A stretch of 64,000 nucleotides of DNA from Octopus sinensis. Its lineage: Eukaryota. The number at the start of each line of letters is the position of its first letter. The first letter of the stretch is position 1. This document shows, in pieces, positions 1 to 64,000 of the stretch. The position numbers and the translations under genes are program-made. The notes beneath the pieces were generated by a model, which was not told the origin of the DNA, made no database searches, and saw only the letters and a list, made by a program, of their open reading frames with translations. The stretch spans positions 56,296,001 through 56,360,000 of the forward strand of contig NC_043005.1 of NCBI RefSeq assembly GCF_006345805.1, in the 5' to 3' direction.

Positions 1-365
1 GAAAATCTCTTTAAAATAAGAGACTCCCCTTTATTAAAAAGAAAATGAATGATAATCTAATAATCATATAAGCTTCTTAAGAAATGTTTTAAGGAGTTTT
101 TTGTCATGTGGAAGAATTCTGAATCTCATTTACTTCATTAAACACTGTTTTTTTTTTTGTTTTTATTACATTGCCACACATTCTCAAAGGGTTCAGGTCA
201 AGGTACTATACTGACCATGTCATTTGAGAAATATGTTTATTACTTTACATTTTCACTGAGCTTTCTGCTAAGATCTATGGGAAGTGGCATTTAACAGCTT
301 GGTAGATGAATGGGTTATTTCAAAATATATTGGCAACTACTTGCCACAAACGAGTGTGAAATTAT

Positions 366-464
<99 letters not shown>

Positions 465-2099
465 CAGAAGAAATTCACTTCATCTGACCCAGTAATATCA
501 ACTCTACCATATGTGGTACATACCCAAAACATATAGTTTACTTTTGTTGGAATTCTCTCTTGGTTCAAAAACAATATGGTTTCCATTTCTAATAAGGTTT
601 TCTCAAAGCAAAATCAGATTTGCTTTTTCCAATGACTTTTGGGATTTTTCTTCAGAAAAGTTCCATATTCTGCCATTGGTTCATTGTCCTGTGTCCTTTT
701 ATTAACCTTGCACCATAAACTCGCCTCTGACCAGACTGTTGATTTTTCTTTTTAACAAACTGAGAAAGGCTACCAAATTTTGCAATTCTTGTAACCGTCC
801 TTGTATGATCTTCCATTGAGCTATTCTCATGGAAACAAGCTGAGGTTCTGTTTTGTTAAATACTCATGTATTACCATTACAAACATTTAAAATTATTCTT
901 TGAGTTTCTTTTACTAAGTGTAAATATTTTCCAGTACCCATCTGGTCAATACAGCCAGTTGTGGCTCACCATTTTGAGGGTTATTTTTTAACCCTTCTTC
1001 ATGTTTCAAATTTCTTCAGTATCTTTGTCATGGTAGACAGTGATAATGACATGTCAAATACTCAGGCCGTTTCTGGTTATATATAGTATCAGTATCTCAT
1101 TTCATATCAAAGATACAATAACTTTACTCGGACATCTATTGTCAGTTTACCACCAACCCCAAACCCCCACCACCCTGGCTACAACCACTAGATTTAGATT
1201 AAGCATGATTACATTATGTGAAATTTTATCACCCACTCATACCAATGTCATCCATTGTAAAATAAAATAAAACAATATCTCATTTCATTTCTTTGTCCTT
1301 GAAGACGTTTGAATTTTCAAATAGATGGTCTTGTGTTAAAATTGAAATTATGAGAAAAAAGAAAAACAAAACAAAAAAACCACAACATTGTGTGTGTGTG
1401 TGTGTACATTTATGCCTGTTAATCAATATACCTATATACATACCATTTTGCAATATTTTTCTTTCCATTCTTTTTTTTTTCAAGATACAGTAAAGATTTA
1501 TTAAATGTTATAATATAGGATGAGTGCTTTAACATAGTATCCTAATATAATCTAGTAACCTAATATCATATTATAGAAAAAAAATTGATACATATATAAA
1601 CCTAATTTCCAGCTATGCTATGTTTTAGCTTCCTCTATACCAAACTAATAATAATAATTTTTTTCCTAATGTGGCTCAAGGCCAGAAATTTTAATAATAA
1701 TAATAATTCATTAAAAATAGATATAACAATCCTCTCAAGTACGAAAAAGCCCAGCTATGGAAAATGAAGAAGGTGTAGTGGATCTTGCATGCATGAAGTG
1801 GATTCGATCCACCACAGCCAAATTTAAATTAGCACTGCTACAGAACTTTTCCCATGGTGGAATAATGGTTTTTCTCTGATAGCAGTTTTACATTTTCCAG
1901 ATGCCTTTAGCTAGGCTGAAATAATGTCTTCACCACTTGACCTTTTCTAACCTCTTCTACTTCACTAAAAGCTAGAATAGAGATAACAAGACCACCAACT
2001 AAATCTATTGTTCTCATTGATATATCTATCCTTCTAGATAGTTATATAAGCAAGCATACCCCTGGCAAAAACCAGTTTGTCACAGTTGTGACGACTCAA

Positions 2100-2350
2100 C
2101 GAAGTCTGGCTGACCAGCTAGAACATTGGTCAGAGGGAGAAAGCAACTGTGAGACAAAGGCAGTATCAGAAGGCATCAAGAGGAATATAAAGTAAATCAG
2201 AATAGAGTGCCCAGTAGAACTGTTACAAATGGTTTGCTTCCTTAGCACAGTCAGAATAATCAGGAAAGTATTAGATAGTTGAAAAGAACAGATAGCATGG
2301 TACTGTAGACTACAGGCAGAAAGCCTGTTATTCATGCAAGACTTCAGGAC
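2100..2350 (+). mobile_element. 3' end of an R4/Dong-like LINE (RLE C-terminus)
   Basis: IRIECPVELLQMVCFLSTVRIIRKVLDS* (ends 2281) resembles the ELLQK..LLGTARILRKVL C-terminus. Confidence 0.55.
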
Positions 2351-2596
2351 TTACAACAAAACCTGTGATAAAAAGAATAAATAATAATGATACAAAAATT
2401 TTATCTATAAAATATAGCATTAATTTCATTATAAAATCTAATTTTATTTTATGTAATTTTATGGGGTAGACTTTAATTTGTTCAAAATTTTGTTAGGTAA
2501 GTTTAAATTTACTATCCCAAAATTTTGAATTTAATGAAAAGATATTACAGTCAGTTAAAATTGCCTCTAAGAAGCCCATGTGTGTATGTGTGCTTC

Positions 2597-2637
<41 letters not shown>

Positions 2638-4507
2638 TGTTGAACTTTAAATTTTGTAAAATTCTTAGAATTTAATAATCAGTACCAAATGAAATGTTTT
2701 TTTTATATGAAGCCATGGAATTCTAGAAGAATAATTCTTATAGTAAAAGCATGGGAATATTCCTTTCATTAAAACTAAAATCAATAATTTTTTCAATTAC
2801 TTTCTAATAAAGTTACAAACTAGAATGGTTAGCTTTTAGAATTTAATTTTTAATGTCCACAATATTGGCATGCAAACTTGGATAAATTTTAAATACTTGG
2901 TGAGAGGAGGGTTAAAATGGAATTGGAATAATTTAGAATGCTGTTTATGATTTAAAGAAATTTTCAATAGCCATTAGGTTGAGGTGACATGCTGCTGGTT
3001 ACATGGTTGTGAGGTCAAGATAAGGTGTGGTTATGTCTACCTTGCAAAGATCTATGGATATGTTTGTTCTGGTGCATTTAATGGAAAAAACAGATTCCAT
3101 CCTTACTTTGTCAATTTGGAGTAGGAAAGGTACTCAGTCAGCAATACAGTTTCTTCATTAATAGAGAAAATTCTAGATTTACATAATACATTCTATCCAT
3201 AATGATTGTCCAGTGTGTTGTAGCCATCAAAGGAATGTTGACATCTTGCATTCGCTACACTTGGAGCTAAAAGTCTGCAAGATGTCACTCTGCAGTAGAA
3301 GCAATTGTTTTCAGCTGCATGGATTGGCACAACATGAAATATGTCTTACTCAAGGACACAATGCAATCTGGACTGCAAATTGAACCCATGATCTTATGAT
3401 CATAAGTCCAACAACCTAACCAATAGGCTGCTCACCTTCACATGCCATCCATAATAATACAGAAAAATACTTATTAGATAATGATTTTAAAATGACAATA
3501 GACAATCAATAAATTAATAAAGCTGAAAAGCTATATCTAAAGGAATATCCAGTTTGGAGGGTGTGGAAAATCTCTGTCTTAGCTTGCAAGAAATGTCAGA
3601 TATGAATCCATAAAAGTGAAGCATTTTCTCTGATAATAATAGATTTTACCCTTTAGCATTTAGATTACTCTGTGAAATGTAATGCTTATTTATTCACATT
3701 ATTTTGAATTAATTATGCATTATTTTTTGCCTTTAGTAGAAAGGATTATTATTATTATTATCGTTATTAAATCATCTGTAAGACTAGCCAAATTATGTTA
3801 TACTCCATTTGATAAATCAAGTTATAAACTTTACATATGCAAGTGGTATTATATAGAAATGAAAGAGTACTCTATATAGTGTAACAAGTAGAGTAAATAT
3901 TTCTTTATTTTTAAATATCATATATAAGTTAGTCGACTACTTTCCCATTGCTTCAAGTTTTGATGGTAAAAGCTGTCATTTGGGGGAAGAGTAGCAGCTA
4001 CTGGAGTCTGAAGCAAATTATGCAAGATTATAAGCATCTGAAGATTGCTGGTCATTCTGGCATGAAATTTGAAGTAGGTGAAATGTAAACTTTAACTTTA
4101 ATATATTGCACACACACACAAATATGTAATATATATATACATAATTAATTGACTGAGAAGTTACAAAAGTGATGGGAGGACCAAGAGTTCAGGGCATTGC
4201 ACTTTAATTTGATAAGTGCCTTGTCTAAAACTCCTAGTCCATGATCCAATTCCGTAACTTTCAAGCCAGTTAAAATTATACAATATATTAATGTTGTGGT
4301 GTTTTGTTTTGTTTTGTACTTTTTGTGTGGGGATATTATACAGTGATTAAACTTTATCTGATCTTGAACTCAGTGTGAAATAAATATGTTTATCGTAAGT
4401 GGTGACATTATATACATTTTGCTGGGCCAGAAGCTCTGACAAACCATCCAGTCTAGTGTAACTTTTATATATCTGTCACCTGTTTATGACTGTATATATA
4501 TACATGA

Positions 4508-4565
<58 letters not shown>

Positions 4566-4705
4566 ATATCTTTATTTATTGTTGGATGACAAAGGAACAG
4601 GAATTATGTAATTAACCTAAAGAAGTTGTTACTACATATAACTGTGTATATATTGAGGGTATTAATTTCAATATGCCTAAGCAAAATCATGAGTGTGTGA
4701 TATTG

Positions 4706-4752
<47 letters not shown>

Positions 4753-5283
4753 GTATATATAAATATATATAAATTTAATGAGTATATAGAGATAAATTAT
4801 CCAGGTGAGTACTGTATATGCACTCTGGTATAATCTGGGTTCAGGCTAATCACATTGAGTAGTAAAGAACACCTAAGATTACTTATGGTGAGCAATCTCA
4901 CTGTAATTCATCCAATGCGTAAATCCTGGAATCGCTTCACTGGACTATGAATATTTTCAGGAGTGTAAATCCGTAATAATTACAATGAATATGGAGACTG
5001 ATACACCAGTATATTTTCTTTTTTTAATTTTCATTTTTACAGTTAATTAAATGGCAGAATACGTGTTTCTGCTGCATAGCAAATATGCAGTTGCAAATGT
5101 GGCTTGAATTGAACCACATTTGTGGACAGACCTTGAATAAAGGTGCATAGTTGAAAATAGCTGATTGGAAATGCTGCAGAAACACGTGTCGGTCATATAT
5201 CAACCAATTATGCTGTATGATTAACTGTAAAAATTAAAATAAAAAATATGCAGATGTACTAATCTCCATACTCATTATAATTG

Positions 5284-5317
<34 letters not shown>

Positions 5318-5380
5318 ATAAAAATGGTAAGACAACAAAAGAATGAAAGAAACCTCGATATTATGTAAATAGAGGAATTT

Positions 5381-5550
5381 ATCTGTAAATGTAATATGTG
5401 ACAATTATTCGGTAGCCACGATGAAACTCCGAGCATTTTTTCCGCTGTCGGATAACTGAAGAGATGGTGGCGCGGATTTCCACCCCGGCATCCGAAACTC
5501 GGAGTTTTATCATGGCTACCGAATAATCATTACATATCACATTTACAGAT
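5381..5550. repeat. 53-bp imperfect inverted repeat enclosing the GC-rich hammerhead-like core
   Basis: atctgtaaatgt...actccgag (5381-5433) is complementary to ctcggagt...acatttacagat (5498-5550) with about 6 mismatches. Confidence 0.85.
5426..5505 (+). ncRNA. Type III hammerhead-ribozyme-like motif, probably impaired
   Basis: Stem III actccgag/ctcggagt; stem I hairpin tccg-ctgt-cgga; CTGAAGA (5456-5462); stem II GATG..CATC / GGTGG..CCACC; GAAA (5494-5497). Position 16.1 is C instead of U. Confidence 0.55.
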
Positions 5551-6113
5551 ATATATATATGTGTGTGTGTGTGTGTATAAGAAATCATTTAAGTGCTAAC
5601 ACATTTTTTTTCAATAGTAGTATCAAGTTATTTATGTAAAAAGAAATAAAAAGGAAAATCATAAGCAATACAAAACTTAATGTAAGTGATCTATTTTTTT
5701 ATTTTTGTTTCCTTGTATGAAATTTATGGTTATTTTGATAATTTTTGCATAGAAGAGAGAACATTTGTTAAAAATCATCTAAAATTTCAACATTTTTATC
5801 ATTTCGTTGCCAATGTTCTTGCCTATATAATTTTACAGATTTGCTTTCTTCCTTTCTGTTATGCTATATTTTGGATTAAACTCCATTCAAGAAAGATAGA
5901 TAAAATATATATATATATATCTATTGCTAAGTTCAATATGAGTGTGTTTATGATACCAATGTGCATTAAAAGAAATGAAGAGAAGTAGGGGAGGGGAAAC
6001 GTGTGAATTCTGAAAGATCTTGGTTGTGAAGAATTTGTGAAGAAGTTGTGATAACATAAAGAGTAATATATATGTGTATGTATATATGCATATATATATA
6101 TATATATATATAT

Positions 6114-6304
6114 TAAATTAGAGAAAAACCACTGTTATGTAATTCAAACAATGATAGACATAAACCAAATCATAAATAAAAAATAAAATATATTATAAAA
6201 CATAATCTGGTTATATGTTTTATAATATAGTTTATTTTTTATTTATGATTTGGTTTATGTCTATCATTGTTTGAATTACATAATAGTGGTCTTTCTCTAA
6301 TTTA
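6114..6304. repeat. AT-rich palindrome, about 91-bp arms with 9-nt loop
   Basis: Arms 6114-6204 and 6214-6304, about 3 mismatches, embedded in (TA)n. Confidence 0.88.
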
Positions 6305-6396
6305 TATATATTACATATTTACATTGTGAAATTTGATTTAATACTAAATTGAATTTTTCCCTGTAAGTTTGGAGTTATACTCCCTAATATTATTAT

Positions 6397-6427
<31 letters not shown>

Positions 6428-7289
6428 CTGTTTTTATTTTAGTTCAATTAAACTTGAGGCAGTCAGATATGGTTGAGGTGATGGTTTGAAATTTCAAGCC
6501 AGTCTCTTGTAGAAGTTGCTTGTGTATGGTGTGTGTGTGTGTGCACGCATGCGTGTTTCCTTTCTCATGCATATTTTTATGAGATTATGTTCAATATGTG
6601 ATCCTCTTCACGGATTAGTGATAAGTCAGAGGGGAATCTGTGCAAGGGTGATATTATGAATCCTACCTACACAGCTTCATACTACTATGACCCATATAAA
6701 AAGTTAATCTTTTACTGGTCCTATGCATGACCTGGTTGTAGACACATCACAAGACTCCACTATCGGTCAAAAGGAAAACGTGATTTTTCGTTGTTCTGTT
6801 TTTCAATTCATTAAAGCTCAGTTTCTATCAACATTTATTTCTTCTAGCAAAGAAAAAAAAAACATATTATTCTGTCTTTTTTAATTTAGACAGTTAATAT
6901 TGTTCCATATTGTTCAATAGTCATGAAGTAAAATGGTACAACAAATAAAGCACTATCAGGTTCAACTAGAACAAGCTAACATATATATTGACCCAGTTTG
7001 CTAGAAATAGCACCCAAAATTACATACACTCTTTCGTTTTAAAGATGGGCACATTGAATAATTTATTCCTAGATACACTTAGATTGAATAAAAATAACTG
7101 AATGGTCATGGTTGGAATGTCTTTGATAAAGTCTGTTCTATCAGTCTAACCTGGGGATCAAAGAAAGAAAATTAGAAATAAAATAGTAGGTATATCTCCC
7201 TCAAATTATGCTCCACATCTTCCTTTTTTCTTTAAAAAAAAAGGAGGTGATGAATACATTAGATAATGTAGTCATAGACAGAATGACAT

Positions 7290-7470
7290 AGGCATAGGAG
7301 TGGCTGTGTGGTAAGTAGCTTGCTTACGAACCACATGGTTCCGGGTTCAGTCCCACTGCGTGGCACCTTGGGCAAGTGTCTTCTACTATAGCTTCAGGCC
7401 GACCAAAGCCTTGTGAGTGGATTTGGTAGACGGAAACTGAAAGAACCCCGTCGTATATATCTATCTATAT

Positions 7471-7514
<44 letters not shown>

Positions 7515-7733
7515 ATATGTTTGTGTGTCTGTGTTTGTCCCCCCCCCCCAACATCGCTTGACAACCGATGCTGGTGTGTTACGTCCCTGTAACTTAGCGG
7601 TTCGGCAAAAGAGACCGATAGAATAAGTACTAGACTTACAAAGAATAAGTCCTGGGTTCGATTTGCTCGACTAAAGGCGGTGTCCCAGCATGGCCACAGT
7701 CAAATGACTGAAACAAGTAAAAGTGTAAAAGAG
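7290..7733 (+). mobile_element. Abundant tRNA-derived SINE (aggagtggctgtgtggtaag family) with internal microsatellite
   Basis: Pol III-like head tggctgtgtggtaag...ggttcagtccc. Near-identical copies at 9988 and 53921, and inverted at 59258 and 63667. Confidence 0.88.
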
Positions 7734-9987
7734 AATGTCTGAATGAAAGGGGAGGATCAGAGTTGGAACACCTGTTTGATCTGAACTGACTCAGGGCTAA
7801 ACAAGAACGGCCTACTTATCTGGAGGTTGAATATTTGTGTAAAAGAGATACTTCATATAAATAACTGTTATATTTTACATGCAGATTCATTAAAAAGAAA
7901 AAAGAAAAATAGAATTAATAATTAAAATTTATTATTTAGGTTTCTTTTATATTTTTAAAAAATCTTTTAACAACACATTGTTAATTTTTGATGCTTTAAA
8001 TTCTATGCTACCAAAAGGAAGAAATGATGAAATTGAAAACTTGAATGAACTCTAAATATACTTTCATTTTTACATTGTTCTATACAATCAAATATAATAT
8101 CTAGCAGTTGTTACAGCATTATTGACATTTGAATTATAAGTTGTGGTTAGCACTGCCATATGGCAAACAAGAGATTAAATTCTTGTTGGCAACCTTGCAA
8201 CTTCTGTCTTACTTTATATGTAAAACCATAGGTAGATATTTACAAACTGTGTTCACCATTGAGAAAGCAGCTTGTATGAGGAATCCTAGTTAAGTTGAGG
8301 CTTCTAATTTACATGGTTGAAGCTGTGAGGTGACTCTGGAGCATCGCCATATGGTTTACAACAGGCATGAAGTACAATTGGCATAAGTAATCTTGCAATT
8401 TTTTCTATCTATATATACATATGAAATGTGTATCTGTATGTATATATATATATATATGTGTGTGTGTGTATATATATGCACGCATGTGTGTATATATATA
8501 TATATTTATTTATATATATATACACACACACACACATTTCTGAGAAAAAACAGATATTTTCAAATCATTTTTACATGGAAAAGACCCATAAAATATAACA
8601 CATATAATTACAATTCAAACTTGTATTAATAACAAACCTAATTTCCTTTTTGGATATTAGCAACATGGTAGCTAATAAAAAGTAACATTTAATTGCTTCT
8701 GTTTTCAAAATCAATCAATTTGTCAACCTTGTTTTTAAAACTTTAGAACGTTTTCAAATTTTTTTTTTTCCTTAAAATCTTGAACTTTTAATTTAATCAT
8801 ATAGCAAACTCCTTCAGCAATAAACTATATCAGTTACAGGGAAACATTTTGGAGGGCTGCTAAATCTATTTTTTTCACATAAATATAGTTATTTTATAAA
8901 AACTCAAAGAAAATGAAAAAGTGAATTTTTGGAACAAGCACAGCTATAGCCATCATAGCAGTATTTTAGGCCATTATCAATGCACTGGGCTCAAAAGTAT
9001 GTATTGACAGCTTTAAGATGGTGCTGAATACAGTTGCTGTAAATTTTTCCACCTACCAAAAGTTTTCTTTGGATTCCTATGTCTTAAACACAGCTGTAAT
9101 TATTTCAAATAAGTAATTACATTTCTAGATAAAGAAATATAGGTGTTTCTAAAATTCATAATTAGATGAAAAGGTAGGCAGATAGGCTTTAAATATAACT
9201 AAAAATGTATATTTTATTACGATTTTTCCTTCATACATCTTTCAGAAGGCCACTCTTAACAAGTGTCCAACCTCTGAATTAGATCAGTAGTAAAGAATAA
9301 ATAAGTATAGAATCATGTCCATGTGTGTTTAGTCTCATTGTGAAATGAGGAGCTTGGCCTCTTTCTACAGCTTGGGATAAAACCTAAACTGACTAATTTT
9401 GTCATTATTTAATTCATTAAGATTGCTACTCCAGTATCAGATCAATAGCATTTTTTTTCTATAGACTAGCTTATTGTATACAATGCCCAGATGCACTACA
9501 ATTCACCAGAAAAAGAAAAAAGAGGGGTAAGAAAGCTACAATAAATTAAGAAAGCCAAAAGTGAATTCACAGAATAAAACGCAAAACACAGAAATTGAAT
9601 AGTAAGAGCCATAAAAATGGAAAGATGCAGTGTTCTAACAGCTAACAACCAACATTGGTAGTTTATTCTACCCTTTGACAATTCTAAGTGAAAATATTCA
9701 ATGTGCATTTGTTATAAATAAACTTGCTGTAAATTGTTTGATACAGTTCCGATCAGTTTGTTGTTCAGTGAAACTTAAGAAGAAAATCAAATATATCATA
9801 AAGTTAGGGCGCTAAAATAACTAGAAATCTTCCAATGGAAGAAGAGAAAGGTTTGTGCAATATTTACTCTTACTGTATTTTCTAATGTGAATGAAAGGTC
9901 AAAGATTTTGATGGCAGTAGTGACAAATAGTCTATTATATCAACCCTAGTACTTGTCAGATATTTTATTTTATCAACCTTATTTTAT

Positions 9988-10378
9988 AGGCGTAGGAGTG
10001 GCTGTGTGGTAAGTAGTTTGCTTACCAACCACATGGTTCCGGGTTCAGTCCCACTGTGTGGCACCTTGGGCAAGTGTCTTCTACTATAGCCTCGGGCCGA
10101 CCAAAGCCTTGTGAGTGGATTTGGTAGAAGGAAACTGAAAGAAGCCTGTCATATATATGTATATATGTATGTATATGTTTATGTGTTTGTCCCCCCAACA
10201 TCACTTGACAACCAATGCTGGTGTGTTTACGTCCCCGTAACTTAGCATTTCGGCAAAGAGATCGATAGAATAAGTACTAGGCTTACAAAGAATAAGTCCT
10301 GGGGTCAATTTGCTCGACTAAAGGCGGTGCACCAGCATGGCCACAGTCAAATGACTGAAACAAGTAAAAGAATAAAAA
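9988..10378 (+). mobile_element. Same SINE family
   Basis: Colinear with 7290-7733. Confidence 0.88.
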
Positions 10379-13335
10379 GGCAAAGTTGATCTCGGCACAA
10401 TTTGAACTTAGGATGTAAAGAACCAGAACAAATACCACAAGGTACTTTATTCAATGCTTTAACAATTCTGTCAATCCACTGTTAGTCTCTCTATTAATAA
10501 ACCCCAAATCTTTATATTGTATTTTCCAATATATAACTCAACATTATATTTGGTGTAAGCATTCAAACATCACTTCCTGCTGCATTTCACATGGAATTTT
10601 TGGTCTAAACAATGCAACTTGTAGGCTGGAAAATATGGTAATTAGCTCACCATGGTAAAATTAGAATATGGTTGATATCTTAAAGCATATTTTTGCTAAA
10701 ACTCAGTGTCGTGTCAAAAGAAATTTTGAGACAAAGACCATGGTATAATGGTGCTGCTAAGCGAGGTGCAATACAAAGTTGACTCAGTGAATATGCATTG
10801 AATATGAGAGGCAAAAATTGAATAAGGGGCTTTAACAGAAGACTGCATACCTACTGATAGTTTTTAGTGATTTGGCAAACATTATCCATTCAAATTTGAG
10901 CTTGTATTTTTATTTATTTATTTTTTTAAACTTATATAGTTTTCTTAATATTTAAGAAAATTCACAACTTGATATATCACAAACATGTGCTATTCTCCTC
11001 TTGTCAATGTAAAAATTCCAGGTTAACTAGCTTTTGTTAGCAACAGGTTGCAGGATATCTATAGTTATTCTATTAGACTGCAGTGATGAACACAGCTGCA
11101 TGTGGCACGAGTTAATTATTTCAACTGAATGATGTAAAAATACCAGATTGCTCAAATACAATTACTGAGCAAGGGAGCCTCCTATGTGGTTGCTCAACAT
11201 GCTAGAAACAGTCACCTTACTGTCTTAATACAAGGACACATTAGATAGTGAAGTACAACATGCTCCTAAAAATTTTTTTCAAGAAATGAATGGCCACAGC
11301 TGGAATATTTTTGATTGTAGGTCTGCTCCAGGAGAGCTAATCAACAAGAGAAGTTGAAATATTTGGAATTATATCTAAAGTTTTATTTTTTCTGTTTAAA
11401 CAGTTGACAGATCATCTCAAATAGTTCTCTCTCTCTCTCCCATATATATATATATATATATATATATGTTATGCAAAAGTCATTTGGTTCAGTTTTTTTT
11501 AACTAATTGTTACAATCTTAAAACAGAAATAAGGGTTGTTCTTTCCCTAACAAATATAAGTAGTCATGGTAACTAAACTGATTTAACCCATTTACCATGA
11601 CTGGGTTGTATCAATATTTATATTATTTTCATACATTTTTTTTTTCAAAACCTAACCACTGTTGACACTGTGAAACGTAAAAGTATAAAATGTAATGAAA
11701 ATTTGTCCAATAAATATTCTGAGATTCTTCCAACAAACCTATTATTGCACTAGTTTAATTATTATTTTTGTAATTGTGTAAAAAAAAATGTTTCCCTAAA
11801 AGAACATATTAAGATTACCCTTTTAATCAGATGACACATTCTACATAATTACATATCTGCAATTGCTCATGGCAGATCAGAAATGTTTTATAAATTTTTC
11901 AAAAACTACAGTCCAAGAGGTCACACATGACGTAAATTTATGGTTGACAGGAATCCATAATTTAACATTCTATGGTGTTTTTCTCTCATCTTCTAAAATC
12001 TTTCAAGCACTAAGCTCAAATGAAAAAGATTGCCTATGTGTTTTCAGAATTTGAACGAATTTAGTAAAAAAAAAAAAAATGAATTTAATTTAACCCTTTT
12101 GACACCAGCCTCCCTGAGGCTGCCGTTGGTTATATGATACAAACTTCCGATTTTAAAGTGATCTAAAATAAAAACCTTCCTTCAAAATTTGATGTTATGT
12201 TCCAAACATTAGTCTAATAACAAAGTTATTTCACGAAATTCTTCTTTGTTTTCTCTATTAATTGAAATAGTGACAGTATTTTTTAACAGAATTATGGTAA
12301 CAAAAGGGTTAAGGTTCTTAAAAAATAAGTTTAAATTTCAATATAATCTCAGCCAATTTCAAGCAGGATGATAATACGTTAAGCTCCAAATCAGATTTCA
12401 AGTACTTGCTCTTGATTAGCTAATTCAATTTTGACAGCACAAACTTCAGTCTTTACTAGGTTTTCTTGCTTGATCTGCAAGGGGCATTGTTTATGGCTTT
12501 GGAAGGACCTTTGATGTTGATGAGACTAACGCCGTTCAATTTCTCTCGAAAACCGTATTCAGCTTTCGCGGAAGAGAAAGTTATCCCCCCTTTACTTGAA
12601 TTATTTCCCTTAGACAAAAATCATTGCAAAGGGAACAAACTTTGCGAGCCTCATTAAATTGTCGCTATTTTCTACATATTCCATCAACATCGTTTTAATG
12701 TCCACATTCTGTGTTCGCATATTTCGGACAAAATTTATAGGGCGTATTTTCTAAGGCCGTATACCCTTCCTGTCATCAACCCTCACCTGTTTTCAAGTAA
12801 GAAAATTTTCCGCCCATGACCAGACATGTTTTTACAGATTAGAAGCAGACACTTGGATGGAAATCACACTCCTTTACACATAGAAGTATGCAGGTACGGA
12901 CACATACGCTCGTATACGAGAGGATTTTTTCAGTTTCCATCTACCAAATCTACTCACAAGGCTTTGGTCAGCCCGAGGTTAGAGTAGAAGACATTTGCCC
13001 AAGGTGCTACACAGTGGGACTGAACCTGGAATCATGTGGTTGGGAAACAAACTTCTTACCACATAATATAGTTTAAATAGGCAAGACTATTTTTCAGCAA
13101 AGGTCATAGCAATAACCTAGTTATCGTTTATAGTTTCGGCTACACACCTTACTGATTTACACCGAAAATGAAATAAAACCACCAGCCAAACAGTGGCCAG
13201 CAGGGTGCAGTAAACCTGGAAATGATACAGACCAAGGACATCTGACTGTCTAATTAAAAAGAGAAAATTGTAATTCATAGAAAGAGGGCTAGCACGAAGA
13301 AAAAAACACAGAAAAATATTAATGTATAACCCAAA

Positions 13336-13341
13336 TTTATT
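13336..13341 (-). promoter_or_regulatory. Probable Clc polyadenylation signal AATAAA
   Basis: tttatt on + (AATAAA on -) about 180 nt downstream of the stop codon. Positional inference only. Confidence 0.45.
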
Positions 13342-13519
13342 GACAAGTCTACAAATTCAGTTAACATAATCTATTGATTTTTGATCAATTACTTTCAAGG
13401 AATTAGTAATTGCTTCTAGTTTAAATTTCAACCATGACAACCAAAACAATAGTTTCACAAATCCTGATTCTTCTTTAACATTCTCATTAGCATACAACTA
13501 TTTCATGAGGCTACAATCT

Positions 13520-13691
13520 TCAGCGAACCAGAGGCGTTTGCTTCAACTGTAGCAATATTGATCTCATACGAGACACGTCTTTTGTGTTTTTGGAATGCTT
13601 AGGGTTGAAGTCACAAAGCCGACAGATTTTCTCCCATTCTTGACCAGCAATGCTCTCTTCACGATCCTTCAGGCTTGCTTCTTCTTGTGCC
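13520..13691 (-). CDS. Clc: Clathrin light chain, last coding exon (AQEEASLKDREESIAGQEWEKICRLCDFNPKHSKNTKDVSRMRSILLQLKQTPLVR*)
   Basis: atgtag| acceptor, phase 2 matching exon 4; TGA at 13522-13520. EWE..CRLCDFNPK...DVSRMRS.L..LKQ is the conserved C-terminus. The five exons sum to 624 nt = 207 aa + stop. Confidence 0.96.
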
Positions 13692-14920
13692 CTACATAAT
13701 GGAAAGCAAGATTTAATTAATACAAAAATACAAAGCAAGGTAAACAAAAGAAATATGTACAATATTTACTGCTAGTAAAGACAAAAATATTCCACATTCC
13801 TTTAATAATGTGGTATCCATTGAACAAGTGCAAGCCTGTATTAATAATATCTCAGTAATTAAAAATCTAAAATTTTGTTCATATATGACTATGTGAGTTT
13901 TTGTATCAGTTAATAAATTCATTAATTGCTGGTACACTGAGATATGACCACACATGAACATATAACAGATAGTAGTGAAATTATTTAAGATAACTATGAA
14001 GCTTTAATTTTAAAATGGGGCTTATTTCTTCAATTTAATCTTAGCAATTCAAAATGTTATTTCAGAAATAGACAGCAGTAGAAATCTGTCTAAGTTATAT
14101 GGCAAATAGTTATACAAACAGTACAATTTTATACAGTGCTTCACTAATTAGACTTTTATAGATTAATGGAAAATATAAGTATAATTTTAAAATGAAAATT
14201 AAAAGAAAATTAAATGGAATACCAAGGACCTAAGAGAAATAGAACTTATTCAAGCTAACTTTGCTAAAATACTTAAAATTATTAGCATAAACTAGTATTA
14301 CTTCATATGTAATTAGAGAGACAAAATCGGTTACATTAATTAAATCGTACGAATCAAATTTATCAGAAATCAGTTATCACTCAAATGATAGCATATTCAT
14401 GATATAAGTTACATTTACTCTAATCAATATACTACATCTGAGTTCAGTAATTAAAGCATTTCCAAAATTTTTACAAGCATATTTATATAGAGGCACAAGA
14501 CCTCCAATTAAAGAAAGAAAAAAGATTGCGTGACGTTCATGCCTTTCTGAAGGCTTTTCATAGTAATAAAAAAAACTGTTTTCCATCAGGAATTGAAACT
14601 AGATTGCTACCTCAGTTTGATATACTTATTAAAGAGTTGAGGTACTTTACCAACAAAGAATAATGTAAAATCTAGCAAGATTTCAGTGAAAACAAACAAA
14701 ACTTTATTTGAGAAGGTAATGAATAATAAAAATAATAAACATGAAAAAAAAAAATAGTAATAAAATAATAAAGCAGCCACAATAAAAGCAAAACATATTT
14801 TTCTTTCTTAGTATGAGGAACTTTTAGTGAAAATATTTGGCAAATTGACAAATATGAAGAAATACTCAAGTAGAAGTCATTAATAATTAGGTTAACAAAA
14901 TAACTGGGTTAATAATAATT

Positions 14921-15190
14921 AGTACATTTCAATATAGCAGAGAGGAAGCTACAACTACCAGACAATAGGAATATTTTATATTAAGGGAAATTTACTTTTA
15001 TAAATATTTAATAAAGGTTTTTTTTCTTCATAGCGTTTTACTATCAATGAACTTCAGTACATTTCAATATAGCAGAGAGGAAGCTACAACTACCAGACAA
15101 TAGGAATATTTTATATTAAGGGAAATTTACTTTTATAAATATTTAATAAAGGTTTTTTTTCTTCATAGCATTTTACTATCAATGAACTTC
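14921..15190. repeat. Tandem duplication, 2 x 135 bp, near identical
   Basis: agtacatttcaatatagcagagagg starts at 14921 and 15056; one substitution seen. Confidence 0.92.
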
Positions 15191-18051
15191 CAACTACTAA
15201 AATACAGTATTAGATATTATTATAATGAATTTTCAATTCAATCTTATGAATGTCTATTATATTAGACATTCATAAGGATAAATTTGAGACAGAAAAAGAG
15301 CAGTGAAGAACTAGAACACTGATAGACATTGAACCATAAACTAATTACTTGATAGAATATTCTTTAAATTATTTATGAGAAATATTAAGCCATAACATTT
15401 ATCTCATCATCAAACATTTTGGATCATTTTATACATGATTTTGTTTCATTTTTACATTAATTTTTCCACAATAGCAGGATCTACATTACTCAACCATAGA
15501 GATATTTTGATATTTACATAGTTTCAACATGCACTTTCCCCATGTTTGCATAGGCCAGACAAAAGTTATTGAGGCAGAATTTTGTATGGCCAGATACTCT
15601 TTCAGTCACCAACCTTCCCCATTTTCCTTCAAACAATGAACAGATCAATGGCCTAACATGCTTCCACAAAGGATTACAAAAATATAGTTCTGTATGTATA
15701 ATGGTGACATTTGTTTAATATGCCAAGACAAGGGCAACACACACATTCCAGCATGGAAAACAAACATTAAATGATTTTACACACACTAAAGTATTGAACA
15801 GTAGACTGTATGAGAAAAGGCACTAATGTTCTACTTAAAGCTCAATGTGAGTTCAGAAAGGAGAAGTAGCACTTTGTTTATGTTCAGCCTTAGATTAAGA
15901 AATGTATGGAACAGAACACATTATGTGATCTTAACTTCACAAAGAAATTCAAGTGTAAACCAGTTGAGCCTGTAGCAAATACTCAGGTTTAGATGCTAGA
16001 AGTGTCACTCATCTGTAAAATCCCTACTTACCAAGAAGACAACCCAAATTACACAGATGAACTCTAACATTGTACAGTTTGATATTTGAGTGGGAGACAA
16101 GTAGGGCAGCATGCTAGTATCCACATTATTCTCACTTTGTTTGTCAGCAATGTTCAAGGAGGTATTCCAGAGACAAGACCTGATGATCACCAGTTTAACC
16201 CTTTAGCATTCAGATATTTCAATGATGTGATTGTTTATTTTTAGAAAGACATTGTAGGGTACGTGTGAGAGGCTGAATCTGACTGGTTTGAACATCAACC
16301 AGGTAAAGGCTGAACATGATCAGTTTAGATGCTAAATGGTTAAGGTGTTACAGCTCAAAGCTAAGACTAACACCACATATTAGTAAGAAAAATGTTTGAT
16401 GATCATGTTTTGTCTTCCATACTGTGAAAGATAAGCAGAATATGGAGATTTTTGACAGTGCAACCAAAGAGGTCAGAATATAACATCCAGAATATTGAAG
16501 TTCTTTATTAATTAAATTCCAACTTTAACCAAGAAGCACAACCAGATTCCATCATTATTAAAAGGTCAGAGCTGATGGAGGCAAGATACTTTACCTATCT
16601 GAGTAGTATTATGAGAAATGCTGATAGACTCAATGACAAACTAGATTGCGGGTTGAACGAAGTTAGCTCAGAATTCAGAGGATTGAGAAAGAGAGAGGAA
16701 CTACAAGTATGTCTCAGTCCAAGTTAAATGTGAAGTACACATAGCAGTAGTATTATCCACCTTATTCTACAGATCATAGGCATGGACAATATACTTCAAA
16801 GATAAAATAAACAGCATTCATTCATGATGAGACACCCAAAACAAAAGCATGAACATCACATGATATGGCTCATCCTAAAGAAAACCGAAATCCTTATAAG
16901 GAAGAGAGATATTGGTGCAATGAAATCTCTATAATTTTAAGCAGGTTCAAAAAATGGAGGTAACTTAGTTGCCAAGACAAATACTGTATAAGTGGAAGAA
17001 ATCAGGGCAAACCTTGACCAAGATACAAGGATATGGTTAAACATAATATGAGGAGATTTGATAGCAATAACAACAGCAACTGAGGACAGAAGCCAGTAGA
17101 GGCTTGTGATATTTCATATGGATAGCCAATGACAACTATCAACAAATAGTAAATGATGTTTTATATAAGATATCAATGTTAACTTAGTGTAGGTTAATAG
17201 GTTTATCTGAAATATGTAGGTGTGTCCCACTACAACAAAATTTCTACTAAAGGTAGTGGTGTGTATTAAATATTCAAAATTCACTCAAGCATGGTGTGAC
17301 ACATTCTCACTTTGGAGATGCCTTTCTGCTCTGATGATTAAAACTGTCTCCTGTCATTTGGAATCAACCCAAAGAGAAACAATTACATTTTGATTATATA
17401 TTGTCATATAAGATTTACACATTTAATAATTACTTTAAAACTGCTACAAAATGTAAAGTCAAACATTTTGATAAATGAAAATCTTTTAAAATTTAAAAAA
17501 ACAATTCAATGAAAATAATTGTTGAAAAGAACCAAACATTAACATATGAAGTTAATTGGCTGTTTTATGGTAATCAACCATTTTAACATTTTTCTTGAAT
17601 TAAAAATCATGCAAAAGTTGGAAACTGATTTTTTTTTTTTTTTAAAGAAAAGCAAAGGGAAAAAGCCAAATTGAACAACAACCATCACAACAATTAAGTC
17701 CAGTATTAGGCTTTATAGGAAATTTTATGACCAAAATCAAGAGATACTTATTACCCATACAGTTGGGATAACTGTTTTCCTGAGACTTAAAAAGCAAAGC
17801 TATATTATACAGTATTTACACTAAAAGCATCTACAGAGAATAATCAATCCAGAAAAGAAAGCTAATCCATAGTGGCAGTAAATGTTTAAATTACAGAATT
17901 TTATGGCTAATTCAAAAAAATTTTTTTTTTTTTATTATTATTATTAATTTATTAGAATATAGGGATGAGAAAAGAATTTATCCCTAAAGAGTAGCAGCAT
18001 ATGTATATACTGCATGATAAAACTGCAAAATTACCTACACTGAATACTTAC

Positions 18052-18078
18052 TTTTTTTTCTCCAAAGCCTCTGCATGC
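18052..18078 (-). CDS. Clc: Candidate 27-nt Clc microexon (adds HAEALEKKK)
   Basis: About 35-nt pyrimidine tract ending tcctctacag| and consensus donor |gtaagta; phase 2-2, open frame. Confidence 0.68.
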
Positions 18079-21000
18079 CTGTAGAGGAAACAGGTAAAGA
18101 AAGGGATAGGGAAAATTGTGAGTAAGAATAAAGTACCTGTGGTAATTGCACACCTGTTGCAGCCTTGGATATGTTAAGGCATTAAATTCTAATATAAACA
18201 GATATATAAAAGCACTACCTTCAATGATAATTGCTAAAAGTAAACATCAAAATACTTTAAAAGACCATCTATGAAGACATTTTTCTGATCAAGAAGAAAA
18301 AAAAAATGAAATGTTAGCAGGAAGTCTAGTTTAAAAAAAAAGGAGGAGGAGGAGGAGGAGGGAAAAGGAACAGCAGCTTTTTAAATTTCTCATTAAAAAG
18401 AATTAAAAAATTGGAAGTCAAGTCAAGAAATAAAGAGATAGCAAAACATTATTCAACTTAAAAGTCTACTAATATAAACTGATGTTATATCATTATCATT
18501 AGGCTAGCACAAACACGAATCTGCAATAAAGCATCTGCACCATCTCACCAGTAAGAACAAATACTTCATATTTTCTACTAAACACTTCACCACACAAAAC
18601 TATCTATCTATGAAAACATCATTACAGTTACCTAAAGCATTTTTTTACCCAGCAATTACAGAACAACCCCTTATCAGTATAGCCCTTTACATGCATAAAT
18701 CAAATTTTTGTTATGGCAATGATCACTTTCAAATGGAACACTTCCACATCTCAAACTTATTCTTCAACTTCTGAAAAGAACATAAATCTTATACAAGAGA
18801 CATTGGTTTAGAAGCAACAGCTGAGGTGCATGACCTAGTGGTTAGAATGTTGGATTCGTGATTGTAAAGTCAATAGTTCAATTCCCATACTGGCTGTACA
18901 TTGTGTTTTTGAGCAAACCACTTCATTTCACATTGCTCCAGTCCTCTCAGCAGGATGGATTGCATACAAGAGTGAATTGGTGACATAGGAAAATCTGAAT
19001 GGAGGTCATGTGAGCTACATTTTGCATTCAGTGATCAAAAGGATGATTAGTACAACTTATACTGTGGACCTCGACTTGTTGGGATTGGTTGTTCAACCAT
19101 ATCAAAGGTCATTTGTCAATCAATCAAACAGCTGAGAACAGAATTTTAACAGACATTGGTCTGTAACCAGAAGTTTACACTGAGTTCACAACCAATCATC
19201 AAGAGGATGGTAGATTCATTGGAGTTGATAATTTATGGTATTTGGTTACAGCTCTTTACACTGAGTTCAAATACCACTTGAATCTACTTAGTGTTTCATT
19301 CTTTCAAGATCAATAAAATTACTGGGACTTAATGATGGAGATCAGTAAAAAGAAATCATATCCTCATATCTAATCTAAATATCTCTCTTCCATCCATACA
19401 AGTATCCTACCAAATATAGGATACTTTACGATTAATTGTATCTAACATGGGTTAAATTCTATGCAATCCAATTATATCCAGTACTAGCTTAGCACTAAAA
19501 ACTCACTATCTTCAAAAACAGACTCCTGTAGGTTCTCCCCTATAAAATATCTTTACTTTGGTAAAAGATGACAATGGAGATATTATATTACTCTTGTGAA
19601 ATATTTTCTGGCACAATCTTTGAGTGATATCTAATATCACTCAAATGCCTCAAGATGCATGCAATATATTAGCAATCATCACAAAGAGTCCTGCAGCTGG
19701 TAAATACTCCTACATTTCACTTGTTAGCTAAACCTCATTTCTAGCTTTCCACCATAGAGTATGACTCCCTCCTCCTATCTGTCTATTACTTTAGTTCATC
19801 ATTTGCAGCAGTGTGTTACAAAATGAATGAACACCATCAATTATGAACAGCACCAAATTACAAAAAACTTCTCATTATATATATGATGATGAGACTCTTC
19901 CTTTTATCTCTTTGAAGCCAACAAAACAAGGTATTAGTCAAACACTGGAAAGTGAGGTAGGTCAGGTTCTGACCCATCTCTCCCCTCAAAATAGTTGGCC
20001 TTGCGCCTAAAATTCATTATATATACTCTCATATCTTTTCAATAATGTTTCACGCATTTAAATTTAATTCTGTTCACATCGAATTTTGCTACAATATGCT
20101 GTACAGGGTCAAGAACTTTTTATTTGGACAGTATATCGTTGAAACAAACACATTCCATCACAGAGGAAAAGTGTGCCTGTTATCAAACAAAAGACAATTT
20201 GATTAAAGACTAAAATTTAACTAGGTGAAATGTCATTAAAAAACTAAAAGGAAACCAATACAAACATTTCAGATAAAAACCAGATACAAAATATAGTGCT
20301 ATGTTCCTACACTGTTCTTTATTCAACTGACAAATAACTTATACTGAAATTTGACAGTTGAAGGCATACAACTAACTTTTACCATTTTCCTTTGTTTTGT
20401 TATAGTAGTTTTGAGCCAGAAAATTCAGATGTCTATGACAAGATTAAGCAGTTAATCTTTAAAACGTTTGGCGAGAACAAATATAGGTAATTTTTAAGCT
20501 TTAATCTTTTCGCTGTCTTCAGGCGTTGGACTATGGCTATGCTGGGGCACTACCTTGAAAGGCTTCATTAAACAAATCAACCTCAGCACTTATTTTTTTT
20601 TAAAGCCTGGAACTTATTCTACTGGCCTCTTTTGCAGGGATGTAAACAAACCAACACTGACAGTCAAGTGGTGGTGGAGTGTGAACACAGACACACACAC
20701 ACAACAGGCTTCATTTTGTTTCCACCTATTAAATCCACTCACAAGGCTTTCATCAACCCATGACTAGTAGAAGATATTTGCCCAAGATGCAGTGCAGGGG
20801 GACTGAAATCAAGACCACAACATAATTGGGAAGCAACCTAGTTAACCAGACAACTAAACCTATATGCACGAATATTAAAATTGACCTTTATATTCAAAAC
20901 TTTATGAATTTTAAACATCCCTGATACTTGTGAATATTTACAAACAGTTCAAATCATTTATTGCAATGATATTAATGATAATTATTTTAATGTCACTTTC

Positions 21001-22154
21001 ACAACTGTGTTTCCCAAGATCTACCATATCTATAAATTATTTTTATAATTATCAGACAGTGGTCTAGCAAATGAAAGCATCCTGTAATTTACAAAGATTT
21101 GTAAAAAAAACGACCCAAATGCATATGACAGATAATGATAATTAACGATAGTTAAAATTAGTCTATTTATATATATATAACTTTTATTATCATTATTCTA
21201 CATATGGTTAACTTTTTCTGGATGCTGAACCTTGATTCTATTTTCCAAAACAGTAAATTAACATTAATTTTTATTATCTTTAACTAGCTGGTTTCAGTTG
21301 GGGTGGGGGGATACAGATTTTTTGAGAAGCAGCTAGTCATAAAGGCACTTCCACAGTCACTTAGTGCAAATATGTTACAACTATCTACTACCTCTAGGGA
21401 TCCTTGTAGGAATTCAAACAGGTATTTACCACTGACCATGTCTCCACACATCATTTACAATATTCAACCTTAACCAGCAATCACTCTCTTCTCACTCTTA
21501 CAATCTTATCAATTCTTTCCTATTCTCTTCCTATATTCTTTCATACTCACCTTTTTGTACCTTGAGAGTATACTCTAGTACCTTAGCACCACCATCTTTA
21601 TCTCTTTCCAGTTACACCCACCCACTGCTATGTAATGCAAAGTAGCCTTGTATCTCCTCTGCAGCAAGACAACTGTGACTGCCTGTCATGCTTTAAGCAG
21701 CTCAAAACTTGACATAAAGCCACTTCCCTCTATACTACACCTCCACTCATTTGGGGGAATCTTTTTCTTTGACTTGCAAATTGAACTCAATAGTGCTGGT
21801 GCCACATAAAAGTACTCAAGATGGTTGGTATTAGAAATGGAATCCAGCTATAACAGACATGGGAGCTCAACACAGTCCTCTGGCTTGTTAGATCCTGTGG
21901 CACCATCGAACTCATACCAGCATGGTAGACAAACGTTACATGATGATAAAATATTGTTACAGAATAACAAAATACATTTTCTGAATAAAAGACCTTTGAG
22001 ACTGACCAAGTTGGCTGCTGATAGTAAGTCATACTAAAAGCAGATATCTGGCAAATAAATAACAGACAAATGCTATAACACTATATAGTCAGTGTATTTG
22101 GGGTGGTTGTACAAACTGTAGGAGGAATTAAGAGAAGTTTCTAATAAGATGTGA

Positions 22155-22186
<32 letters not shown>

Positions 22187-22358
22187 ATCAGAATGATGGT
22201 CATGCTAAAGAAATAAAATGATCCCTTTAAAAATAAAATTAATCTCTACAGTGGAACTAAAGATAAATAAAGATTACAGACGAATTGACAACAACAATGG
22301 CAACAACAGCAAATGTCTAAAGTCTACTTAGAGTGCGTCGCTACAGTTTTAGTCTTAC

Positions 22359-22397
22359 CCACAAGTGATGTCTGCAAGCTCGGCTGCGGCAGCAGCT
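22359..22397 (-). CDS. Clc: Candidate 39-nt Clc cassette exon (adds AAAAAELADITCG)
   Basis: ttgttcttccacag| acceptor and TGG|gtaaga donor; phase 2-2, open frame, GC-rich island within an AT-rich intron. Confidence 0.68.
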
Positions 22398-22491
22398 CTG
22401 TGGAAGAACAATGAGATACACACTTACAAGTGCACCAAAGACGACGTATAAAGAAATCAGTTTGACATGTTTATATTCAAAGAGATGTTAC

Positions 22492-22530
22492 CGGAGCATA
22501 GGGGAAATAGCTTGGCGAGGAATTACTGAT
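22492..22530 (-). CDS. Clc: Candidate 39-nt Clc cassette exon (adds SVIPRQAISPMLR)
   Basis: catttgtag| acceptor and CCG|gtaaca donor; phase 2-2, open frame, CpG retained. Confidence 0.55.
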
Positions 22531-22627
22531 CTACAAATGTTCACAAAGTTCATAGTGTTTCATGGTGGAGGGAGACAATTTAAGTCAAGATAATAAAAGG
22601 CTTGAAAGCAGGATGAAATTGTATCAC

Positions 22628-22636
22628 CTGTCATCT
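22628..22636 (-). CDS. Clc: Candidate 9-nt Clc microexon (AGATGACAG; adds DDR)
   Basis: Long T tract + tag| acceptor and CAG|gtgata donor; phase 2-2, no stop. No transcript evidence. Confidence 0.5.
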
Positions 22637-24721
22637 CTAAAAAAAAAAAAAAAATCTAAAAAGGAAAAATGTGAAACCTACAGCTAATATAAAATTAATG
22701 TTCATAGCCACCTCAACATGGCTGTTCCATTCAAATGGACTTTTCTGCAATTTTTTAACCCCGAGAGGAATCTCCTCTAGCTGGTTAACGATGCACAGCT
22801 GCCAAATAAAGTATTATTTTGTTATAATTATAATGATAATTCAATTATTAAAATTACAATTTCAAGCAAAATTGTAATTTTTGACATAGTGCAACAAGCT
22901 TGTTTAAAACAAAGCATTTTAATTCTATTCTATATGTATATTATAATTCTGTATAATTTCTGTTGAAGTAGTTTCACAACTGCCAGATATATCCTATATT
23001 TGAATATAATTTCAAGAACAAACAAATTGAGTAACAGAATGAAAAGACATGATTGGGGTTGATAAAATATTAAAACTATTAAACATTAGGAGTTAACACA
23101 GCAGAACTTACCAGCTGAACTCCCTAAATGCTAAATATGTTATTGGCTATTGTTCTTAATTACTAACAAGACTTTTTTTCTTTTTCTTACCAAGAAGCAA
23201 ATATTACAGCACTTAAATAAGAAAGCATTAATTATACAGCATGAACAAGATAAAAGTGCATATTTATATACTGAAAGATAACACTAGCGCAAAGTTGGAA
23301 CAGTAGTGCCATACACGTGGTGGGGAAAGTGCCATACAGATGGGAACAATATCAATAAAATATAGGGGACAAGAGCAAACGTAGCATAGAACAATAATAC
23401 AAGAGTTCAAAGAACAATAAATTACTGACTTTGGTCACAAATGATTTCATGCACAATGAATACTACTTTCAGTGTTGAGTGGAAATAAATACAACTTAGA
23501 AAATTAATGGATACATATATCATTGGCAAACAAGAATTTTATTTCTCTAGTTTTCCCTTCAAGGTGATAATTATTCAAATGTCTAAACCTGTTATAACGT
23601 TGAAGTCCAAAGAATGTCACTAAATCTGCCACAATTTTTACATTTTACTGTTTGGAGTAGCAGACTTAATCTGTCACCTAGTTTAACACTGCCAACTGGT
23701 CCTTGGATACTGTCCTCCTTCCCTTTCAACAGTCTCAGAGGTCCTATAAAGGGGTCATGTGTACTGCCCTTCCCTCCTAAATAAGTGATAAAGGCTATGA
23801 TTTGAGGGAGATTTGGCTGCAATTTCAAGCAGATCAAACGTTCCTGAATATATTTCCTCATTGGCTAGAGAGACTAGTAAAGTTTGTACTGGCATGAGTT
23901 CAATAAAATAGTAAAATGTTAGTGTGCTGTAAGGAAGAGAAATATTTAACATCTTTAAGAATGCCCATCATCAAACAACAGGCTCTATCTAAAAAGAAGC
24001 TTCAACAATGAATTAAATTACCCATACATTTGGCTCTTGTTCTAATACACAACACTAGATACAATTATTTTACATATCCAAGTTAAAATTTTAGAGAAGC
24101 CATCTACTATTCTATGTGTTTTCATTCAAGAATATTGAAGGTATTACAGCTTCTACAAGTAGAACGAATAGTTTGACTGTTGTCAGGAGGACATCAGAAT
24201 AAATATGTTCAGCAGGAATGAGAATTTTGATTCCAGGTTTTCTTTTTTTTTTTTTTAAACTTCACTGTATTTTCATTCAATCACCAATGTCACTACTTAC
24301 AATTCTAGGTCATTCCATGCCAGTATTTCAGATTATAAAAGTTTTACTAATTTAAGATTTTAATTTTGTTTTTAAGGAATTACACAAAAATATAAGCAAG
24401 GAACAAAATGCGAATCAAAATTCACATTTGGTTATAATATAAATTTTACTTATTTGGCCTCCAAAGACCTACAGATCTTTCTCAAAGATTTAATTCTTAC
24501 TAAAGCAGTCAAGTTAAACACTACAATAATATGTATATCAATCAATCAATCAATGCAACAGTAGGCAAGTGCTTAGTAAATAAAATGTTGAGAGTATTCT
24601 TTTTGTATCAGACAAGAACACTAAAATCTCAATAACTGTATCCCTGAAGGTACAGGATTTAAGTGAAAGGGAAAAAAATTTATAGATAGATGAAAATTTA
24701 TAACTAAAACAGTAGTATTAC

Positions 24722-24833
24722 CGGTTGTTTTCTTTGGTCTTAATAAGCTGTTCTGCCTGATTTTTCAACCAATCTTCAAGCTCTTTCTTTGCAGTTTCAC
24801 GCCATATTTCCTTCTTATTTTCTTCTTCGGCAT
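24722..24833 (-). CDS. Clc: Clathrin light chain, exon 4 (DAEEENKKEIWRETAKKELEDWLKNQAEQLIKTKENNR)
   Basis: ttgtag| acceptor and CG|gtaata donor; 112 nt, phase 1->2. WRE.AKKELEDW...EQL.KTK.NNR helix motif. Confidence 0.95.
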
Positions 24834-25210
24834 CTACAATCGTAAAAGCATAAAATGTAATATAAAAAATATATATGTTCGATAATCTAAGCCTGAATGA
24901 GACAGGTTTCTGTTAGAAGTCTGTAAAACTAAGTCACACGGAACTAAATCAAACTGTTTAAAATAATAACAATATCGCGTGTGTGTGTGTGTGTATTCTT
25001 TTTCAAGAATAGTGTTAACTGACTAAAGCTTTGCTAGCAATACATCAAACAGTCTGAAACTTTGAAGTCATTGTTAACACTATTCTTATAAAATAATAAT
25101 AAATATATACCAGAGAGAAAGTATTGAACAGTTTAACATAAAATTGTTTTTATTTATTGTTATATTTCGGGATGGTCATCATCCCTGCAAAATAAACACA
25201 CACACACTAT

Positions 25211-25438
25211 ATATTCGTTCTTCACATATTTATTACTGATCTTATTTTAACCAATGTCCATTGTCTGGAAATCTTTCTTCACACATCTGTGACCTCTTCA
25301 GCGACACTTTCCATCCTTGTGTGCTTCAGCTCTGCTTAGTTCAGAATGGACAGATGTGTGACGAAAGATTTCCGAACAATGAACACGAGTTAAAATGATA
25401 AAATAAGAACTGTAATAAACGAGTGAAGAACAAATACA
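25211..25438. repeat. Imperfect inverted repeat (about 80-bp arms), Penelope-like pLTR remnant
   Basis: attcgttcttcac...aaatctttcttcacacatctgt versus acagatgtgtgacgaaagatttcc...gtgaagaacaaata. Confidence 0.65.
25261..25307 (-). ncRNA. Degenerate minimal hammerhead-like motif in Clc intron 3
   Basis: tgtcg-CTGAAGA-GGTCAC agatgt GTGAA-GAAA-gattt-c-cagaca. The base of stem II is broken. Confidence 0.4.
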
Positions 25439-25587
25439 TAGTACGTGTGTTTATTTGGTATAAAGAAAAAAAATTTTTAATTACTACCCCAAAATACAAT
25501 ATTTGTTTTAAAACATGGTTTCACATCAGGAATCTTGCAGCACAAATTCATAAACATGTTTATATTTAACTCAACATAAAAATAAAC

Positions 25588-25626
<39 letters not shown>

Positions 25627-27297
25627 TTTAGAAAGTAGATTTATGGAAATAAGTAGTGAAAAAAAAATCCCATCTATTTATTTACTGTTCCAAACAGAAA
25701 ATTTTATATCATGGATAAAATCTTCATCATTTGGATGGGTCATTTAAAATAACTATGGATAGCTAGCTATCAGTACAGATACAGACTTTTGGTTAGGTAT
25801 GAGCAGAGATCAGTGATATCTAGTTCACTAAATTATTATTCTATGCTCAAATCATACCAGTCAATTTTGCCTCGCATCCTTTCAGGAACAATAAAATAAG
25901 TGCCAACAAGCTAATGAAGGAAACTCTACATCATTAGTTTTCCTGCAAGAAACAGTAACCAAATCTTGCAAAACACACATTCTGTCTTTGAAAGGATGAT
26001 GGCCACAGATAGATTGCCTTGATATACTACAGTTAATTTAATCACCTCAACCTTATTGCTTACAAAAAAAGCTCTCCTTTATTAAACCTACAAATATTAA
26101 CCATTAATGACAATCAGCCAACTAATATTCATAGAGTATTCTCTATCACTGTTTAATACATAAACAAATCAGAAAGTCTCTTGCTCTCTCACACACAGTC
26201 TTTATTAATTTGTTTGACCTATGGGTGCAGGTGTGGGTGTGTGGTTGAAAAGTTTGCTTCCCAACCACATGGTTTCAGGCTCAGTCCCATTATGTAGCTC
26301 CTTGGGCACTTACTATAGTCAACAGAAGTCTTGTGAGTGAACTTAGTACACAAGAACTGAAAAAAGCTCATAGTGTGTGTGTGTGTGTCAGACTCTTTAT
26401 CTTGACATTACGTGATGGTTGTAAATGAATGCCACTATCATACAGGCTGTCATTTACTTCCAATATTCTGTGGAAACTTGTCTGGCCATGGGGAATTAAA
26501 ACTTTGCTTGGAAATTTGTCTCAATATTTTCTGTCTAACCCATGCAAGCATGGAAGAGTGGACATTAGAATGATGATCCCACCAAACATTTCAACTCAAG
26601 TCTTTACATATAAACTGTACGGCTTGAATTTAATATTCTGATTTCTGAGAAACAACACATTTGGTTGAATGTGCAACATTAAGACTAAGTTTTGAGAAAG
26701 GTAGAACACAGGTGAATTGAACTAACATTTCAATATCCAAAGAAGTAATGAAATGCAGGAAAGATGACTAGAGTTCTTTCATCATGTGATATGGAAGGTG
26801 CATGATAGGGTGGAAAGGGGGCAAAACAGGGGTTAATCGTTACATAAACTGAAGTGTTACCAACATGATCAAAATCATGGGGCAGCCTAGTCAACAGCTT
26901 ATGTGAGGCTGTTTACTGGGCCTGCTAGAAATAGCACCCAAATCTCCCTCAGAATACATCCTAGCATCTTATGTACAAGGTCAATGGAAGACTATATGAA
27001 CACCACAAGAATACCTATTTCTTTATTACCCACAAGGGACTAGACATAGAGGGGACAAACAAGGACAGACATAGGTATTAAGTCGATTACATCGACTCCA
27101 GTGCGTAACTGGTACTTAATTTATCGACCCCGAAAGGATGAAAGGCAAAGAAGAATACCATTGAGCCTACATCTTTTATATTAGACATTGTATCTTAGAA
27201 GTGAAGTAAGCAATTTGTAATAGAACGAAGTTTTAGCTCAAAGTTACACATTATGCAATATAAGAGAGTAAAAAAAAATGATTTTATAAAACCTAAC

Positions 27298-27418
27298 CCT
27301 TATGTTCAAGCCGTTTCTTTTGTTCTTCTCTCCACAACTTGATTTTCTCAGGTTCTCGGTGGTGTTTATCAACTTGAGCTATAGCAGCATAACCACTTCC
27401 ATCTGTAGGTCCATTAGT
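27298..27418 (-). CDS. Clc: Clathrin light chain, exon 3 (TNGPTDGSGYAAIAQVDKHHREPEKIKLWREEQKKRLEHK)
   Basis: ttgcag| acceptor and G|gttagg donor; 121 nt, phase 0->1. NGPTD..YAAIAQVD and EPEKIKLWREEQ are light-chain hallmarks, including a heavy-chain-binding Trp. Confidence 0.95.
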
Positions 27419-28571
27419 CTGCAAACAAGTTCAATATTCATTCTTTAATACTACAGTATATTACACATCAATTTTCTACCAAAGAAAATGAAAATAAATA
27501 GGAGTCACTGTTATAGAGATACCTAACTTCTTAATGGAAAATCTTACTTCCCATTAACGACACAGTTATTGGAGAATGACAACCCTTAAACTATTCATCA
27601 TCATTATCATAATTTAATGTCTGTTTTCCATGTTGGCATAGGTTGGATGGTTTAACTAGAGCTGGTAAGGCCAGGGTTTGCACCAGGCTGCATTGTCTGT
27701 TCTGGCATGGTTTCTGGGTTCTTTTTATGTGGCACAAGCACCAGTGCTTTTAACATGACACCAACACAAGTGCTTTCTATGTGGTACCAGCACTAGTATC
27801 AATTCTGCTGTGGTGGACAGGTCTTCTTGAGTACAGCGAGGCACCAGACAACTCAGTCCATTGTAATGTCCTTCATAAGGCTCAGTGTCTTGAGATTAGC
27901 CATCAATCATGTGCTACCATCCATGTGATTTAAGGGAAATTTAGCTGCTATATCTACCAGATCAAGGAGGAAGCATTTACTTCAGCAACTCTTAAGCTGA
28001 GTGATAGCAGTTCCTTCATGACATGGGCAGCAAATGTCAAGGGAGCACTAAGTATTTAGAGAGGTTGTGACTTTTCATAGATATAAAATATTTAAGTTAG
28101 GAATAATATTTATATTTTAAATTCATTTTCAAAAAACATCTTTATTGGGATTAAAACAGGAATAAGACAGTTTTATCAGTAAGCAGAAACACAACTGATG
28201 AAGTGCCAAGGTTCAAAATAATTGTATTATATATGTCCTAGCCATCTATACTAATTTTTTTTTAAATCTAACATAAGGAACATTAGTCCACACAAATATC
28301 TAAACAGAGATAATCTGGATGGAATATCATATGGAAATATAGAGAATAAATAAATGTGCAAAATTAGCTTCTGTTTGATTAAAATTTTTTTTTCTTTCTA
28401 TCAAAACATACAAAGAGAACATCTATTAAAAAAAAGTTTGCTGAATTAATTACAAAATGTAAAGGAACACTGAGCTAAATGGTTGTTTAACCTACAAGAA
28501 ATAGTAACCAAACTGGTCTCTACCAAATCCACTCACAAGGCTTTGGTTGGCATGAGGATATAGTAAAAGAC

Positions 28572-28953
28572 GGGGAGGCGCAATGGCCCAGTGGTTAGGC
28601 AGCGGACTCGCGGTCATAGGATCGCGGTTTCGATTCCCAGACCGGGCGTTGTGAGTGTTTATTGAGCGAAAACACCTAAAGCTCCACAAAGCTCTGGCAG
28701 GGGATGGTGGTGATCCCTGCTGTACTCTTTCACCACAACTTTCTCTCACTCTTACTTCCTGTTTCTGTTGTACCTGTATTTCAAAGGGCCAGCCTTGTCA
28801 CTCTCTCTGTCACGCTGAATATCCCCGAGAACTACGTTAAGGGTACACGTGTCTGTGGAGTGCTCAGCCACTTACACGTTAATTTCACGAGCAGCTGTTC
28901 CGTTGATTCGGATCAACCGGAACCCTCATCGTTGTAACCAACGGAGTGCTTCC
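28572..28953 (+). mobile_element. tRNA-derived SINE nested in an older SINE, with 12-bp TSD
   Basis: A box tggcccagtgg, B box ggtttcgattccc; TSD atagtaaaagac at 28560-28571 and 28954-28965. Confidence 0.88.
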
Positions 28954-30113
28954 ATAGTAAAAGACACTTGCTCAAGATGCCATGCAATAGGACTGAACCT
29001 GAAACCATATGGCTGCAAAGCAAGCTTCTTACCACACAGCCACATCTTGGATATTGCAGTCTTAGATATACCATCTCAATAAAAGAAAGAATTGTTACAG
29101 GTGGAATATCTTGAATCCTTATGTCTGTCTGATTACCGATAACCTGGTCTTAAACAACAACTTCATTTTCAGTGCTGTATGTGAGCAATGTAAAGGCACC
29201 TGAGCTGTCAACGATTTTTTTGATAGACTGACTCCATCCAGATTGTTCACAGACATCAGAAGTGTGAAGTATTTAACCAATGTTAGTCTCTGTAAAAGGT
29301 GATCCAGGTCACACAAGAGTATACCAAAAACTCAGACCCCCTAGTCCTTGATTACATAATTTGAGGATAGATTTTAATTAATTATTTTATCTAGGTGTGC
29401 AAGAGTCATAAATTCTGTAGGTGTTTTTCAGCTTTAATAGATAAAAAAAAAACAAGTTGATGGATGTTTTTTTTAAATAAAAGTCTAAAATGAAACTGTT
29501 TGCAATCTAATATGGACACATGGATAAAGTTATACTGGATGTATCAAAGAAGAAAAAATGGGAGAGGATTCTAATGGTTTTTGAGATGTAAGGTTTTATT
29601 AAACAGAAATGAGGAACTGGAAAAAAATTATGAGAAGATGAACTGATCACATTTCTACAAAACATATCTAATTAGCTAAAATGGCAGACATTTGGCAGTA
29701 AAATAGCCAATAGTTAACTTTAAAAACTGGTATAAGGAATCAGATATATGCTTAAAAAAAAACATTAAAATGCATAGTATGTACAGAAACAAAGTTTTAA
29801 ACATTTTTTCCTTGTTCATTAATCTCTGGAATATGTCTTCTAAATCCATACAATTTCTGTGGATTTTCATTTTATGATAATGATAATGAAGCAATTTCTC
29901 AAAAACACTTACAAAACAAAGAAAAAAGAAAATGATCTTTTTAAAACTTTCATTAATGCTGATCAGTATAACTTTTTTAATAACATTCAAAATTAATTTC
30001 TACACATGCAAGTCCTTTCTAAAGGCTACATTCTTATTCATGTAACAATATGTTAACTAAAGATTATTAAGTATTATACATTATAGGATGAAGGAAATAT
30101 GAATCCAGCATAC

Positions 30114-30184
30114 CTGTGGCACATCTGCATCACTCAAACCATTAACTGTTGCACTTGATTCGTCATAGGTGTTAAACCCATCAG
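30114..30184 (-). CDS. Clc: Clathrin light chain, exon 2 (ADGFNTYDESSATVNGLSDADVPQ)
   Basis: ttatag| acceptor and CAG|gtatgc donor. 71 nt, phase 1->0; keeps the frame between exons 1 and 3. Acidic linker with VNG motif. Confidence 0.88.
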
Positions 30185-30699
30185 CTATAATAGAATTAAC
30201 AACAATAACATCATTAAAGCTGAGATATTAGCTTATCAAATACCAGTTTTATTAAATAAGTTGAAAATAGTGGGTGTAAAGGAATAAGTATTATGACTAC
30301 TAATTTTAACCTCTGTTAATATAATTAGAAAATATAAACAGATAACACCAATTATATTCTAATTATAGAAATCAGCAAAACTGAAAATATAAAGCAAGAT
30401 ATGATCAATTAAAAACTGACTTAACACAATTACAAACAGACACATAGATATGTGCATGTGTGTTATTTATTAGGCTATTATATAGGAATAGATAAGAGAG
30501 AAAAATCCTTGCACTATTAATAGTGGAAACCTGAGTGTAGAGAGGACACCTTTAGTCCTGACGCATAATCACTTGTGCTAACAGCACAATACAATACCAT
30601 CAACCCATGCTGTAAAGTGGTTGATTAGAAATGCATTCAGCCAATAAAATCGTGCCAAAATTATGAGTCACAAATACAATGTAAAACTTTAATTTCATA

Positions 30700-31970
30700 T
30701 ACAAGACTAACACTCATCCTGTTAGTTTTGTGTACATTAGTGGGTTCAACAGTTGGGAACATCTGGTCATGTATAACAACTCAGTGACTCTTTATCAAAT
30801 GACTGTACAAACTATTTCATATACGGGAAACATTTTCAAACAACTCATCACAGGATACATCCATCTTCTTGTCAAGTACAAAACCGGTTCACCACCATCA
30901 ACAATACATCTGAAGAGACCATATAGATATGCAGGAGGGGGAAAAAGTTTTACAACAGCCATTTTGGTTCCACCTATTTGGTGTTAATGAGTTGATACTA
31001 ACATAGTTGACATCAGATATTCTGTCCCTAGGACTTTTGAAGTTGTAACAATTTCGTTTTGATGGACATCCATATTCTGAGGGATGGCAAAGCCTTTGAC
31101 AGTCCAACTAGCTAGAGTTGACTCCAATTCCTGAGCCACATCTGGTTCAACCATCCCATGGAGTATCTTGCTGATGAGAGTATGGCTGGAGTAGACGAAA
31201 GAAAGATAGCCATCAGAACCAGGTCCACTGACTCTGACAGGCAGTTTAGCCTGTTGCCAGCCAGTACTGTCAAAACTAATATTGCCAATCAATTCAGACC
31301 AGCACCAAATAGTGTTATCAAAATCACTGAAGTGGTCTCTGAGCGAGTGACTTGGCACACTACATAGTGAGAAAAGGCAGAGCAAAGCAATTCCTCAAGA
31401 TGAAGAGTGCCAGGTCTGCGTCAATGAGGCACAATCTCTTGGTCATCTTGAACAAATCCGCAAGCTTGGTCTCCAGGCACTCTGTTATGGCTTTCAAGAG
31501 GACTGGGAACCAAGAATGAAGTCAGAATCCTTTGGTGTCGGCTGAGCCTCCACCAAGACAGACTGAATGTTGAGTATGGCATCCCGAAATTTGGCCTCAC
31601 CACAACTCACATTTATCACCTCTGACTCGGACAGGTTGATCTCAAGCCCAAGTAGCTTAGTGCTGGGATAATCTGCTGAAGGTCCCCAAGGTACTAGACT
31701 TTGAAGGGTGAGCATACTGATCAGGCAACATTGTCAACAGCCAATGTAAAAAAAGTGGATCTAGAGGGTCACCCTGCTAGACACCTGTAAAAAAAGCGAC
31801 CCTGTTGTCAGCAGCCATGAGTGAGCTGGGTGTACTATAGTAGCAGTATATATAAGTGGATGTAATAAGGGAGCACATCTTAGACACGTCTCTAAGGTGT
31901 GGTCACATCTGAAGCTGTTGAAGGTCTGTTTTCTTAAATTCAGCTTCAGCAGGAGCCAAGGTGACAAGAT
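30700..31970 (-). mobile_element. Decayed CRE-clade non-LTR retrotransposon (RT region)
   Basis: Frameshifted remnants FNSFRCDHTLE..LRCAPLLHPLIY, LGLEINLSESEVI and GWQQAKLPVRVSGPG resemble CRE RT motifs FNS.RRD.ML, LGL.LN..KSE and W.QA.LPVR.GGLG. Confidence 0.7.
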
Positions 31971-33089
31971 TAACTGTTATAATTTAAAATATGATCTGTT
32001 GTATAACTGACTGTAGAAATAAAGCATATGTTTCATTTTGTTTATATTCTAGTTGACAACTAGTAGACACACCTACTAAAATACCTGGTTGCTAAACTTC
32101 ATTTAATTTTCCGCTCTACTTTATATACATGAGGTTTAGTGAAATAGTGACAAAATGTGGAAAGGAAAAAATTTTACCACAATGGATTTCTGTAAATCTT
32201 TGATAAAACAGAACCAACAGTGAATTTAAATCCTGGCATTGTAAGCAGAAAAAAAATCAGAGAGAGTGAAACACTAAGATGTATTGCTACAAACATGACT
32301 CTCTCTCCCTATTTATTTGTATTCTATCATTAAACATATGTAAAGAGGAGACATGTTTATAGCATTTAGGGCCATTTAACAAATTTTATTGTTTCTCTCA
32401 TTTTTTCTCTTTCTCTCTATGATCATGTATGTGAGTAGGTTTATTTTTATGCGTTTGAGGAGGGAGAAAGTGTTTATACTAATTGAGTTCAATTAATAAA
32501 TTGTAATGCCTCTCTTTGCATTGTTTGTACGTATGTATACACATATTTCTGCATGTGCATACTTGTTTGCCTCCTGTAATAAAAAAAAAAACAGTTTCCA
32601 CAAAAGCCATCACCAAAACAGGTTCAATGTCCAGTCAGTCATGTCAAATCACCAGCATTCAAAGAACCATGCCCAATCATCTCATTCTGTGCTGGAGAAG
32701 AGGTAGGGAGATGCGTGCTGTGTTCAAGAAGATGAGAAGAGCTTCCACCAGGATATATAGGATAACATCATTATGCCTACTCCAATGTCATATTCATAGC
32801 TTCCATGAACAGACCATGGAAGCTATGAATGTAGTACAATAAATGAAGCAAGGAACCTGGTACAAATGATGTAACTGTTTGCATCGTAAACTTTAAAAAA
32901 TTAGCCAGCCACATAATAGCCAATTAATCAGAGGAATATGCAAACTAGGTTGACTTCTTACACAAGAATTAAGAATAAACAACTGGTTATGAATACCAAG
33001 TCTCCATCACTCAATCAACTAGTAATCAGCTAACTCAGAATAAGAGTTAGAGAGCTCAAAAAAACTGAGCTATCTCTCCATAACCAGAA

Positions 33090-33345
33090 AATACTTCGTC
33101 CCTTGACTATTACTAACATTCTACAAAGATCAGATGAGGTTCAAAGTAGAGTGTTTCTCCTACAAAAGATAATATTGCTGCAACACATATACACTCACTT
33201 ATATATTAGCCTGCATCCAGAGAAAGTCATTCAACTGACTGGCATACGGTCTCTCAAAGACACACTGCAGCTCCAGGCTCACAAGCATGCTGTCTCCTCT
33301 CTGCCTTTTCAACCCTTATTACAATTGCTTCTATTTCTCAAATGA
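33090..33345 (+). mobile_element. CR1-like LINE RT C-terminal fragment
   Basis: LTFYK.Q.R.KVEC ... IQLTG..SLKDTLQ.QAHKHAVSSL remnants. Confidence 0.55.
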
Positions 33346-33769
33346 ATCACTTGAAAAATTAGAGAATTCCAAACATGGGAACAAAACCCCAAAATATCCC
33401 TAAAAAACACAAAAGTTTTAGGCAACTGGAAAGAAAATAAGCTTCTACTCCCATCAGAGAAAATGGCCATGCTCAATATGCACAAAGAGTAGACAGGAAT
33501 TTTGTATTATGTACTAAATGTGAACTACAAGTGCAGAGTGATCACAGACAAGCTGATAGAGAAGACTTTGTATGTAGAGGATTCATAGGAATGGCTAACA
33601 GTAGGCAGATCTCCCATAAAATGAACTTTCTCAAAATTACACTGGTGATCTAATAAGTAGTAGAGGTAGGTGTTTGAAAATCACAATAGTTAAAGTAAGA
33701 ATAAAGAGGAATAAGTTTAGAGAGCTATTCTGGTGGCAATAAAAGGATTCTGAGTGAACAGTAGCTTGT

Positions 33770-34120
33770 ACAATGCTTATGTATGAAGTGTAATGTTGCA
33801 TGTTAGTGAAACATGAACATGGAATGCCGAGGGTGTGCTAAGACTGGAAAGAAATGAAGTAAGCATGCTCTGCTAGATGTGCAATGTCAGTGTGATTGTA
33901 TGATAGAGCACAAATGAGCCAAGAAAAGTATTGGTTATGAGATTTAAATTTGGTGTGCAAGATAGAAGACTGTGCTATTATGAAGATGTGATGACCTAGA
34001 GAATTATAGTTAGATTAATAAGTGTCAAGTGGAAAGAACAAGCAGAAGAGGGAAGTCCTCAGAAGGCCAAACTTTATGACAAAAGACCACAACAGATGAA
34101 AAAAAACACTGAGCTAGAGG
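33770..34120 (+). mobile_element. Decayed RTE LINE C-terminal fragment
   Basis: ETW...LRLERNEVSML..MCNVSV ... RRL.Y ... G.P.K remnants. Confidence 0.65.
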
Positions 34121-34220
34121 TGGTTTCTCTAACTTATGCCAGTATAGTGAAGCAGGCATGAAAAACAAAAAAAAAAAAAAGAAACGATGTAGTTATCTGT
34201 CCAGATATTATATCAGGATA

Positions 34221-35057
34221 CATGGTCTGATCAATACGTATCTGGACTGTTGCCATAGTAACAAAACTAAAGCCCACAGAGTAAAGCTGGTATGCACAGA
34301 TGGACTTTGAACTCTGTTGTGCATGTGCACTAAGTTTTAAAGCTCTAGTTCACTTCTGCTGTTTACAGCAGTGCTTGGAAGGAAGGTGTGTAGCATGTGG
34401 TCGTTGCATTGATCATGACAGAGAAAGTTGAGCAGAGAATCTGCATCAAATTTTACCAAAAGCTTGGTGATACCTGCTCAGAGGCCTATGCAAAGTTTTC
34501 AAAAAGTTTTTGTCATTCTCGACATAATCAAGATCTTGCACAACCAAAACCCCAAGTACCTTTTTTTGTCAACTAAAAGCAATTTTGGCACAAACTTGGC
34601 AGACATGCATCTCATACCCAAATCTTCAGTGAGAGTGAACTGAACCGTAACTAATCTGCACACCCTCTAATAACTCACATATGGTGATTCGGCAATTTCC
34701 CCTCACAGCTGCACACATGTATGCAATGTTTTTCTCAGTTCTGCTGGTTGCAGGTCTCCCAGAACGTTCATCACTAGCAACATCTTTATGGCTATCTTGG
34801 AGACGTCTGAACCACTTCTGTGCAACTCATACGCTTTCTGAGCAAGTATCGCCATGACAACTTCCTCTGTCATGGTCACTGCGACGATCGCATGCTAAAC
34901 ACCTTCCTTCTGATCACTGCTGTAAACAGAAGTGAGTTAGAATGTTAAAACTTAGTGTGTATGCACAGCAGAGTTCAAGGTCAATCTGTGTTAGGTGGCT
35001 TCACTCTGCGTGCTTTAACTTCGTTACTATGGCAACAGTCTGGATACTTATTGTCAG
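34221..35057 (-). mobile_element. Mariner-derived non-autonomous element with about 200-bp inverted arms
   Basis: TA at 34219-34220. Terminus catggtctgatcaatacgtatctggactgttgccatagtaac is mirrored at about 35020-35057. Transposase remnants: EQRICIKF, DERSGRP, AKFVPKLL. Confidence 0.85.
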
Positions 35058-35395
35058 GTAAGTGACAACTATGTAGAAGCTAATAATTTTTCACAAAATA
35101 CACTTCTATTCGATATGACGGTAAAGTGGTTACATTAATTTTCAACAGATAGCAGAATATAAATAATCTAATACTAGTCAATGAATGGTATGCTGACTTT
35201 TCGATCATGCCCTAAATTAGAAAATACATCGCACCTTTTGACAGGTTGAATCAGGGTTTAATCCGTTCTTTTTTCTTCTTTTTCACTCGTTTATATGAGA
35301 ACATTTTAAGTAGGAATTAGTAAATATTAATTCACTGACAGTCAATATCCTATCTGAATATTAAAAAGACAGAGGAATGCCAGACTATTTCAGAG

Positions 35396-36059
35396 AGAGG
35401 CAGAAAATGATTAGCTTATGTTGTGAGAAGAGTTAGTGCACTAGAGTTAATTCGGTCAGTTTTTAACAACTTTAACTGCTACGTACCTGTGGTTGGAGGA
35501 GTAACATCTGCAACAGGGGGTTGTCATCTTCAAGACCTATATATATATATATGTGTGTGTGGTCAGTAAAAAGATCAAGGAGTTGGAGACTAATGTAAAG
35601 GTCCCATCAGAAGTCTGATAAGGAGAAATTCGACGAGAAAAAAATTGTTATCTAATTAATTACCCACCAAAGTTGTAGGAACTTGCCACAATTCATTGGA
35701 AAGGGTAAATTTTTTATCATTTGAACCAGAGGCAGAAAATGATGAGCTTATGTTGTGAGAAGAGTTAGTGCACTAGAGTTAATTCGATCAGTTTTGAACA
35801 ACTTTAACTGCTACGTACCTGTGGTTGGAGGAGTAACATCTGCAACAGGGGGGTTGTCATCTTCAAGACCTATATATATATGTGTGTGTGGTCAGTAAAA
35901 AGATCAAGGAGTTATAGACTAATGTACAGGCCCCATCAGAAGTCTGATAAGGAGAAATTCGACGAGAAAAAAATTGTTATCTAATTAATTACCCACCTAA
36001 GTTGTAGGAACTTGCCACACTTCAAAGGGAAAGGGTAAATTTTTTATCATTTGAACCAG
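35396..36059. repeat. Tandem duplication, 2 x 332 bp, each unit carrying a copy of the Clc exon 1 3' end and donor
   Basis: agaggcagaaaatga begins at 35396 and 35728. The units differ by several substitutions and small indels. Confidence 0.92.
35819..35869 (-). CDS. Clc: Candidate 51-nt cassette exon derived from the duplicated 3' end of Clc exon 1 (GLEDDNPPVADVTPPTT)
   Basis: Homologous to 37266-37316, with tatag| acceptor and CAG|gtacgt donor; phase 1-1, frame intact. Pyrimidine tract is weak. Confidence 0.4.
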
Positions 36060-36506
36060 CTTCAGCTCTAACAACTCCCATTTTTTTTTTAACTCTACTT
36101 CCTTGCTCTTGAAGATAATGGTGGAGATGATTGTGTTCGCACGATTTTTTTTCTTTTTTGTATTCTATCTAGTTGTAAATTAGCTTTATACACAAGCACA
36201 CATCAGGAAGTGACGAGGTGGCACACATCATTGAACGAGAAAGTAAAATTAAAGAAAGCTAATTCACATTAGCAAAGTTGGTAAAAATCGATGGAAAGTG
36301 TTATGTTAATCAGGAATAAATACATCATTCTCTGCAGAAGGAATATCCGGGGAAAAAAATAGAACTAACTAATGCTTTGGGGGATTTTTTTTCGGGGTTA
36401 TAAGGAGAGGGCGGGGCTGTTCCAAGCATGTGACTACACTCGCCGCCCCCAGTAGATAAATTAGTAATTATCTTTGGTGAATTAAAGAAATCGATTAAAC
36501 AACGAC

Positions 36507-36563
<57 letters not shown>

Positions 36564-36708
36564 CATGCTTACATAAGTAAAATACATTTTATGAGACATT
36601 TTTATTCGACTTGTAGGTGTTGAAATCGTATAAGAATTAGTGGTCAAATATACAGCTGATCATAAAATGCCCCTCAGACCATTATTGCTACATACATAAA
36701 GATTCATA

Positions 36709-36759
<51 letters not shown>

Positions 36760-37265
36760 GATCTGCGTGTGTTACTTATCAGAATATAAGAAATGTATGG
36801 GATGGGTTTCAGACACGAAGTGAGGTATCTATTTAGAGGCGAATAACTTTTTTACTAATTAGCTTTCGGTTCAGTATGTTATTGAAATAGCACACTAATT
36901 TTCAACAGGCAGATCAATATTACAAGCAATTCACTGATAGTCAACGAATGACAACGACTATTTTCGATCATCAGCTACAAATATATATATATATGTATAT
37001 TCATACATTGAACTTGTATCACGCCATCTGACAGGTTGTTTCAGATTTTAGTGTTCTTTTTCTCGATAGCATTTTAAATAAGAATTTAGAGAATATTAAT
37101 TCAATTGCGACTGAACAGTCAAGACAAATAATATAAACGAATGACTAATAGATCGAATATTTATGTATTTCAGAAATGTAACATGAAATAATGGGCGTAC
37201 ATTTTGAGGGGAGTATCTGGAAGATCTCAATTCGGTCAGTTTAAACAACTATAACAGCAACGTAC

Positions 37266-37413
37266 CTGCAGTAGGTTGAGGGGCATCTGCAACGGGAAAG
37301 TTGTCGTCTTCAAGACCTGCGAGTTCTGTCTGTTCACGAGCTAAAAAGTCAGCAGCAGGGTCTTCTTCGACATTTCCATCACCAGCAGACTCGAAATTCT
37401 CGAAATCAGCCAT
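37266..37413 (-). CDS. Clc: Clathrin light chain, coding exon 1 (MADFENFESAGDGNVEEDPAADFLAREQTELAGLEDDNFPVADAPQPTA)
   Basis: ATG at 37413. EEDPAADFLAREQTELAGLE matches the conserved N-terminal light-chain segment (human EEDPAAAFLAQQESEIAGIE). Ends CAG|gtacgt; 148 nt, phase 1. Confidence 0.95.
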
Positions 37414-37852
37414 TTTGTGAGAATGAAATACGTCAGACAAACACAATCGGCAGTTTCCGTAATCTACCGTCGATTTTCGGCAAAGTGTTCTGATTGGTCT
37501 TATTATCTAACATCGTGATGCACTCAAAACATTTTTCGAATGCGTCCATAGAAACATCCAAAATATGGAATTTTATTGATTGAAAATTACATACTATTAT
37601 ATTTAAGAGATTTACCGTAAAAAAATAATAATGGCAGTGAAATGTTCGTTATTATATCATTGACTATGGCACCAAAAAGTGAAATTTAGCATGAAGTTAG
37701 GTAATAGTGCATCATGACACACCATCAAAACAAAGTCTAAATATAGCACACGCCAAACGTGAGGTGACTTGTAAATATTTCATAACAACTCCTGGGTTAG
37801 CTATTACTTAAAACTCTCTGAATTGTTTACAAAAACGAGCGATGCACTAAAG
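37414..37852. promoter_or_regulatory. Shared (bidirectional) promoter region between Clc and TBCEL
   Basis: Divergent ATGs with 439 bp between them, locally CpG-rich, ATTGG (CCAAT box) at 37493-37497. Confidence 0.7.
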
Positions 37853-38071
37853 ATGGAAACTTGTGTTGAAATATCACGTCAGATCGCTTCTTTGGAATCG
37901 GAGAAAAACAATGTTTACAAGAAATCTTTTACAGATGCTTTGAGAGAAAAATACGGCAGTGGCGATAAAGACTGTAATTACATTGTTGATGGTGTCTTTA
38001 TCAACCTTGTTGTAGGCAGGTCGCCTTCCAAGAACGGTTCCGACGCCGAGTTTGCCCACCTTCGTAATGTG
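37853..38071 (+). CDS. TBCEL: TBCE-like (TBCEL), first coding exon (METCVEIS...KKSFTDALREKYGSGD...GRSPSKNGSDAEFAHLRNV)
   Basis: SFTDALREKY and SPSK resemble human TBCEL SFMQVLCEKY / SPMK. GTG|gtaaga donor, 219 nt, phase 0, joins in frame to 61706. The exact start codon is uncertain. Confidence 0.85.
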
Positions 38072-38114
38072 GTAAGAATTACTAAAACTACCTCACAATT
38101 AACACTACATAATA

Positions 38115-38251
38115 TATGTGTGTGTGTACGAATGTATGTTTATGTGTGTGCATATGTGTGTGTGTACGGTTTATGTGTGTGCATATGTGTGTGTGTGTAC
38201 GAATGTATGTTTATGTGTGTGCATATGTGTGTGTGTACGAATGTATGTTTA

Positions 38252-38302
<51 letters not shown>

Positions 38303-38397
38303 GTATATATATATTTATATATATATATAGATAGATAGATAGATAGATATACATACATACATATATATATAGATATATATATATATATATGCATATA

Positions 38398-38464
<67 letters not shown>

Positions 38465-38465
38465 G
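38115..38465. repeat. GT-rich minisatellite (gtgtgtgtacgaatgtatgtttatgtgtgtgcatat) followed by (TA)n/(GATA)n
   Basis: Direct reading; starts about 45 nt after the TBCEL exon 1 donor. Confidence 0.9.
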
Positions 38466-39357
38466 TTTAATTTAGTACTGATGACTATTAATTTTCGTGC
38501 GTGTGCGCGCACACACACACACACACAGAAATAATTTGGTATTTTAAATTATGGCTATTAAAAACATTAGCGAACATTACATACACACACACACAACACA
38601 CACACGCACACACACACACACAATCAAAATGCAGGTCAGATAGGAGGCTATACGTGGTTGCTCGATGTGCTAGAAATAGCAACCAAAGTTCCCTTAAACC
38701 ATAGCCTTCTAACTTTAAAAAAAAATTAAGGACATATTGGTCATTTTAGTTTTATATACACGTCTAGATAAAAAAAAAATATTTAAAAAATTACAGGGTG
38801 GTCGTATCTGGAAAAACTTTTGATACTAGGTCTAAGCTGACCTGAAACTAAACGAGATATCTGAAAGCAACACCAATAAACACACCCGAACAGGAACAAT
38901 GTTCTTGTTGCCTTAAGGACGAATTGGCGATCGACGAATTATTATCATTATTTATTATCATCGTTATTATTATTTCTGAAAATATGCTGACTTTTCGTTT
39001 CATTATCGTTTAAAATAGTAAAAATAACCTTGTGTTTATTTATATGCCTAGTTCCATCAATACTTCCCAAAAGGTAATCATAGATTTGTCTGTTGCTTCA
39101 GTTTCTGCACAGTTTGGCTATTGCAGGAATTGTCTTATTGTTTACTATTTTTAATCTTTGTTTTTCTTTTCTTAGAATAGGCGTTTATCTGTTTTGTACT
39201 TGTCGTTAAACTATACAAGTTCAGCATACGACACACACACACATATACAGATGCACAAACATACACACAGAGGCACATATATATACATGCATGGAGGTGC
39301 ACTCATACAGACACACACACACTTTCATAATGTGTATACATATTCTGCTTATATATT

Positions 39358-39424
39358 TTAGATAGATAGATAGATAGAGATAGGTAGATAGAGATAGATA
39401 GATAGATAGATAGATAGAGATAGG

Positions 39425-39484
<60 letters not shown>

Positions 39485-39583
39485 GATAGGTAGATAGATA
39501 GAGATAGATAGATAGAGATAGGTAGATAGATAGAGATAGATAGATAGAGATAGATAGATAGAGATAGGTAGATAGATAGATAG

Positions 39584-39616
<33 letters not shown>

Positions 39617-39745
39617 TAGGTAGATAGATAGATAGAGATAGATAGATAGATAAGATAGATAGAGATTGGTAGATAGATAGAAAGGTAGATAGATAGATAG
39701 ACAGACACACAGACAGATAGATAGATAGACAGACAGACAGATAGA
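39358..39745. repeat. (GATA)n/(GAGATA) compound microsatellite
   Basis: Direct reading. Confidence 0.95.
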
Positions 39746-39872
39746 TGTATAGGCAGTTGTATATATATATAATCTGTGGCTATCAATTTAAATATGTTAA
39801 ACATAAATGTGTTTGGATATATATTACACACACACGAAACTCTCGGCCCTTGAGTCACTTATGTTTTCGCTA

Positions 39873-39935
<63 letters not shown>

Positions 39936-40389
39936 GTGTGTGTGTGTGAGAGAGAGAGAGGGGGGAGTGTGTGTGTGTGTGTCTGTGTATGTGCTATTGA
40001 GATGGTTATGAGAGGGTAGTCGTCCGTGCATGTATGTGCATGCTATTATAAGGTGCTTGTGCATACATGTGCTCGTGTAAGGCTTTTGTTTGGGTGACTG
40101 AATAATAAAACTTGTTTTTTTTTTTGTATGCATACAAAAATTCATGCTCAAGCAAACGTGATCGTCTATAAATATAAAAAAAATATATATATGTATGTAT
40201 GTATGTGTACACATCAGGCACGCTGTACTGTTGATGTTTTTATCATATCCACTAGCAACCCAACCAACATTGGTTGGTGGATGTACTAACTAGCACAGTT
40301 CTGCTTTCTGATGTAACAAATACCCACCCCGAACTGCTGGATGCGTAGGGTACTGTTGTTGTGAGAGATATCGTGTTGTCAGTGCTTTC

Positions 40390-41730
40390 ATTGTTTTCTC
40401 TCTCTCTCTCATATATATCTATCTGTCTCTGTATATACATACCCCCTCTCTCTCTCATCTTTCTATCTATCTGCCTCTGTCCATATATCTCTGTCTTTGT
40501 ATATACATACCTCTCTCTCTCTCTCTCTCATCTTTCTATCTATCTGCCTCTGTCCATATATCTCTGTCTCTGTATATACATACCCCTCTCTCTCTCTCTC
40601 ATCTTTCTATCTATCTGCCTCTGTCCATATATCTCTGTCTCTGTATATACATACCCCTCTCTCTCTCTCATCTTTCTATCTATCTGCCTCTGTCCATATA
40701 TCTCTGTCTCTGTATATACATACCCCTCTCTCTTTCATCTTTCTATCTATCTGCCTCTGTCCATATATCTCTGTCTCTGTATATACATACCCCCTCTCTC
40801 TCTCTCTCTCTCATTTTTCTATCTATCTGCCTCTGTCCATATATCTGTCTCTGTATATACATACCCCCTCTCTCTCTCTCTCTCTCTCTCTCTCATCTTT
40901 CTATCTATCTGCCTCTGTCCATATATCTGTCTCTGTATATGCATACCCCTCTCTCTCTCTCTCTTTCATCTTTCTATCTATCTGCCTCTGTCCATATATC
41001 TCTGTCTCTGTATATACATACCCCCTCTCTCTCTCTCTCTCTTTCATCTTTCTATCTATCTGCCTCTGTCCATATATCTGTCTCTGTATATACATACCCC
41101 CCTCTCTCTCTCTCTCTCTCTCATCTTTCTATCTATCTGCCTCTGTCCATATATCTCTGTCTCTGTATATACATACCCCCTCTCTCTCTCTCTCTCTCAT
41201 CTTTCTATCTATCTGCCTCTGTCCATATATCTGTCTCTGTATATACATACCCTCTCTCTCTCTCTCTTTCATCTTTCTATCTATCTGCCTCTGTCCATAT
41301 ATCTCTGTCTCTGTATATACATACCCCTCTCTCTCTCTCTCTCATCTTTCTATCTATCTGCCTCTGTCCACATATATCTCTCTCTCTCTGTATATACATA
41401 CCCCTCTCTCTCTCTCATCTTTCTATCTATCTGTCTCTGTATATACATACCCCTCTCTCTCTCTCTCATCTTTCTATCTATCTGCCTCTGTCCATATATC
41501 TCTGTCTCTCTCTCTCTCTCTCATCTTTCTATCTATCTGCCTCTGTCCATATATCTCTGTCTCTGTATATACATACCCCTCTCTCTCTCTCTCTCATCTT
41601 TCTATCTATCTGCCTCTGTCCATATATCCGTCTCTGTATATACATACCTCTCTCTCTCTCTCTGTCTCATCTTTCTATCTATCTGCCTCTGTCTCTGTAT
41701 ATACATACCTCTCTCTCTCTCTCTATCTCT
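40390..41730. repeat. Pyrimidine-rich minisatellite, about 60-70 bp unit, roughly 20 copies
   Basis: Unit (ct)n-catctttctatctatctgcctctgtccatatatctctgtctctgtatatacatacccc. Explains the 271-465 aa spurious ORFs. Confidence 0.95.
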
Positions 41731-41852
41731 CGACCTTTTAATATCTTTCTTTGAGTAAACAGAATTTTCCAAACTAATTAACAGGTCTAATGTTTAAGGA
41801 AAGCTTTTTCCGATATATATCTCTAGATTTTCTATTAATTATCCTTCAAAGA

Positions 41853-41887
<35 letters not shown>

Positions 41888-42234
41888 TACAAACAGCACT
41901 TCGTAAACATTACATTTATAACAGCAAAAAAGTGACTGGGTAGATTTTTTTTATTTGGGAACGTAAAAGAAAATTAATCCCGACAGCGTCTTGACATAAG
42001 GTTGCCAAATGGACATTGCTATCATTACATTGTAATTCGTGTTTTGTTGTGGTTCTTCGGTTGGTTGGTTTGGTTTGTTTATCTGTTCAAAATCAGAGTC
42101 GAGAACTATTTCTCGGTCATTCACAAATATAAAAACATCTTATCCAGCCAACATTTCACAATTTAAACAAAACACACACGTGTATGTGTGTAATATATAT
42201 ATAAATATATATATATATGGCGATGTTTCGCTTG

Positions 42235-42281
<47 letters not shown>

Positions 42282-43904
42282 AAAGGGATTAATAAAACCA
42301 GGTAGATATTTAGAAAGCACTCTGTTAAACCAATCAGGTACCAATATTGTATGTATGTATCAATAAGTGTGTGTCTTTTTTTTTTTATTTGTTTTGGTGA
42401 TTAGATTGTCGCCGTGCTAGGTTACCGCCTTCAAGGGTTTGGTCGAACGAAAATGGACCTCAGTACTTATTTTTTAAAAACTCTGTACTAATTCTATGGG
42501 CTCCTTTTTTTGCCGAACTGCATAGTGACGGGGACGCAAATAAACCAACACCAGTTATCAAGGGGAACAAACGAAAGGATACACGGGTACGTACTTGTGT
42601 GACAGACTTCTTTCAGTTTCTGTCTACAAGACACTTGCCCGAGGTGCCGGGCAGTGGGACTGAATAGCACTTCGATGTAGCTAAGATATATTCTAAAAAT
42701 CTTTCAAATATAAGAATCTATTTTCAAATGAGAACGCTCCCTGTAAAACACCCCCAGGTAGGGAAGGAATTAGAGTAAGAAAACCTTTCCCTGCAACGCC
42801 CCTTCGTTAGTTGAATCGGTTTATTTCGTCAAAGCACAAAAACCGTCTTATATGTGATAAAATGTGATGTGGTGGCGAGCATTCGTGTAGAGATGACTAA
42901 ATTAGTCCTGTTAGGGAATCGAAACTGAGCTTCTCGGGGTCACGTAGAACTTTCGTCTTGCTCTACAACGCTGTGCTGCGTCAATATATAAGATCGATTT
43001 CTAGCTTCTGTGCGAGGCCCCACCCACCCTGTAAGGAATAGAAACCGGACTGAGGATTAGCCTCACCTGGGTTTGATTTGATGCTATACGACGGGTAGGA
43101 TCTTTCCGTATTCTTGCTGTTAGATAAAGACTCTGTGTGTGTGTTTTATCATTAAGCCAATTACGTGAAGAGACGCTGTTGATTTTTAGCCCAAAGTCAG
43201 GCCTGATCGAGCGGACCAATAAACCAAGGTTTTCTGAAGTGGGAAGGGGTATGTAGGTTTGGTTGGTATTGCTAAGCAGGTCATGCGATCACGCAGAGGC
43301 TTCTACGTTGACTCCTTGAAACCAACTTATAACAGTTGTAGTTATTATATACAAGCATCGTTACGAGATCAGATAATCGTTAAAAAAAAAATAACAGCTA
43401 GGTTGTGACAAGCACAAAAGAAAAATAGTGAAAATAATAGTGGGCGGACACAAAGCATGGACTGAGACTTTTTTCAGTCTGACAACAATAAAGCGTCGCG
43501 TCTCGTACTGTTGCTGCGTGTCTTAGCAGGCCAAGATTTGGTTGCTTAGTAACAAATAGGTCACACGTTAAAATAGATTTTTTTTTTCTAAATCTGCTTT
43601 ACAGTAATGCTTAAGTTTTTTTAGGTTTTTTTTACTTTTAAAACTAATCAGATATTCTAATAATTTATCGTTAGCAATTAATTTGTTTCGTTTTCATCTT
43701 TTTTCTTTTGAAGTATCCAATTATTTAAAAAAAATTTGCTATTTCCTTACGTAAGTGCTTTAAATTTGTGTGTGCGCGCGCGCACAAATACATGCACACA
43801 TAGGTAAATGTGTTGGGGCTTGGTTTTGTAAAATGACTTGAAAACTTAAAACAGTCAGACAGTCAGAGTGAAATATTTCAGCATCGAACACAACGTCCAT
43901 TCTC

Positions 43905-43963
<59 letters not shown>

Positions 43964-44214
43964 GGACCAGGAGGAGGTAGTGAGGTTACAGAGCCTTGCT
44001 TCAGTTGAGAGTCATGTTCTCTAATCCACTGTCGTCTCCCTATTACATATAGGCTGTGTTATAGTTTATACTAAATCAACCTGCTTCACAAAAAATCCAA
44101 GCATATCACACACAGAATACATGCCCACCACTACATTAGTTAATAGACGTTAAAAAATTAAAAAAAAAGAAAAATGGGAGAGTAAACCTATTTATGAAAA
44201 TGTAAACATTGGTC

Positions 44215-44773
44215 GGATCTTTTCCTTTTGAACGGCACTTTGTAACATAATTTCTAGGTAACTAAAAAGTTTTAAACTTCATATACTGGTAGAATGTGTT
44301 TATAAAACATCATTTTCTCTTGGCTTTATTGAGAAAATTCTATAGTTTGTAAGATATTTCGTCTGAAATTTCGAGCATTTCGGCAATTTTAACCAATCGA
44401 TTACCTCCATTGACGTAAACAACATTCCGTGCTGTATGAATATGTCCCTCGTTTAAGAAACAGATTGGGTTTATTTACATTTGTGAAGAAAAAAAGATAC
44501 CCTTCCCCCACCCCTAACTCTAACCCTAAATCTAAAATAGATTGAAATGCAATAGATCGATACTAGGGTTATAATTATGGGTGACAATTTCATACGACAC
44601 CGCTACGGAAAATGGGACTTTTTTCTAGCGGTGTCAAATGAAAATGTCACCCATAATTATGGCCCTAGTATCGATCTATTGCATTGCAGTCTATTTTAGA
44701 TTTAGGGTTGGGGAAGGGTATCTTTTTTTCTTCACAAATATAAATAAACCCAATCTGTTTCTGAAACGAGGGA
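44215..44773. mobile_element. Second copy of the same MITE followed by an inverted partial copy
   Basis: 44215-44604 matches 46603-46985; 44626-44773 is the reverse complement of about 44445-44604. Confidence 0.85.
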
Positions 44774-45527
44774 TGCCAAATAAACAATGGCAAAACATCA
44801 ACTACCCATCTTTCACCACTTCTTTTTGTGTATTCACTGGCCTACTTCTTCTAAAGGTTTCTTCCACTTGGATAATCTGGTACTTCTTTGCATAGCTGTC
44901 ATCCTCTTAATGCATCACTTCTCTGTATCAGCTCGATTTTCTCTCTTTTTCACTGCACTCTGATTTTTCTTACACCTAGTTTATCGCTCAGTACATTTGT
45001 ACTCTCTCAGCTGTACACACTGACATTACACATCCAGCAGCACACACTCACTTCCTTTCTCTCTAACTTTTGCACATCCTCCGAGAATGAGATGCTTGGA
45101 TAATATCCATAAATCCCATTTTGTCATGCTTGATCACCCAACCAGAATGACGGTTGCTTCTGATAGGACCCAATGAAGGAGGTATTTGAGGACTCTACCC
45201 CCAACAAACCTCTCAGGAATGGTAAACAGAGCAGGTAGACAGTTGAATGGTAGAACAGCTGATAAAATAATACTTGCAGTATTTACTTATGCATTTTCCA
45301 TTCTAGTTTTGAATCTCACAAAGGTCAAATTTGCTTTTCATCTTTCTGTAATCAATAAAATAGTTTCACTACAGGTAGGTTTAATTGACACTTCTTCCTT
45401 TTTTTTTTTTTTTTTACTTGCTGAGTTTGGTGTAAGAGCAGTGCTCCTGGCCTCTTCAGCCATCCACTCCTCCCTTAGATTGGCGTGATTGATGCCGTTA
45501 ATAATCCTTTTTAACTTTTATATATCA

Positions 45528-45930
45528 ACTAGCAGCATAGCCCGGCGTTGCCCGGGTATGTAAGAGCCCCTAGTAGACAACGACTAATCCCAATCTAGTT
45601 CTTTCCCTCTGGGGAACGAAGGCGCATGTGTAGGTTGCAGTGTCTTCTCTTCACTCGAATACTTCTATGTATACGATGTTCCTAGCTGTCTCCCGACAGA
45701 AAATGTGTTGCATATAAAAAGCTTAGATTCTCGACCCCATGTTGAATTTATCGATGTTTTTCAGAACTGGGGGAACTTTTCAAAATTTTCGCTGCGTTAG
45801 TTTTGAATTATGACATTGGGCTATGTATGTGTCAAGTTTCATCAGAATCGGTTGAAAGCCGTGGTCAGGGTGAGGGTACAACCTGACAGACACACAGACA
45901 GACAAACTGCCGTTTATATATATAGAGATA
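45528..45930 (+). mobile_element. Helitron/Helentron-type non-autonomous element (DINE-1/Lep1-like layout)
   Basis: 5' actagc...cccggcgttgcccggg subterminal hairpin and 3' (acag)n-aaactgccgtttatatatatag end. Family assigned from layout only. Confidence 0.5.
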
Positions 45931-46602
45931 TTTGCAAGAAAGATATATAAGCAGGGGTGGGGAATTCCAGAGAGCCAGCATCTTGGGAAGGAAGGACTGG
46001 GCATGATGATTAGTGTAGGAACCTAATGGGCTGGACACAAAAAGAGTGATGATTTGAGGAGAGAGATGAGATGAAGTGGCATGGACCCAGGTTGCAACAT
46101 GGAACAAAAGTTACTATAGTAGTAGTAGTAAAAAAAGGTAGAGAGAGGAGACAATGCACTTGTGAGCCAGGGATAATGTATAACGGATTAGCTTTAGTTT
46201 TAAGTTTAACCCCTGTTGTTAATTCCAAATCAGCCCCGATCAAATAGACATATAATCAAAGTTATTTTTACTATGACTCTTTTTTTTTTTTTTACTAGAC
46301 ATAGTGTATCTAGAACTAACTTAGCCAATGTGAACTTATTAAAGATAATAAGATTTGATTTGAGGAAGGCTTGTTTGCTATTTCTAACAAGTTGAGTGCA
46401 ACCATGTAGAGGTTTCCATCATCTCACCCCCTCCTCCTGTGGATGAAACATGCATTCAGAGCATACCGTCTATTCCCAACCCATCCCTTTGAATGCTCAT
46501 CCTTCCACTGTAGCTGTTCACATCAATCTCACCAATTTTAGAGGGACTGTCGTTTCTCCTGTGATTCACATGTATGAAAGAAAAGAATAATGAAGGAAGT
46601 GT

Positions 46603-47015
46603 GGATCTTTTCGGTTTGAACAGCAGTTTTTAACATAATTTCTAGGTAACTAAAAAATTTTAAACTTCGTATACTGGTAGAATGTGTTTATAAAACATCT
46701 TTTTCTCTTGGCTTTATTGAGAAAATTCTATAGTTTCTAAGATATTTGTTGTTTTTTTTTCTTCAATTTCTGCAATTTCAACCAATCAATTATGTCTATT
46801 GAGGTAAAAAAAACATTCTGTGCCGTATGAATATGTCCCTCGTTTAAGAAACAGATTGGGTTTATTTACATTTGTGAAGAAAAAAAGATACCCTTCCCCC
46901 CACCCCTAACCCTAAAACAGATAGAAATGAATAGATCAATACTAGGGTCATAATTATGGGTGACAATTTCATATGACACCGCTAGAAAAAACTGCCATTC
47001 AAACCGAAAAGATCC
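46603..47015. mobile_element. MITE with GGATCTTTTCGGTTTGAA TIRs and 8-bp target duplication
   Basis: TIR ggatcttttcggtttgaa / ttcaaaccgaaaagatcc; flanks ggaagtgt (46595-46602) and agaagtgt (47016-47023); internal (CCCTAA)2. Confidence 0.85.
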
Positions 47016-47329
47016 AGAAGTGTAGATGCTGATATGAGTCTAATATTGGCCTCTTACCTATGCAGCAACAACATACAAGACAATGAAAGGAGAGCATCTG
47101 CATGGCTTGAAACAGCAGGCAAATCTACCTCAGTTTATTACACTACCATCTTAAAATCAGGAATGACACATTCAATAAATACACCCAAAACCATGTTGTA
47201 AAGGGAACAGACATGCTTACAATTTCTTTAAATCTTTTTAAAAGGGTACAGACAAACTTTTGTTTCATGAGGAATGTTGTTTTCTTCAGAATTGTTGCAT
47301 GTAAGCAATTGCATTTTTTAAGAAGGCAT

Positions 47330-47551
47330 CAGAAAGTCACATAGTCTGACTCATACATCATATCTGCTGTTGATGACTTTTTTTGACCAACAAGATGAAA
47401 GCTTCTTCACCAGTGGGAGTCAGACACAACAACACTGATGGAAATAGCGTGTGGACTTGCAAGGAGGGACTAAGTTGAAAAATAAACTGCATTTTGTCGC
47501 ATTCCATGAGAGTACCTTGGTCAATCTATGAACTTTTCAGCCAACCCTCTT
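47330..47551 (+). mobile_element. Mariner 3' end fragment
   Basis: Decayed FFDQQDESFFTSG..RW..C...GDYVEK-like coding end followed by a gaacttttcagccaaccctc TIR-like end. Confidence 0.55.
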
Positions 47552-49029
47552 AGTATAGCCTTTCCTTGAAAAGATGTTCCCCTATGCAAAATTTCGACCC
47601 ACTAAATCAGTAGTTCTCAAATTAGTAAATACTACATCACCACCTCCGCTACCGTCAAAAAATTCCTTGTAAGTTAATTTTTTGCACAATATCCTTTCTT
47701 CTTCTCTTCATTGTAGATGAGAAGAGGGTGGCAAGCTGGCAGGCTTGTTGGCACACTGGATAAAATGCTTAACAGCGTTTCTTCGGGCTTTACATTCTGT
47801 GTTCAAATACTGCTGAAGTTGATTCAGCCTTTCATCCTGTTGAACTTGATAAAATAAGCACCAGTTTAATATTGGATTCAATGTAATTAATTTACCCTTC
47901 TCTTGAAAAACTTCTGGCCCTGTGCCACAAAATAGAAAGAGTTATTAATGAGAACATAAAAGTGTTTGCATTTACATAATCCTTCTTCATCTTATTGGTG
48001 GGACAAGTTTTAAGTCATTTTAAATGTATTAAACATGACAATTTGTCTTTCCCCACTTTTGAGTTTTTAAGGGGTTCCTTCCATTAGGGATCTTGTCCCC
48101 ACTTTCAGAAACACTGAGTTCGGTGCAAAAATGTAGTATTACACACTTGCATACACACAAACACACGAATACATACATATATGCAAGCATACACACATAT
48201 ATCAAGAAGATTAGTCATGTATATATTAAGTTACTAATTTGTTTACATACAATATTTATCTCCCTCTCACTCTTTATCACTCTTTCATTCACACTCTGTA
48301 TACACACAGCTACACACACAATACATATAAAATGAGTGTAGATAAACAAATTAAGTAGGTTGTGTGTGTGTATGTGCGTGTGTATGTGTGCGTGTGTATG
48401 TGTGCGTGTGTGTGTGTGCATGAGAAGTTTGTCTGAATATTTGGAGAGAACTTACCTTTCACCTTTAAATTTGAAGCTCCATGCCTCAATCAAGAATTAA
48501 TATTTAAATGCATTTGCACTTTTATAAAGATCATCATCTTCATCTACAGCAGCAACCAATTGTTTGTTAGTTTTTTTTTTAACCAGTTTTCAATACAGTA
48601 GCATTCAATATATCTTTAATATGGGCCAAGGGATCTCTCTACACAGTTACATAACCTACTAGAAACAACATTCATATCTTCCTCAAATGAGGGTCATCTC
48701 AACAGTATTTTAGGTTCCTCTGGGCAAAGTAATGCACTGTGGTGGGGGATGCCTATACACAGTCATAACGTACATAGATTAGCATTGAATCTCCTAGAGT
48801 TATGGGGCCCCTTAGATAACAATCCAGTGTGCCTGTACTTCAAAATGACCCCATCTTGAATCACATTTTGCTGTCTTAAAAAGATACACATTGGCTAATG
48901 TAACCCATGATGCACTAAATATGAAAAAAATACAAGGTGTTCATAATTGGAACTCTTTTGATCATAGGTCTGCTAAATAAAAACTGACCTGGGGCCAGTT
49001 GCAATAGTATTGCTTATCTCCAGATATTT

Positions 49030-49400
49030 CCAGCCTCTCTCCAGTTCTTTTTCAACATCTTCCTGGAGAACATCATGCAGGAAACACTTGAAGACCTCTC
49101 ACCCCACTATTTCCATTGGAGGAAGACCCATTTCCAACCTGCACTTTGCTGATGATATTGACTTGTTACGAAGCAGTGAAGCAGAACTACATGACCTCAC
49201 CACCAGGCACAGAAAAGTATCAGGAGCATACATGATGGAGATCAGCCTAGAAAAGAACAAGATCCTGCTTAGTGGTAACAACCAAAACACAACTAACATC
49301 ATGCCAAACAGTGAGAAACTTGATGAAGTGGACACCTTCGAGTACCTAGGATCCACTTTGACCAAGCACAGCAAATTCAGAAGGAGATGACAAAATTGGA
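49030..49400 (+). mobile_element. RTE LINE reverse transcriptase fragment
   Basis: ISIGGRPISNLHFADDIDLL ... LDEVDTFEYLGS (FADD and YLGS motifs). Confidence 0.85.
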
Positions 49401-50589
49401 CTTACCATGTTTTAACGTGTATAAGGAACCCTTTTCTTTCAAAAATTAGGTAAAAAAAATATGGGAGTTTTTATACATGGATAATATTATGATCCCTTAC
49501 AAAGCCTTTTTTCCAAATCTTAAGCCCCAAAATTTAGGGGCTTCCTTATACATATTAAAATACAGTAACTTATTATTATCCAGTCATGCTGTTGGCATGG
49601 ATTCCCATGACTCTCTGTCACCACCCAATTCTAATTTAATTGGGAGGTTGAGTCATTATGAATCTTTCATTAGCTGATTACACAACCATGGACACTGCTC
49701 CTATCGATGCATTGCAGTTGCTCTTTTAATAGATCTTGGTGATCCTGACTGAATCTTCTAGGATTCCTCCTCTCAGCATCAGTGTAAGAATCACCACTGG
49801 CTCAGTTGAGCTTTTCCACTACCTCTTTACAATGCACCGTGCTGCAGTCCCATGACTTCACCATTACCCTGGCAGAGTGGTTGAATGGGTGCTATGACTT
49901 GCCAAAGAGCAACCCAAAACGATTCAGAGCATGTCATCACTCTGTGAGATGTTTTCAAAATATTTGCATTCCCACTCAATAAATAGACCTGTTATCAAAA
50001 CTATTCCAGCCATGGCCATTTTAACTTTTGCAATTTTGAGAAGTTTGCTCCCCAACCACATGGTTTTTGGTTCAGTCCCACTGCCTGGCATCTTGGGCAA
50101 ACATCTTCTACTATAGCCTTGGGTTGACTAAAGCCTTGTGAGTGGATTTGTAGACAGCAACCATAGGAAGCCTGTTGTATATGTATGTATGTGTGTGTAT
50201 GTATGCATGTATGCTTGCTTGTCCTTGTCTTGACATTGCATGATAGTTGTTTTTACTGTCATACAAGCAGTGTCATTCACTTCAAATATTCTGTGAATAT
50301 ATCTGGTCACAGGGAAATATTAGCTTGCTTGGAAACAGGCCATGAAGCGGGCAACTGGAATGGCATCTGACGAGAGAAAATCTGCCTCAATAAACACTTA
50401 TCAGACCCATTCTAGCATGGAAAAGTGGTTGCTAAAACGATTGTAGCAGAGGCAGCAACAGCAGCAGTGTCGGTGGCATCAGCAGTGATGGTGACATTGG
50501 CATTGGTAGCAGATCCAGTGCCTACATTATATAAAGTGTTCTCTTTTTAAGACAGTAGGGTATGATCAGATGGAGATTTGTCTGCTGAT

Positions 50590-50990
50590 ACTTCTTATAG
50601 AAGAGAATTAATGCATTCAAGCTTTGGTGTTGGAGAAGACTTTTACGGATTCCATCATCAGCGAGGCTCACCAATGGAGAAGTTCTTAAACAGATCAAGC
50701 CGAAACTGTTGCTAGAAGCTAGGATCACCAAGCATAGAATGACATATTTTGGTCATATTATGCGGAGAAAATCCCTAGAGAAAGACATCATGCTCGGAAT
50801 GGTCAGTGGCAAGAGAGGAAGAGGCCGACCAAGAACCCGCTGGCTTGACACCATCAAGAGTGATACGGGAATGGACATAGCCAATCTGAAGGAAGCGGCC
50901 CAGGATAGAACTGGCTGGAGGACACTGATCCATCGAGTAACCGAGAGTCGACTTCGACTGAGCAGATAGATAGATAGATACTTCTTATAC
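50590..50990 (+). mobile_element. 5'-truncated RTE LINE 3' end, little decayed
   Basis: MTYFGHIMRRKSLEKDIMLGMVSGKRGRGRPRTRWLDTIK, followed by an (AGAT)n tail. Confidence 0.85.
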
Positions 50991-51612
50991 CAGATTTTCT
51001 CTCAGCTCATTTTTGCTTCTTTCATTCATATACACTAACATTATCCATGACATACCATAGTATGTTTGCCTCATTTCTTTCTAGCCTTCACACACACACA
51101 CAAACTCTGCATTTAAAACCCAATGTTTCACTGCCATGCAAAATTACATCTCATATACAATCTGCCCTTCATGTAGATAATCCTTCCCATGGCCAGCAGA
51201 AACATGTAGCTACCTGAACCTTTTCAATCTGTTCATAGTTTGGCTACTATAATTTGGGACCCCACCTCCTGTGGTGATTAGATCACCCAGGTAACACAAG
51301 CTATCAACTATATCTGAGGACCCTTCTGTTTAAAAAGGAAAACATACCAGTGCTGTTACTGCTTGAAAATATGAAAACAAAATACATAGAAAACTTATCT
51401 TTTACGTGTACCTGTCATTTGAATGCAGCCTTACTGGGGAATTGCCTTGACAGTTTAATTGAACAAATTGACCCCAGTTCTTATTTTTAAGTCTGATACT
51501 TATTCTATCAGTCTCTTTCGCTGAACCGTTAAGTTACAAGGTAGTAAACAAACCAACACTTGTTATGTGGAGGTGGGGGACAAAGACACAAACATTCATT
51601 CATTCAAACATG

Positions 51613-51682
<70 letters not shown>

Positions 51683-52725
51683 ACAGGCTTCCACACAGTT
51701 TCTGTCTACCAAATTCACCCTTAAGGCTACAGTAGGAGACACTTGCCCACATCCAGAATGACATGGTTGAAAATCACTTCTTAACCACACAACCATGCCT
51801 ATGGCTATATATTCAATTTTCATTTTATTTCTGCAAAGTACAGTCTGTCATGAGTTGTCTGAGAATTTCAGCACATTTCTGAGATTCAGTGGAATGGTGA
51901 CAGTAACAAGGTTACAGAAGTGCAACAAAACTTCTTGATGCTTCATAATAGAGAGTACTTTTAAGAAGAAAATGCAGAGTAAATATAACAGCTGCTGTGT
52001 TTTCTCAACTAGCTATCTTCAATGTAATTGTTTCACTTTTAGCACATGGTTTCAGATAAAATCTGTTGCCAGGCAAGTGCAGCTCCAAAATATGTGTGTC
52101 ATATGCATGTATACATACACACATACATTCATACATACATACATGAGCATGTCTAGACTTGCAATTATATGCATGAGAATACATAAAATAAAACATACAA
52201 ATCTGCACATTTACATACATACATACAAACAAACAAACAAACAAAATACCCTGCTGTTGTTGTTGAAATTTCAGTAAAGGAGCCTTGGAAACCAACTCTT
52301 TTTCTGTTGGCAAAAAATCTTGAAACAAAATTGAATAATTACATACATACACACACGTGCACATGTACACACACACACACGCACGCATGCACACACACAC
52401 ACACACACAGATAGATATAGGTGTGGTGAGATAGACAGTAGGGATTGAGGAAATTCAGATGAATTCTTCAGTCAGCACTCCATGTGAAAAAGCTGGTTAA
52501 CAAAATGTCGAGTGAGGAAGATGGGAATCCATATAGTTTGAAGGCTGACTTTTTCATTTATTAATTGATTAATTAATTAATCAGTTATGCATACAAACTA
52601 ATGTGTAGCAATGAAATAGTTCCTGCACATTCGAAACCATCATAATCTTGTATGTAATAATTTCATCTTTGCATTTTTAATCTGATTGCTCTGTCTGTGT
52701 GTATCTCTTTATGTATATATACATA

Positions 52726-52788
52726 CAAAGTCGAGCCTAGTTAGTACTTAGATGGGTGACCGCTTGGGAAACCTAGGTGCTGTAAACG
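52726..52788 (+). pseudogene. 3' half of 5S rRNA (truncated pseudogene or 5S-derived repeat)
   Basis: gtcgagcctagttagtacttagatgggtgaccgcttgggaaacctaggtgctgta matches metazoan 5S GTCGGGCCTGGTTAGTACTTGGATGGG.GACCGCCTGGGAATACC.GGTGCTGTA. The 5' half is absent. Confidence 0.85.
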
Positions 52789-52879
52789 TCATACTCTCTG
52801 AATGGTGGTGCTCCAGCATGGCCACAGCTTATGAGCTGAAACTAGATAAAATTGAAAAAAAATAAAATATTAAAAAAAT

Positions 52880-53120
52880 ATATATATATGGTGACACGTA
52901 AAAAGCACCATCCGATCGTGGCCGTTTGCCAGCCTCGTCTGGCACGTAAAAACCACCCACTACACTCACGGAGTGGTTGGCGTTAGGAAGGGCATCCAGC
53001 TGTAGAAACACTGCCAGATCAGACTGGGCTTGGTGCAGCCTTCTGGCTTCCCAGACCCCAGTTGAACCGTCCAACCCATGCTAGCATGGAAAGCGGACGT
53101 TAAACAATGATGATGATGAT
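52880..53120 (+). mobile_element. SINE-like repeat ending in (GAT)n (aaaagcaccatccg...cccatgctagcatggaa)
   Basis: A second copy is present at 62195-62460. Confidence 0.75.
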
Positions 53121-53199
53121 ATGTATGTATGTTCCATTGTATACCTCATAGATGCTGTGGGATACATCATCACTGATGTTTCTGGTGTCTGAGAAAGTT

Positions 53200-53720
53200 T
53201 CATATCTTTCAACATCAGATTTTGTTGCTCATTTGACTCAGCTGGGGTTGATCAAGTCTCAACTTGTATCTCAGGAGCAGTAAACCACATTGTTTATTCT
53301 CTCTATCCGAAGCCAACTGGTGGCCTCCTCTGTTGATGAAATATATGGCTTTTCTCTTTGCTGCACCAGGCCCACTGAGAGCTTTACAGAATGAACACCC
53401 CTACAAAACTCCAGCAGCTTCAATTGGCTCACAACAGCCTTGGCTTTTGTTTCTGCACTGTTCTTCTATCTCCTAGTACCAAGCAAGCTTTTTCCCATGA
53501 GCCTTCTCCATGGGTACTTTCCAGTGTACAGTCAGTTCCCATATAATCACCTGTTTGGAGGAATTTGAGATGACAACTATGTCTTGGTAGTATGATGTGG
53601 CTGAGGATCTTAAACTATTTAACAAGATCCACTCTCAGCTACCAGTCTAGGGCTGCAAAATATAGGTACAGTCGTTGTTTCATTGAACATGACTGCTTTC
53701 CACCTTGATGCTTATGGTGT
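53200..53720 (-). mobile_element. HERO/NeSL-like LINE restriction-like endonuclease remnant
   Basis: Frameshifted W.L.VDL.K, PDIV..S..SKQV...ELTV.W, CEPIE, FVG, W.W motifs on the minus strand. Confidence 0.6.
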
Positions 53721-53920
53721 GTGTGTAATTAGTTAATGAGAGATAGAAGATCAAAGATACAAGAATTTTTATTAATCACTACAAAATACTTGTATCTTCC
53801 ATCTTTCATTAACTAAATACATAACGAACACTGTGAAAGTGGTCATGCTTTACCAGTAAGTTACCTGGTATAAACCATTTGTTTTATTATATAATAATAA
53901 TAATATATATATATATATAT

Positions 53921-54288
53921 AGGAGTGGCTGTGTGGTAAGTAGCGTGTTTACCGACCACACGGTTCCGGGTTCAGTCCCACTGCGGGGCACCTTGGGCAA
54001 GTGTCTTCTACTATAGCCTCGGGCCGACCAAAGCCTTGTGAGTGGATTTTGTAGACGGAAACTGAAAGAAGCCTGTCATATATATGCGTGTGTGTGTTTG
54101 TTCCCCTAGCATTGCTTGATAACCGATGCTGGTGTGTTTATGTCCCCGTTACTTAGCGGTTCAGCAAAAGAGACCGATAGAATAAGTACTGGGCTTACAA
54201 AAGAATAAGTCCTGGGGTCGAATTGCTCGATTAAAGGTGGTGCTCCAGCATGGCTGCAGTCAAATGACTGAAACAAGTAAAAGAGTAA
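53921..54288 (+). mobile_element. Same SINE family
   Basis: Colinear with 7290-7733. Confidence 0.88.
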
Positions 54289-54977
54289 TATATATATATA
54301 CACACACACACATACATACACACGTGTGTGTGTGCATATACATAAAGAGAGACATGTTTGTTTGTGTGCAAAGCAAGAGTATATATTCATGCTATTTAAC
54401 TATCTAACACACCTATCACTTGTTCCACTTAATTTCACATTTTCTATCACCATGAGACACTGCTACTTGTTACTCATGTACGAAACAGTATCCAAGTTTA
54501 TCCTTTATTTAAAGTCTAATATATCCGGTTTCACTAACCTTGTCAAAGTGCCCTGCATTTAAACCTGCTAAAAATTCACTTGGTAATTTACCATATGTAA
54601 AATCAAGTCCTACTAGGGTTTCTTTCATAGATGAATAACCTTGTTTGGGCTGTTAGGTTTTATGTTGTAACCATTAAGTACAAAGTGGGTTAAAACAAGG
54701 GACGATACTCTGTCAGCAAAACGTTTTTAGGCAGTCTATTGTCTCTCTTGAGACTATATTAAATACCAAGATGTTAACTGACAGCTGACAGCTGACTTCA
54801 GTAATCTTGTTTCATATGCACTGCACTAGAATTATGTATTTAATTTTGTTAACATTTTCTTTACATGTTTTTTTAATATTTTTTCTTTGTATTGATTTCA
54901 TATATGCATAAACCTCCCCCACCCACACACACACACACACACGCGCATATAGATATACACATGCACACATACACAAA

Positions 54978-55483
54978 CCGTAAATCTTAGAGTATAGTCC
55001 ACCCTTGAGTATAAATACACAGGGGATTTTTAGGGGGCTGTACTTCTGAAAAACCTAAACCTTGTGTATAATACACACCCCTTCTCTAACTTGAGTTGTG
55101 CGTAATTAACCTAGCAACATCTAGTCAAAAACAAACACTTCCGTGCATGCGTAATACAATGATGGTGATGTTCTTAACTGTTATATGGGAATGTAAATAT
55201 GTTTGCAAATTGTTTTTGTTACATGTTATTCTGTGTTCTGAATACTTTTATATTAATAAATGTTGCTCACTGCAAGTTATGGAGGATTCTTTTATGACTT
55301 CATTGCTTTCAGGCTTAGCTTAAGGTATTTTCGCACCTGAATAAACATTGCCGGACAGCAAATAGAGACTCAGACATTGCTTAGAAAATATTTTTCATTT
55401 TTAACCTCATATATAGTACGCACTAGGGATTTTGACCTTTAAATTTTGGGGAAAATGTGCGGATTATACTCAAGGATTTACGG
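54978..55483. mobile_element. MITE with CCGTAAATC..GAGTATA TIRs (Tc2/Kanga-like termini)
   Basis: ccgtaaatcttagagtatagtcc versus ggattatactcaaggatttacgg, with TA on the right flank. Confidence 0.7.
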
Positions 55484-56047
55484 TATATATAACAAATTTG
55501 ATTTCAGTAGGATCTGAACTCAAAACACCAAATTGGAACAAATACCACATGATAGCAACACTCTAATGACTCTGTCAAGTCATTGCCTGATTAAGTAATT
55601 CTTTCTGATATAGGCACAAGGCCAGAAATTTTGTTAGGAGGAACTAGCCAATTACTACTGCTCACTCTTTTAATGTAGGGTAACCAAGTACCTCCGTTAT
55701 ATCAAAACACCTGTACTTGTGCCTCTATCATACTTTAACCTCTCGGTACCTGGCATAACGCCCTCCACACGCACACAACACACCTTCTGACCTCCCGTAC
55801 TGCCCTCACTTAGTCATAGGAGATTTTCTCTTACCTGATCTTTTCTGCCTTGCAACTTAGCAATATCCCTTACCTAGTATATACTGTAAGGGTATCCAGC
55901 CATAGGAAACATGTCAAAGCTAAATCTGGAGCTCAGCACACAATCCTGCAGCAAGCTGCAAGATCCTATCAAAACCATCCAGTCTATATTAGCATGGAAA
56001 AGCAGATTATAAATGATGATGATGATGATATATATATATATATTAAA

Positions 56048-56255
56048 GGCGGCGAACTGGCAGAACCGTTAGCACGCCAGGCGAAATAGGTATTTCATCT
56101 GCTGTTACGTTCTGAGTTCAAATTCCGCCGAGGTCGACTTTGCCTTTCATCCTTTCGGGGTCGATAAATTAAGTACCAGTTACGCACTGGGGTCGATGTA
56201 ATCGACTTAATCCGTTTGTCTGTCCTTGTTTAGCCCCTTGTGGGTAGTAAAGAAA
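56048..56255 (+). mobile_element. Second tRNA-derived SINE family (ggcggcgaactggcagaaccgttag)
   Basis: A-box- and B-box-like motifs (tggcagaaccgttag; gagttcaaattcc). Fragments recur at 27040 (-), 57615, 62000 and 62655. Confidence 0.8.
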
Positions 56256-59200
56256 TATATATATATACAGAGAGAGAGAGAGAGAGAGCAAGTGTGTGTA
56301 AGAGAGAGAGCAAGTGTGTGTGAGAGAGAGAGAGAGAACAAGTGTGTGTGTGAGAGAGAGAGGGAGATTTACCTACAAAATATTACCTTTATACTATATT
56401 CTCTATATCACCAATTCTGACTACCATCACCTGGAATGTGGTTGTAATGAGTATATTTAAATAGTTTATTTAAGAATTATTTTCTGCATCTTAAAAAAAA
56501 AATTTTATCTCAAAGTTTTTAATGGCATTTTTCTTTCTTTCAATTTCCTCCAGTTAGTTGAATGATAATGTTTATTTTCAGACTTCGAATGAAATAACTT
56601 GAGCAAAAAAATTTTTCCAGACCTGTTTATCTTCAAAACTGAATAATTTGATAAAGGAAATCTTACTTAATCTACAAAACTAAAAATTGTGCCAACAAAG
56701 AATAGTTTAGTACTGTTTTGTTATTCCATATTAGTACTGTCTTAAATGTAACTGGGAATTTCCAACATTACAAAACCTGTTAGCAGGAATGTAAAACATA
56801 AAAATAAGAACATTCAGTTCTGCATTTTCTGGCTTTGGCTGATCAAATCCTAGCCAATGTATTTGATAGACAGAAACTGAAAGAAGCCCATTGTATAGAT
56901 ATACATATATACATACATGTAAAAATCTGTAAAACTTTTCAGAAGTTTATCATTTAAGTATATATGAACATGCCTAGACATGCATGAGAATAGATACATT
57001 GGAATATATGCATGAGAACATATATGCATGAGAATACATGCATAAAATAAAACATACACATCTGCACATATACACACATACTTACAATGTTATTCTGTTG
57101 GTGTTGTTGAAATCTAGGTTAGAAACTGGCTTTTTCTTTATTGGCAAAAAACCTTGAAACAAAACTGAATACTGACATACATATACACACACACATATAT
57201 ACATGCACTTATGTGTGTGTTTGTATGTATATGTGTGTGTATACATATATGTGTATATAATACGCACATACATAAACATATACGTATGTATAGGTGGATG
57301 GATATATAATCTGTATGTATGTGTTACTGTTTTCTTGTCTTGCATTACGCAATAGTTGTAATCAAATGTCATCATGCAAGTGGTGTCCTTCATACCCAGT
57401 CTTCCATGAAAACATGCCTGTCAATGGGGAAATATTACCTTACTTAGAAGTGGGTGAGGGTTGGTAACAGGAAGAGCATCCATAAAAAATTCCATTCGAC
57501 CCATGCAAGTATGATAAAGTGGACATTAAAACAGTGATGATGATCTTTTAAGGTGGTGTATAAGATTGTTGCCTTGAATGACTCATGGTATCTGTTCTGA
57601 CACTTTGCGCTCTGAGTTCTAATCTTGCCATGGTCAACTTTGCCTTTCATCCTTTCAGGGTTGATAAAAAAAGTACTAATCTACTTCTTTCTTATGGTAG
57701 ATTATTACAACTGTTAGAGTGTCGAGCTAGATGTCTTGCAGTATTTTTTCTGTCTTTGCATTCTGACACAAGGCTGTATCAGCTCAAGTCAATGAACTTT
57801 TACCCTAGGATAAACATCAGTGGCATGGAAAGGACAGATTTATATGTTTGGGGAACTGCCAATCCCACTGAAAAAAATCTAACCCATGCCAGCACATGTT
57901 TGTAAAGATGTACAGTCAACCTTGACAGATAGAGGTCCTACATAATCTTTTTTTTTGTTTTGTTTTTTTTTTGTTAGGTAGTTATATTTCTTATGGTTTT
58001 GGTCAGTCCTTGCATACGACATTTGGCAGCCCCTCTCAGCCTGCTGAAATTAATACAGAGCAGGGGCAAGTTGAGATCTGTTGGTGGAAAGTGTTGCAGG
58101 AAAAAGAAAAAACCACATGGTTGACAGAAAGGAATGACTGAGGAAAGTGTTTCGTGTATGACCCGGAAGGAAAAGTGTTAGATGTGGTGAGAAAAAACAT
58201 AGACCACTGTAATAGCAGTAGAAAATGCTCAATAAGGACACTTAGTGTCTATAAGAAAGAGGATGGAATATGTTGGTTATTTTGTGGTAAGGTAAATGTC
58301 TTTTGTGAGAAAGCTGCCTGAGTTTGACTTAGCTACTACTCAGGGTTTTGTGAAGAAATTACCTGTAATTGATTTCTCTACTGTACAAGGTGAGATTTTT
58401 TCTCTCATCTACTCAACACTATATAGAAACCAAACCTTCTATCAATGGGTAAAATAATTTATGGTCAAATCTCCAAGATCATCAAGAGAGGGGCCTTACT
58501 CATTATGCTAAGAACTTGATACAATGTACTTTGTGCAAACAGTTGCAGTGATATCTCTGGCAGATTGACAGAGAATCGGTATTTCAAATGTGATAGGTGT
58601 ACAGTAGTTAGCTGCAAGAGCACCTATGAAATGAAGTTCCTGAAATACTTACCGTTTTTTTTCTTTTTCTTTTTTTCATGTAGCAGTTCATGCTACCTCG
58701 ATGACCTAATTAATGCTAGGGGTGGTTGTACTGATAAGTAGAGTAGCTAGAGAAAGAAAGGCTTGGAAAAGTACTGATACACATGTTGGCAATAAGCAAT
58801 CTCTCTCTCTCTCTCTCTACCGACAGTTGACTATATGAAGCAAGTATGCACAGTGTAGTGAGACATGGATATTGAATGCAAAACCAAACAAAAATGAGAT
58901 GGTTGTAATTGTTAGACATGCACTGAGGGTGAGCCAAGAAATGGACTGGTCAGTAAAGACAGACAATATATGCCAAAAAAAAGCGGGGGGGGGGGAGGAT
59001 TGTTGCATTAGTGGTATAGAATGACATGTAATACAAATAAATGGATGTGAGTGCTAGGTGGAAAAATATCTCATCTGATTGAGGCAGAAGAAGACATGGA
59101 AAGAACTGGTGAAAATACATCTCAAGATACTGAGTTTCACTGACAAAATGGCACAGGAATGAGACAAACTGTGATCCTTACCAATTTAGACCTCTCTAAC

Positions 59201-59257
59201 CTATGTTAATATAATAAAATGAACATTAAAATGACAGTAATGACAAAAATGATGATA

Positions 59258-59443
59258 TACTCTTTACTCTTTTACTTGTTTCAGTCATTTGACTGTGGCC
59301 ATGCTGGTGCACCACCTTTAGTCGAGCAAATCAACCCCAGGATTTATTCTTTGGAAGCCTAGTACTTATTCTATCGGTCTCTTTTGCCGAACCACTAAGT
59401 TACGGGGACAAACACAGACACACAAACATACACACACACTCAT

Positions 59444-59519
<76 letters not shown>

Positions 59520-59580
59520 AAACATATATACGATGGGCTTCTTTCAGTTTCCGTCTACCAAATCCACTCACAAAGCTTTG
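59258..59580 (-). mobile_element. Same SINE family, partial
   Basis: Reverse complement of the body and tail. Confidence 0.82.
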
Positions 59581-60047
59581 AAACAGGTGAAGGTTGATGA
59601 CAGGGAAGGCATCCAGCCATAGAAAATTTGCTTCAATAAACGATGATGATAATATACACACATACACAAGCACAATAACAATATGTAAAAGGAAAGGCAG
59701 AGGGATAATGTTTTTCACTGAATTAGATTCTCATAGAATTAGCACTTGTCACAATTGTCAGTACAAATGATTTTATCATAAATGATAAATCCATGCATTA
59801 ACTTGAAATATTGAGACGTGTTCTGTGTAGGAATCTATCAAAATACATAATGTAAATTTAAACTTACAACCATTGAGCAGGTAGCTCAAAATACTTTATA
59901 TAATCTCGCTGACCATTTCACTTCCTCAAAATTTAGTGTACAATTAAAGTTGCAAGAATTTTTTTGGTTTTATTTTTCTGGATTAAATCTTGAAGTTTCT
60001 AAATTCTTATGATATCAACAATATATATGTATGCATATACATATATA

Positions 60048-60957
60048 TGAGGTGATATCAAAAAGTTCCCAAACTAGTTATTATATTTAATAAAAAATAA
60101 CTTATTTACCTAAGTTTTTATCATCATCTCCTTCAAAATAGTCACCTTGCACAGCAATACACCAGTCTCAGCATTCCTACCACTTTTGGAATCCAGCTTG
60201 GAACTCGTTTTCCATTAGTGAGTTGAGGACCTTCTGCAATTCATTCTGGATCTCAACAACAGTGCTAAAACAGCAACCTTTGAGCTGGATTTTCATCTTG
60301 GGGAAGAGATGGAAGTCCTCAGGTGCTAAATCTAGCAAACAGGGCAGGTGCAGAAGTGATACTATGCTGCTTTTGGCAAGAAAATTACAAGTGAGGAGAG
60401 TTTGGTCACAAGATGCATTGTCATAGTGAAGAATCCAATTCTTTGGGCTCCACAGATCTGGTCGCTTTCACCAAATGTCCACCCTCAAATGCTCCAAAAT
60501 GTCACAGTAGAACTCTCAATTGACAATCTGGCCCTGGAGGATGAATTCTCAATGCACAATACCACATTTCCTGAGGTGACGCTCATGGCAGGTCTTCCAG
60601 GTACCTTATCATCTTCCTGGGATGTTCTCTGCCTTTGAAGCACCTGTGCCATTTAAAACATTGTGCTTTGTTGCTGTAAGCTTGCCAAAGCATGCTCAGT
60701 GTCTGTGTGGCAAACTTCCTAAGTTTAATGCAAAATTTAACGTTGGCACTTTGTTTCTGTCCTTGACAAAATCGCAGACTACAGCATACACGTGATCACA
60801 AAAACATAAATTTCACAACTTGTGAAGTAAACACAATAACACTCAGCACACCACCTCATGAAGGTCACCACTAGCTCTCACTATTCACACAACTGTGTGC
60901 TGTCATCTGTTGGTGCACTATAGAGCTAGTCCAGGAACTTTTTAATACCACCTTGAG
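60048..60957 (-). mobile_element. Internally deleted mariner element
   Basis: TIRs tgaggtgatatcaaaaagttcccaaactag / ctagtccaggaactttttaataccacc. Minus-strand remnants ANVKFCIKL, WILHYDNA, DLAPEDFHLFPKMK. Confidence 0.88.
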
Positions 60958-61038
60958 TATATGTATATATATATATATATTTCGGAGATGTACTCGCATA
61001 GCAAGTAATTTGATCTGAGATCGTGTGCTGAAACGAAA

Positions 61039-61337
61039 ACAATTGCAGCGTGGAAGGTGTTTATAAGCCATTTAAGAAACACACAAAAGCCGTTCGATTC
61101 ACTTCAACATTTAAGTTTAATTTGTCAAAATATTTTCGGCACTAAAATCCGCGACCTGTTCACTGACAAAAATCCGTGCTGCATCTGAGCTCAGATGCAG
61201 CACGGATTTTTGTCAGTGAACAGGTCGCGGATTTTAGCGCCGAAAATATTTTGACAAATTAAACTTAAATGTTGAAGTGAATCGAACGGCTTTTGTGTGT
61301 TTCTTAAATGGCTTATAAACACCTTCCACGCTGCAGT

Positions 61338-61340
<3 letters not shown>
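61039..61340. repeat. Spacerless 302-bp palindrome (2 x 151 bp), likely inverted Penelope-like pseudo-LTRs
   Basis: Centre ..catctgag|ctcagatg.. at 61189/61190. Arms differ at only two positions checked by eye. Flanked by (TA)n. Confidence 0.9.
61209..61258 (+). ncRNA. Minimal type I hammerhead-ribozyme-like motif with G3-C8 core variant (mirror copy at 61121-61170, minus strand)
   Basis: Stem I tttgtca/tgacaaa; core GTGAACA; stem II GG(T)CGC/GCGCC; GAAA; palindromic AATATT as stem III; NUH = UUU. Confidence 0.6.
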
Positions 61341-61377
<37 letters not shown>

Positions 61378-61705
61378 TATATACTTGAGTATAACCAGCT
61401 GAAATTGCAAAGATAATCTGGAACTCAACTGAGGAAAGAAAACTCCAAATGACCCGTCCTTGTTTTCTTTGTATTGTCTATATGGATGTTTTGTTGTCCC
61501 TTTCTTGTATCACCTAACTGTCTGGATATTTTTGCGTTCTTGTCCCATTTTGTATTTTTGTGTGTGTGCGTGTTTGTATATATGTAGATATATATATATA
61601 TATATATGTTTATGCATGTGTGTGTGTTTATATATATTTGTATATATATATATTTACTTATATGTAACAACTCCAATAAAATTTTTTCAAACATTTCATT
61701 TTCAG

Positions 61706-61897
61706 GTCTTAAGCCAATATGAAATCGACTATGCTGGGATACCCATCAGAGGTTTGAGTGCCCTTTGTCCTAATGTTATTGACCTTGACTTGTCTAGCAA
61801 TTTGCTATCATGCTGGTCGGAGATACTACCTCTTATTGCACAACTACCTTGTTTAAAGTTTGTCAATCTCAGCCACAACAAGATAAACAATCACAAT
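61706..61897 (+). CDS. TBCEL: TBCEL coding exon 2, LRR region (VLSQYEIDYAGIPIRGLSALCPNVIDLDLSSNLLSCWSEILPLIAQLPCLKFVNLSHNKINNHN)
   Basis: ttttcag| acceptor and AAT|gtaagt donor; 192 nt, phase 0-0. LDLS.N.L..W.E and L.F.NLS.N leucine-rich repeats as in TBCE/TBCEL. No CAP-Gly domain upstream, which favours TBCEL. Confidence 0.9.
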
Positions 61898-62143
61898 GTA
61901 AGTAATATCTAATAATCTACTGTTATTGTTGTTGTTGTTGTTGTTATTATTTGTAAGGCAGCAAGCTGGTAGACTCTTAGCAGTATTTCATCTGTCTTTA
62001 CATTATGAGTTCAAATCCCACCAAGGTTGACTTTGCCTTTCATCCTTTCGGGGTCTATAAAATAAGGACCAGTTAAGCACTGGAGTCAATGTAATTGACT
62101 TACTCTTTCCCTCAGAATTGTTGGTTTGTGCTAAAATTTGAAA

Positions 62144-62178
<35 letters not shown>

Positions 62179-62484
62179 GTTATTATTATCATTCGTTGCC
62201 AGCCTCGCCTGGCCCTCGTGCCGGTGGCACATTAAAAGCACCATCCGTTCATGGCCGTTTGCCAACTCTGTCTGGCACCTGTGCGGGTGGCACGTAAAAA
62301 ACACCCACTACACTCACGGAGTGGTTGGCATTAGGAAGGGCATCCAGCCGTAGAAACACTGCCAGATTTGACTGGGCCTGATGAAGCCTTCTGGCTTCAC
62401 AGACCCCAGTAGAACCGTCCAACCCATGCTAGCATGGAAAACAGACGCTAAACGATGATGATGATCATCATCATTGTTATTATC

Positions 62485-62593
62485 GTTTATTGTTGTTATT
62501 GTTATTATTATTATTATCAATATTATTATTATTGTTTATTGTTGTAGTTGTTGTTGTTGCTGTTATTGTTGTTGTTATTATTATTATCATCAC

Positions 62594-62644
<51 letters not shown>

Positions 62645-62645
62645 T
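62485..62645. repeat. Compound (ATT)/(GTT)/(ATC) trinucleotide microsatellite
   Basis: Direct reading. Confidence 0.93.
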
Positions 62646-63666
62646 AAGAAGGTAGCGAGCTGCCAGAATCATTAGCATGCCAGACAAAATGTTTAGTGGC
62701 ATTTTGTCTGTCTTTATGTTTGAGTTCAAATTCTGTCATGGTCGACTTTTCCATTCATCCTTTCAGGTTTGATAAAATGAAAACCACTCAAGCACTGGGG
62801 TCAATGTGATCAACTGCCCACTACCCCCAAATTTCAGGTCTTGCACCTGTAGTAGAAAGGATTATTATTATTATTATTATTGAGTGAGAGAGCAGTGCAT
62901 GCCATCAAAGTGACACTGGGGTAAAATATACGAAGCCCAATATACCCATCATGACTACCCGTCTGATAAGGGTACACCAGGCACATGCATCACAACCATA
63001 TGTGTGCGACATGGTGATCTCATATTAAGATAAACAGCACATGACCTTGCAGGTGGGGCCCAGTTAGAATTTTCTTCAGGTTGAGTAGCCCATCCCGCTC
63101 AAAAGGTCCCTGAATAAGGGTTGTTTAAGGATGTTGAAAGAACCACCCATGTTTCCAGAGGTGAATTATTCAAACCCCAAAGAATCCCTCTCAACACATG
63201 GCTATGATGTCCCCCACTACTTCTATTATTATTATTATTATTATTATTATTTTCTCAAGGATACGTCTCTCTTCTTTGGGGTTGAAAGATCAATTACAAA
63301 ACCATCCTTGCCAACAATATGTGATTAATTAGCCATTATTTCCATACTTTAGTAAATTGGTATATCTCCCAAGAATATGGTCATTTGTCATTATGTTATA
63401 CCTTTTCTGGTGTTCTGCTTATACCAACTTTTTCTGTTCGAATTTCACAAGGCTTTCTTAACTTCCAGTGTATGTAAGTCCTAACTCTGTAGATCTATTC
63501 TCTCACTGGGCAGCCAGAGACAAAATGGTTAATTGTTTCTTATATTTCTGCAGTAACAATGCATTCTACTTCTCTACATACTTTTGGTAGTTGCAAGGCC
63601 ATGATCTTCTGTCACAGTAGAAAATCTTATGGCCTCAGCATTGTCTCCTGCACTTTTCAGCTAGTG

Positions 63667-64000
63667 TTATACTCTTACTCTTTTACTTGTTTCAGTCATT
63701 TGACTGTGGCCATGCTGGAGCACCACCTTCAGTCAAGCAAATCGACCCCAGGACTTATTCTTTGTAAGCCTAGTACTTATTCTATCGGTCTCTTTTGCCG
63801 AACTGCTAAGTTACGTGGACATGAACACACCAGCATCAGTTGTCAAGCAATGTAGGGGGGGACAGACACAGACGCACAAACATATACATATATACATATA
63901 TACGACAGGCTTCTTTCAGTTTCTGTCTACCAAATCCAATCACAAGGCTTTGGTCGGCCCAAAATTATAGTAGAAGACACTTGTCCAAGGTGCCATGCAG
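63667..64000 (-). mobile_element. Same SINE family, runs off the window
   Basis: Reverse complement of the body and tail. Confidence 0.82.

What the first reader, a model, noticed from the sequence alone, without database searches (positions are those of the whole stretch)
18052..18078. Isolated 27-nt microexon candidate (HAEALEKKK) in Clc intron 4
Seen: a long pyrimidine tract (ttttccctatccctttctttacctgtttcctctacag), a 27-nt open frame and a perfect gtaagta donor, compatible with exon 4, exon 5 and the upstream cluster. With all four segments the insert is 38 aa. Established: LCa's brain insert is also built from two separately spliced pieces. Inference: an independently regulated second cassette.
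Basis: partly seen in the sequence, partly recalled or inferred. Interest (0 to 1): 0.7.

Follow-up and report, generated by a model that had tools for sequence, protein, structure and literature searches.

The report
Octopus clathrin light chain 27-nt microexon
The 27-base segment is a real alternatively spliced microexon of the octopus clathrin light chain gene that adds nine amino acids (HAEALEKKK) where vertebrates place their brain-specific inserts, but public gene models of three Octopus species already contain it.

Summary
On the minus strand, 18078..18052 is a 27-nt open segment in phase with both neighbouring exons. It follows a 37-nt pyrimidine tract plus AG and is followed by GTAAGTA. 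The window is Octopus sinensis (100% identical to GCA_006345805.1), and the gene is its single clathrin light chain gene.

The exon is not new. RefSeq and ENA models of O. sinensis, O. vulgaris and O. bimaculoides contain ...KTKENNR-HAEALEKKK-AQEEA... Other models skip it, carry only the upstream 13-aa cassette (22397..22359), or carry both, so all four combinations are annotated.

It is one of only two islands in the 11-kb intron that align with Argonauta hians. There it is unannotated but keeps its 27-nt length, frame and splice sites (HAEASDEKK). Cuttlefish has a 27-nt, same-phase exon in the same place (HSSEMGSDQ), and an assembled transcript contains it.

The insert lies exactly where vertebrate neuronal light-chain inserts lie, and AlphaFold2 predicts it extends the long heavy-chain-binding helix.

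Neural specificity was not tested. Verdict: real, conserved, already annotated, unstudied in the literature searched.

The parts
18052..18078 (-). 27-nt alternative cassette microexon, phase 1 to 1, encoding (R)HAEALEKK(K)
   Evidence: Sequence read. Present in annotated isoforms P0001, P0002, P0122, P0128, P0129 and P0130. Conserved in Argonauta as HAEASDEKK.
18079..18115 (-). 3' splice site: 37-nt pyrimidine-rich tract ending in cag; the AG exclusion zone reaches 58 nt upstream
   Evidence: The last ~28 nt align with Argonauta.
18045..18051 (-). 5' splice site GTAAGTA. If it is not spliced, the frame reads AAG TAA (Lys-stop), as in O. sinensis isoform X6.
   Evidence: P0009 ends ...HAEALEKKK. 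GTAAGTAT is invariant in Octopus and Argonauta; Sepia has GTGAGTAT.
18027..18106 (-). Island conserved between Octopus and Argonauta around the microexon (80 nt, 77.5% identity), one of only two such islands in the 11-kb intron
   Evidence: blastn. Between O. sinensis and O. bimaculoides, 160-nt windows here are 99.4% identical against an intron mean of 93.3%.
22359..22397 (-). Upstream 39-nt cassette exon (AAAAAELADITCG), the partner cassette in the same intron
   Evidence: Isoforms P0004, P0121, P0123-P0126, P0128 and P0129. 35 of 39 nt are identical in Sepia.
24722..24833 (-). Constitutive exon 4 (DAEEENKKE...LIKTKENN, ending with CG of the split Arg codon), the splice donor for both cassettes or for the last exon
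   Evidence: all isoforms contain it.
13520..13691 (-). Coding part of the last exon (AQEEASLKDREES...KQTPLVR, stop), the acceptor for exon 4 or either cassette
   Evidence: all full-length isoforms contain it.

Best explanation
The segment is a genuine alternatively spliced cassette microexon of the single clathrin light chain gene of Octopus sinensis. It is already annotated. When included, it inserts nine residues (HAEALEKKK) between KTKENNR, the end of the heavy-chain-binding helix, and AQEEAS..., the start of the C-terminal segment. It is used in combination with an upstream 13-aa cassette, giving light chains with 0, 9, 13 or 22 extra residues. All of this is shown. The following is inferred. 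The insert continues the long alpha-helix by about 2.5 turns. That lengthens and re-phases the link between the heavy-chain-binding region and the C-terminal part, which sits at the triskelion vertex. This is the site where vertebrate neuron-specific inserts act on the knee of neighbouring triskelia and on lattice curvature. By analogy the octopus insert probably tunes coat geometry in particular tissues, most likely neurons. Cuttlefish keeps the length, phase and position but not the sequence, which suggests length and a hydrophilic character matter more than specific residues.
For: Sequence anatomy and phase are. The splice-pattern scan finds this as the only hit in 64 kb, with 0.03 expected per intron. 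Window identity comes from L004 (O. sinensis GCA_006345805.1), 100% over 25,894 nt. Annotated proteins containing the insert are XP_029641094.1/CAI9729140.1 (P0001), XP_014774092.1 (P0002), CAI9729139.1 (P0122), CAI9729146.1 (P0130) and XP_036361865.1/XP_036361866.1 (P0128/P0129, both cassettes). Alternative forms in the O. vulgaris annotation were produced by PASA from Iso-Seq and RNA-seq (PMC10700109). That is a pipeline separate from NCBI's, though its homology evidence included UniProt octopus proteomes, so it is not fully independent. On conservation, only two islands in intron 4 align with Argonauta, and the microexon is one of them. Argonauta keeps the AG, 27 nt, the open frame and GTAAGTAT. 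Sepia pharaonis has a 27-nt, same-phase exon between the 13-aa exon and the last exon. That exon is present in model P0132 and in the assembled transcript P0137. Between O. sinensis and O. bimaculoides, identity is 99.4% over the exon windows against 93.3% for the intron. On position, the HMMER alignment to PDB 6sct_D and 6wcj_B puts the insert exactly at the vertebrate 18-residue insert. On structure, AlphaFold2 predicts one helix from 114 to 190 running through residues 169-177, with pLDDT 91-94. The vertebrate mechanism is described in PMC7519287.
Against: I saw no sequencing reads. The evidence for use in Octopus is gene models built by others from transcripts. The only assembled transcript I saw with such an exon is from cuttlefish (P0137). 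Tissue specificity is unknown. The Argonauta annotation lacks the exon. The amino-acid sequence is weakly conserved (HAEALEKKK, HAEASDEKK, HSSEMGSDQ), so orthology with the cuttlefish exon rests on position, length, phase and the initial His. The cuttlefish version is not obviously helical. In Octopus the 3' splice site has no UGC within 70 nt, which is the hallmark of Srrm/eMIC-dependent neural microexons. The functional effect rests entirely on analogy with vertebrates.
Confidence: 0.88

Rival explanations
1. The segment is a chance splice-site look-alike (pseudo-exon) that is never or only accidentally spliced, and the gene models are annotation noise.
For: It is only 27 nt in an AT-rich 11-kb intron. 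Relaxed criteria give 0.37 chance candidates per intron. I did not see reads.
Against: Annotation pipelines from two different groups in three species contain it. Its length, frame and both splice sites are kept in Argonauta, where the rest of the intron no longer aligns. A same-size counterpart is present in a cuttlefish transcript.
Confidence: 0.02
2. Its main output is a truncated light chain or a non-productive transcript. When the donor is not used, the frame ends at once (AAG TAA), giving a 190-aa protein without the C-terminal 56 residues (O. sinensis isoform X6). The exon would then act as an alternative terminal or poison exon.
For: P0009/XP_036361867.1 ends ...HAEALEKKK. AATAAA signals lie at 17953-17948 and 17936-17931, downstream of the exon.
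Against: Most models splice the exon to the last coding exon in frame. The putative poly(A) site is followed by a genomic run of 13 A, a classic internal-priming artefact. In Sepia the donor is GTGAGT, so read-through gives CAG TGA, also a stop, but no such model exists there. Conservation of the 27-nt length and open frame is not needed for a terminal exon.
Confidence: 0.06
3. The conserved island is a non-coding element, such as an intronic enhancer, snoRNA or miRNA, and the open frame is incidental.
For: Conservation extends about 25 nt into both flanks.
Against: There is no Rfam hit in 13000-25000. The fold z-score is only -1.85. What is conserved is the AG, the GTAAGTAT and the frame. The segment is single copy in the window. 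Proteins contain the peptide.
Confidence: 0.01
4. It is a real cassette exon but not neural. It would be a broadly or developmentally used variant, as vertebrate CLTA exon 6 is in heart and muscle.
For: Octopus has no UGC near the 3' splice site. Vertebrate CLTA exon 6 is also included in heart and skeletal muscle (PMC8712872). Short inserts at this site occur in bivalves, gastropods and nemerteans.
Against: Nothing here tests tissue use in either direction. The only argument for neurons is analogy with vertebrates.
Confidence: 0.4

Closest known systems
Vertebrate neuronal clathrin light chain inserts (CLTA exons 5 and 6, 18 + 12 residues; CLTB exon 5, 18 residues)
   Same: The insertion point is the same, directly after ...K(T/N)K.NNR and before A.EEA.... 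In CLTA, two separately spliced cassettes give four isoforms (PMC8712872), as do the two octopus cassettes. The location is next to the C-terminal segment that binds the heavy-chain trimerisation domain (PMC7519287).
   Different: The sizes differ (9 and 13 residues against 18 and 12). There is no convincing sequence homology. HMMER pairs HAEAL with IADKAF, but nine residues cannot establish homology. Octopus has a single light-chain gene. Neuron specificity is not shown.
Annotated isoforms of the same gene in Octopus sinensis, O. vulgaris and O. bimaculoides (XP_029641094.1, CAI9729140.1, XP_014774092.1 and others)
   Same: They contain the identical exon. The peptide HAEALEKKK lies between the same flanking exons, and the exon DNA is identical in all three genomes.
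   Different: Nothing differs; the finding rediscovers these models.
Cuttlefish (Sepia/Acanthosepion pharaonis) CLTB 27-nt exon HSSEMGSDQ
   Same: It is 27 nt, in the same phase, with the same flanking exons. It holds the same order in the intron, after the conserved 13-aa exon, and starts with His.
   Different: The DNA is not alignable by blastn, and seven of the eight residues after the His differ. The donor is GTGAGT and UGC directly precedes the AG.
Bilaterian neural microexon programme (Srrm234/eMIC-dependent exons)
   Same: The size is 27 nt or less and frame-preserving. The polypyrimidine tract is long, the AG exclusion zone is 58 nt, and the gene belongs to the vesicle-trafficking class.
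   Different: Octopus has no UGC close to the 3' splice site, though Argonauta and Sepia have one at -5. The donor is a perfect consensus rather than weak. Dependence on eMIC was not tested.

Membership tests
Alternative cassette microexon | Very short internal exon (27 nt or less) bounded by AG and GT | tested here: met
   27 nt, cag| and |gtaagta.
Alternative cassette microexon | Length is a multiple of three and the frame is open in the phase set by the flanking exons | tested here: met
   CG|G CAT ... AA|G reads R-HAEALEKK-K with no stop.
Alternative cassette microexon | Both inclusion and skipping products exist | tested here: met
   P0001, P0130 and P0128 include it; P0005, P0131 and P0121 skip it. 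These are gene models, not reads.
Alternative cassette microexon | Exon and flanking intron conserved across species | tested here: met
   The Argonauta island is 80 nt, with frame and length kept. Identity between O. sinensis and O. bimaculoides is 99.4% here against 93.3% for the intron.
Neuronal clathrin light chain insert (vertebrate type) | Inserted between the heavy-chain-binding region and the C-terminal domain, after ...NNR | tested here: met
   HMMER alignment to 6sct_D and 6wcj_B.
Neuronal clathrin light chain insert (vertebrate type) | Sequence homology to the vertebrate 18- or 12-residue inserts | tested here: inconclusive
   Only a weak HAEAL/IADKAF pairing, too short to score.
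Neuronal clathrin light chain insert (vertebrate type) | Inclusion restricted to neurons | not testable with these tools
   No read-level or tissue data were available.
Neuronal clathrin light chain insert (vertebrate type) | Changes lattice curvature or synaptic vesicle formation | not testable with these tools
   Known only for mammals (PMC7519287).
Srrm/eMIC-dependent neural microexon | UGC motif close to the 3' splice site | tested here: not met
   In Octopus the nearest upstream UGC is at -72. Argonauta and Sepia have UGC at -5.
Srrm/eMIC-dependent neural microexon | Long AG exclusion zone and long pyrimidine tract | tested here: met
   58 nt without AG; 84% pyrimidine in the last 38 nt. 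The criteria are from PMC8797185.
Srrm/eMIC-dependent neural microexon | Inclusion depends on the eMIC domain of Srrm234 | not testable with these tools
   This requires an experiment.

The most novel reading that the evidence does not exclude
Coleoid cephalopods have kept, since before octopuses and cuttlefish diverged, a two-cassette splicing module (39 nt + 27 nt) at exactly the light-chain position where vertebrates evolved their neuron-specific inserts. The 27-nt exon would be selected for length and phase rather than sequence, acting as a 2.5-turn helical spacer that re-phases the C-terminal vertex-binding segment. It would be included mainly in neurons. That would make it a parallel, independently evolved way of tuning clathrin coats for synaptic vesicle recycling in two large-brained lineages.
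Probability: 0.3. Interest if true: 0.55.

Novelty: already known. Interest (0 to 1): 0.27.

Why it matters
The exon itself is ordinary and already annotated. The comparative picture is of modest interest. The clathrin light chain position after ...NNR carries alternatively spliced short inserts in cephalopods, other molluscs, nemerteans and vertebrates. Octopus uses two cassettes combinatorially, as mammalian CLCa does. No paper in the searched library describes this for cephalopods. If inclusion proves to be neural, octopus would offer an independent system for asking what light-chain inserts do for synaptic vesicle formation.

Tried and rejected
(1) The exact look-up of P0002 and P0008 found no contig, because only the longest product of a gene is on record. 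I used the longest isoforms instead.

(2) A second protein search, with a profile of the insert-bearing C-terminal halves, looked for squid, Nautilus or other octopod transcripts. It returned no further cephalopods. The phylogenetic depth therefore rests on Octopus, Argonauta and Sepia.

(3) blastn of the microexon region against the Sepia locus found nothing. The Sepia counterpart was located through the annotated peptide.

(4) Regulatory motif scan. GCAUG at the first exon base is kept in the three octopods but not in Sepia. UGC at -5 is present in Argonauta and Sepia but not Octopus. No consistent signal emerged.

(5) RNA structure and RNA family explanations were rejected: no Rfam hit and a fold z-score of -1.85.

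(6) A repeat or transposon origin was rejected, because the 1-kb region is single copy in the window.

(7) P0049 (HDETETKRD, a nine-residue insert starting with His) was checked as a possible distant counterpart. It is not close to cephalopods, at 59% identity or less to anything fetched, so it was not pursued.

No annotated isoform and no conserved island supports them.

Full report
**Observation**

Reading the minus strand gives ttttccctatccctttctttacctgtttcctctacag | GCATGCAGAGGCTTTGGAGAAAAAAAA | gtaagtattc.
- The open segment is 18078..18052 (27 nt), the acceptor AG is at 18080-18079, and the donor GTAAGTA is at 18051-18045.
- The upstream coding exon ends at 24722 with CG of a split codon, and the last coding exon begins at 13691 with G.
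- The last 38 nt before the AG are 84% pyrimidine, and there is no other AG for 58 nt.

I ran a mechanical scan to test chance. The criteria were a GTAAGT donor, an AG acceptor, at least 80% pyrimidine at -23..-4, a length of 9-60 nt in multiples of three, and an open frame in phase 1. This is the only hit in the 11,030-nt intron and the only hit on either strand of the 64-kb window. Markov simulations of the intron average 0.03 hits.

**What the gene is**

Stop-free stretches on the minus strand hold the clathrin light chain exons:
- MADFENFES...EEDPAADFLAREQ at about 37413
- ADGFNTYDE... at 30182
- TNGPTDGSGYAAIAQ... at about 27420
- DAEEENKKE...KTKENN(R) at 24833..24722
- AQEEASLKDREES...KQTPLVR at 13691..13520

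A protein search returned Octopus clathrin light chains as best hits. The locus fetched for O. sinensis isoform X1 (L004, GCA_006345805.1, CM016867.1) is 100% identical to window 38413..12520 over 25,894 nt. O. vulgaris is 98-99.6% identical and O. bimaculoides 90-94%. The window is Octopus sinensis.

**The exon is already annotated**

Public proteins fall into four classes at this site:

| Insert | Proteins |
|---|---|
| HAEALEKKK only | P0001 (XP_029641094.1 O. sinensis X3 = CAI9729140.1 O. vulgaris), P0122 (CAI9729139.1), P0130 (CAI9729146.1), P0002 (XP_014774092.1 O. bimaculoides X2) |
| 13-aa cassette AAAAAELADITCG only (exon 22397..22359) | P0121, P0123, P0124, P0125, P0126, and the assembled transcript P0004 |
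| Both cassettes (22 aa) | P0128 and P0129 (O. sinensis X1 and X4) |
| Neither | P0003, P0005, P0006, P0131 |

- The alternative forms in the O. vulgaris annotation came from two rounds of PASA updates on Iso-Seq and RNA-seq alignments (PMC10700109). This evidence comes from a different pipeline than NCBI's, though that pipeline also drew on UniProt octopus proteomes as homology evidence.
- The longest annotated insert is 22 aa.

**Conservation**

- Against Argonauta hians (L002), the whole intron gives only two alignable islands: 22439..22189 around the 13-aa exon, and 18106..18027 around the microexon.
- The Argonauta sequence is ...cctctgcag|GCATGCTGAGGCTTCCGATGAAAAGAA|gtaagtat... It is 27 nt, open in the same phase, and reads HAEASDEKK. 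It has two synonymous and four non-synonymous base changes. The Argonauta gene model lacks it (P0007).
- In Sepia pharaonis (L003) blastn finds the 13-aa exon but not the microexon.
- The Sepia annotation (P0132) and an assembled transcript (P0137) carry ...KENNR-HSSEMGSDQ-AQEEA.... The encoding exon is cccctgcag|ACATTCTTCCGAAATGGGATCTGATCA|gtgagtat, again 27 nt in the same phase. It lies between the 13-aa exon and the last exon.
- Between O. sinensis and O. bimaculoides the intron is 93.3% identical on average. The 160-nt windows over the microexon are 99.4% identical, among the top five of 526. Those over the 13-aa exon are 100% identical.
- The A8 run is the same in all three Octopus assemblies. 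Argonauta has GAAAAGAA, the same length. The frame does not depend on an assembly error in the homopolymer.

**Alternatives examined on both strands**

- The plus strand has no long open frame here, and the 1-kb region is single copy in the window.
- Rfam finds nothing in 13000..25000.
- The local RNA fold is unremarkable, with z = -1.85.
- A repeat, a small RNA or a purely non-coding conserved element do not explain the pattern as well as an exon does. What is conserved is the AG, the donor and the frame.

**How it probably works**

*Shown.*
- The insert falls exactly where the 18-residue neuronal insert of mammalian light chain b lies, in the HMMER alignment to PDB chains 6sct_D and 6wcj_B.
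- AlphaFold2, run on a 30-sequence alignment, predicts a single helix from residue 114 to 190 of P0001. It runs straight through the insert at 169-177, with pLDDT 91-94. The overall model is poor outside the helices, with mean pLDDT 66.8.

*From the literature.*
- Vertebrate CLCa takes two neuronal exons (18 and 12 residues, four isoforms) and CLCb takes one (PMC8712872).
- The inserts lie near the trimerisation domain. They change heavy-chain knee conformation, cage size, lattice quality and budding, and light-chain composition affects synaptic vesicle pools in mice (PMC7519287).

*Inferred.*
- Nine helical residues lengthen the connector by about 2.5 turns.
- This shifts the position and rotational register of the C-terminal segment relative to the heavy-chain-binding helix.
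- That could alter contacts with neighbouring triskelia in the way proposed for vertebrates.
- The weak sequence conservation (HAEALEKKK, HAEASDEKK, HSSEMGSDQ) against strict conservation of length and phase suggests a spacer-like role.

*Not tested.* Whether inclusion is neural. The 3' splice site has the long pyrimidine tract and long AG exclusion zone described for eMIC-dependent neural microexons (PMC8797185). However, Octopus lacks the nearby UGC, while Argonauta and Sepia have UGC at -5. GCAUG at the first exon base is kept in octopods only.

**Read-through form**

O. sinensis isoform X6 (P0009) ends ...AAAAAELADITCGHAEALEKKK. That is what results if the donor is not used (AAG TAA). AATAAA motifs follow at 17953-17948 and 17936-17931, but they run into a genomic stretch of 13 A. 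This model may reflect internal priming rather than a real truncated light chain. I rank it as a minor rival.

**Comparison with what is known**

As a sequence feature, the exon is already known, because it is in RefSeq and ENA annotation of three species. As biology, it is an unstudied relative of the vertebrate neuronal light-chain inserts. It has the same site and the same two-cassette logic, but different sizes and no demonstrable homology.

Short alternative inserts at this site are widespread in lophotrochozoans:
- KHNDVTESQG in heterobranch gastropods
- RGNM, KHNM and RDNM in bivalves
- VNQAEFFKERE in the nemertean Lineus

The site, rather than any one exon, is the recurrent feature. 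Searches of the paper library found nothing on cephalopod clathrin light chain splicing.

**Verdict**

It is not supported for the 38-aa, four-segment insert. Novelty is "already known". Interest is low to moderate, mainly for the parallel with vertebrate neuronal splicing, which needs tissue-resolved junction counts to be established.

Noticed in passing
window 22359-22397 (-), with intron to 22189; L003 about 50680-50718; L002 about 9760-9800: The upstream 13-aa cassette exon (AAAAAELADITCG) is far more conserved than the microexon. In cuttlefish 35 of 39 nt are identical (AAAAAELAEITCG), although no cuttlefish model contains it. About 170 nt of downstream intron is conserved in Argonauta, which suggests intronic splicing control elements.
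   Followed up: partly
window 17919-18051 (-): O. sinensis isoform X6 reads through the microexon donor (AAG TAA), giving a 190-aa light chain without the C-terminal domain. Two AATAAA motifs are followed by a genomic A13 run, so the model may be an internal-priming artefact or a real alternative 3' end.
   Followed up: partly
window 35396-36059 (-): A 329-nt tandem duplication (2 copies, 94% identical) carries the 17-aa cassette GLEDDNPPVADVTPPTT (exon ending at 35820). O. vulgaris models include this cassette zero, one or two times, so a recent exon duplication adds a proline-rich repeat to the N-terminal region.
   Followed up: partly
window 14921-15190: A 135-nt unit repeated twice (99% identical) lies inside the same intron. 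It is among the most conserved windows between O. sinensis and O. bimaculoides (99.4%).
   Followed up: no
window 38114-41729: Upstream of the gene there is a block of simple repeats: ATAT and TAGA microsatellites, and a 73-nt CT-rich satellite of about 14 copies at 40415-41440. This block explains the extreme GC and AT skew of 40001-42000.
   Followed up: partly
proteins P0017, P0026, P0038, P0045, P0049, P0090 and others: Other lophotrochozoans carry unrelated short alternative inserts at the same light-chain position. The Lineus insert VNQAEFFKERE resembles the start of the following exon (AAEQAFVQERDE), which hints that such cassettes can arise by partial duplication of the downstream exon.
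   Followed up: no
L001-L005, first ~560 nt; in the window beyond about 38400: A leucine-rich-repeat protein gene of about 620 aa lies head-to-head upstream of the clathrin light chain gene. The arrangement is the same in Octopus, Argonauta and Sepia, so this synteny is conserved.
   Followed up: no
window 30987-31394 (-): A 136-codon stop-free stretch lies inside intron 1, with other long stop-free stretches nearby (28495-28797). These may be transposon remnants; I did not examine them.
   Followed up: no

What the first reader, a model, noticed from the sequence alone, without database searches (positions are those of the whole stretch)
22359..22636. Cluster of three in-frame microexons (9, 39, 39 nt) at the neuronal-insert site of clathrin light chain
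Seen: three AG...GT-bounded segments on the Clc strand, separated by 97- and 94-nt introns. All are phase 2-2 multiples of 3, and no inclusion combination creates a stop. They sit in a CpG-retaining GC-rich patch of an 11-kb AT-rich intron and encode ..KENNR-DDR-SVIPRQAISPMLR-AAAAAELADITCG-. Established: vertebrate LCa/LCb have neuron-specific 30/18-aa inserts right after the equivalent ..NNR. Inference: an independently evolved, combinatorial, probably neural splicing cassette at the same position, with sequence unrelated to the vertebrate inserts. The two 39-nt exons could be mutually exclusive.
Basis: partly seen in the sequence, partly recalled or inferred. Interest (0 to 1): 0.85.

Follow-up and report, generated by a model that had tools for sequence, protein, structure and literature searches.

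The report
Octopus clathrin light chain cassette exons
Only one of the three proposed mini-exons in the octopus clathrin light chain gene is real: a 39-base exon that is already annotated and is conserved from octopus to cuttlefish; the other two look like chance open segments, and the gene's true second optional exon lies 4.3 kb further on.

Summary
The three AG...GT segments exist exactly as described, on the minus strand: 9 nt at 22636-22628, 39 nt at 22530-22492 and 39 nt at 22397-22359. All are phase 2-2, and every inclusion combination stays open.

Those bare criteria are weak. They are met by 360 segments in the same 11-kb intron and by 324 on its antisense strand.

Only the third segment (mE3, AAAAAELADITCG) has support:
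- A Logan-assembled RNA contig splices it exactly.
- It is in public annotations of O. sinensis, O. vulgaris and O. bimaculoides.
- It keeps its splice sites and flanking intron in Argonauta and cuttlefish, and all 5 substitutions fall at third codon positions.

The 9-nt (DDR) and first 39-nt (SVIPRQAISPMLR) segments have none:
- They are in no annotated or assembled protein.
- They have no counterpart in Argonauta or cuttlefish.
- The 39-nt one is 40 nt, and so frameshifting, in O. bimaculoides.

The real partner exon was missed. It is 27 nt (HAEALEKKK) at 18078-18052 and is conserved in Argonauta and cuttlefish. All four states (skip, mE3, H, both) are annotated, so the two are not mutually exclusive.

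Lineage-specific inserts at this same ..NNR| junction also occur in gastropods, bivalves and a nemertean. Neural specificity is untested.

The parts
22359..22397 (-). mE3: a real 39-nt alternative cassette exon, phase 2-2, encoding (R)AAAAAELADITC(G). Acceptor ttcttccacag|, donor GG|gtaaga.
   Evidence: RNA contig L004 (Logan, SRR16213286) joins 24722 to 22397 and 22359 to 13691. The exon is present in O. sinensis X1, X2 and X4, in O. vulgaris records, and in O. bimaculoides X1 and X4. It is identical in O. bimaculoides. It has 1 synonymous change in Argonauta and 4 changes in cuttlefish, all at codon position 3, and the splice sites are kept.
18052..18078 (-). H exon: a real 27-nt alternative cassette exon, phase 2-2, encoding (R)HAEALEKK(K). 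Acceptor cctctacag|, donor AA|gtaagt.
   Evidence: It is in O. sinensis X1, X3 and X4, O. vulgaris and O. bimaculoides X2. The Argonauta orthologue is HAEASDEKK at L002 13598-13624. The cuttlefish positional orthologue is HSSEMGSDQ at L003 58094-58121; it is annotated and also in a Logan transcript, P0137.
22492..22530 (-). mE2: a 39-nt open AG..GT segment (SVIPRQAISPMLR). Most likely not an exon.
   Evidence: It is in no annotated or assembled protein. Its splice signals are mediocre, with a pyrimidine fraction of 0.55 and donor CG|gtaaca; 22 sense and 12 antisense segments in the intron are as good. In O. bimaculoides it carries a 1-nt insertion, giving 40 nt and a frameshift to an early stop, plus an R-to-H change. 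It has no counterpart in Argonauta or cuttlefish.
22628..22636 (-). mE1: a 9-nt AG..GT segment (AGATGACAG, giving ..R-DDR) behind a T16 run. Unsupported as an exon.
   Evidence: Its acceptor context is good (T16 + ag) and its donor is moderate (gtgata). It is in no protein record. It is identical in O. bimaculoides, but 9 nt at 93% background identity says little. It is absent from Argonauta and cuttlefish.
22398..22491 (-). The 94 nt upstream of mE3: branch-point and pyrimidine region, with a GTAAGT (22427-22422) 30 nt before the acceptor.
   Evidence: It is 100% identical to O. bimaculoides, against an intron mean of 93.1%. The proximal ~55 nt, including TTTGGTGCACTTGTAAG, is conserved in Argonauta.
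22189..22358 (-). Conserved intronic block downstream of mE3, with four TGTTG motifs at +51 to +70. A candidate splicing-control region.
   Evidence: blastn aligns window 22439-22189 to Argonauta at 77% and 22416-22326 to cuttlefish at 83.5%. These are the only alignable parts of the intron in those species.
24722..24833 (-). Constitutive Clc exon (D)AEEENKK...KTKENN(R), ending CG|gtaata (phase 2).
13520..13691 (-). Coding part of the last Clc exon: (R/G/K)AQEEASLKDREE...CDFNP...TPLVR, then stop.

Best explanation
The window carries the single clathrin light chain gene (Clc) of an Octopus sinensis/vulgaris-type genome on the minus strand. In the 11-kb intron after the codons ..KENN(R) there are two genuine in-frame cassette exons:
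- mE3, 39 nt, 22397-22359, AAAAAELADITCG.
- H exon, 27 nt, 18078-18052, HAEALEKKK.

They are used independently, giving four C-terminal variants: skip, +13, +9 and +22 residues.

Shown here:
- Their use in transcripts and annotations.
- Their conservation, with splice sites and order kept, from octopods to a cuttlefish.
- Codon-position-3-only substitution in mE3.

Inferred:
- The inserts lengthen the long heavy-chain-binding helix just before the C-terminal part that sits at the triskelion vertex.
- By analogy with the vertebrate neuronal inserts at the same residue, they would tune how the light chain affects lattice curvature and budding. Use may be tissue-specific, possibly neural.

They sit in the intronic sequence next to mE3, part of which is conserved within Octopus because it flanks a regulated exon.
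For: Gene model and junctions:
- Transcript L004 aligns exon by exon and includes mE3 with exact junctions.

Annotated isoforms:
- NNR-AAAAAELADITCG-AQEE in O. sinensis X2, O. vulgaris, and O. bimaculoides X1 and X4.
- NNR-HAEALEKKK-AQEE in X3 and O. bimaculoides X2.
- Both exons in O. sinensis X1 and X4.
- Neither exon in X5.

Conservation:
- Against O. bimaculoides, mE3 +/-60 nt is 99.4% identical and H +/-60 nt is 98.6%. The intron mean is 93.1%.
- In Argonauta and cuttlefish, mE3 with its flanks is the only alignable stretch of the intron.
- All 5 substitutions in mE3 are at third codon positions, 4 of them synonymous.
- An unbiased splice-site filter on the Argonauta intron returns exactly two candidates, the mE3 and H orthologues.
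- Cuttlefish has the same order: NNR exon, mE3, H-type exon, last exon.

Against mE1 and mE2:
- No protein of 46-371 residues in the 5.8-billion-cluster collection contains DDR or SVIPRQAISPMLR at this site.
- mE2 is 40 nt in O. bimaculoides and would truncate the protein.
- The best matches to either segment in Argonauta or cuttlefish are at shuffle level.
- mE2's splice signals are matched by 22 sense and 12 antisense segments.

Structure:
- An AlphaFold2 model of O. sinensis X1 puts one helix through residues 114-200. It covers mE3 (169-181, pLDDT about 92) and H (182-190, about 85).

Vertebrate analogy:
- Vertebrate inserts lie near the trimerisation domain and change knee conformation, cage size and budding (PMC7519287).
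Against: - No tissue-resolved expression data could be reached, so neural or any other tissue specificity of mE3 and H is not shown.
- Absence of mE1 from annotations is weak evidence. 9-nt exons are often missed by aligners and gene predictors, and mE1 has a very good pyrimidine tract.
- The O. bimaculoides 1-nt insertion in mE2 sits in a C run and could in principle be an assembly error. Against that, two independent assemblies (window and O. vulgaris) agree on C4.
- In cuttlefish, mE3 is conserved in the genome but appears in no annotated or assembled protein I saw.
- The helix prediction is for an isolated chain with a shallow alignment over the inserts.
Confidence: 0.8

Rival explanations
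1. One reading: all three segments (9, 39, 39 nt) are real cassette exons that form a combinatorial, probably neural, cluster. The first two have simply been missed so far.
For: All combinations stay in frame. The segments lie in a CpG- and GC-enriched patch. mE1 has a T16 tract and an acceptable donor. The region 22700-22300 is 97% identical to O. bimaculoides against a 93% background.
Against: - No record contains either peptide, although O. sinensis has 6 isoforms, O. vulgaris 11 records and O. bimaculoides 4.
- mE2 is frameshifted in O. bimaculoides.
- Neither has a counterpart in Argonauta or cuttlefish, while mE3 and H are kept.
- mE2's signals are at chance level.
- 18% of intronic 100-nt windows reach 97% identity.
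- The mE2 peptide has two prolines inside what is otherwise predicted to be a continuous helix.
Confidence: 0.05
2. Only mE1 (9 nt, DDR) is an additional genuine Octopus-specific microexon, missed by annotation because of its size. mE2 is not an exon.
For: It has the best pyrimidine tract in the intron, and only 2 sense and 0 antisense segments score as well. It is identical in O. bimaculoides, including the donor. Very short exons are commonly missed by annotation pipelines (general knowledge).
Against: - It is absent from Argonauta and cuttlefish.
- 9 identical bases are expected about half the time at 93% identity.
- A T run followed by AG is common in an AT-rich intron.
- No UGC motif lies near the acceptor.
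- No record carries it.
Confidence: 0.12
3. mE3 is not an independent invention. It descends from an old insert exon shared with other molluscs, or even with vertebrates. The shared core would be x-D-[IV]-[TI]-x-G: octopus LADITCG, heterobranch NDVTESQG, vertebrate ADVIGYV/ADIIGYV.
For: All inserts sit at exactly the same junction and phase. A short D-[IV]-[TI]..G resemblance is visible by eye.
Against: - The resemblance covers 3-4 residues in 10-18 and has no statistical weight.
- Physella has only one cassette in this intron and Haliotis has none with credible signals.
- Many lineages carry quite different inserts: KHNM/RGNM, YSSSSLT, VNQAEFFKERE, HDETETKR.
- By position and the leading His, the cephalopod H exon is a better candidate orthologue of the molluscan K-H-N.. 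exon. That would leave mE3 as a coleoid addition.
Confidence: 0.12

Closest known systems
Vertebrate neuron-specific inserts of clathrin light chains (CLTA exons 5 and 6, 18 + 12 residues; CLTB exon 5, 18 residues)
   Same: The insertion point is the same, directly after ..K(A/E)NNR, and so is the split-codon phase. The exons are in-frame cassettes used combinatorially (CLTA has four variants; octopus has four). The location is between the heavy-chain-binding helix and the C-terminal segment (PMC8712872).
   Different: There is no credible sequence similarity. The sizes differ (13 and 9 residues). There is a single gene rather than the CLTA/CLTB pair. Neuron specificity is not shown for octopus. 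The two octopus exons lie 4.3 kb apart.
Annotated lineage-specific inserts at the same junction in other lophotrochozoans: heterobranch K[CHE]NDVT[ED]SQG, bivalve KHNM/RGNM/RDNM, Littorina YSSSSLT, nemertean VNQAEFFKERE
   Same: Same junction, same phase, short in-frame cassette. The cephalopod H exon shares a leading His and a similar size (27 against 30 nt) with the heterobranch exon.
   Different: The sequences differ between lineages. mE3 has no evident counterpart outside coleoids. None of these inserts appears in the papers I could search.
SRRM3/4 (eMIC)-dependent neural microexon programme of bilaterians
   Same: These are short, in-frame, conserved alternative exons in an endocytic gene. 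Their flanking intron sequence is more conserved than the rest of the intron.
   Different: mE3 is 39 nt, above the usual 27-nt limit. The only UGC upstream of mE3 is at -37, and none lies within 70 nt of the H acceptor. Regulation and tissue pattern are unknown.

Membership tests
Clathrin light chain (Pfam PF01086) gene | Consensus EEDPAA.FLA box, heavy-chain-binding helix and C-terminal CDFNPK..LKQ.PL segment | tested here: met
   The motifs were found exon by exon on the minus strand. The spliced product matches Octopus CLC records, which carry PF01086.
CLC insert-site cassette (as in vertebrate CLTA/CLTB) | In-frame alternative exon(s) inserted directly after ..NNR, before (A/S)xEEAF | tested here: met
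   mE3 and H are present or absent in annotated isoforms and in one RNA contig, at that exact residue.
CLC insert-site cassette (as in vertebrate CLTA/CLTB) | Sequence homology to the vertebrate 18-residue ([VI]AD[EK]AFY[KQ]QP..D[VI]IGYV) or 12-residue insert | tested here: not met
   The alignment shows no similarity beyond an AD[IV] tripeptide.
CLC insert-site cassette (as in vertebrate CLTA/CLTB) | Neuron-specific inclusion | not testable with these tools
   No tissue-resolved reads were reachable. The one supporting run (SRR16213286) has no metadata here and appears in no searchable paper.
Functional coding cassette exon (applied to mE1 and mE2) | Presence in transcripts or annotated products | tested here: not met
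   There is no protein with DDR or SVIPRQAISPMLR at the site, either among full-length hits and their cluster members or among short fragments.
Functional coding cassette exon (applied to mE1 and mE2) | Frame and splice sites preserved in related species | tested here: not met
   mE2 is 40 nt in O. bimaculoides, which gives an early stop. Neither segment is found in Argonauta or cuttlefish. mE1 is preserved only in the close relative O. bimaculoides.
eMIC/SRRM-dependent neural microexon | Length of 27 nt or less, with UGC motifs close upstream of the acceptor | tested here: inconclusive
   H is 27 nt with no UGC within 70 nt. mE3 is 39 nt with one UGC at -37. mE1 is 9 nt with none. The motif rule is recalled from the vertebrate and fly literature and has not been calibrated for cephalopods.

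The most novel reading that the evidence does not exclude
The ..NNR| junction of clathrin light chain is a bilaterian hot spot. Unrelated cassette exons have arisen there repeatedly, in vertebrates, coleoid cephalopods, heterobranch gastropods, bivalves and nemerteans. On this reading, the coleoid mE3 exon, kept since the octopus-cuttlefish split, is a nervous-system exon that tunes clathrin lattice properties for synaptic vesicle recycling. That would be a convergent solution in the two lineages with the largest brains.
Probability: 0.3. Interest if true: 0.6.

Novelty: new member of a known kind. Interest (0 to 1): 0.3.

Why it matters
As a discovery in this window it matters little. The real exons are already in public annotations, and two of the three proposed exons do not hold up.

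The wider pattern is more useful. Many animal lineages have put different short optional exons at exactly the same point of the clathrin light chain. The octopus one has been kept, codon by codon, since octopuses and cuttlefish diverged.

That makes the insertion point, between the heavy-chain-binding helix and the vertex-binding tail, a natural experiment on how light chains tune clathrin coats. It would be a neat example of recurrent evolution of tissue-specific exons in the same gene if inclusion proves to be neural. The papers I could search treat the inserts as a vertebrate feature (PMC8712872, PMC7519287).

Tried and rejected
- A search for short protein fragments (46-147 residues) carrying any of the inserts found nothing.
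- Looking up run SRR16213286 in papers, to learn the tissue, found nothing.
- The supplement of the 2026 preprint on tissue-specific splicing, which includes O. bimaculoides, is not held.
- Papers on eMIC microexons mention ClC-a, not clathrin.
- An Rfam scan of the whole gene gave no RNA family that could explain the conserved intron blocks.
- I tested whether the mE1-mE2 stretch is a repeat or transposon copy. It is single-copy in the 2.72-Gb genome.
- O. vulgaris was tried as an extra comparison. It is 99.5% identical and identical across the region, so it is uninformative except to confirm the C4 run in mE2.
- Look-ups of Aplysia, Pecten and Haliotis short isoforms failed because only the longest product of a gene is indexed. 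Physella X1 and Haliotis X1 worked.
- I considered that mE3 arose by duplication of the start of the last exon (AAAAAELAD against AQEEASLKD, 4 of 9 identical). I set this aside because nucleotide identity, counted by hand at about 31%, is at chance level.
- No UGCAUG (Rbfox) sites lie near any of the four segments.
- My first exon coordinates were off by one for mE3, the KENNR exon and the last exon. They were corrected.

Full report
**1. Gene and coordinates**

Six-frame motif searches place a clathrin light chain gene on the minus strand. Its parts are:

| Part | Window coordinates (minus strand) |
|---|---|
| Exon 1 coding part | 37413-37266 |
| Optional 51-nt exon | 35870-35820 |
| Exon ADGF..VPQ | 30184-30114 |
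| Exon TNGPTD..LEHK | 27418-27298 |
| Exon (D)AEEENKK..KENN(R), ending CG\|gtaata | 24833-24722 |
| Intron, 11,030 nt, 31.8% G+C | 24721-13692 |
| Last exon (G GCA CAA..), coding part | 13691-13520 |

The genome is 2.72 Gb in 13,516 contigs. Its protein is identical to O. sinensis and O. vulgaris records.

**2. The observation**

- mE1: ttttttttttttttttag|AGATGACAG|gtgata, 22636-22628.
- mE2: tttgtag|ATCAGT..GCTCCG|gtaaca, 22530-22492, 39 nt.
- mE3: ttcttccacag|AGCTGC..TTGTGG|gtaaga, 22397-22359, 39 nt.
- The gaps between them are 97 and 94 nt.

All inclusion combinations reach the normal C-terminus. The patch is enriched in G+C (42.8%). It holds 6 CpG per 300 nt against an intron mean of 1.26.

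The criteria used are not selective:
- 360 AG..GT segments of 6-60 nt in the intron are multiples of three and open in phase 2.
- The antisense strand has 324, and shuffles give about 292.
- With a crude splice-signal filter, mE2 is ordinary (22 sense and 12 antisense segments as good).
- mE1 and mE3 are near the top, with 2 sense and 0 antisense each.

**3. What public proteins and transcripts show**

I searched with a query that carried all three inserts. It returned every cephalopod CLC cluster, and I read all cluster members. The forms found at this junction are:

| Form after NNR | Where found |
|---|---|
| NNR-AQEE (skip) | O. sinensis X5 and others |
| NNR-AAAAAELADITCG-AQEE | O. sinensis X2, several O. 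vulgaris records, O. bimaculoides X1 and X4, Logan RNA contig from SRR16213286 |
| NNR-HAEALEKKK-AQEE | O. sinensis X3, O. vulgaris, O. bimaculoides X2 |
| Both inserts | O. sinensis X1 and X4 |
| mE3 + H, ending ..KKK | O. sinensis X6; reads through the H donor, AAG TAA |

- The RNA contig aligns to the window with junctions 24722^22397 and 22359^13691.
- HAEALEKKK maps to a 27-nt exon at 18078-18052 (cctctacag|G CAT..AAA AA|gtaagt), 4.3 kb downstream of mE3.
- No record contains DDR or SVIPRQAISPMLR.
- A second search tuned to short fragments also found none.

**4. Comparative evidence**

I fetched the orthologous loci of O. bimaculoides (L001), Argonauta hians (L002), the cuttlefish Acanthosepion pharaonis (L003) and O. 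vulgaris (L008).

*O. bimaculoides*
- The whole intron aligns at 93.1% identity.
- mE3 +/-60 nt is 99.4% and H +/-60 nt is 98.6%.
- mE2 is 94.9% and mE1 +/-30 nt is 97.1%. 18% of intronic windows reach 97%.
- mE2 has an extra C (C5 for C4). This makes it 40 nt, so inclusion would shift the frame into an early stop.
- The window and O. vulgaris agree on C4.

*Argonauta and cuttlefish*
- The only alignable parts of the intron are 22439-22189 (Argonauta) and 22416-22326 (cuttlefish), that is, mE3 and its flanks.
- mE3 has one synonymous change in Argonauta. It has four changes in cuttlefish (AAAAAELAEITCG).
- All five changes are at codon position 3, and cacag| and |gtaaga are intact.
- A blind splice-signal filter on the Argonauta intron returns exactly two candidates: mE3 and a 27-nt exon HAEASDEKK, the H orthologue.
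- Cuttlefish has an annotated and transcribed 27-nt exon HSSEMGSDQ in the same order.
- Neither species has anything like mE1 or mE2. Pattern and peptide matches are at shuffle level.
- The mE1-mE2 stretch is single-copy in the genome, so it is not a repeat.

**5. Interpretation**

- mE3 and H are genuine, independently used cassette exons, conserved across coleoids.
- mE1 and mE2 are most likely chance open segments. They lie in sequence that is partly conserved within Octopus because it flanks mE3.
- mE1 keeps a small residual chance, since 9-nt exons are easily missed.
- The suggestion of two mutually exclusive 39-nt exons fails.

**6. How it probably works**

*Structure model*
- An AlphaFold2 model of O. 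sinensis isoform X1 predicts one helix from residue 114 to 200.
- It runs through mE3 (169-181, pLDDT about 92) and H (182-190, about 85).
- So the inserts would lengthen the heavy-chain-binding helix by 13, 9 or 22 residues just before the C-terminal part.
- The mE2 peptide, with two prolines, would fit that helix poorly.

*Vertebrate analogy*
- In vertebrates the inserts at this residue lie near the trimerisation domain.
- They alter the knee conformation of neighbouring triskelia, cage size, lattice quality and budding.
- Loss of either light chain impairs synaptic vesicle replenishment (PMC7519287).
- By analogy the octopus inserts would tune lattice properties. This is inference, and tissue specificity is untested.

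*Candidate control elements*
- The conserved 55 nt upstream of mE3, with a GTAAGT at 22427-22422.
- Four TGTTG motifs at +51 to +70 downstream of mE3.
- No Rbfox sites were found, and only one UGC (at -37) precedes mE3.

**7. Comparison with what is known**

Aligning 37 CLCs shows inserts at exactly this junction in several lineages:

| Lineage | Insert |
|---|---|
| Vertebrates | 18 + 12 residues; a further LCPSLAR in a pufferfish CLTB |
| Heterobranch gastropods | K[CHE]NDVT[ED]SQG |
| Bivalves | KHNM / RGNM / RDNM |
| Littorina | YSSSSLT |
| A nemertean | VNQAEFFKERE |
| Cephalopods | mE3 and H |

- Physella has one cassette in this intron and Haliotis has none with credible signals.
- The octopus sequences show no credible similarity to the vertebrate ones.
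- The event is one of many at a recurrent site and is already annotated.
- The reviews and papers I could search describe the inserts as a vertebrate feature and do not mention the invertebrate ones.
- A 2026 preprint reports widespread recurrent evolution of neural exons in the same genes but does not mention clathrin.

**8. Verdict**

- One of the three exons is real and already known as data, and a second real exon was missed.
- Interest is modest.
- The most novel reading still open is convergent neural use at a bilaterian hot spot.

Noticed in passing
It is annotated in three Octopus species and conserved in Argonauta (HAEASDEKK) and cuttlefish (HSSEMGSDQ). O. sinensis isoform X6 reads through its donor (AAG TAA). 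That gives a light chain truncated before the C-terminal domain.
   Followed up: yes
window 35820-35870 and about 35487-35536 (minus strand): Two tandem copies of an optional N-terminal exon (GLEDDNPPVADVTPPTT). The exon itself resembles the end of exon 1 (GLEDDNFPVADAPQPTA). The second copy is 50 nt here, one C short, and so frameshifting. It is an intact 51 nt in O. vulgaris, where isoforms with two copies are annotated. O. bimaculoides has one copy. This could be a real difference or a homopolymer error in this assembly.
   Followed up: partly
window 22422-22427 and 22288-22308 (minus strand): A consensus 5' splice-site hexamer (GTAAGT) lies 30 nt upstream of the mE3 acceptor, and its first five bases (GTAAG) are conserved in Argonauta. 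Four TGTTG motifs lie 51-70 nt downstream of mE3, conserved in Argonauta and partly in cuttlefish. They could be splicing-control elements, such as a U1 decoy or a GU-rich enhancer.
   Followed up: partly
window about 23995-23795, 23345-23120, 23045-22920, 17895-17645, 15720-15545, 15020-14820: Other intronic blocks are at least 98% identical to O. bimaculoides, against a 93% background. They do not align to Argonauta or cuttlefish, and their nature is unknown.
   Followed up: no
window 39359-39746 and 40415-41729: There is a (TAGA)n microsatellite of about 100 copies and a CT-rich 73-nt minisatellite of about 14 or more copies. These explain the extreme GC and AT skew seen at 39-42 kb.
   Followed up: partly
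window 37775-38338 (+) and 61433-61912 (+): An open frame starting METCVEISRQ.. lies head-to-head with Clc exon 1, and a leucine-rich-repeat exon lies further on. In O. bimaculoides, Argonauta, cuttlefish, O. vulgaris, Physella and Haliotis the gene next to the Clc 5' end is likewise a divergent LRR protein. So this gene pair looks conserved across molluscs.
   Followed up: partly
window 48977-49390 and 50601-50969 (+): Open frames that look by eye like retroelement (reverse-transcriptase-like) fragments, probably decayed LINE copies; no family search was run on them.
   Followed up: no
proteins P0106, P0109, P0025 (not in the window): The vertebrate 18-residue insert (VADEAFYK..) and the nemertean insert (VNQAEFFKERE) both resemble the start of the following constitutive exon (AAEEAFV.. 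/ AAEQAFVQERDE). This hints that some inserts at this site arose by duplication of the next exon's 5' part.
   Followed up: no

What the first reader, a model, noticed from the sequence alone, without database searches (positions are those of the whole stretch)
35396..36059. Tandem copies of the Clc exon 1 3' end in intron 1: possible exon birth by duplication
Seen: each 332-bp unit contains a diverged copy of the last about 50 nt of exon 1 plus its donor and the first about 35 nt of intron, starting exactly at the internal AG|GTCTTGAAG. The copy at 35819-35869 is 51 nt, phase 1-1, and reads GLEDDNPPVADVTPPTT versus GLEDDNFPVADAPQPTA, with four synonymous changes and the frame kept. It has a TA-repeat-supplied AG and a CTGAC branch-like motif just upstream. 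The copy at 35487-35536 is 50 nt (one base shorter in a G run) and would frameshift. Inference: a young or decaying cassette exon that would duplicate the segment just after the conserved N-terminal motif.
Basis: partly seen in the sequence, partly recalled or inferred. Interest (0 to 1): 0.72.

Follow-up and report, generated by a model that had tools for sequence, protein, structure and literature searches.

The report
Octopus clathrin light chain duplicated cassette exon
The repeat holds a real, already annotated 51-base optional exon of the octopus clathrin light chain gene, born long ago by copying the end of exon 1 and copied once more recently; it is a tidy but ordinary case of exon duplication.

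Summary
Window 35396-36059 is a two-copy 332-bp tandem (95% identity). Each unit carries a copy of the last 51 nt of clathrin light chain exon 1 plus its donor and proximal intron.

The window is Octopus sinensis, 100% identical to GCA_006345805.1. The "possible" exon is already in public annotation. Splicing exon 1, 35869-35819 and exon 2 reproduces O. sinensis RefSeq isoforms exactly.

The exon is not young:
- O. bimaculoides has a single 51-nt copy.
- Argonauta hians has a 45-nt copy, still in frame.
- A cuttlefish and other molluscs lack it.

The source duplication covers about 480-500 bp, not about 90 bp. It runs from the base after the internal AG in exon 1 to about 430-450 nt into intron 1.

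Only the 332-bp tandem is young. O. vulgaris shares it and O. bimaculoides lacks it. In O. vulgaris both copies are 51 nt, and annotated isoforms carry 0, 1 or 2 of them.

The 50-nt copy B (35536-35487) differs from its O. vulgaris orthologue only by C5 versus C6. Including it would give a premature stop in exon 2. It is either a very recent lesion or a homopolymer assembly error.

Verdict: this is a new example of a known process. Interest is low to moderate.

The parts
37266..37413 (-). Clathrin light chain exon 1. The ATG is at 37413, the coding part is 148 nt, the donor is CAG|GTACGT and the following intron is phase 1.
   Evidence: The five-exon model gives a 207-aa protein identical to CAI9729144.1.
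37266..37316 (-). Source segment: the last 51 nt of exon 1, encoding (G)LEDDNFPVADAPQPTA. It is preceded by the internal AG at 37318-37317.
36818..37317 (-). Older paralogous segment, copy 1: the exon 1 tail plus about 450 nt of intron 1.
   Evidence: L004 2097-2596 against 3877-4354, 64% identity, E 3e-37. The same is seen in O. bimaculoides (482 nt, 65%, E 5e-45). families D6-D8 also show it.
35060..35537 (-). Older paralogous segment, copy 2: cassette B plus about 430 nt of downstream intron, collinear with 37317-36818.
35396..36059 (-). Young 332-bp tandem duplication. Unit A is 36059-35728 and unit B is 35729-35396.
   Evidence: It is present in O. vulgaris and absent in O. bimaculoides.
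35819..35869 (-). Cassette exon A: 51 nt, phase 1-1, encoding GLEDDNPPVADVTPPTT. Acceptor ...tatatatag|GT, donor CAG|gtacgt. This is the copy used in annotated O. sinensis isoforms.
   Evidence: the models with A equal P0131, P0128, P0121 and P0004.
35487..35536 (-). Cassette copy B: 50 nt as assembled (C5 instead of C6). If included it shifts the frame and gives a stop in exon 2. Its O. vulgaris orthologue is 51 nt and is annotated as an exon.
35891..35895 (-). CTGAC branch-point-like motif upstream of cassette A, with its A at -23. It is preceded by CTTTTTA and followed by (CA)n(TA)n.
   Evidence: Inferred from sequence only.
35562..35566 (-). CTGAC branch-point-like motif upstream of cassette B, with its A at -27.
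   Evidence: Inferred from sequence only.
35764..35769 (-). ACTAAC motif 50 nt downstream of the cassette A donor. It is conserved at a similar offset in O. bimaculoides, the SRR11869384 species and A. hians, and is absent from the introns that follow exon 1.
   Evidence: There are only 6 ACTAAC in 23.9 kb of gene strand.
35432..35437 (-). The same ACTAAC motif, downstream of cassette B.
30114..30184 (-). Exon 2 (71 nt), the acceptor to which exon 1 or a cassette is joined.

Best explanation
**What it is.** The window is the Octopus sinensis clathrin light chain gene on the minus strand. Intron 1 holds an octopod-specific alternative cassette exon of 51 nt, phase 1-1.

**Origin (inferred).**
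- A segment of about 0.5 kb was duplicated and placed about 1.3 kb further into intron 1.
- The segment starts at the base after an internal AG in exon 1 (codon 33) and runs about 430-450 nt into the intron.
- The copy kept exon 1's own donor (CAG|GTACGT). It gained an acceptor from an AG directly upstream, with a CTGAC branch-like site and a weak CA/TA-rich tract.
- Because the copied piece starts and ends in phase 1, it splices in without changing the frame.

**Effect on the protein.** Inclusion adds a second GLEDDN-PVAD-x-x-P-x-T unit. It sits directly after the conserved N-terminal clathrin light chain motif, in the variable acidic linker.

**Second duplication (shown).** In the common ancestor of O. 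vulgaris and O. sinensis, a 332-bp tandem duplication made a second copy of the exon with its splice sites. It has CT(G/C) microhomology at the junction. O. vulgaris therefore has annotated isoforms with 0, 1 or 2 extra units.

**Copy B in this assembly.** It has lost one C from a C6 run. Its inclusion would give a premature stop in exon 2 and a likely NMD target. Only copy A contributes to annotated O. sinensis proteins.

**Regulation and function (inferred).** The weak acceptor fits regulated, partial inclusion. A conserved ACUAAC 46-50 nt downstream of the donor could be a site for a STAR-family protein or SF1. The functional consequence for the protein is not shown. The most likely effect is on the length and charge of the N-terminal linker next to the Hip1/Hip1R- and heavy-chain-knee-interacting motif.
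For: **Identity of the locus**
- The window is 100% identical to GCA_006345805.1 over 27.4 kb.
- The protein is 100% identical to an annotated 207-aa clathrin light chain with PF01086.

**Annotation in four species**
- Annotated isoforms carry the insert at the exon 1/exon 2 junction in O. sinensis, O. vulgaris (one or two copies), O. bimaculoides and A. hians.
- These proteins are reproduced exactly by splicing the genomic exons.
- In the O. vulgaris annotation, alternative forms were added by PASA from Iso-Seq and RNA-seq alignments (PMC10700109).

**Homology**
- Exon tail plus intron matches the cassettes at E 2e-16 to 7e-16 over 91 nt.
- The paralogy extends to 480-500 nt, at E 3e-37 in O. 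sinensis and 5e-45 in O. bimaculoides.

**Age**
- A. hians keeps an AG|45 nt|GT copy in phase, which forms a conserved island. The cassette is 69% identical to Octopus against 53-58% for its flanks. BLAST gives 122 nt at 67%, E 4e-8.
- The unit tree separates the exon-1 type from the cassette type with both genera on each side, support 81/81.
- In the cuttlefish, exon 1 ends at the same position and phase, and its 16.5-kb intron 1 has no copy.
- Other molluscs have no insert at this site.

**Young tandem**
- It is present in O. vulgaris with orthologous A and B units and absent in O. bimaculoides.

**Copy B**
- It is 250/251 identical to its O. vulgaris orthologue; the only difference is the C-run length.
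- Its inclusion gives a premature stop in exon 2.

**ACTAAC**
- There are 6 on the gene strand in 23.9 kb. Two of them lie at +50 of the two cassettes.
- The motif is conserved in the other octopods.
Against: - No read-level transcript evidence could be obtained here. A peptide search across the exon 1/cassette/exon 2 junction found no transcript-derived fragments in the protein collection. Inclusion therefore rests on third-party gene models.
- The basis of the A. hians model (RNA or homology projection) is unknown to me.
- Constraint on the peptide is weak at short range. O. sinensis and O. bimaculoides differ by 3/51 nt (2 non-synonymous, 1 synonymous), no better than the flanks.
- Between copies A and B in O. 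vulgaris, 0/51 against 11/278 substitutions is not significant (P=0.13).
- In the SRR11869384 octopod the copy has diverged faster than its upstream flank (74.5% against 87%) and is 47 nt to the canonical donor. The exon is therefore dispensable in at least one lineage.
- A single origin shared with Argonauta is favoured but not proven (AU test p=0.19 for the alternative).
Confidence: 0.82

Rival explanations
1. Neutral pseudo-exon or splicing noise. The copies are spliced in at a low level only because they inherited a good donor. They have no function, and annotation pipelines picked up rare or NMD-bound transcripts.
For: - The peptide is no better conserved than its flanks between O. sinensis and O. 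bimaculoides.
- The copy has decayed in the SRR11869384 species.
- Copy B is frameshifted in O. sinensis.
- The acceptor tract is weak, with 0.50 pyrimidine.
Against: - The reading frame, phase, AG and GT are all kept in Argonauta despite a 6-nt length change, while the surrounding intron is no longer alignable.
- The GLEDD start is identical at 14/14 nt between Argonauta and Octopus cassettes.
- The exon is annotated in many isoform combinations in four species.
- Intron sequence downstream of the cassette is conserved.
Confidence: 0.13
2. Reverse polarity. The GLEDDN... unit was originally a separate small exon that was tandemly duplicated. The first copy was later fused to exon 1 by intron loss at the internal AG|GT.
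For: - Detectable homology starts at the base after an internal AG that sits in a CAG|GT context.
- No significant homology was found upstream of it.
Against: - In the cuttlefish, exon 1 has the same 148-nt length, includes the tail and ends in the same phase, with no extra copy in intron 1.
- ELAGLEDDNF is contiguous and conserved in all molluscan proteins aligned. A tail that is part of exon 1 is therefore the ancestral state.
Confidence: 0.03
3. Assembly artefact. The two 332-bp units are collapsed or mis-joined haplotypes rather than a true tandem.
For: - There are only two copies at 95% identity.
- The array lies next to microsatellites, and the assembly is long-read based.
Against: - The independent O. 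vulgaris assembly GCA_951406725.2 has the same two units in the same order.
- Unit A equals unit A and unit B equals unit B across the two species, over the cassettes +-100 nt.
- O. vulgaris gene models join both copies in one transcript.
Confidence: 0.02

Closest known systems
Alternative exons that arise by tandem exon duplication (Kondrashov & Koonin 2001 and Letunic, Copley & Bork 2002, cited from my own knowledge; reviewed for human genes in PMC8373072, which I listed but did not read in depth)
   Same: - The new exon is a sequence homologue of the neighbouring exon.
- It has the same length as the copied piece (51 nt) and the same phase.
- It kept the parental donor, lies in the adjacent intron and is alternatively spliced.
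   Different: - Classic cases copy a whole internal exon and are spliced in a mutually exclusive way, giving a substitution.
- Here only the 3' third of the FIRST exon was copied, together with about 0.45 kb of intron.
- The acceptor had to be supplied at the breakpoint.
- The copies are additive cassettes (0, 1 or 2 extra units), so the protein gains an internal repeat rather than swapping a segment.
Neuronal insert exons of vertebrate CLTA and CLTB (18-residue and 12-residue inserts; PMC8712872)
   Same: Both are small in-frame cassette exons that diversify clathrin light chains by alternative splicing.
   Different: - The vertebrate inserts lie near the C-terminal part, after the heavy-chain-binding region.
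- The octopus gene has its own two cassettes at that analogous place (window 22397-22359, 13 aa; 18078-18052, 9 aa).
- The cassette studied here is N-terminal, directly after the conserved 22-residue motif, and has no counterpart in the vertebrate or other molluscan proteins aligned.
Exonisation of intronic sequence, as with Alu or other transposon-derived cassette exons (from my own knowledge)
   Same: A lineage-specific cassette with a weak acceptor that sits in low-complexity sequence, and with partial inclusion.
   Different: The coding part is not transposon-derived. The 332-bp unit has no other copy in the 64-kb window apart from microsatellite matches. The open frame was inherited from exon 1.

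Membership tests
Clathrin light chain (Pfam PF01086) | Protein matches the Clathrin_lg_ch family over its length. | tested here: met
   The 207-aa model is 100% identical to CAI9729144.1 and has a precomputed PF01086 hit. There are 2990 homologues at E<=1e-10.
Clathrin light chain (Pfam PF01086) | Conserved N-terminal acidic motif (EEDPAA.FLA.Q...AG.E.D), known in vertebrates as the 22-residue consensus. | tested here: met
   EEDPAADFLAREQTELAGLEDDN is present and nearly invariant across molluscs. The motif is described in PMC8712872.
Tandem-exon-duplication-derived alternative exon | Significant sequence homology between the alternative exon and an adjacent exon of the same gene. | tested here: met
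   91-nt matches at 79-80% identity, E 2e-16 to 7e-16. 38-39 of 51 exonic bases are identical.
Tandem-exon-duplication-derived alternative exon | Same length class and same reading phase as the parental segment. | tested here: met
   51 nt against the last 51 nt of exon 1, both phase 1-1. The A. hians copy is 45 nt and still in phase.
Tandem-exon-duplication-derived alternative exon | Mutually exclusive use of the duplicated exons (the substitution type). | tested here: not met
   All annotated isoforms keep the exon 1 tail and add 0, 1 or 2 cassettes. This is an additive cassette, not a mutually exclusive pair.
Tandem-exon-duplication-derived alternative exon | Transcript evidence for inclusion and skipping. 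| tested here: inconclusive
   Public gene models with and without the exon exist in four species. The O. vulgaris alternative forms come from PASA on Iso-Seq and RNA-seq. No reads or transcript contigs could be examined here.
Exon under purifying selection | Exon more conserved than flanking intron, with an excess of synonymous over non-synonymous change. | tested here: inconclusive
   Octopus against Argonauta: exon 69% identical, flanks 53-58%. O. sinensis against O. bimaculoides: 94% against 89-93%, with 2 non-synonymous and 1 synonymous change. The SRR11869384 species shows faster change in the exon than in its upstream flank. At 51 nt the test has too little power.
STAR-protein (QKI/HOW-type) or SF1-regulated cassette | ACUAAY element in the intron close to the regulated exon. 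| tested here: met
   ACTAAC lies at +50 of both cassettes and at +46 in A. hians. It is conserved in four octopods and is rare elsewhere in the gene.
STAR-protein (QKI/HOW-type) or SF1-regulated cassette | Inclusion depends on the protein binding that element. | not testable with these tools
   This needs a minigene or knock-down experiment.

The most novel reading that the evidence does not exclude
The locus may be a small exon array caught while it expands: one unit in cuttlefish and other molluscs, two in most octopods, three in O. vulgaris. If the single-base loss in copy B is real, the sibling species O. vulgaris and O. sinensis differ in their clathrin light chain isoforms. O. vulgaris could make the form with three GLEDDN units, and O. 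sinensis could not. If inclusion is tissue-regulated, for instance in the nervous system through the conserved ACUAAC element, then the number of acidic GLEDDN units next to the Hip1R- and heavy-chain-knee-binding motif could tune clathrin assembly or actin coupling. That would be an octopod-specific N-terminal counterpart of the vertebrate neuronal inserts.
Probability: 0.15. Interest if true: 0.5.

Novelty: new member of a known kind. Interest (0 to 1): 0.3.

Why it matters
It is a clean, datable example of how part of a first exon can become an optional internal exon. The copied piece brought its own donor and reading phase and needed only an upstream AG.

The second duplication shows the same exon being amplified again within the last speciation interval.

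For clathrin biology it adds an N-terminal, lineage-specific source of light-chain diversity, next to the motif that contacts Hip1/Hip1R and the heavy-chain knee.

For genome annotation it flags a one-base homopolymer difference. That difference decides whether O. sinensis has one usable cassette or two.

None of this overturns current understanding. The exon is already in public gene models and the mechanism is well known.

Tried and rejected
1. **Homology upstream of the internal AG.** By eye, CTTTTTA, TGATGG and GAATTTC seemed collinear between the 5' part of exon 1 and the sequence upstream of the cassette. That would have meant the whole of exon 1 was copied. Local and anchored alignments with shuffles and intron-window controls gave no robust signal: z=-0.7 for the local alignments, and p=0.03-0.99 for the anchored ones, with only O. 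bimaculoides nominally below 0.05. I rejected it as unsupported.

2. **Simple tandem origin of the old duplication.** I tested whether unit 1 (about 1.26 kb) continues to match unit 2 beyond 480 nt. It does not. The distal part has either turned over or was never copied.

3. **Transcript evidence from the protein collection.** A 108-aa peptide spanning exon 1, the cassette and exons 2-3 found only three distant hits and no octopod transcript fragments.

4. **Purifying selection between copies A and B in O. vulgaris.** Not significant.

5. **Independent check of the C-run in copy B.** The Logan contig L005 turned out to be another species and ends just after its single cassette.

6. **Identifying the species behind SRR11869384.** No paper in the library holds the accession.

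7. **Dispersed repeat or structured RNA overlapping the unit.** There are no other copies in the window and no Rfam hit in 12000-40000.

8. **Literature on this exon.** No paper in the library links clathrin light chain, octopus and alternative splicing, other than an abstract book.

Full report
**1. The observation**

Tandem Repeats Finder reports one array at exactly 35396-36059, with period 329, 2.0 copies, 94% matches and score 1201. A self-BLAST places the two units at 36059-35728 and 35729-35396 on the minus strand, 94.9% identical, E 1.6e-150.

Each unit carries a copy of the 3' end of an exon that lies 1.4-1.8 kb away. Window 37318-37229 matches 35871-35781 (79%, E 7e-16) and 35538-35449 (80%, E 2e-16).
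- The copy at 35869-35819 is 51 nt and encodes GLEDDNPPVADVTPPTT.
- The copy at 35536-35487 is 50 nt, because a C6 run is C5.
- Both copies are preceded by ...CTTTTTACTGACC(AC)n(AT)nAG and followed by GTACGT.

**2. The gene**

The exon at 37413-37266 (minus strand) starts with ATG and encodes MADFENFESAGDGNVEEDPAADFLAREQTELAGLEDDNFPVADAPQPTA. A tblastn probe and inspection of splice sites gave four more exons: 30184-30114, 27418-27298, 24833-24722 and 13691-13520. All have AG/GT borders and consistent phases, and together they give a 207-aa open frame.

That protein is 100% identical to an annotated clathrin light chain (Pfam PF01086) of Octopus vulgaris. The DNA of the window is 100% identical over 27.4 kb to Octopus sinensis assembly GCA_006345805.1, chromosome record CM016867.1 (locus L004). 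It is about 98-99% identical to O. vulgaris (L002) and about 90-94% identical to O. bimaculoides (L003). The window is therefore O. sinensis.

**3. The "possible" exon is already annotated**

Aligning the closest database proteins shows an insert at the exon 1/exon 2 junction:

| Species | Insert | Example accessions |
|---|---|---|
| O. sinensis | GLEDDNPPVADVTPPTT, once | XP_036361865.1; XP_029641093.1, XP_029641094.1 and XP_029641095.1 (sequences shared with O. vulgaris records) |
| O. bimaculoides | GLEDDNPPVEDVTLPTT, once | XP_014774089.1, XP_014774092.1, XP_014774093.1 |
| Argonauta hians | GLEDDTPVEAVQSDS, once | GAB1610892.1 |
| O. vulgaris | GLEDDNPPVADVTPPTT, 0, 1 or 2 times | two copies in CAI9729138.1, CAI9729139.1, CAI9729142.1 |

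Splicing the window's exon 1, 35869-35819, exon 2 and so on reproduces P0131, P0128, P0121 and P0004 residue for residue. The same holds for the A. hians, O. bimaculoides and two-copy O. vulgaris models from their own genomic DNA.

The O. vulgaris genome paper states that alternative forms were added by PASA from aligned Iso-Seq and RNA-seq data (PMC10700109). From that method I infer that the isoforms with 0, 1 and 2 cassettes are transcript-derived. I could not look at reads. A peptide search spanning the junctions found no transcript fragments in the protein collection.

**4. Anatomy of the duplications**

*(a) The old event.* In O. bimaculoides, which has no 332-bp tandem, the segment L003:2097-2578 is collinear with L003:3357-3827. 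The first is the exon 1 tail plus intron and the second is the cassette plus intron. The match covers 482 nt at 65% identity, E 5e-45.

In O. sinensis the equivalent is 37317-36818 against 35537-35060, at 64% identity, E 3e-37 (also families D6-D8 and alignment A2). The alignment begins at the first base after the internal AG of exon 1.

Upstream of that point I found no significant similarity to the 5' part of exon 1. Beyond about 480 nt the two units no longer match.

*(b) The young event.* The 332-bp tandem is present in both O. sinensis and O. vulgaris. Unit A groups with unit A and unit B with unit B across the two species. It is absent from O. bimaculoides. It therefore arose after the split from O. 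bimaculoides and before the split of O. vulgaris and O. sinensis. This also excludes collapsed haplotypes.

The junction ...gcctctg|gttcaaatg... compares with the flanks ...gaagctg|gttcaaatg... and ...gcctctc|tctgaaat.... This shows 2-3 nt of microhomology.

**5. Age and distribution**

A. hians keeps a copy 3.1 kb into intron 1. It has the form AG|45 nt|GTATGT in phase 1-1. Its first 14 nt are identical to the Octopus cassette, and a similar TG/TA-rich stretch lies before the AG.

Around it only the cassette and about 55 nt of downstream intron can be aligned to Octopus (122 nt, 67%, E 4e-8). The cassette is 69% identical against 53-58% for the 100-nt flanks.

A maximum-likelihood tree of the 160-nt units puts all exon-1-type units on one side and all cassette units on the other, with Argonauta on both sides (support 81/81). 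The alternative, with the two Argonauta units together, is not rejected (AU p=0.19).

In the cuttlefish Acanthosepion pharaonis (L006), exon 1 has the same 148 nt and phase. Its 16.5-kb intron 1 and the rest of the 72-kb locus hold no further copy of the tail. Gastropod, bivalve and chiton light chains have no insert at this site. Their long isoforms carry an unrelated insert one exon further on.

The simplest reading is a single origin in the octopod lineage, after its separation from decapodiforms and before the Octopus-Argonauta split.

**6. How constrained is it?**

- O. sinensis and O. bimaculoides differ in the cassette by 3/51 nt (two non-synonymous, one synonymous). That is no better than the flanks.
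- Copies A and B in O. vulgaris are identical in the 51 nt and differ at 11/278 sites elsewhere. The Poisson probability of zero is 0.13.
- A Logan contig from run SRR11869384 (L005) comes from another octopod, 85-90% identical in non-coding sequence and with an identical exon 1 peptide. In it the single copy reads GLKDYKTPVAVITLPT and is 47 nt to the canonical GTACGT. It is 74.5% identical to O. bimaculoides, against 87% for the upstream flank. An in-frame 51-nt version would need a weak GTGTAT donor.

The exon has thus been maintained over a long time in some lineages and appears to have been let go in at least one. This fits an optional segment of a variable acidic linker. It does not fit an essential domain.

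**7. Copy B in this window**

Over the cassette plus or minus 100 nt, O. sinensis and O. vulgaris are identical in both units, apart from the C5/C6 run in copy B.

As assembled, including B gives a frameshift and a stop in exon 2, whether B is spliced in alone or after A. The resulting open frames are 82 and 99 aa. By the usual rule this is an NMD substrate, because the stop lies upstream of several exon junctions (my own knowledge).

No O. sinensis model with two copies turned up among the proteins I retrieved. Whether the missing C is real cannot be decided here.

**8. How it probably works**

Shown:
- The cassette has exon 1's own donor and about 40-95 nt of similar downstream intron.
- It has a weak acceptor region, 0.50 pyrimidine at -23..-4 against 0.65-0.85 for most other exons of the gene.
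- It has a CTGAC with its A at -23 (cassette A) or -27 (cassette B).

Inferred:
- Partial, regulated inclusion.
- An ACTAAC lies 50 nt downstream of each cassette donor and at +46 in A. hians. It is conserved in O. bimaculoides and in the SRR11869384 species, is absent from the paralogous position after exon 1, and occurs only six times on the gene strand in 23.9 kb.
- ACUAAY is the known binding motif of STAR-family splicing regulators and resembles the SF1 branch-site motif (my own knowledge). This is a lead, not a result.

At the protein level, the insert repeats the last six residues of the conserved N-terminal light-chain motif (GLEDDN) plus a Pro/Val/Thr-rich spacer. In vertebrates that motif carries the EED residues that contact the heavy-chain knee and bind Hip1/Hip1R (PMC8712872). 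A change in the length and charge of the linker next to it is the most likely effect. It has not been tested.

**9. Comparison with what is known**

Origin of alternative exons by duplication of a neighbouring exon is well established. This case differs in three ways:
- Only the 3' third of the first exon was copied, together with intron.
- The acceptor was acquired at the breakpoint.
- The result is additive cassettes, not a mutually exclusive pair.

It is not related to the vertebrate neuronal inserts. The octopus gene has its own two small cassettes at that analogous C-terminal position (22397-22359 and 18078-18052).

**10. Verdict**

This is an established, annotated, octopod-specific cassette exon, with a recent second copy. 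It is a new example of a known process, of low to moderate interest.

The two open points are both cheap to settle with public reads: the true length of the C run in copy B, and the inclusion pattern of the cassettes.

Noticed in passing
window 22359-22397 and 18052-18078 (minus strand): There are two further small cassette exons of the same gene, between exon 4 and the last exon. One is 39 nt and encodes AAAAAELADITCG. The other is 27 nt and encodes HAEALEKKK. They are combined freely in annotated isoforms and sit where vertebrate CLTA/CLTB carry their neuronal inserts.
   Followed up: partly
window about 37170-37200 (minus strand); L001 about 2185-2215; L006 about 1715-1740: A short non-coding element about 70-95 nt into intron 1 (CTCA[AC]AAT.[GA]TACGCCCAT[TC]A) is conserved between Octopus, Argonauta and the cuttlefish, although the rest of the intron no longer aligns. 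A diverged copy follows the cassettes. It could be a promoter-proximal or splicing element.
   Followed up: partly
L005 3608-3680 (Logan contig SRR11869384_272377): An unidentified octopod has an identical exon 1 peptide and a decayed single copy of the cassette (GLKDYK..., 47 nt to the canonical donor). The contig ends in a tRNA-like sequence (GGCGCAATGGCCCAGTGGTTAGGG), perhaps a SINE.
   Followed up: partly
window 34858-35057 and 34227-34430: There is an inverted pair of about 200-nt segments, 80% identical, just beyond the old paralogous segment. They could be two copies of a transposable element in opposite orientation, or the ends of one element.
   Followed up: no
window about 37853-39413 (plus strand): A neighbouring gene for a leucine-rich-repeat protein (620 aa in the public gene call) is transcribed divergently from within about 450 nt of the clathrin light chain start. 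The same arrangement is seen in O. vulgaris, O. bimaculoides, A. hians and the cuttlefish, so the two genes probably share a conserved bidirectional promoter region.
   Followed up: no
L006 20083-20181 (Acanthosepion pharaonis); proteins P0017, P0016, P0080, P0058, P0062: The cuttlefish gene has an extra exon after exon 2 that Octopus lacks. The long isoforms of gastropod, chiton and bivalve light chains carry a Gly/Asp-rich insert at about the same place, before TNGPTD. The N-terminal linker seems to be a recurrent site of lineage-specific inserts.
   Followed up: no
proteins CAI9729137.1/CAI9729145.1 and CAI9729141.1/CAI9729143.1: In O. vulgaris, pairs of different transcript records give the same one-cassette protein. 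This would be expected if some transcripts use copy A alone and others copy B alone, since their peptides are identical. Different UTRs would explain it equally well.
   Followed up: no
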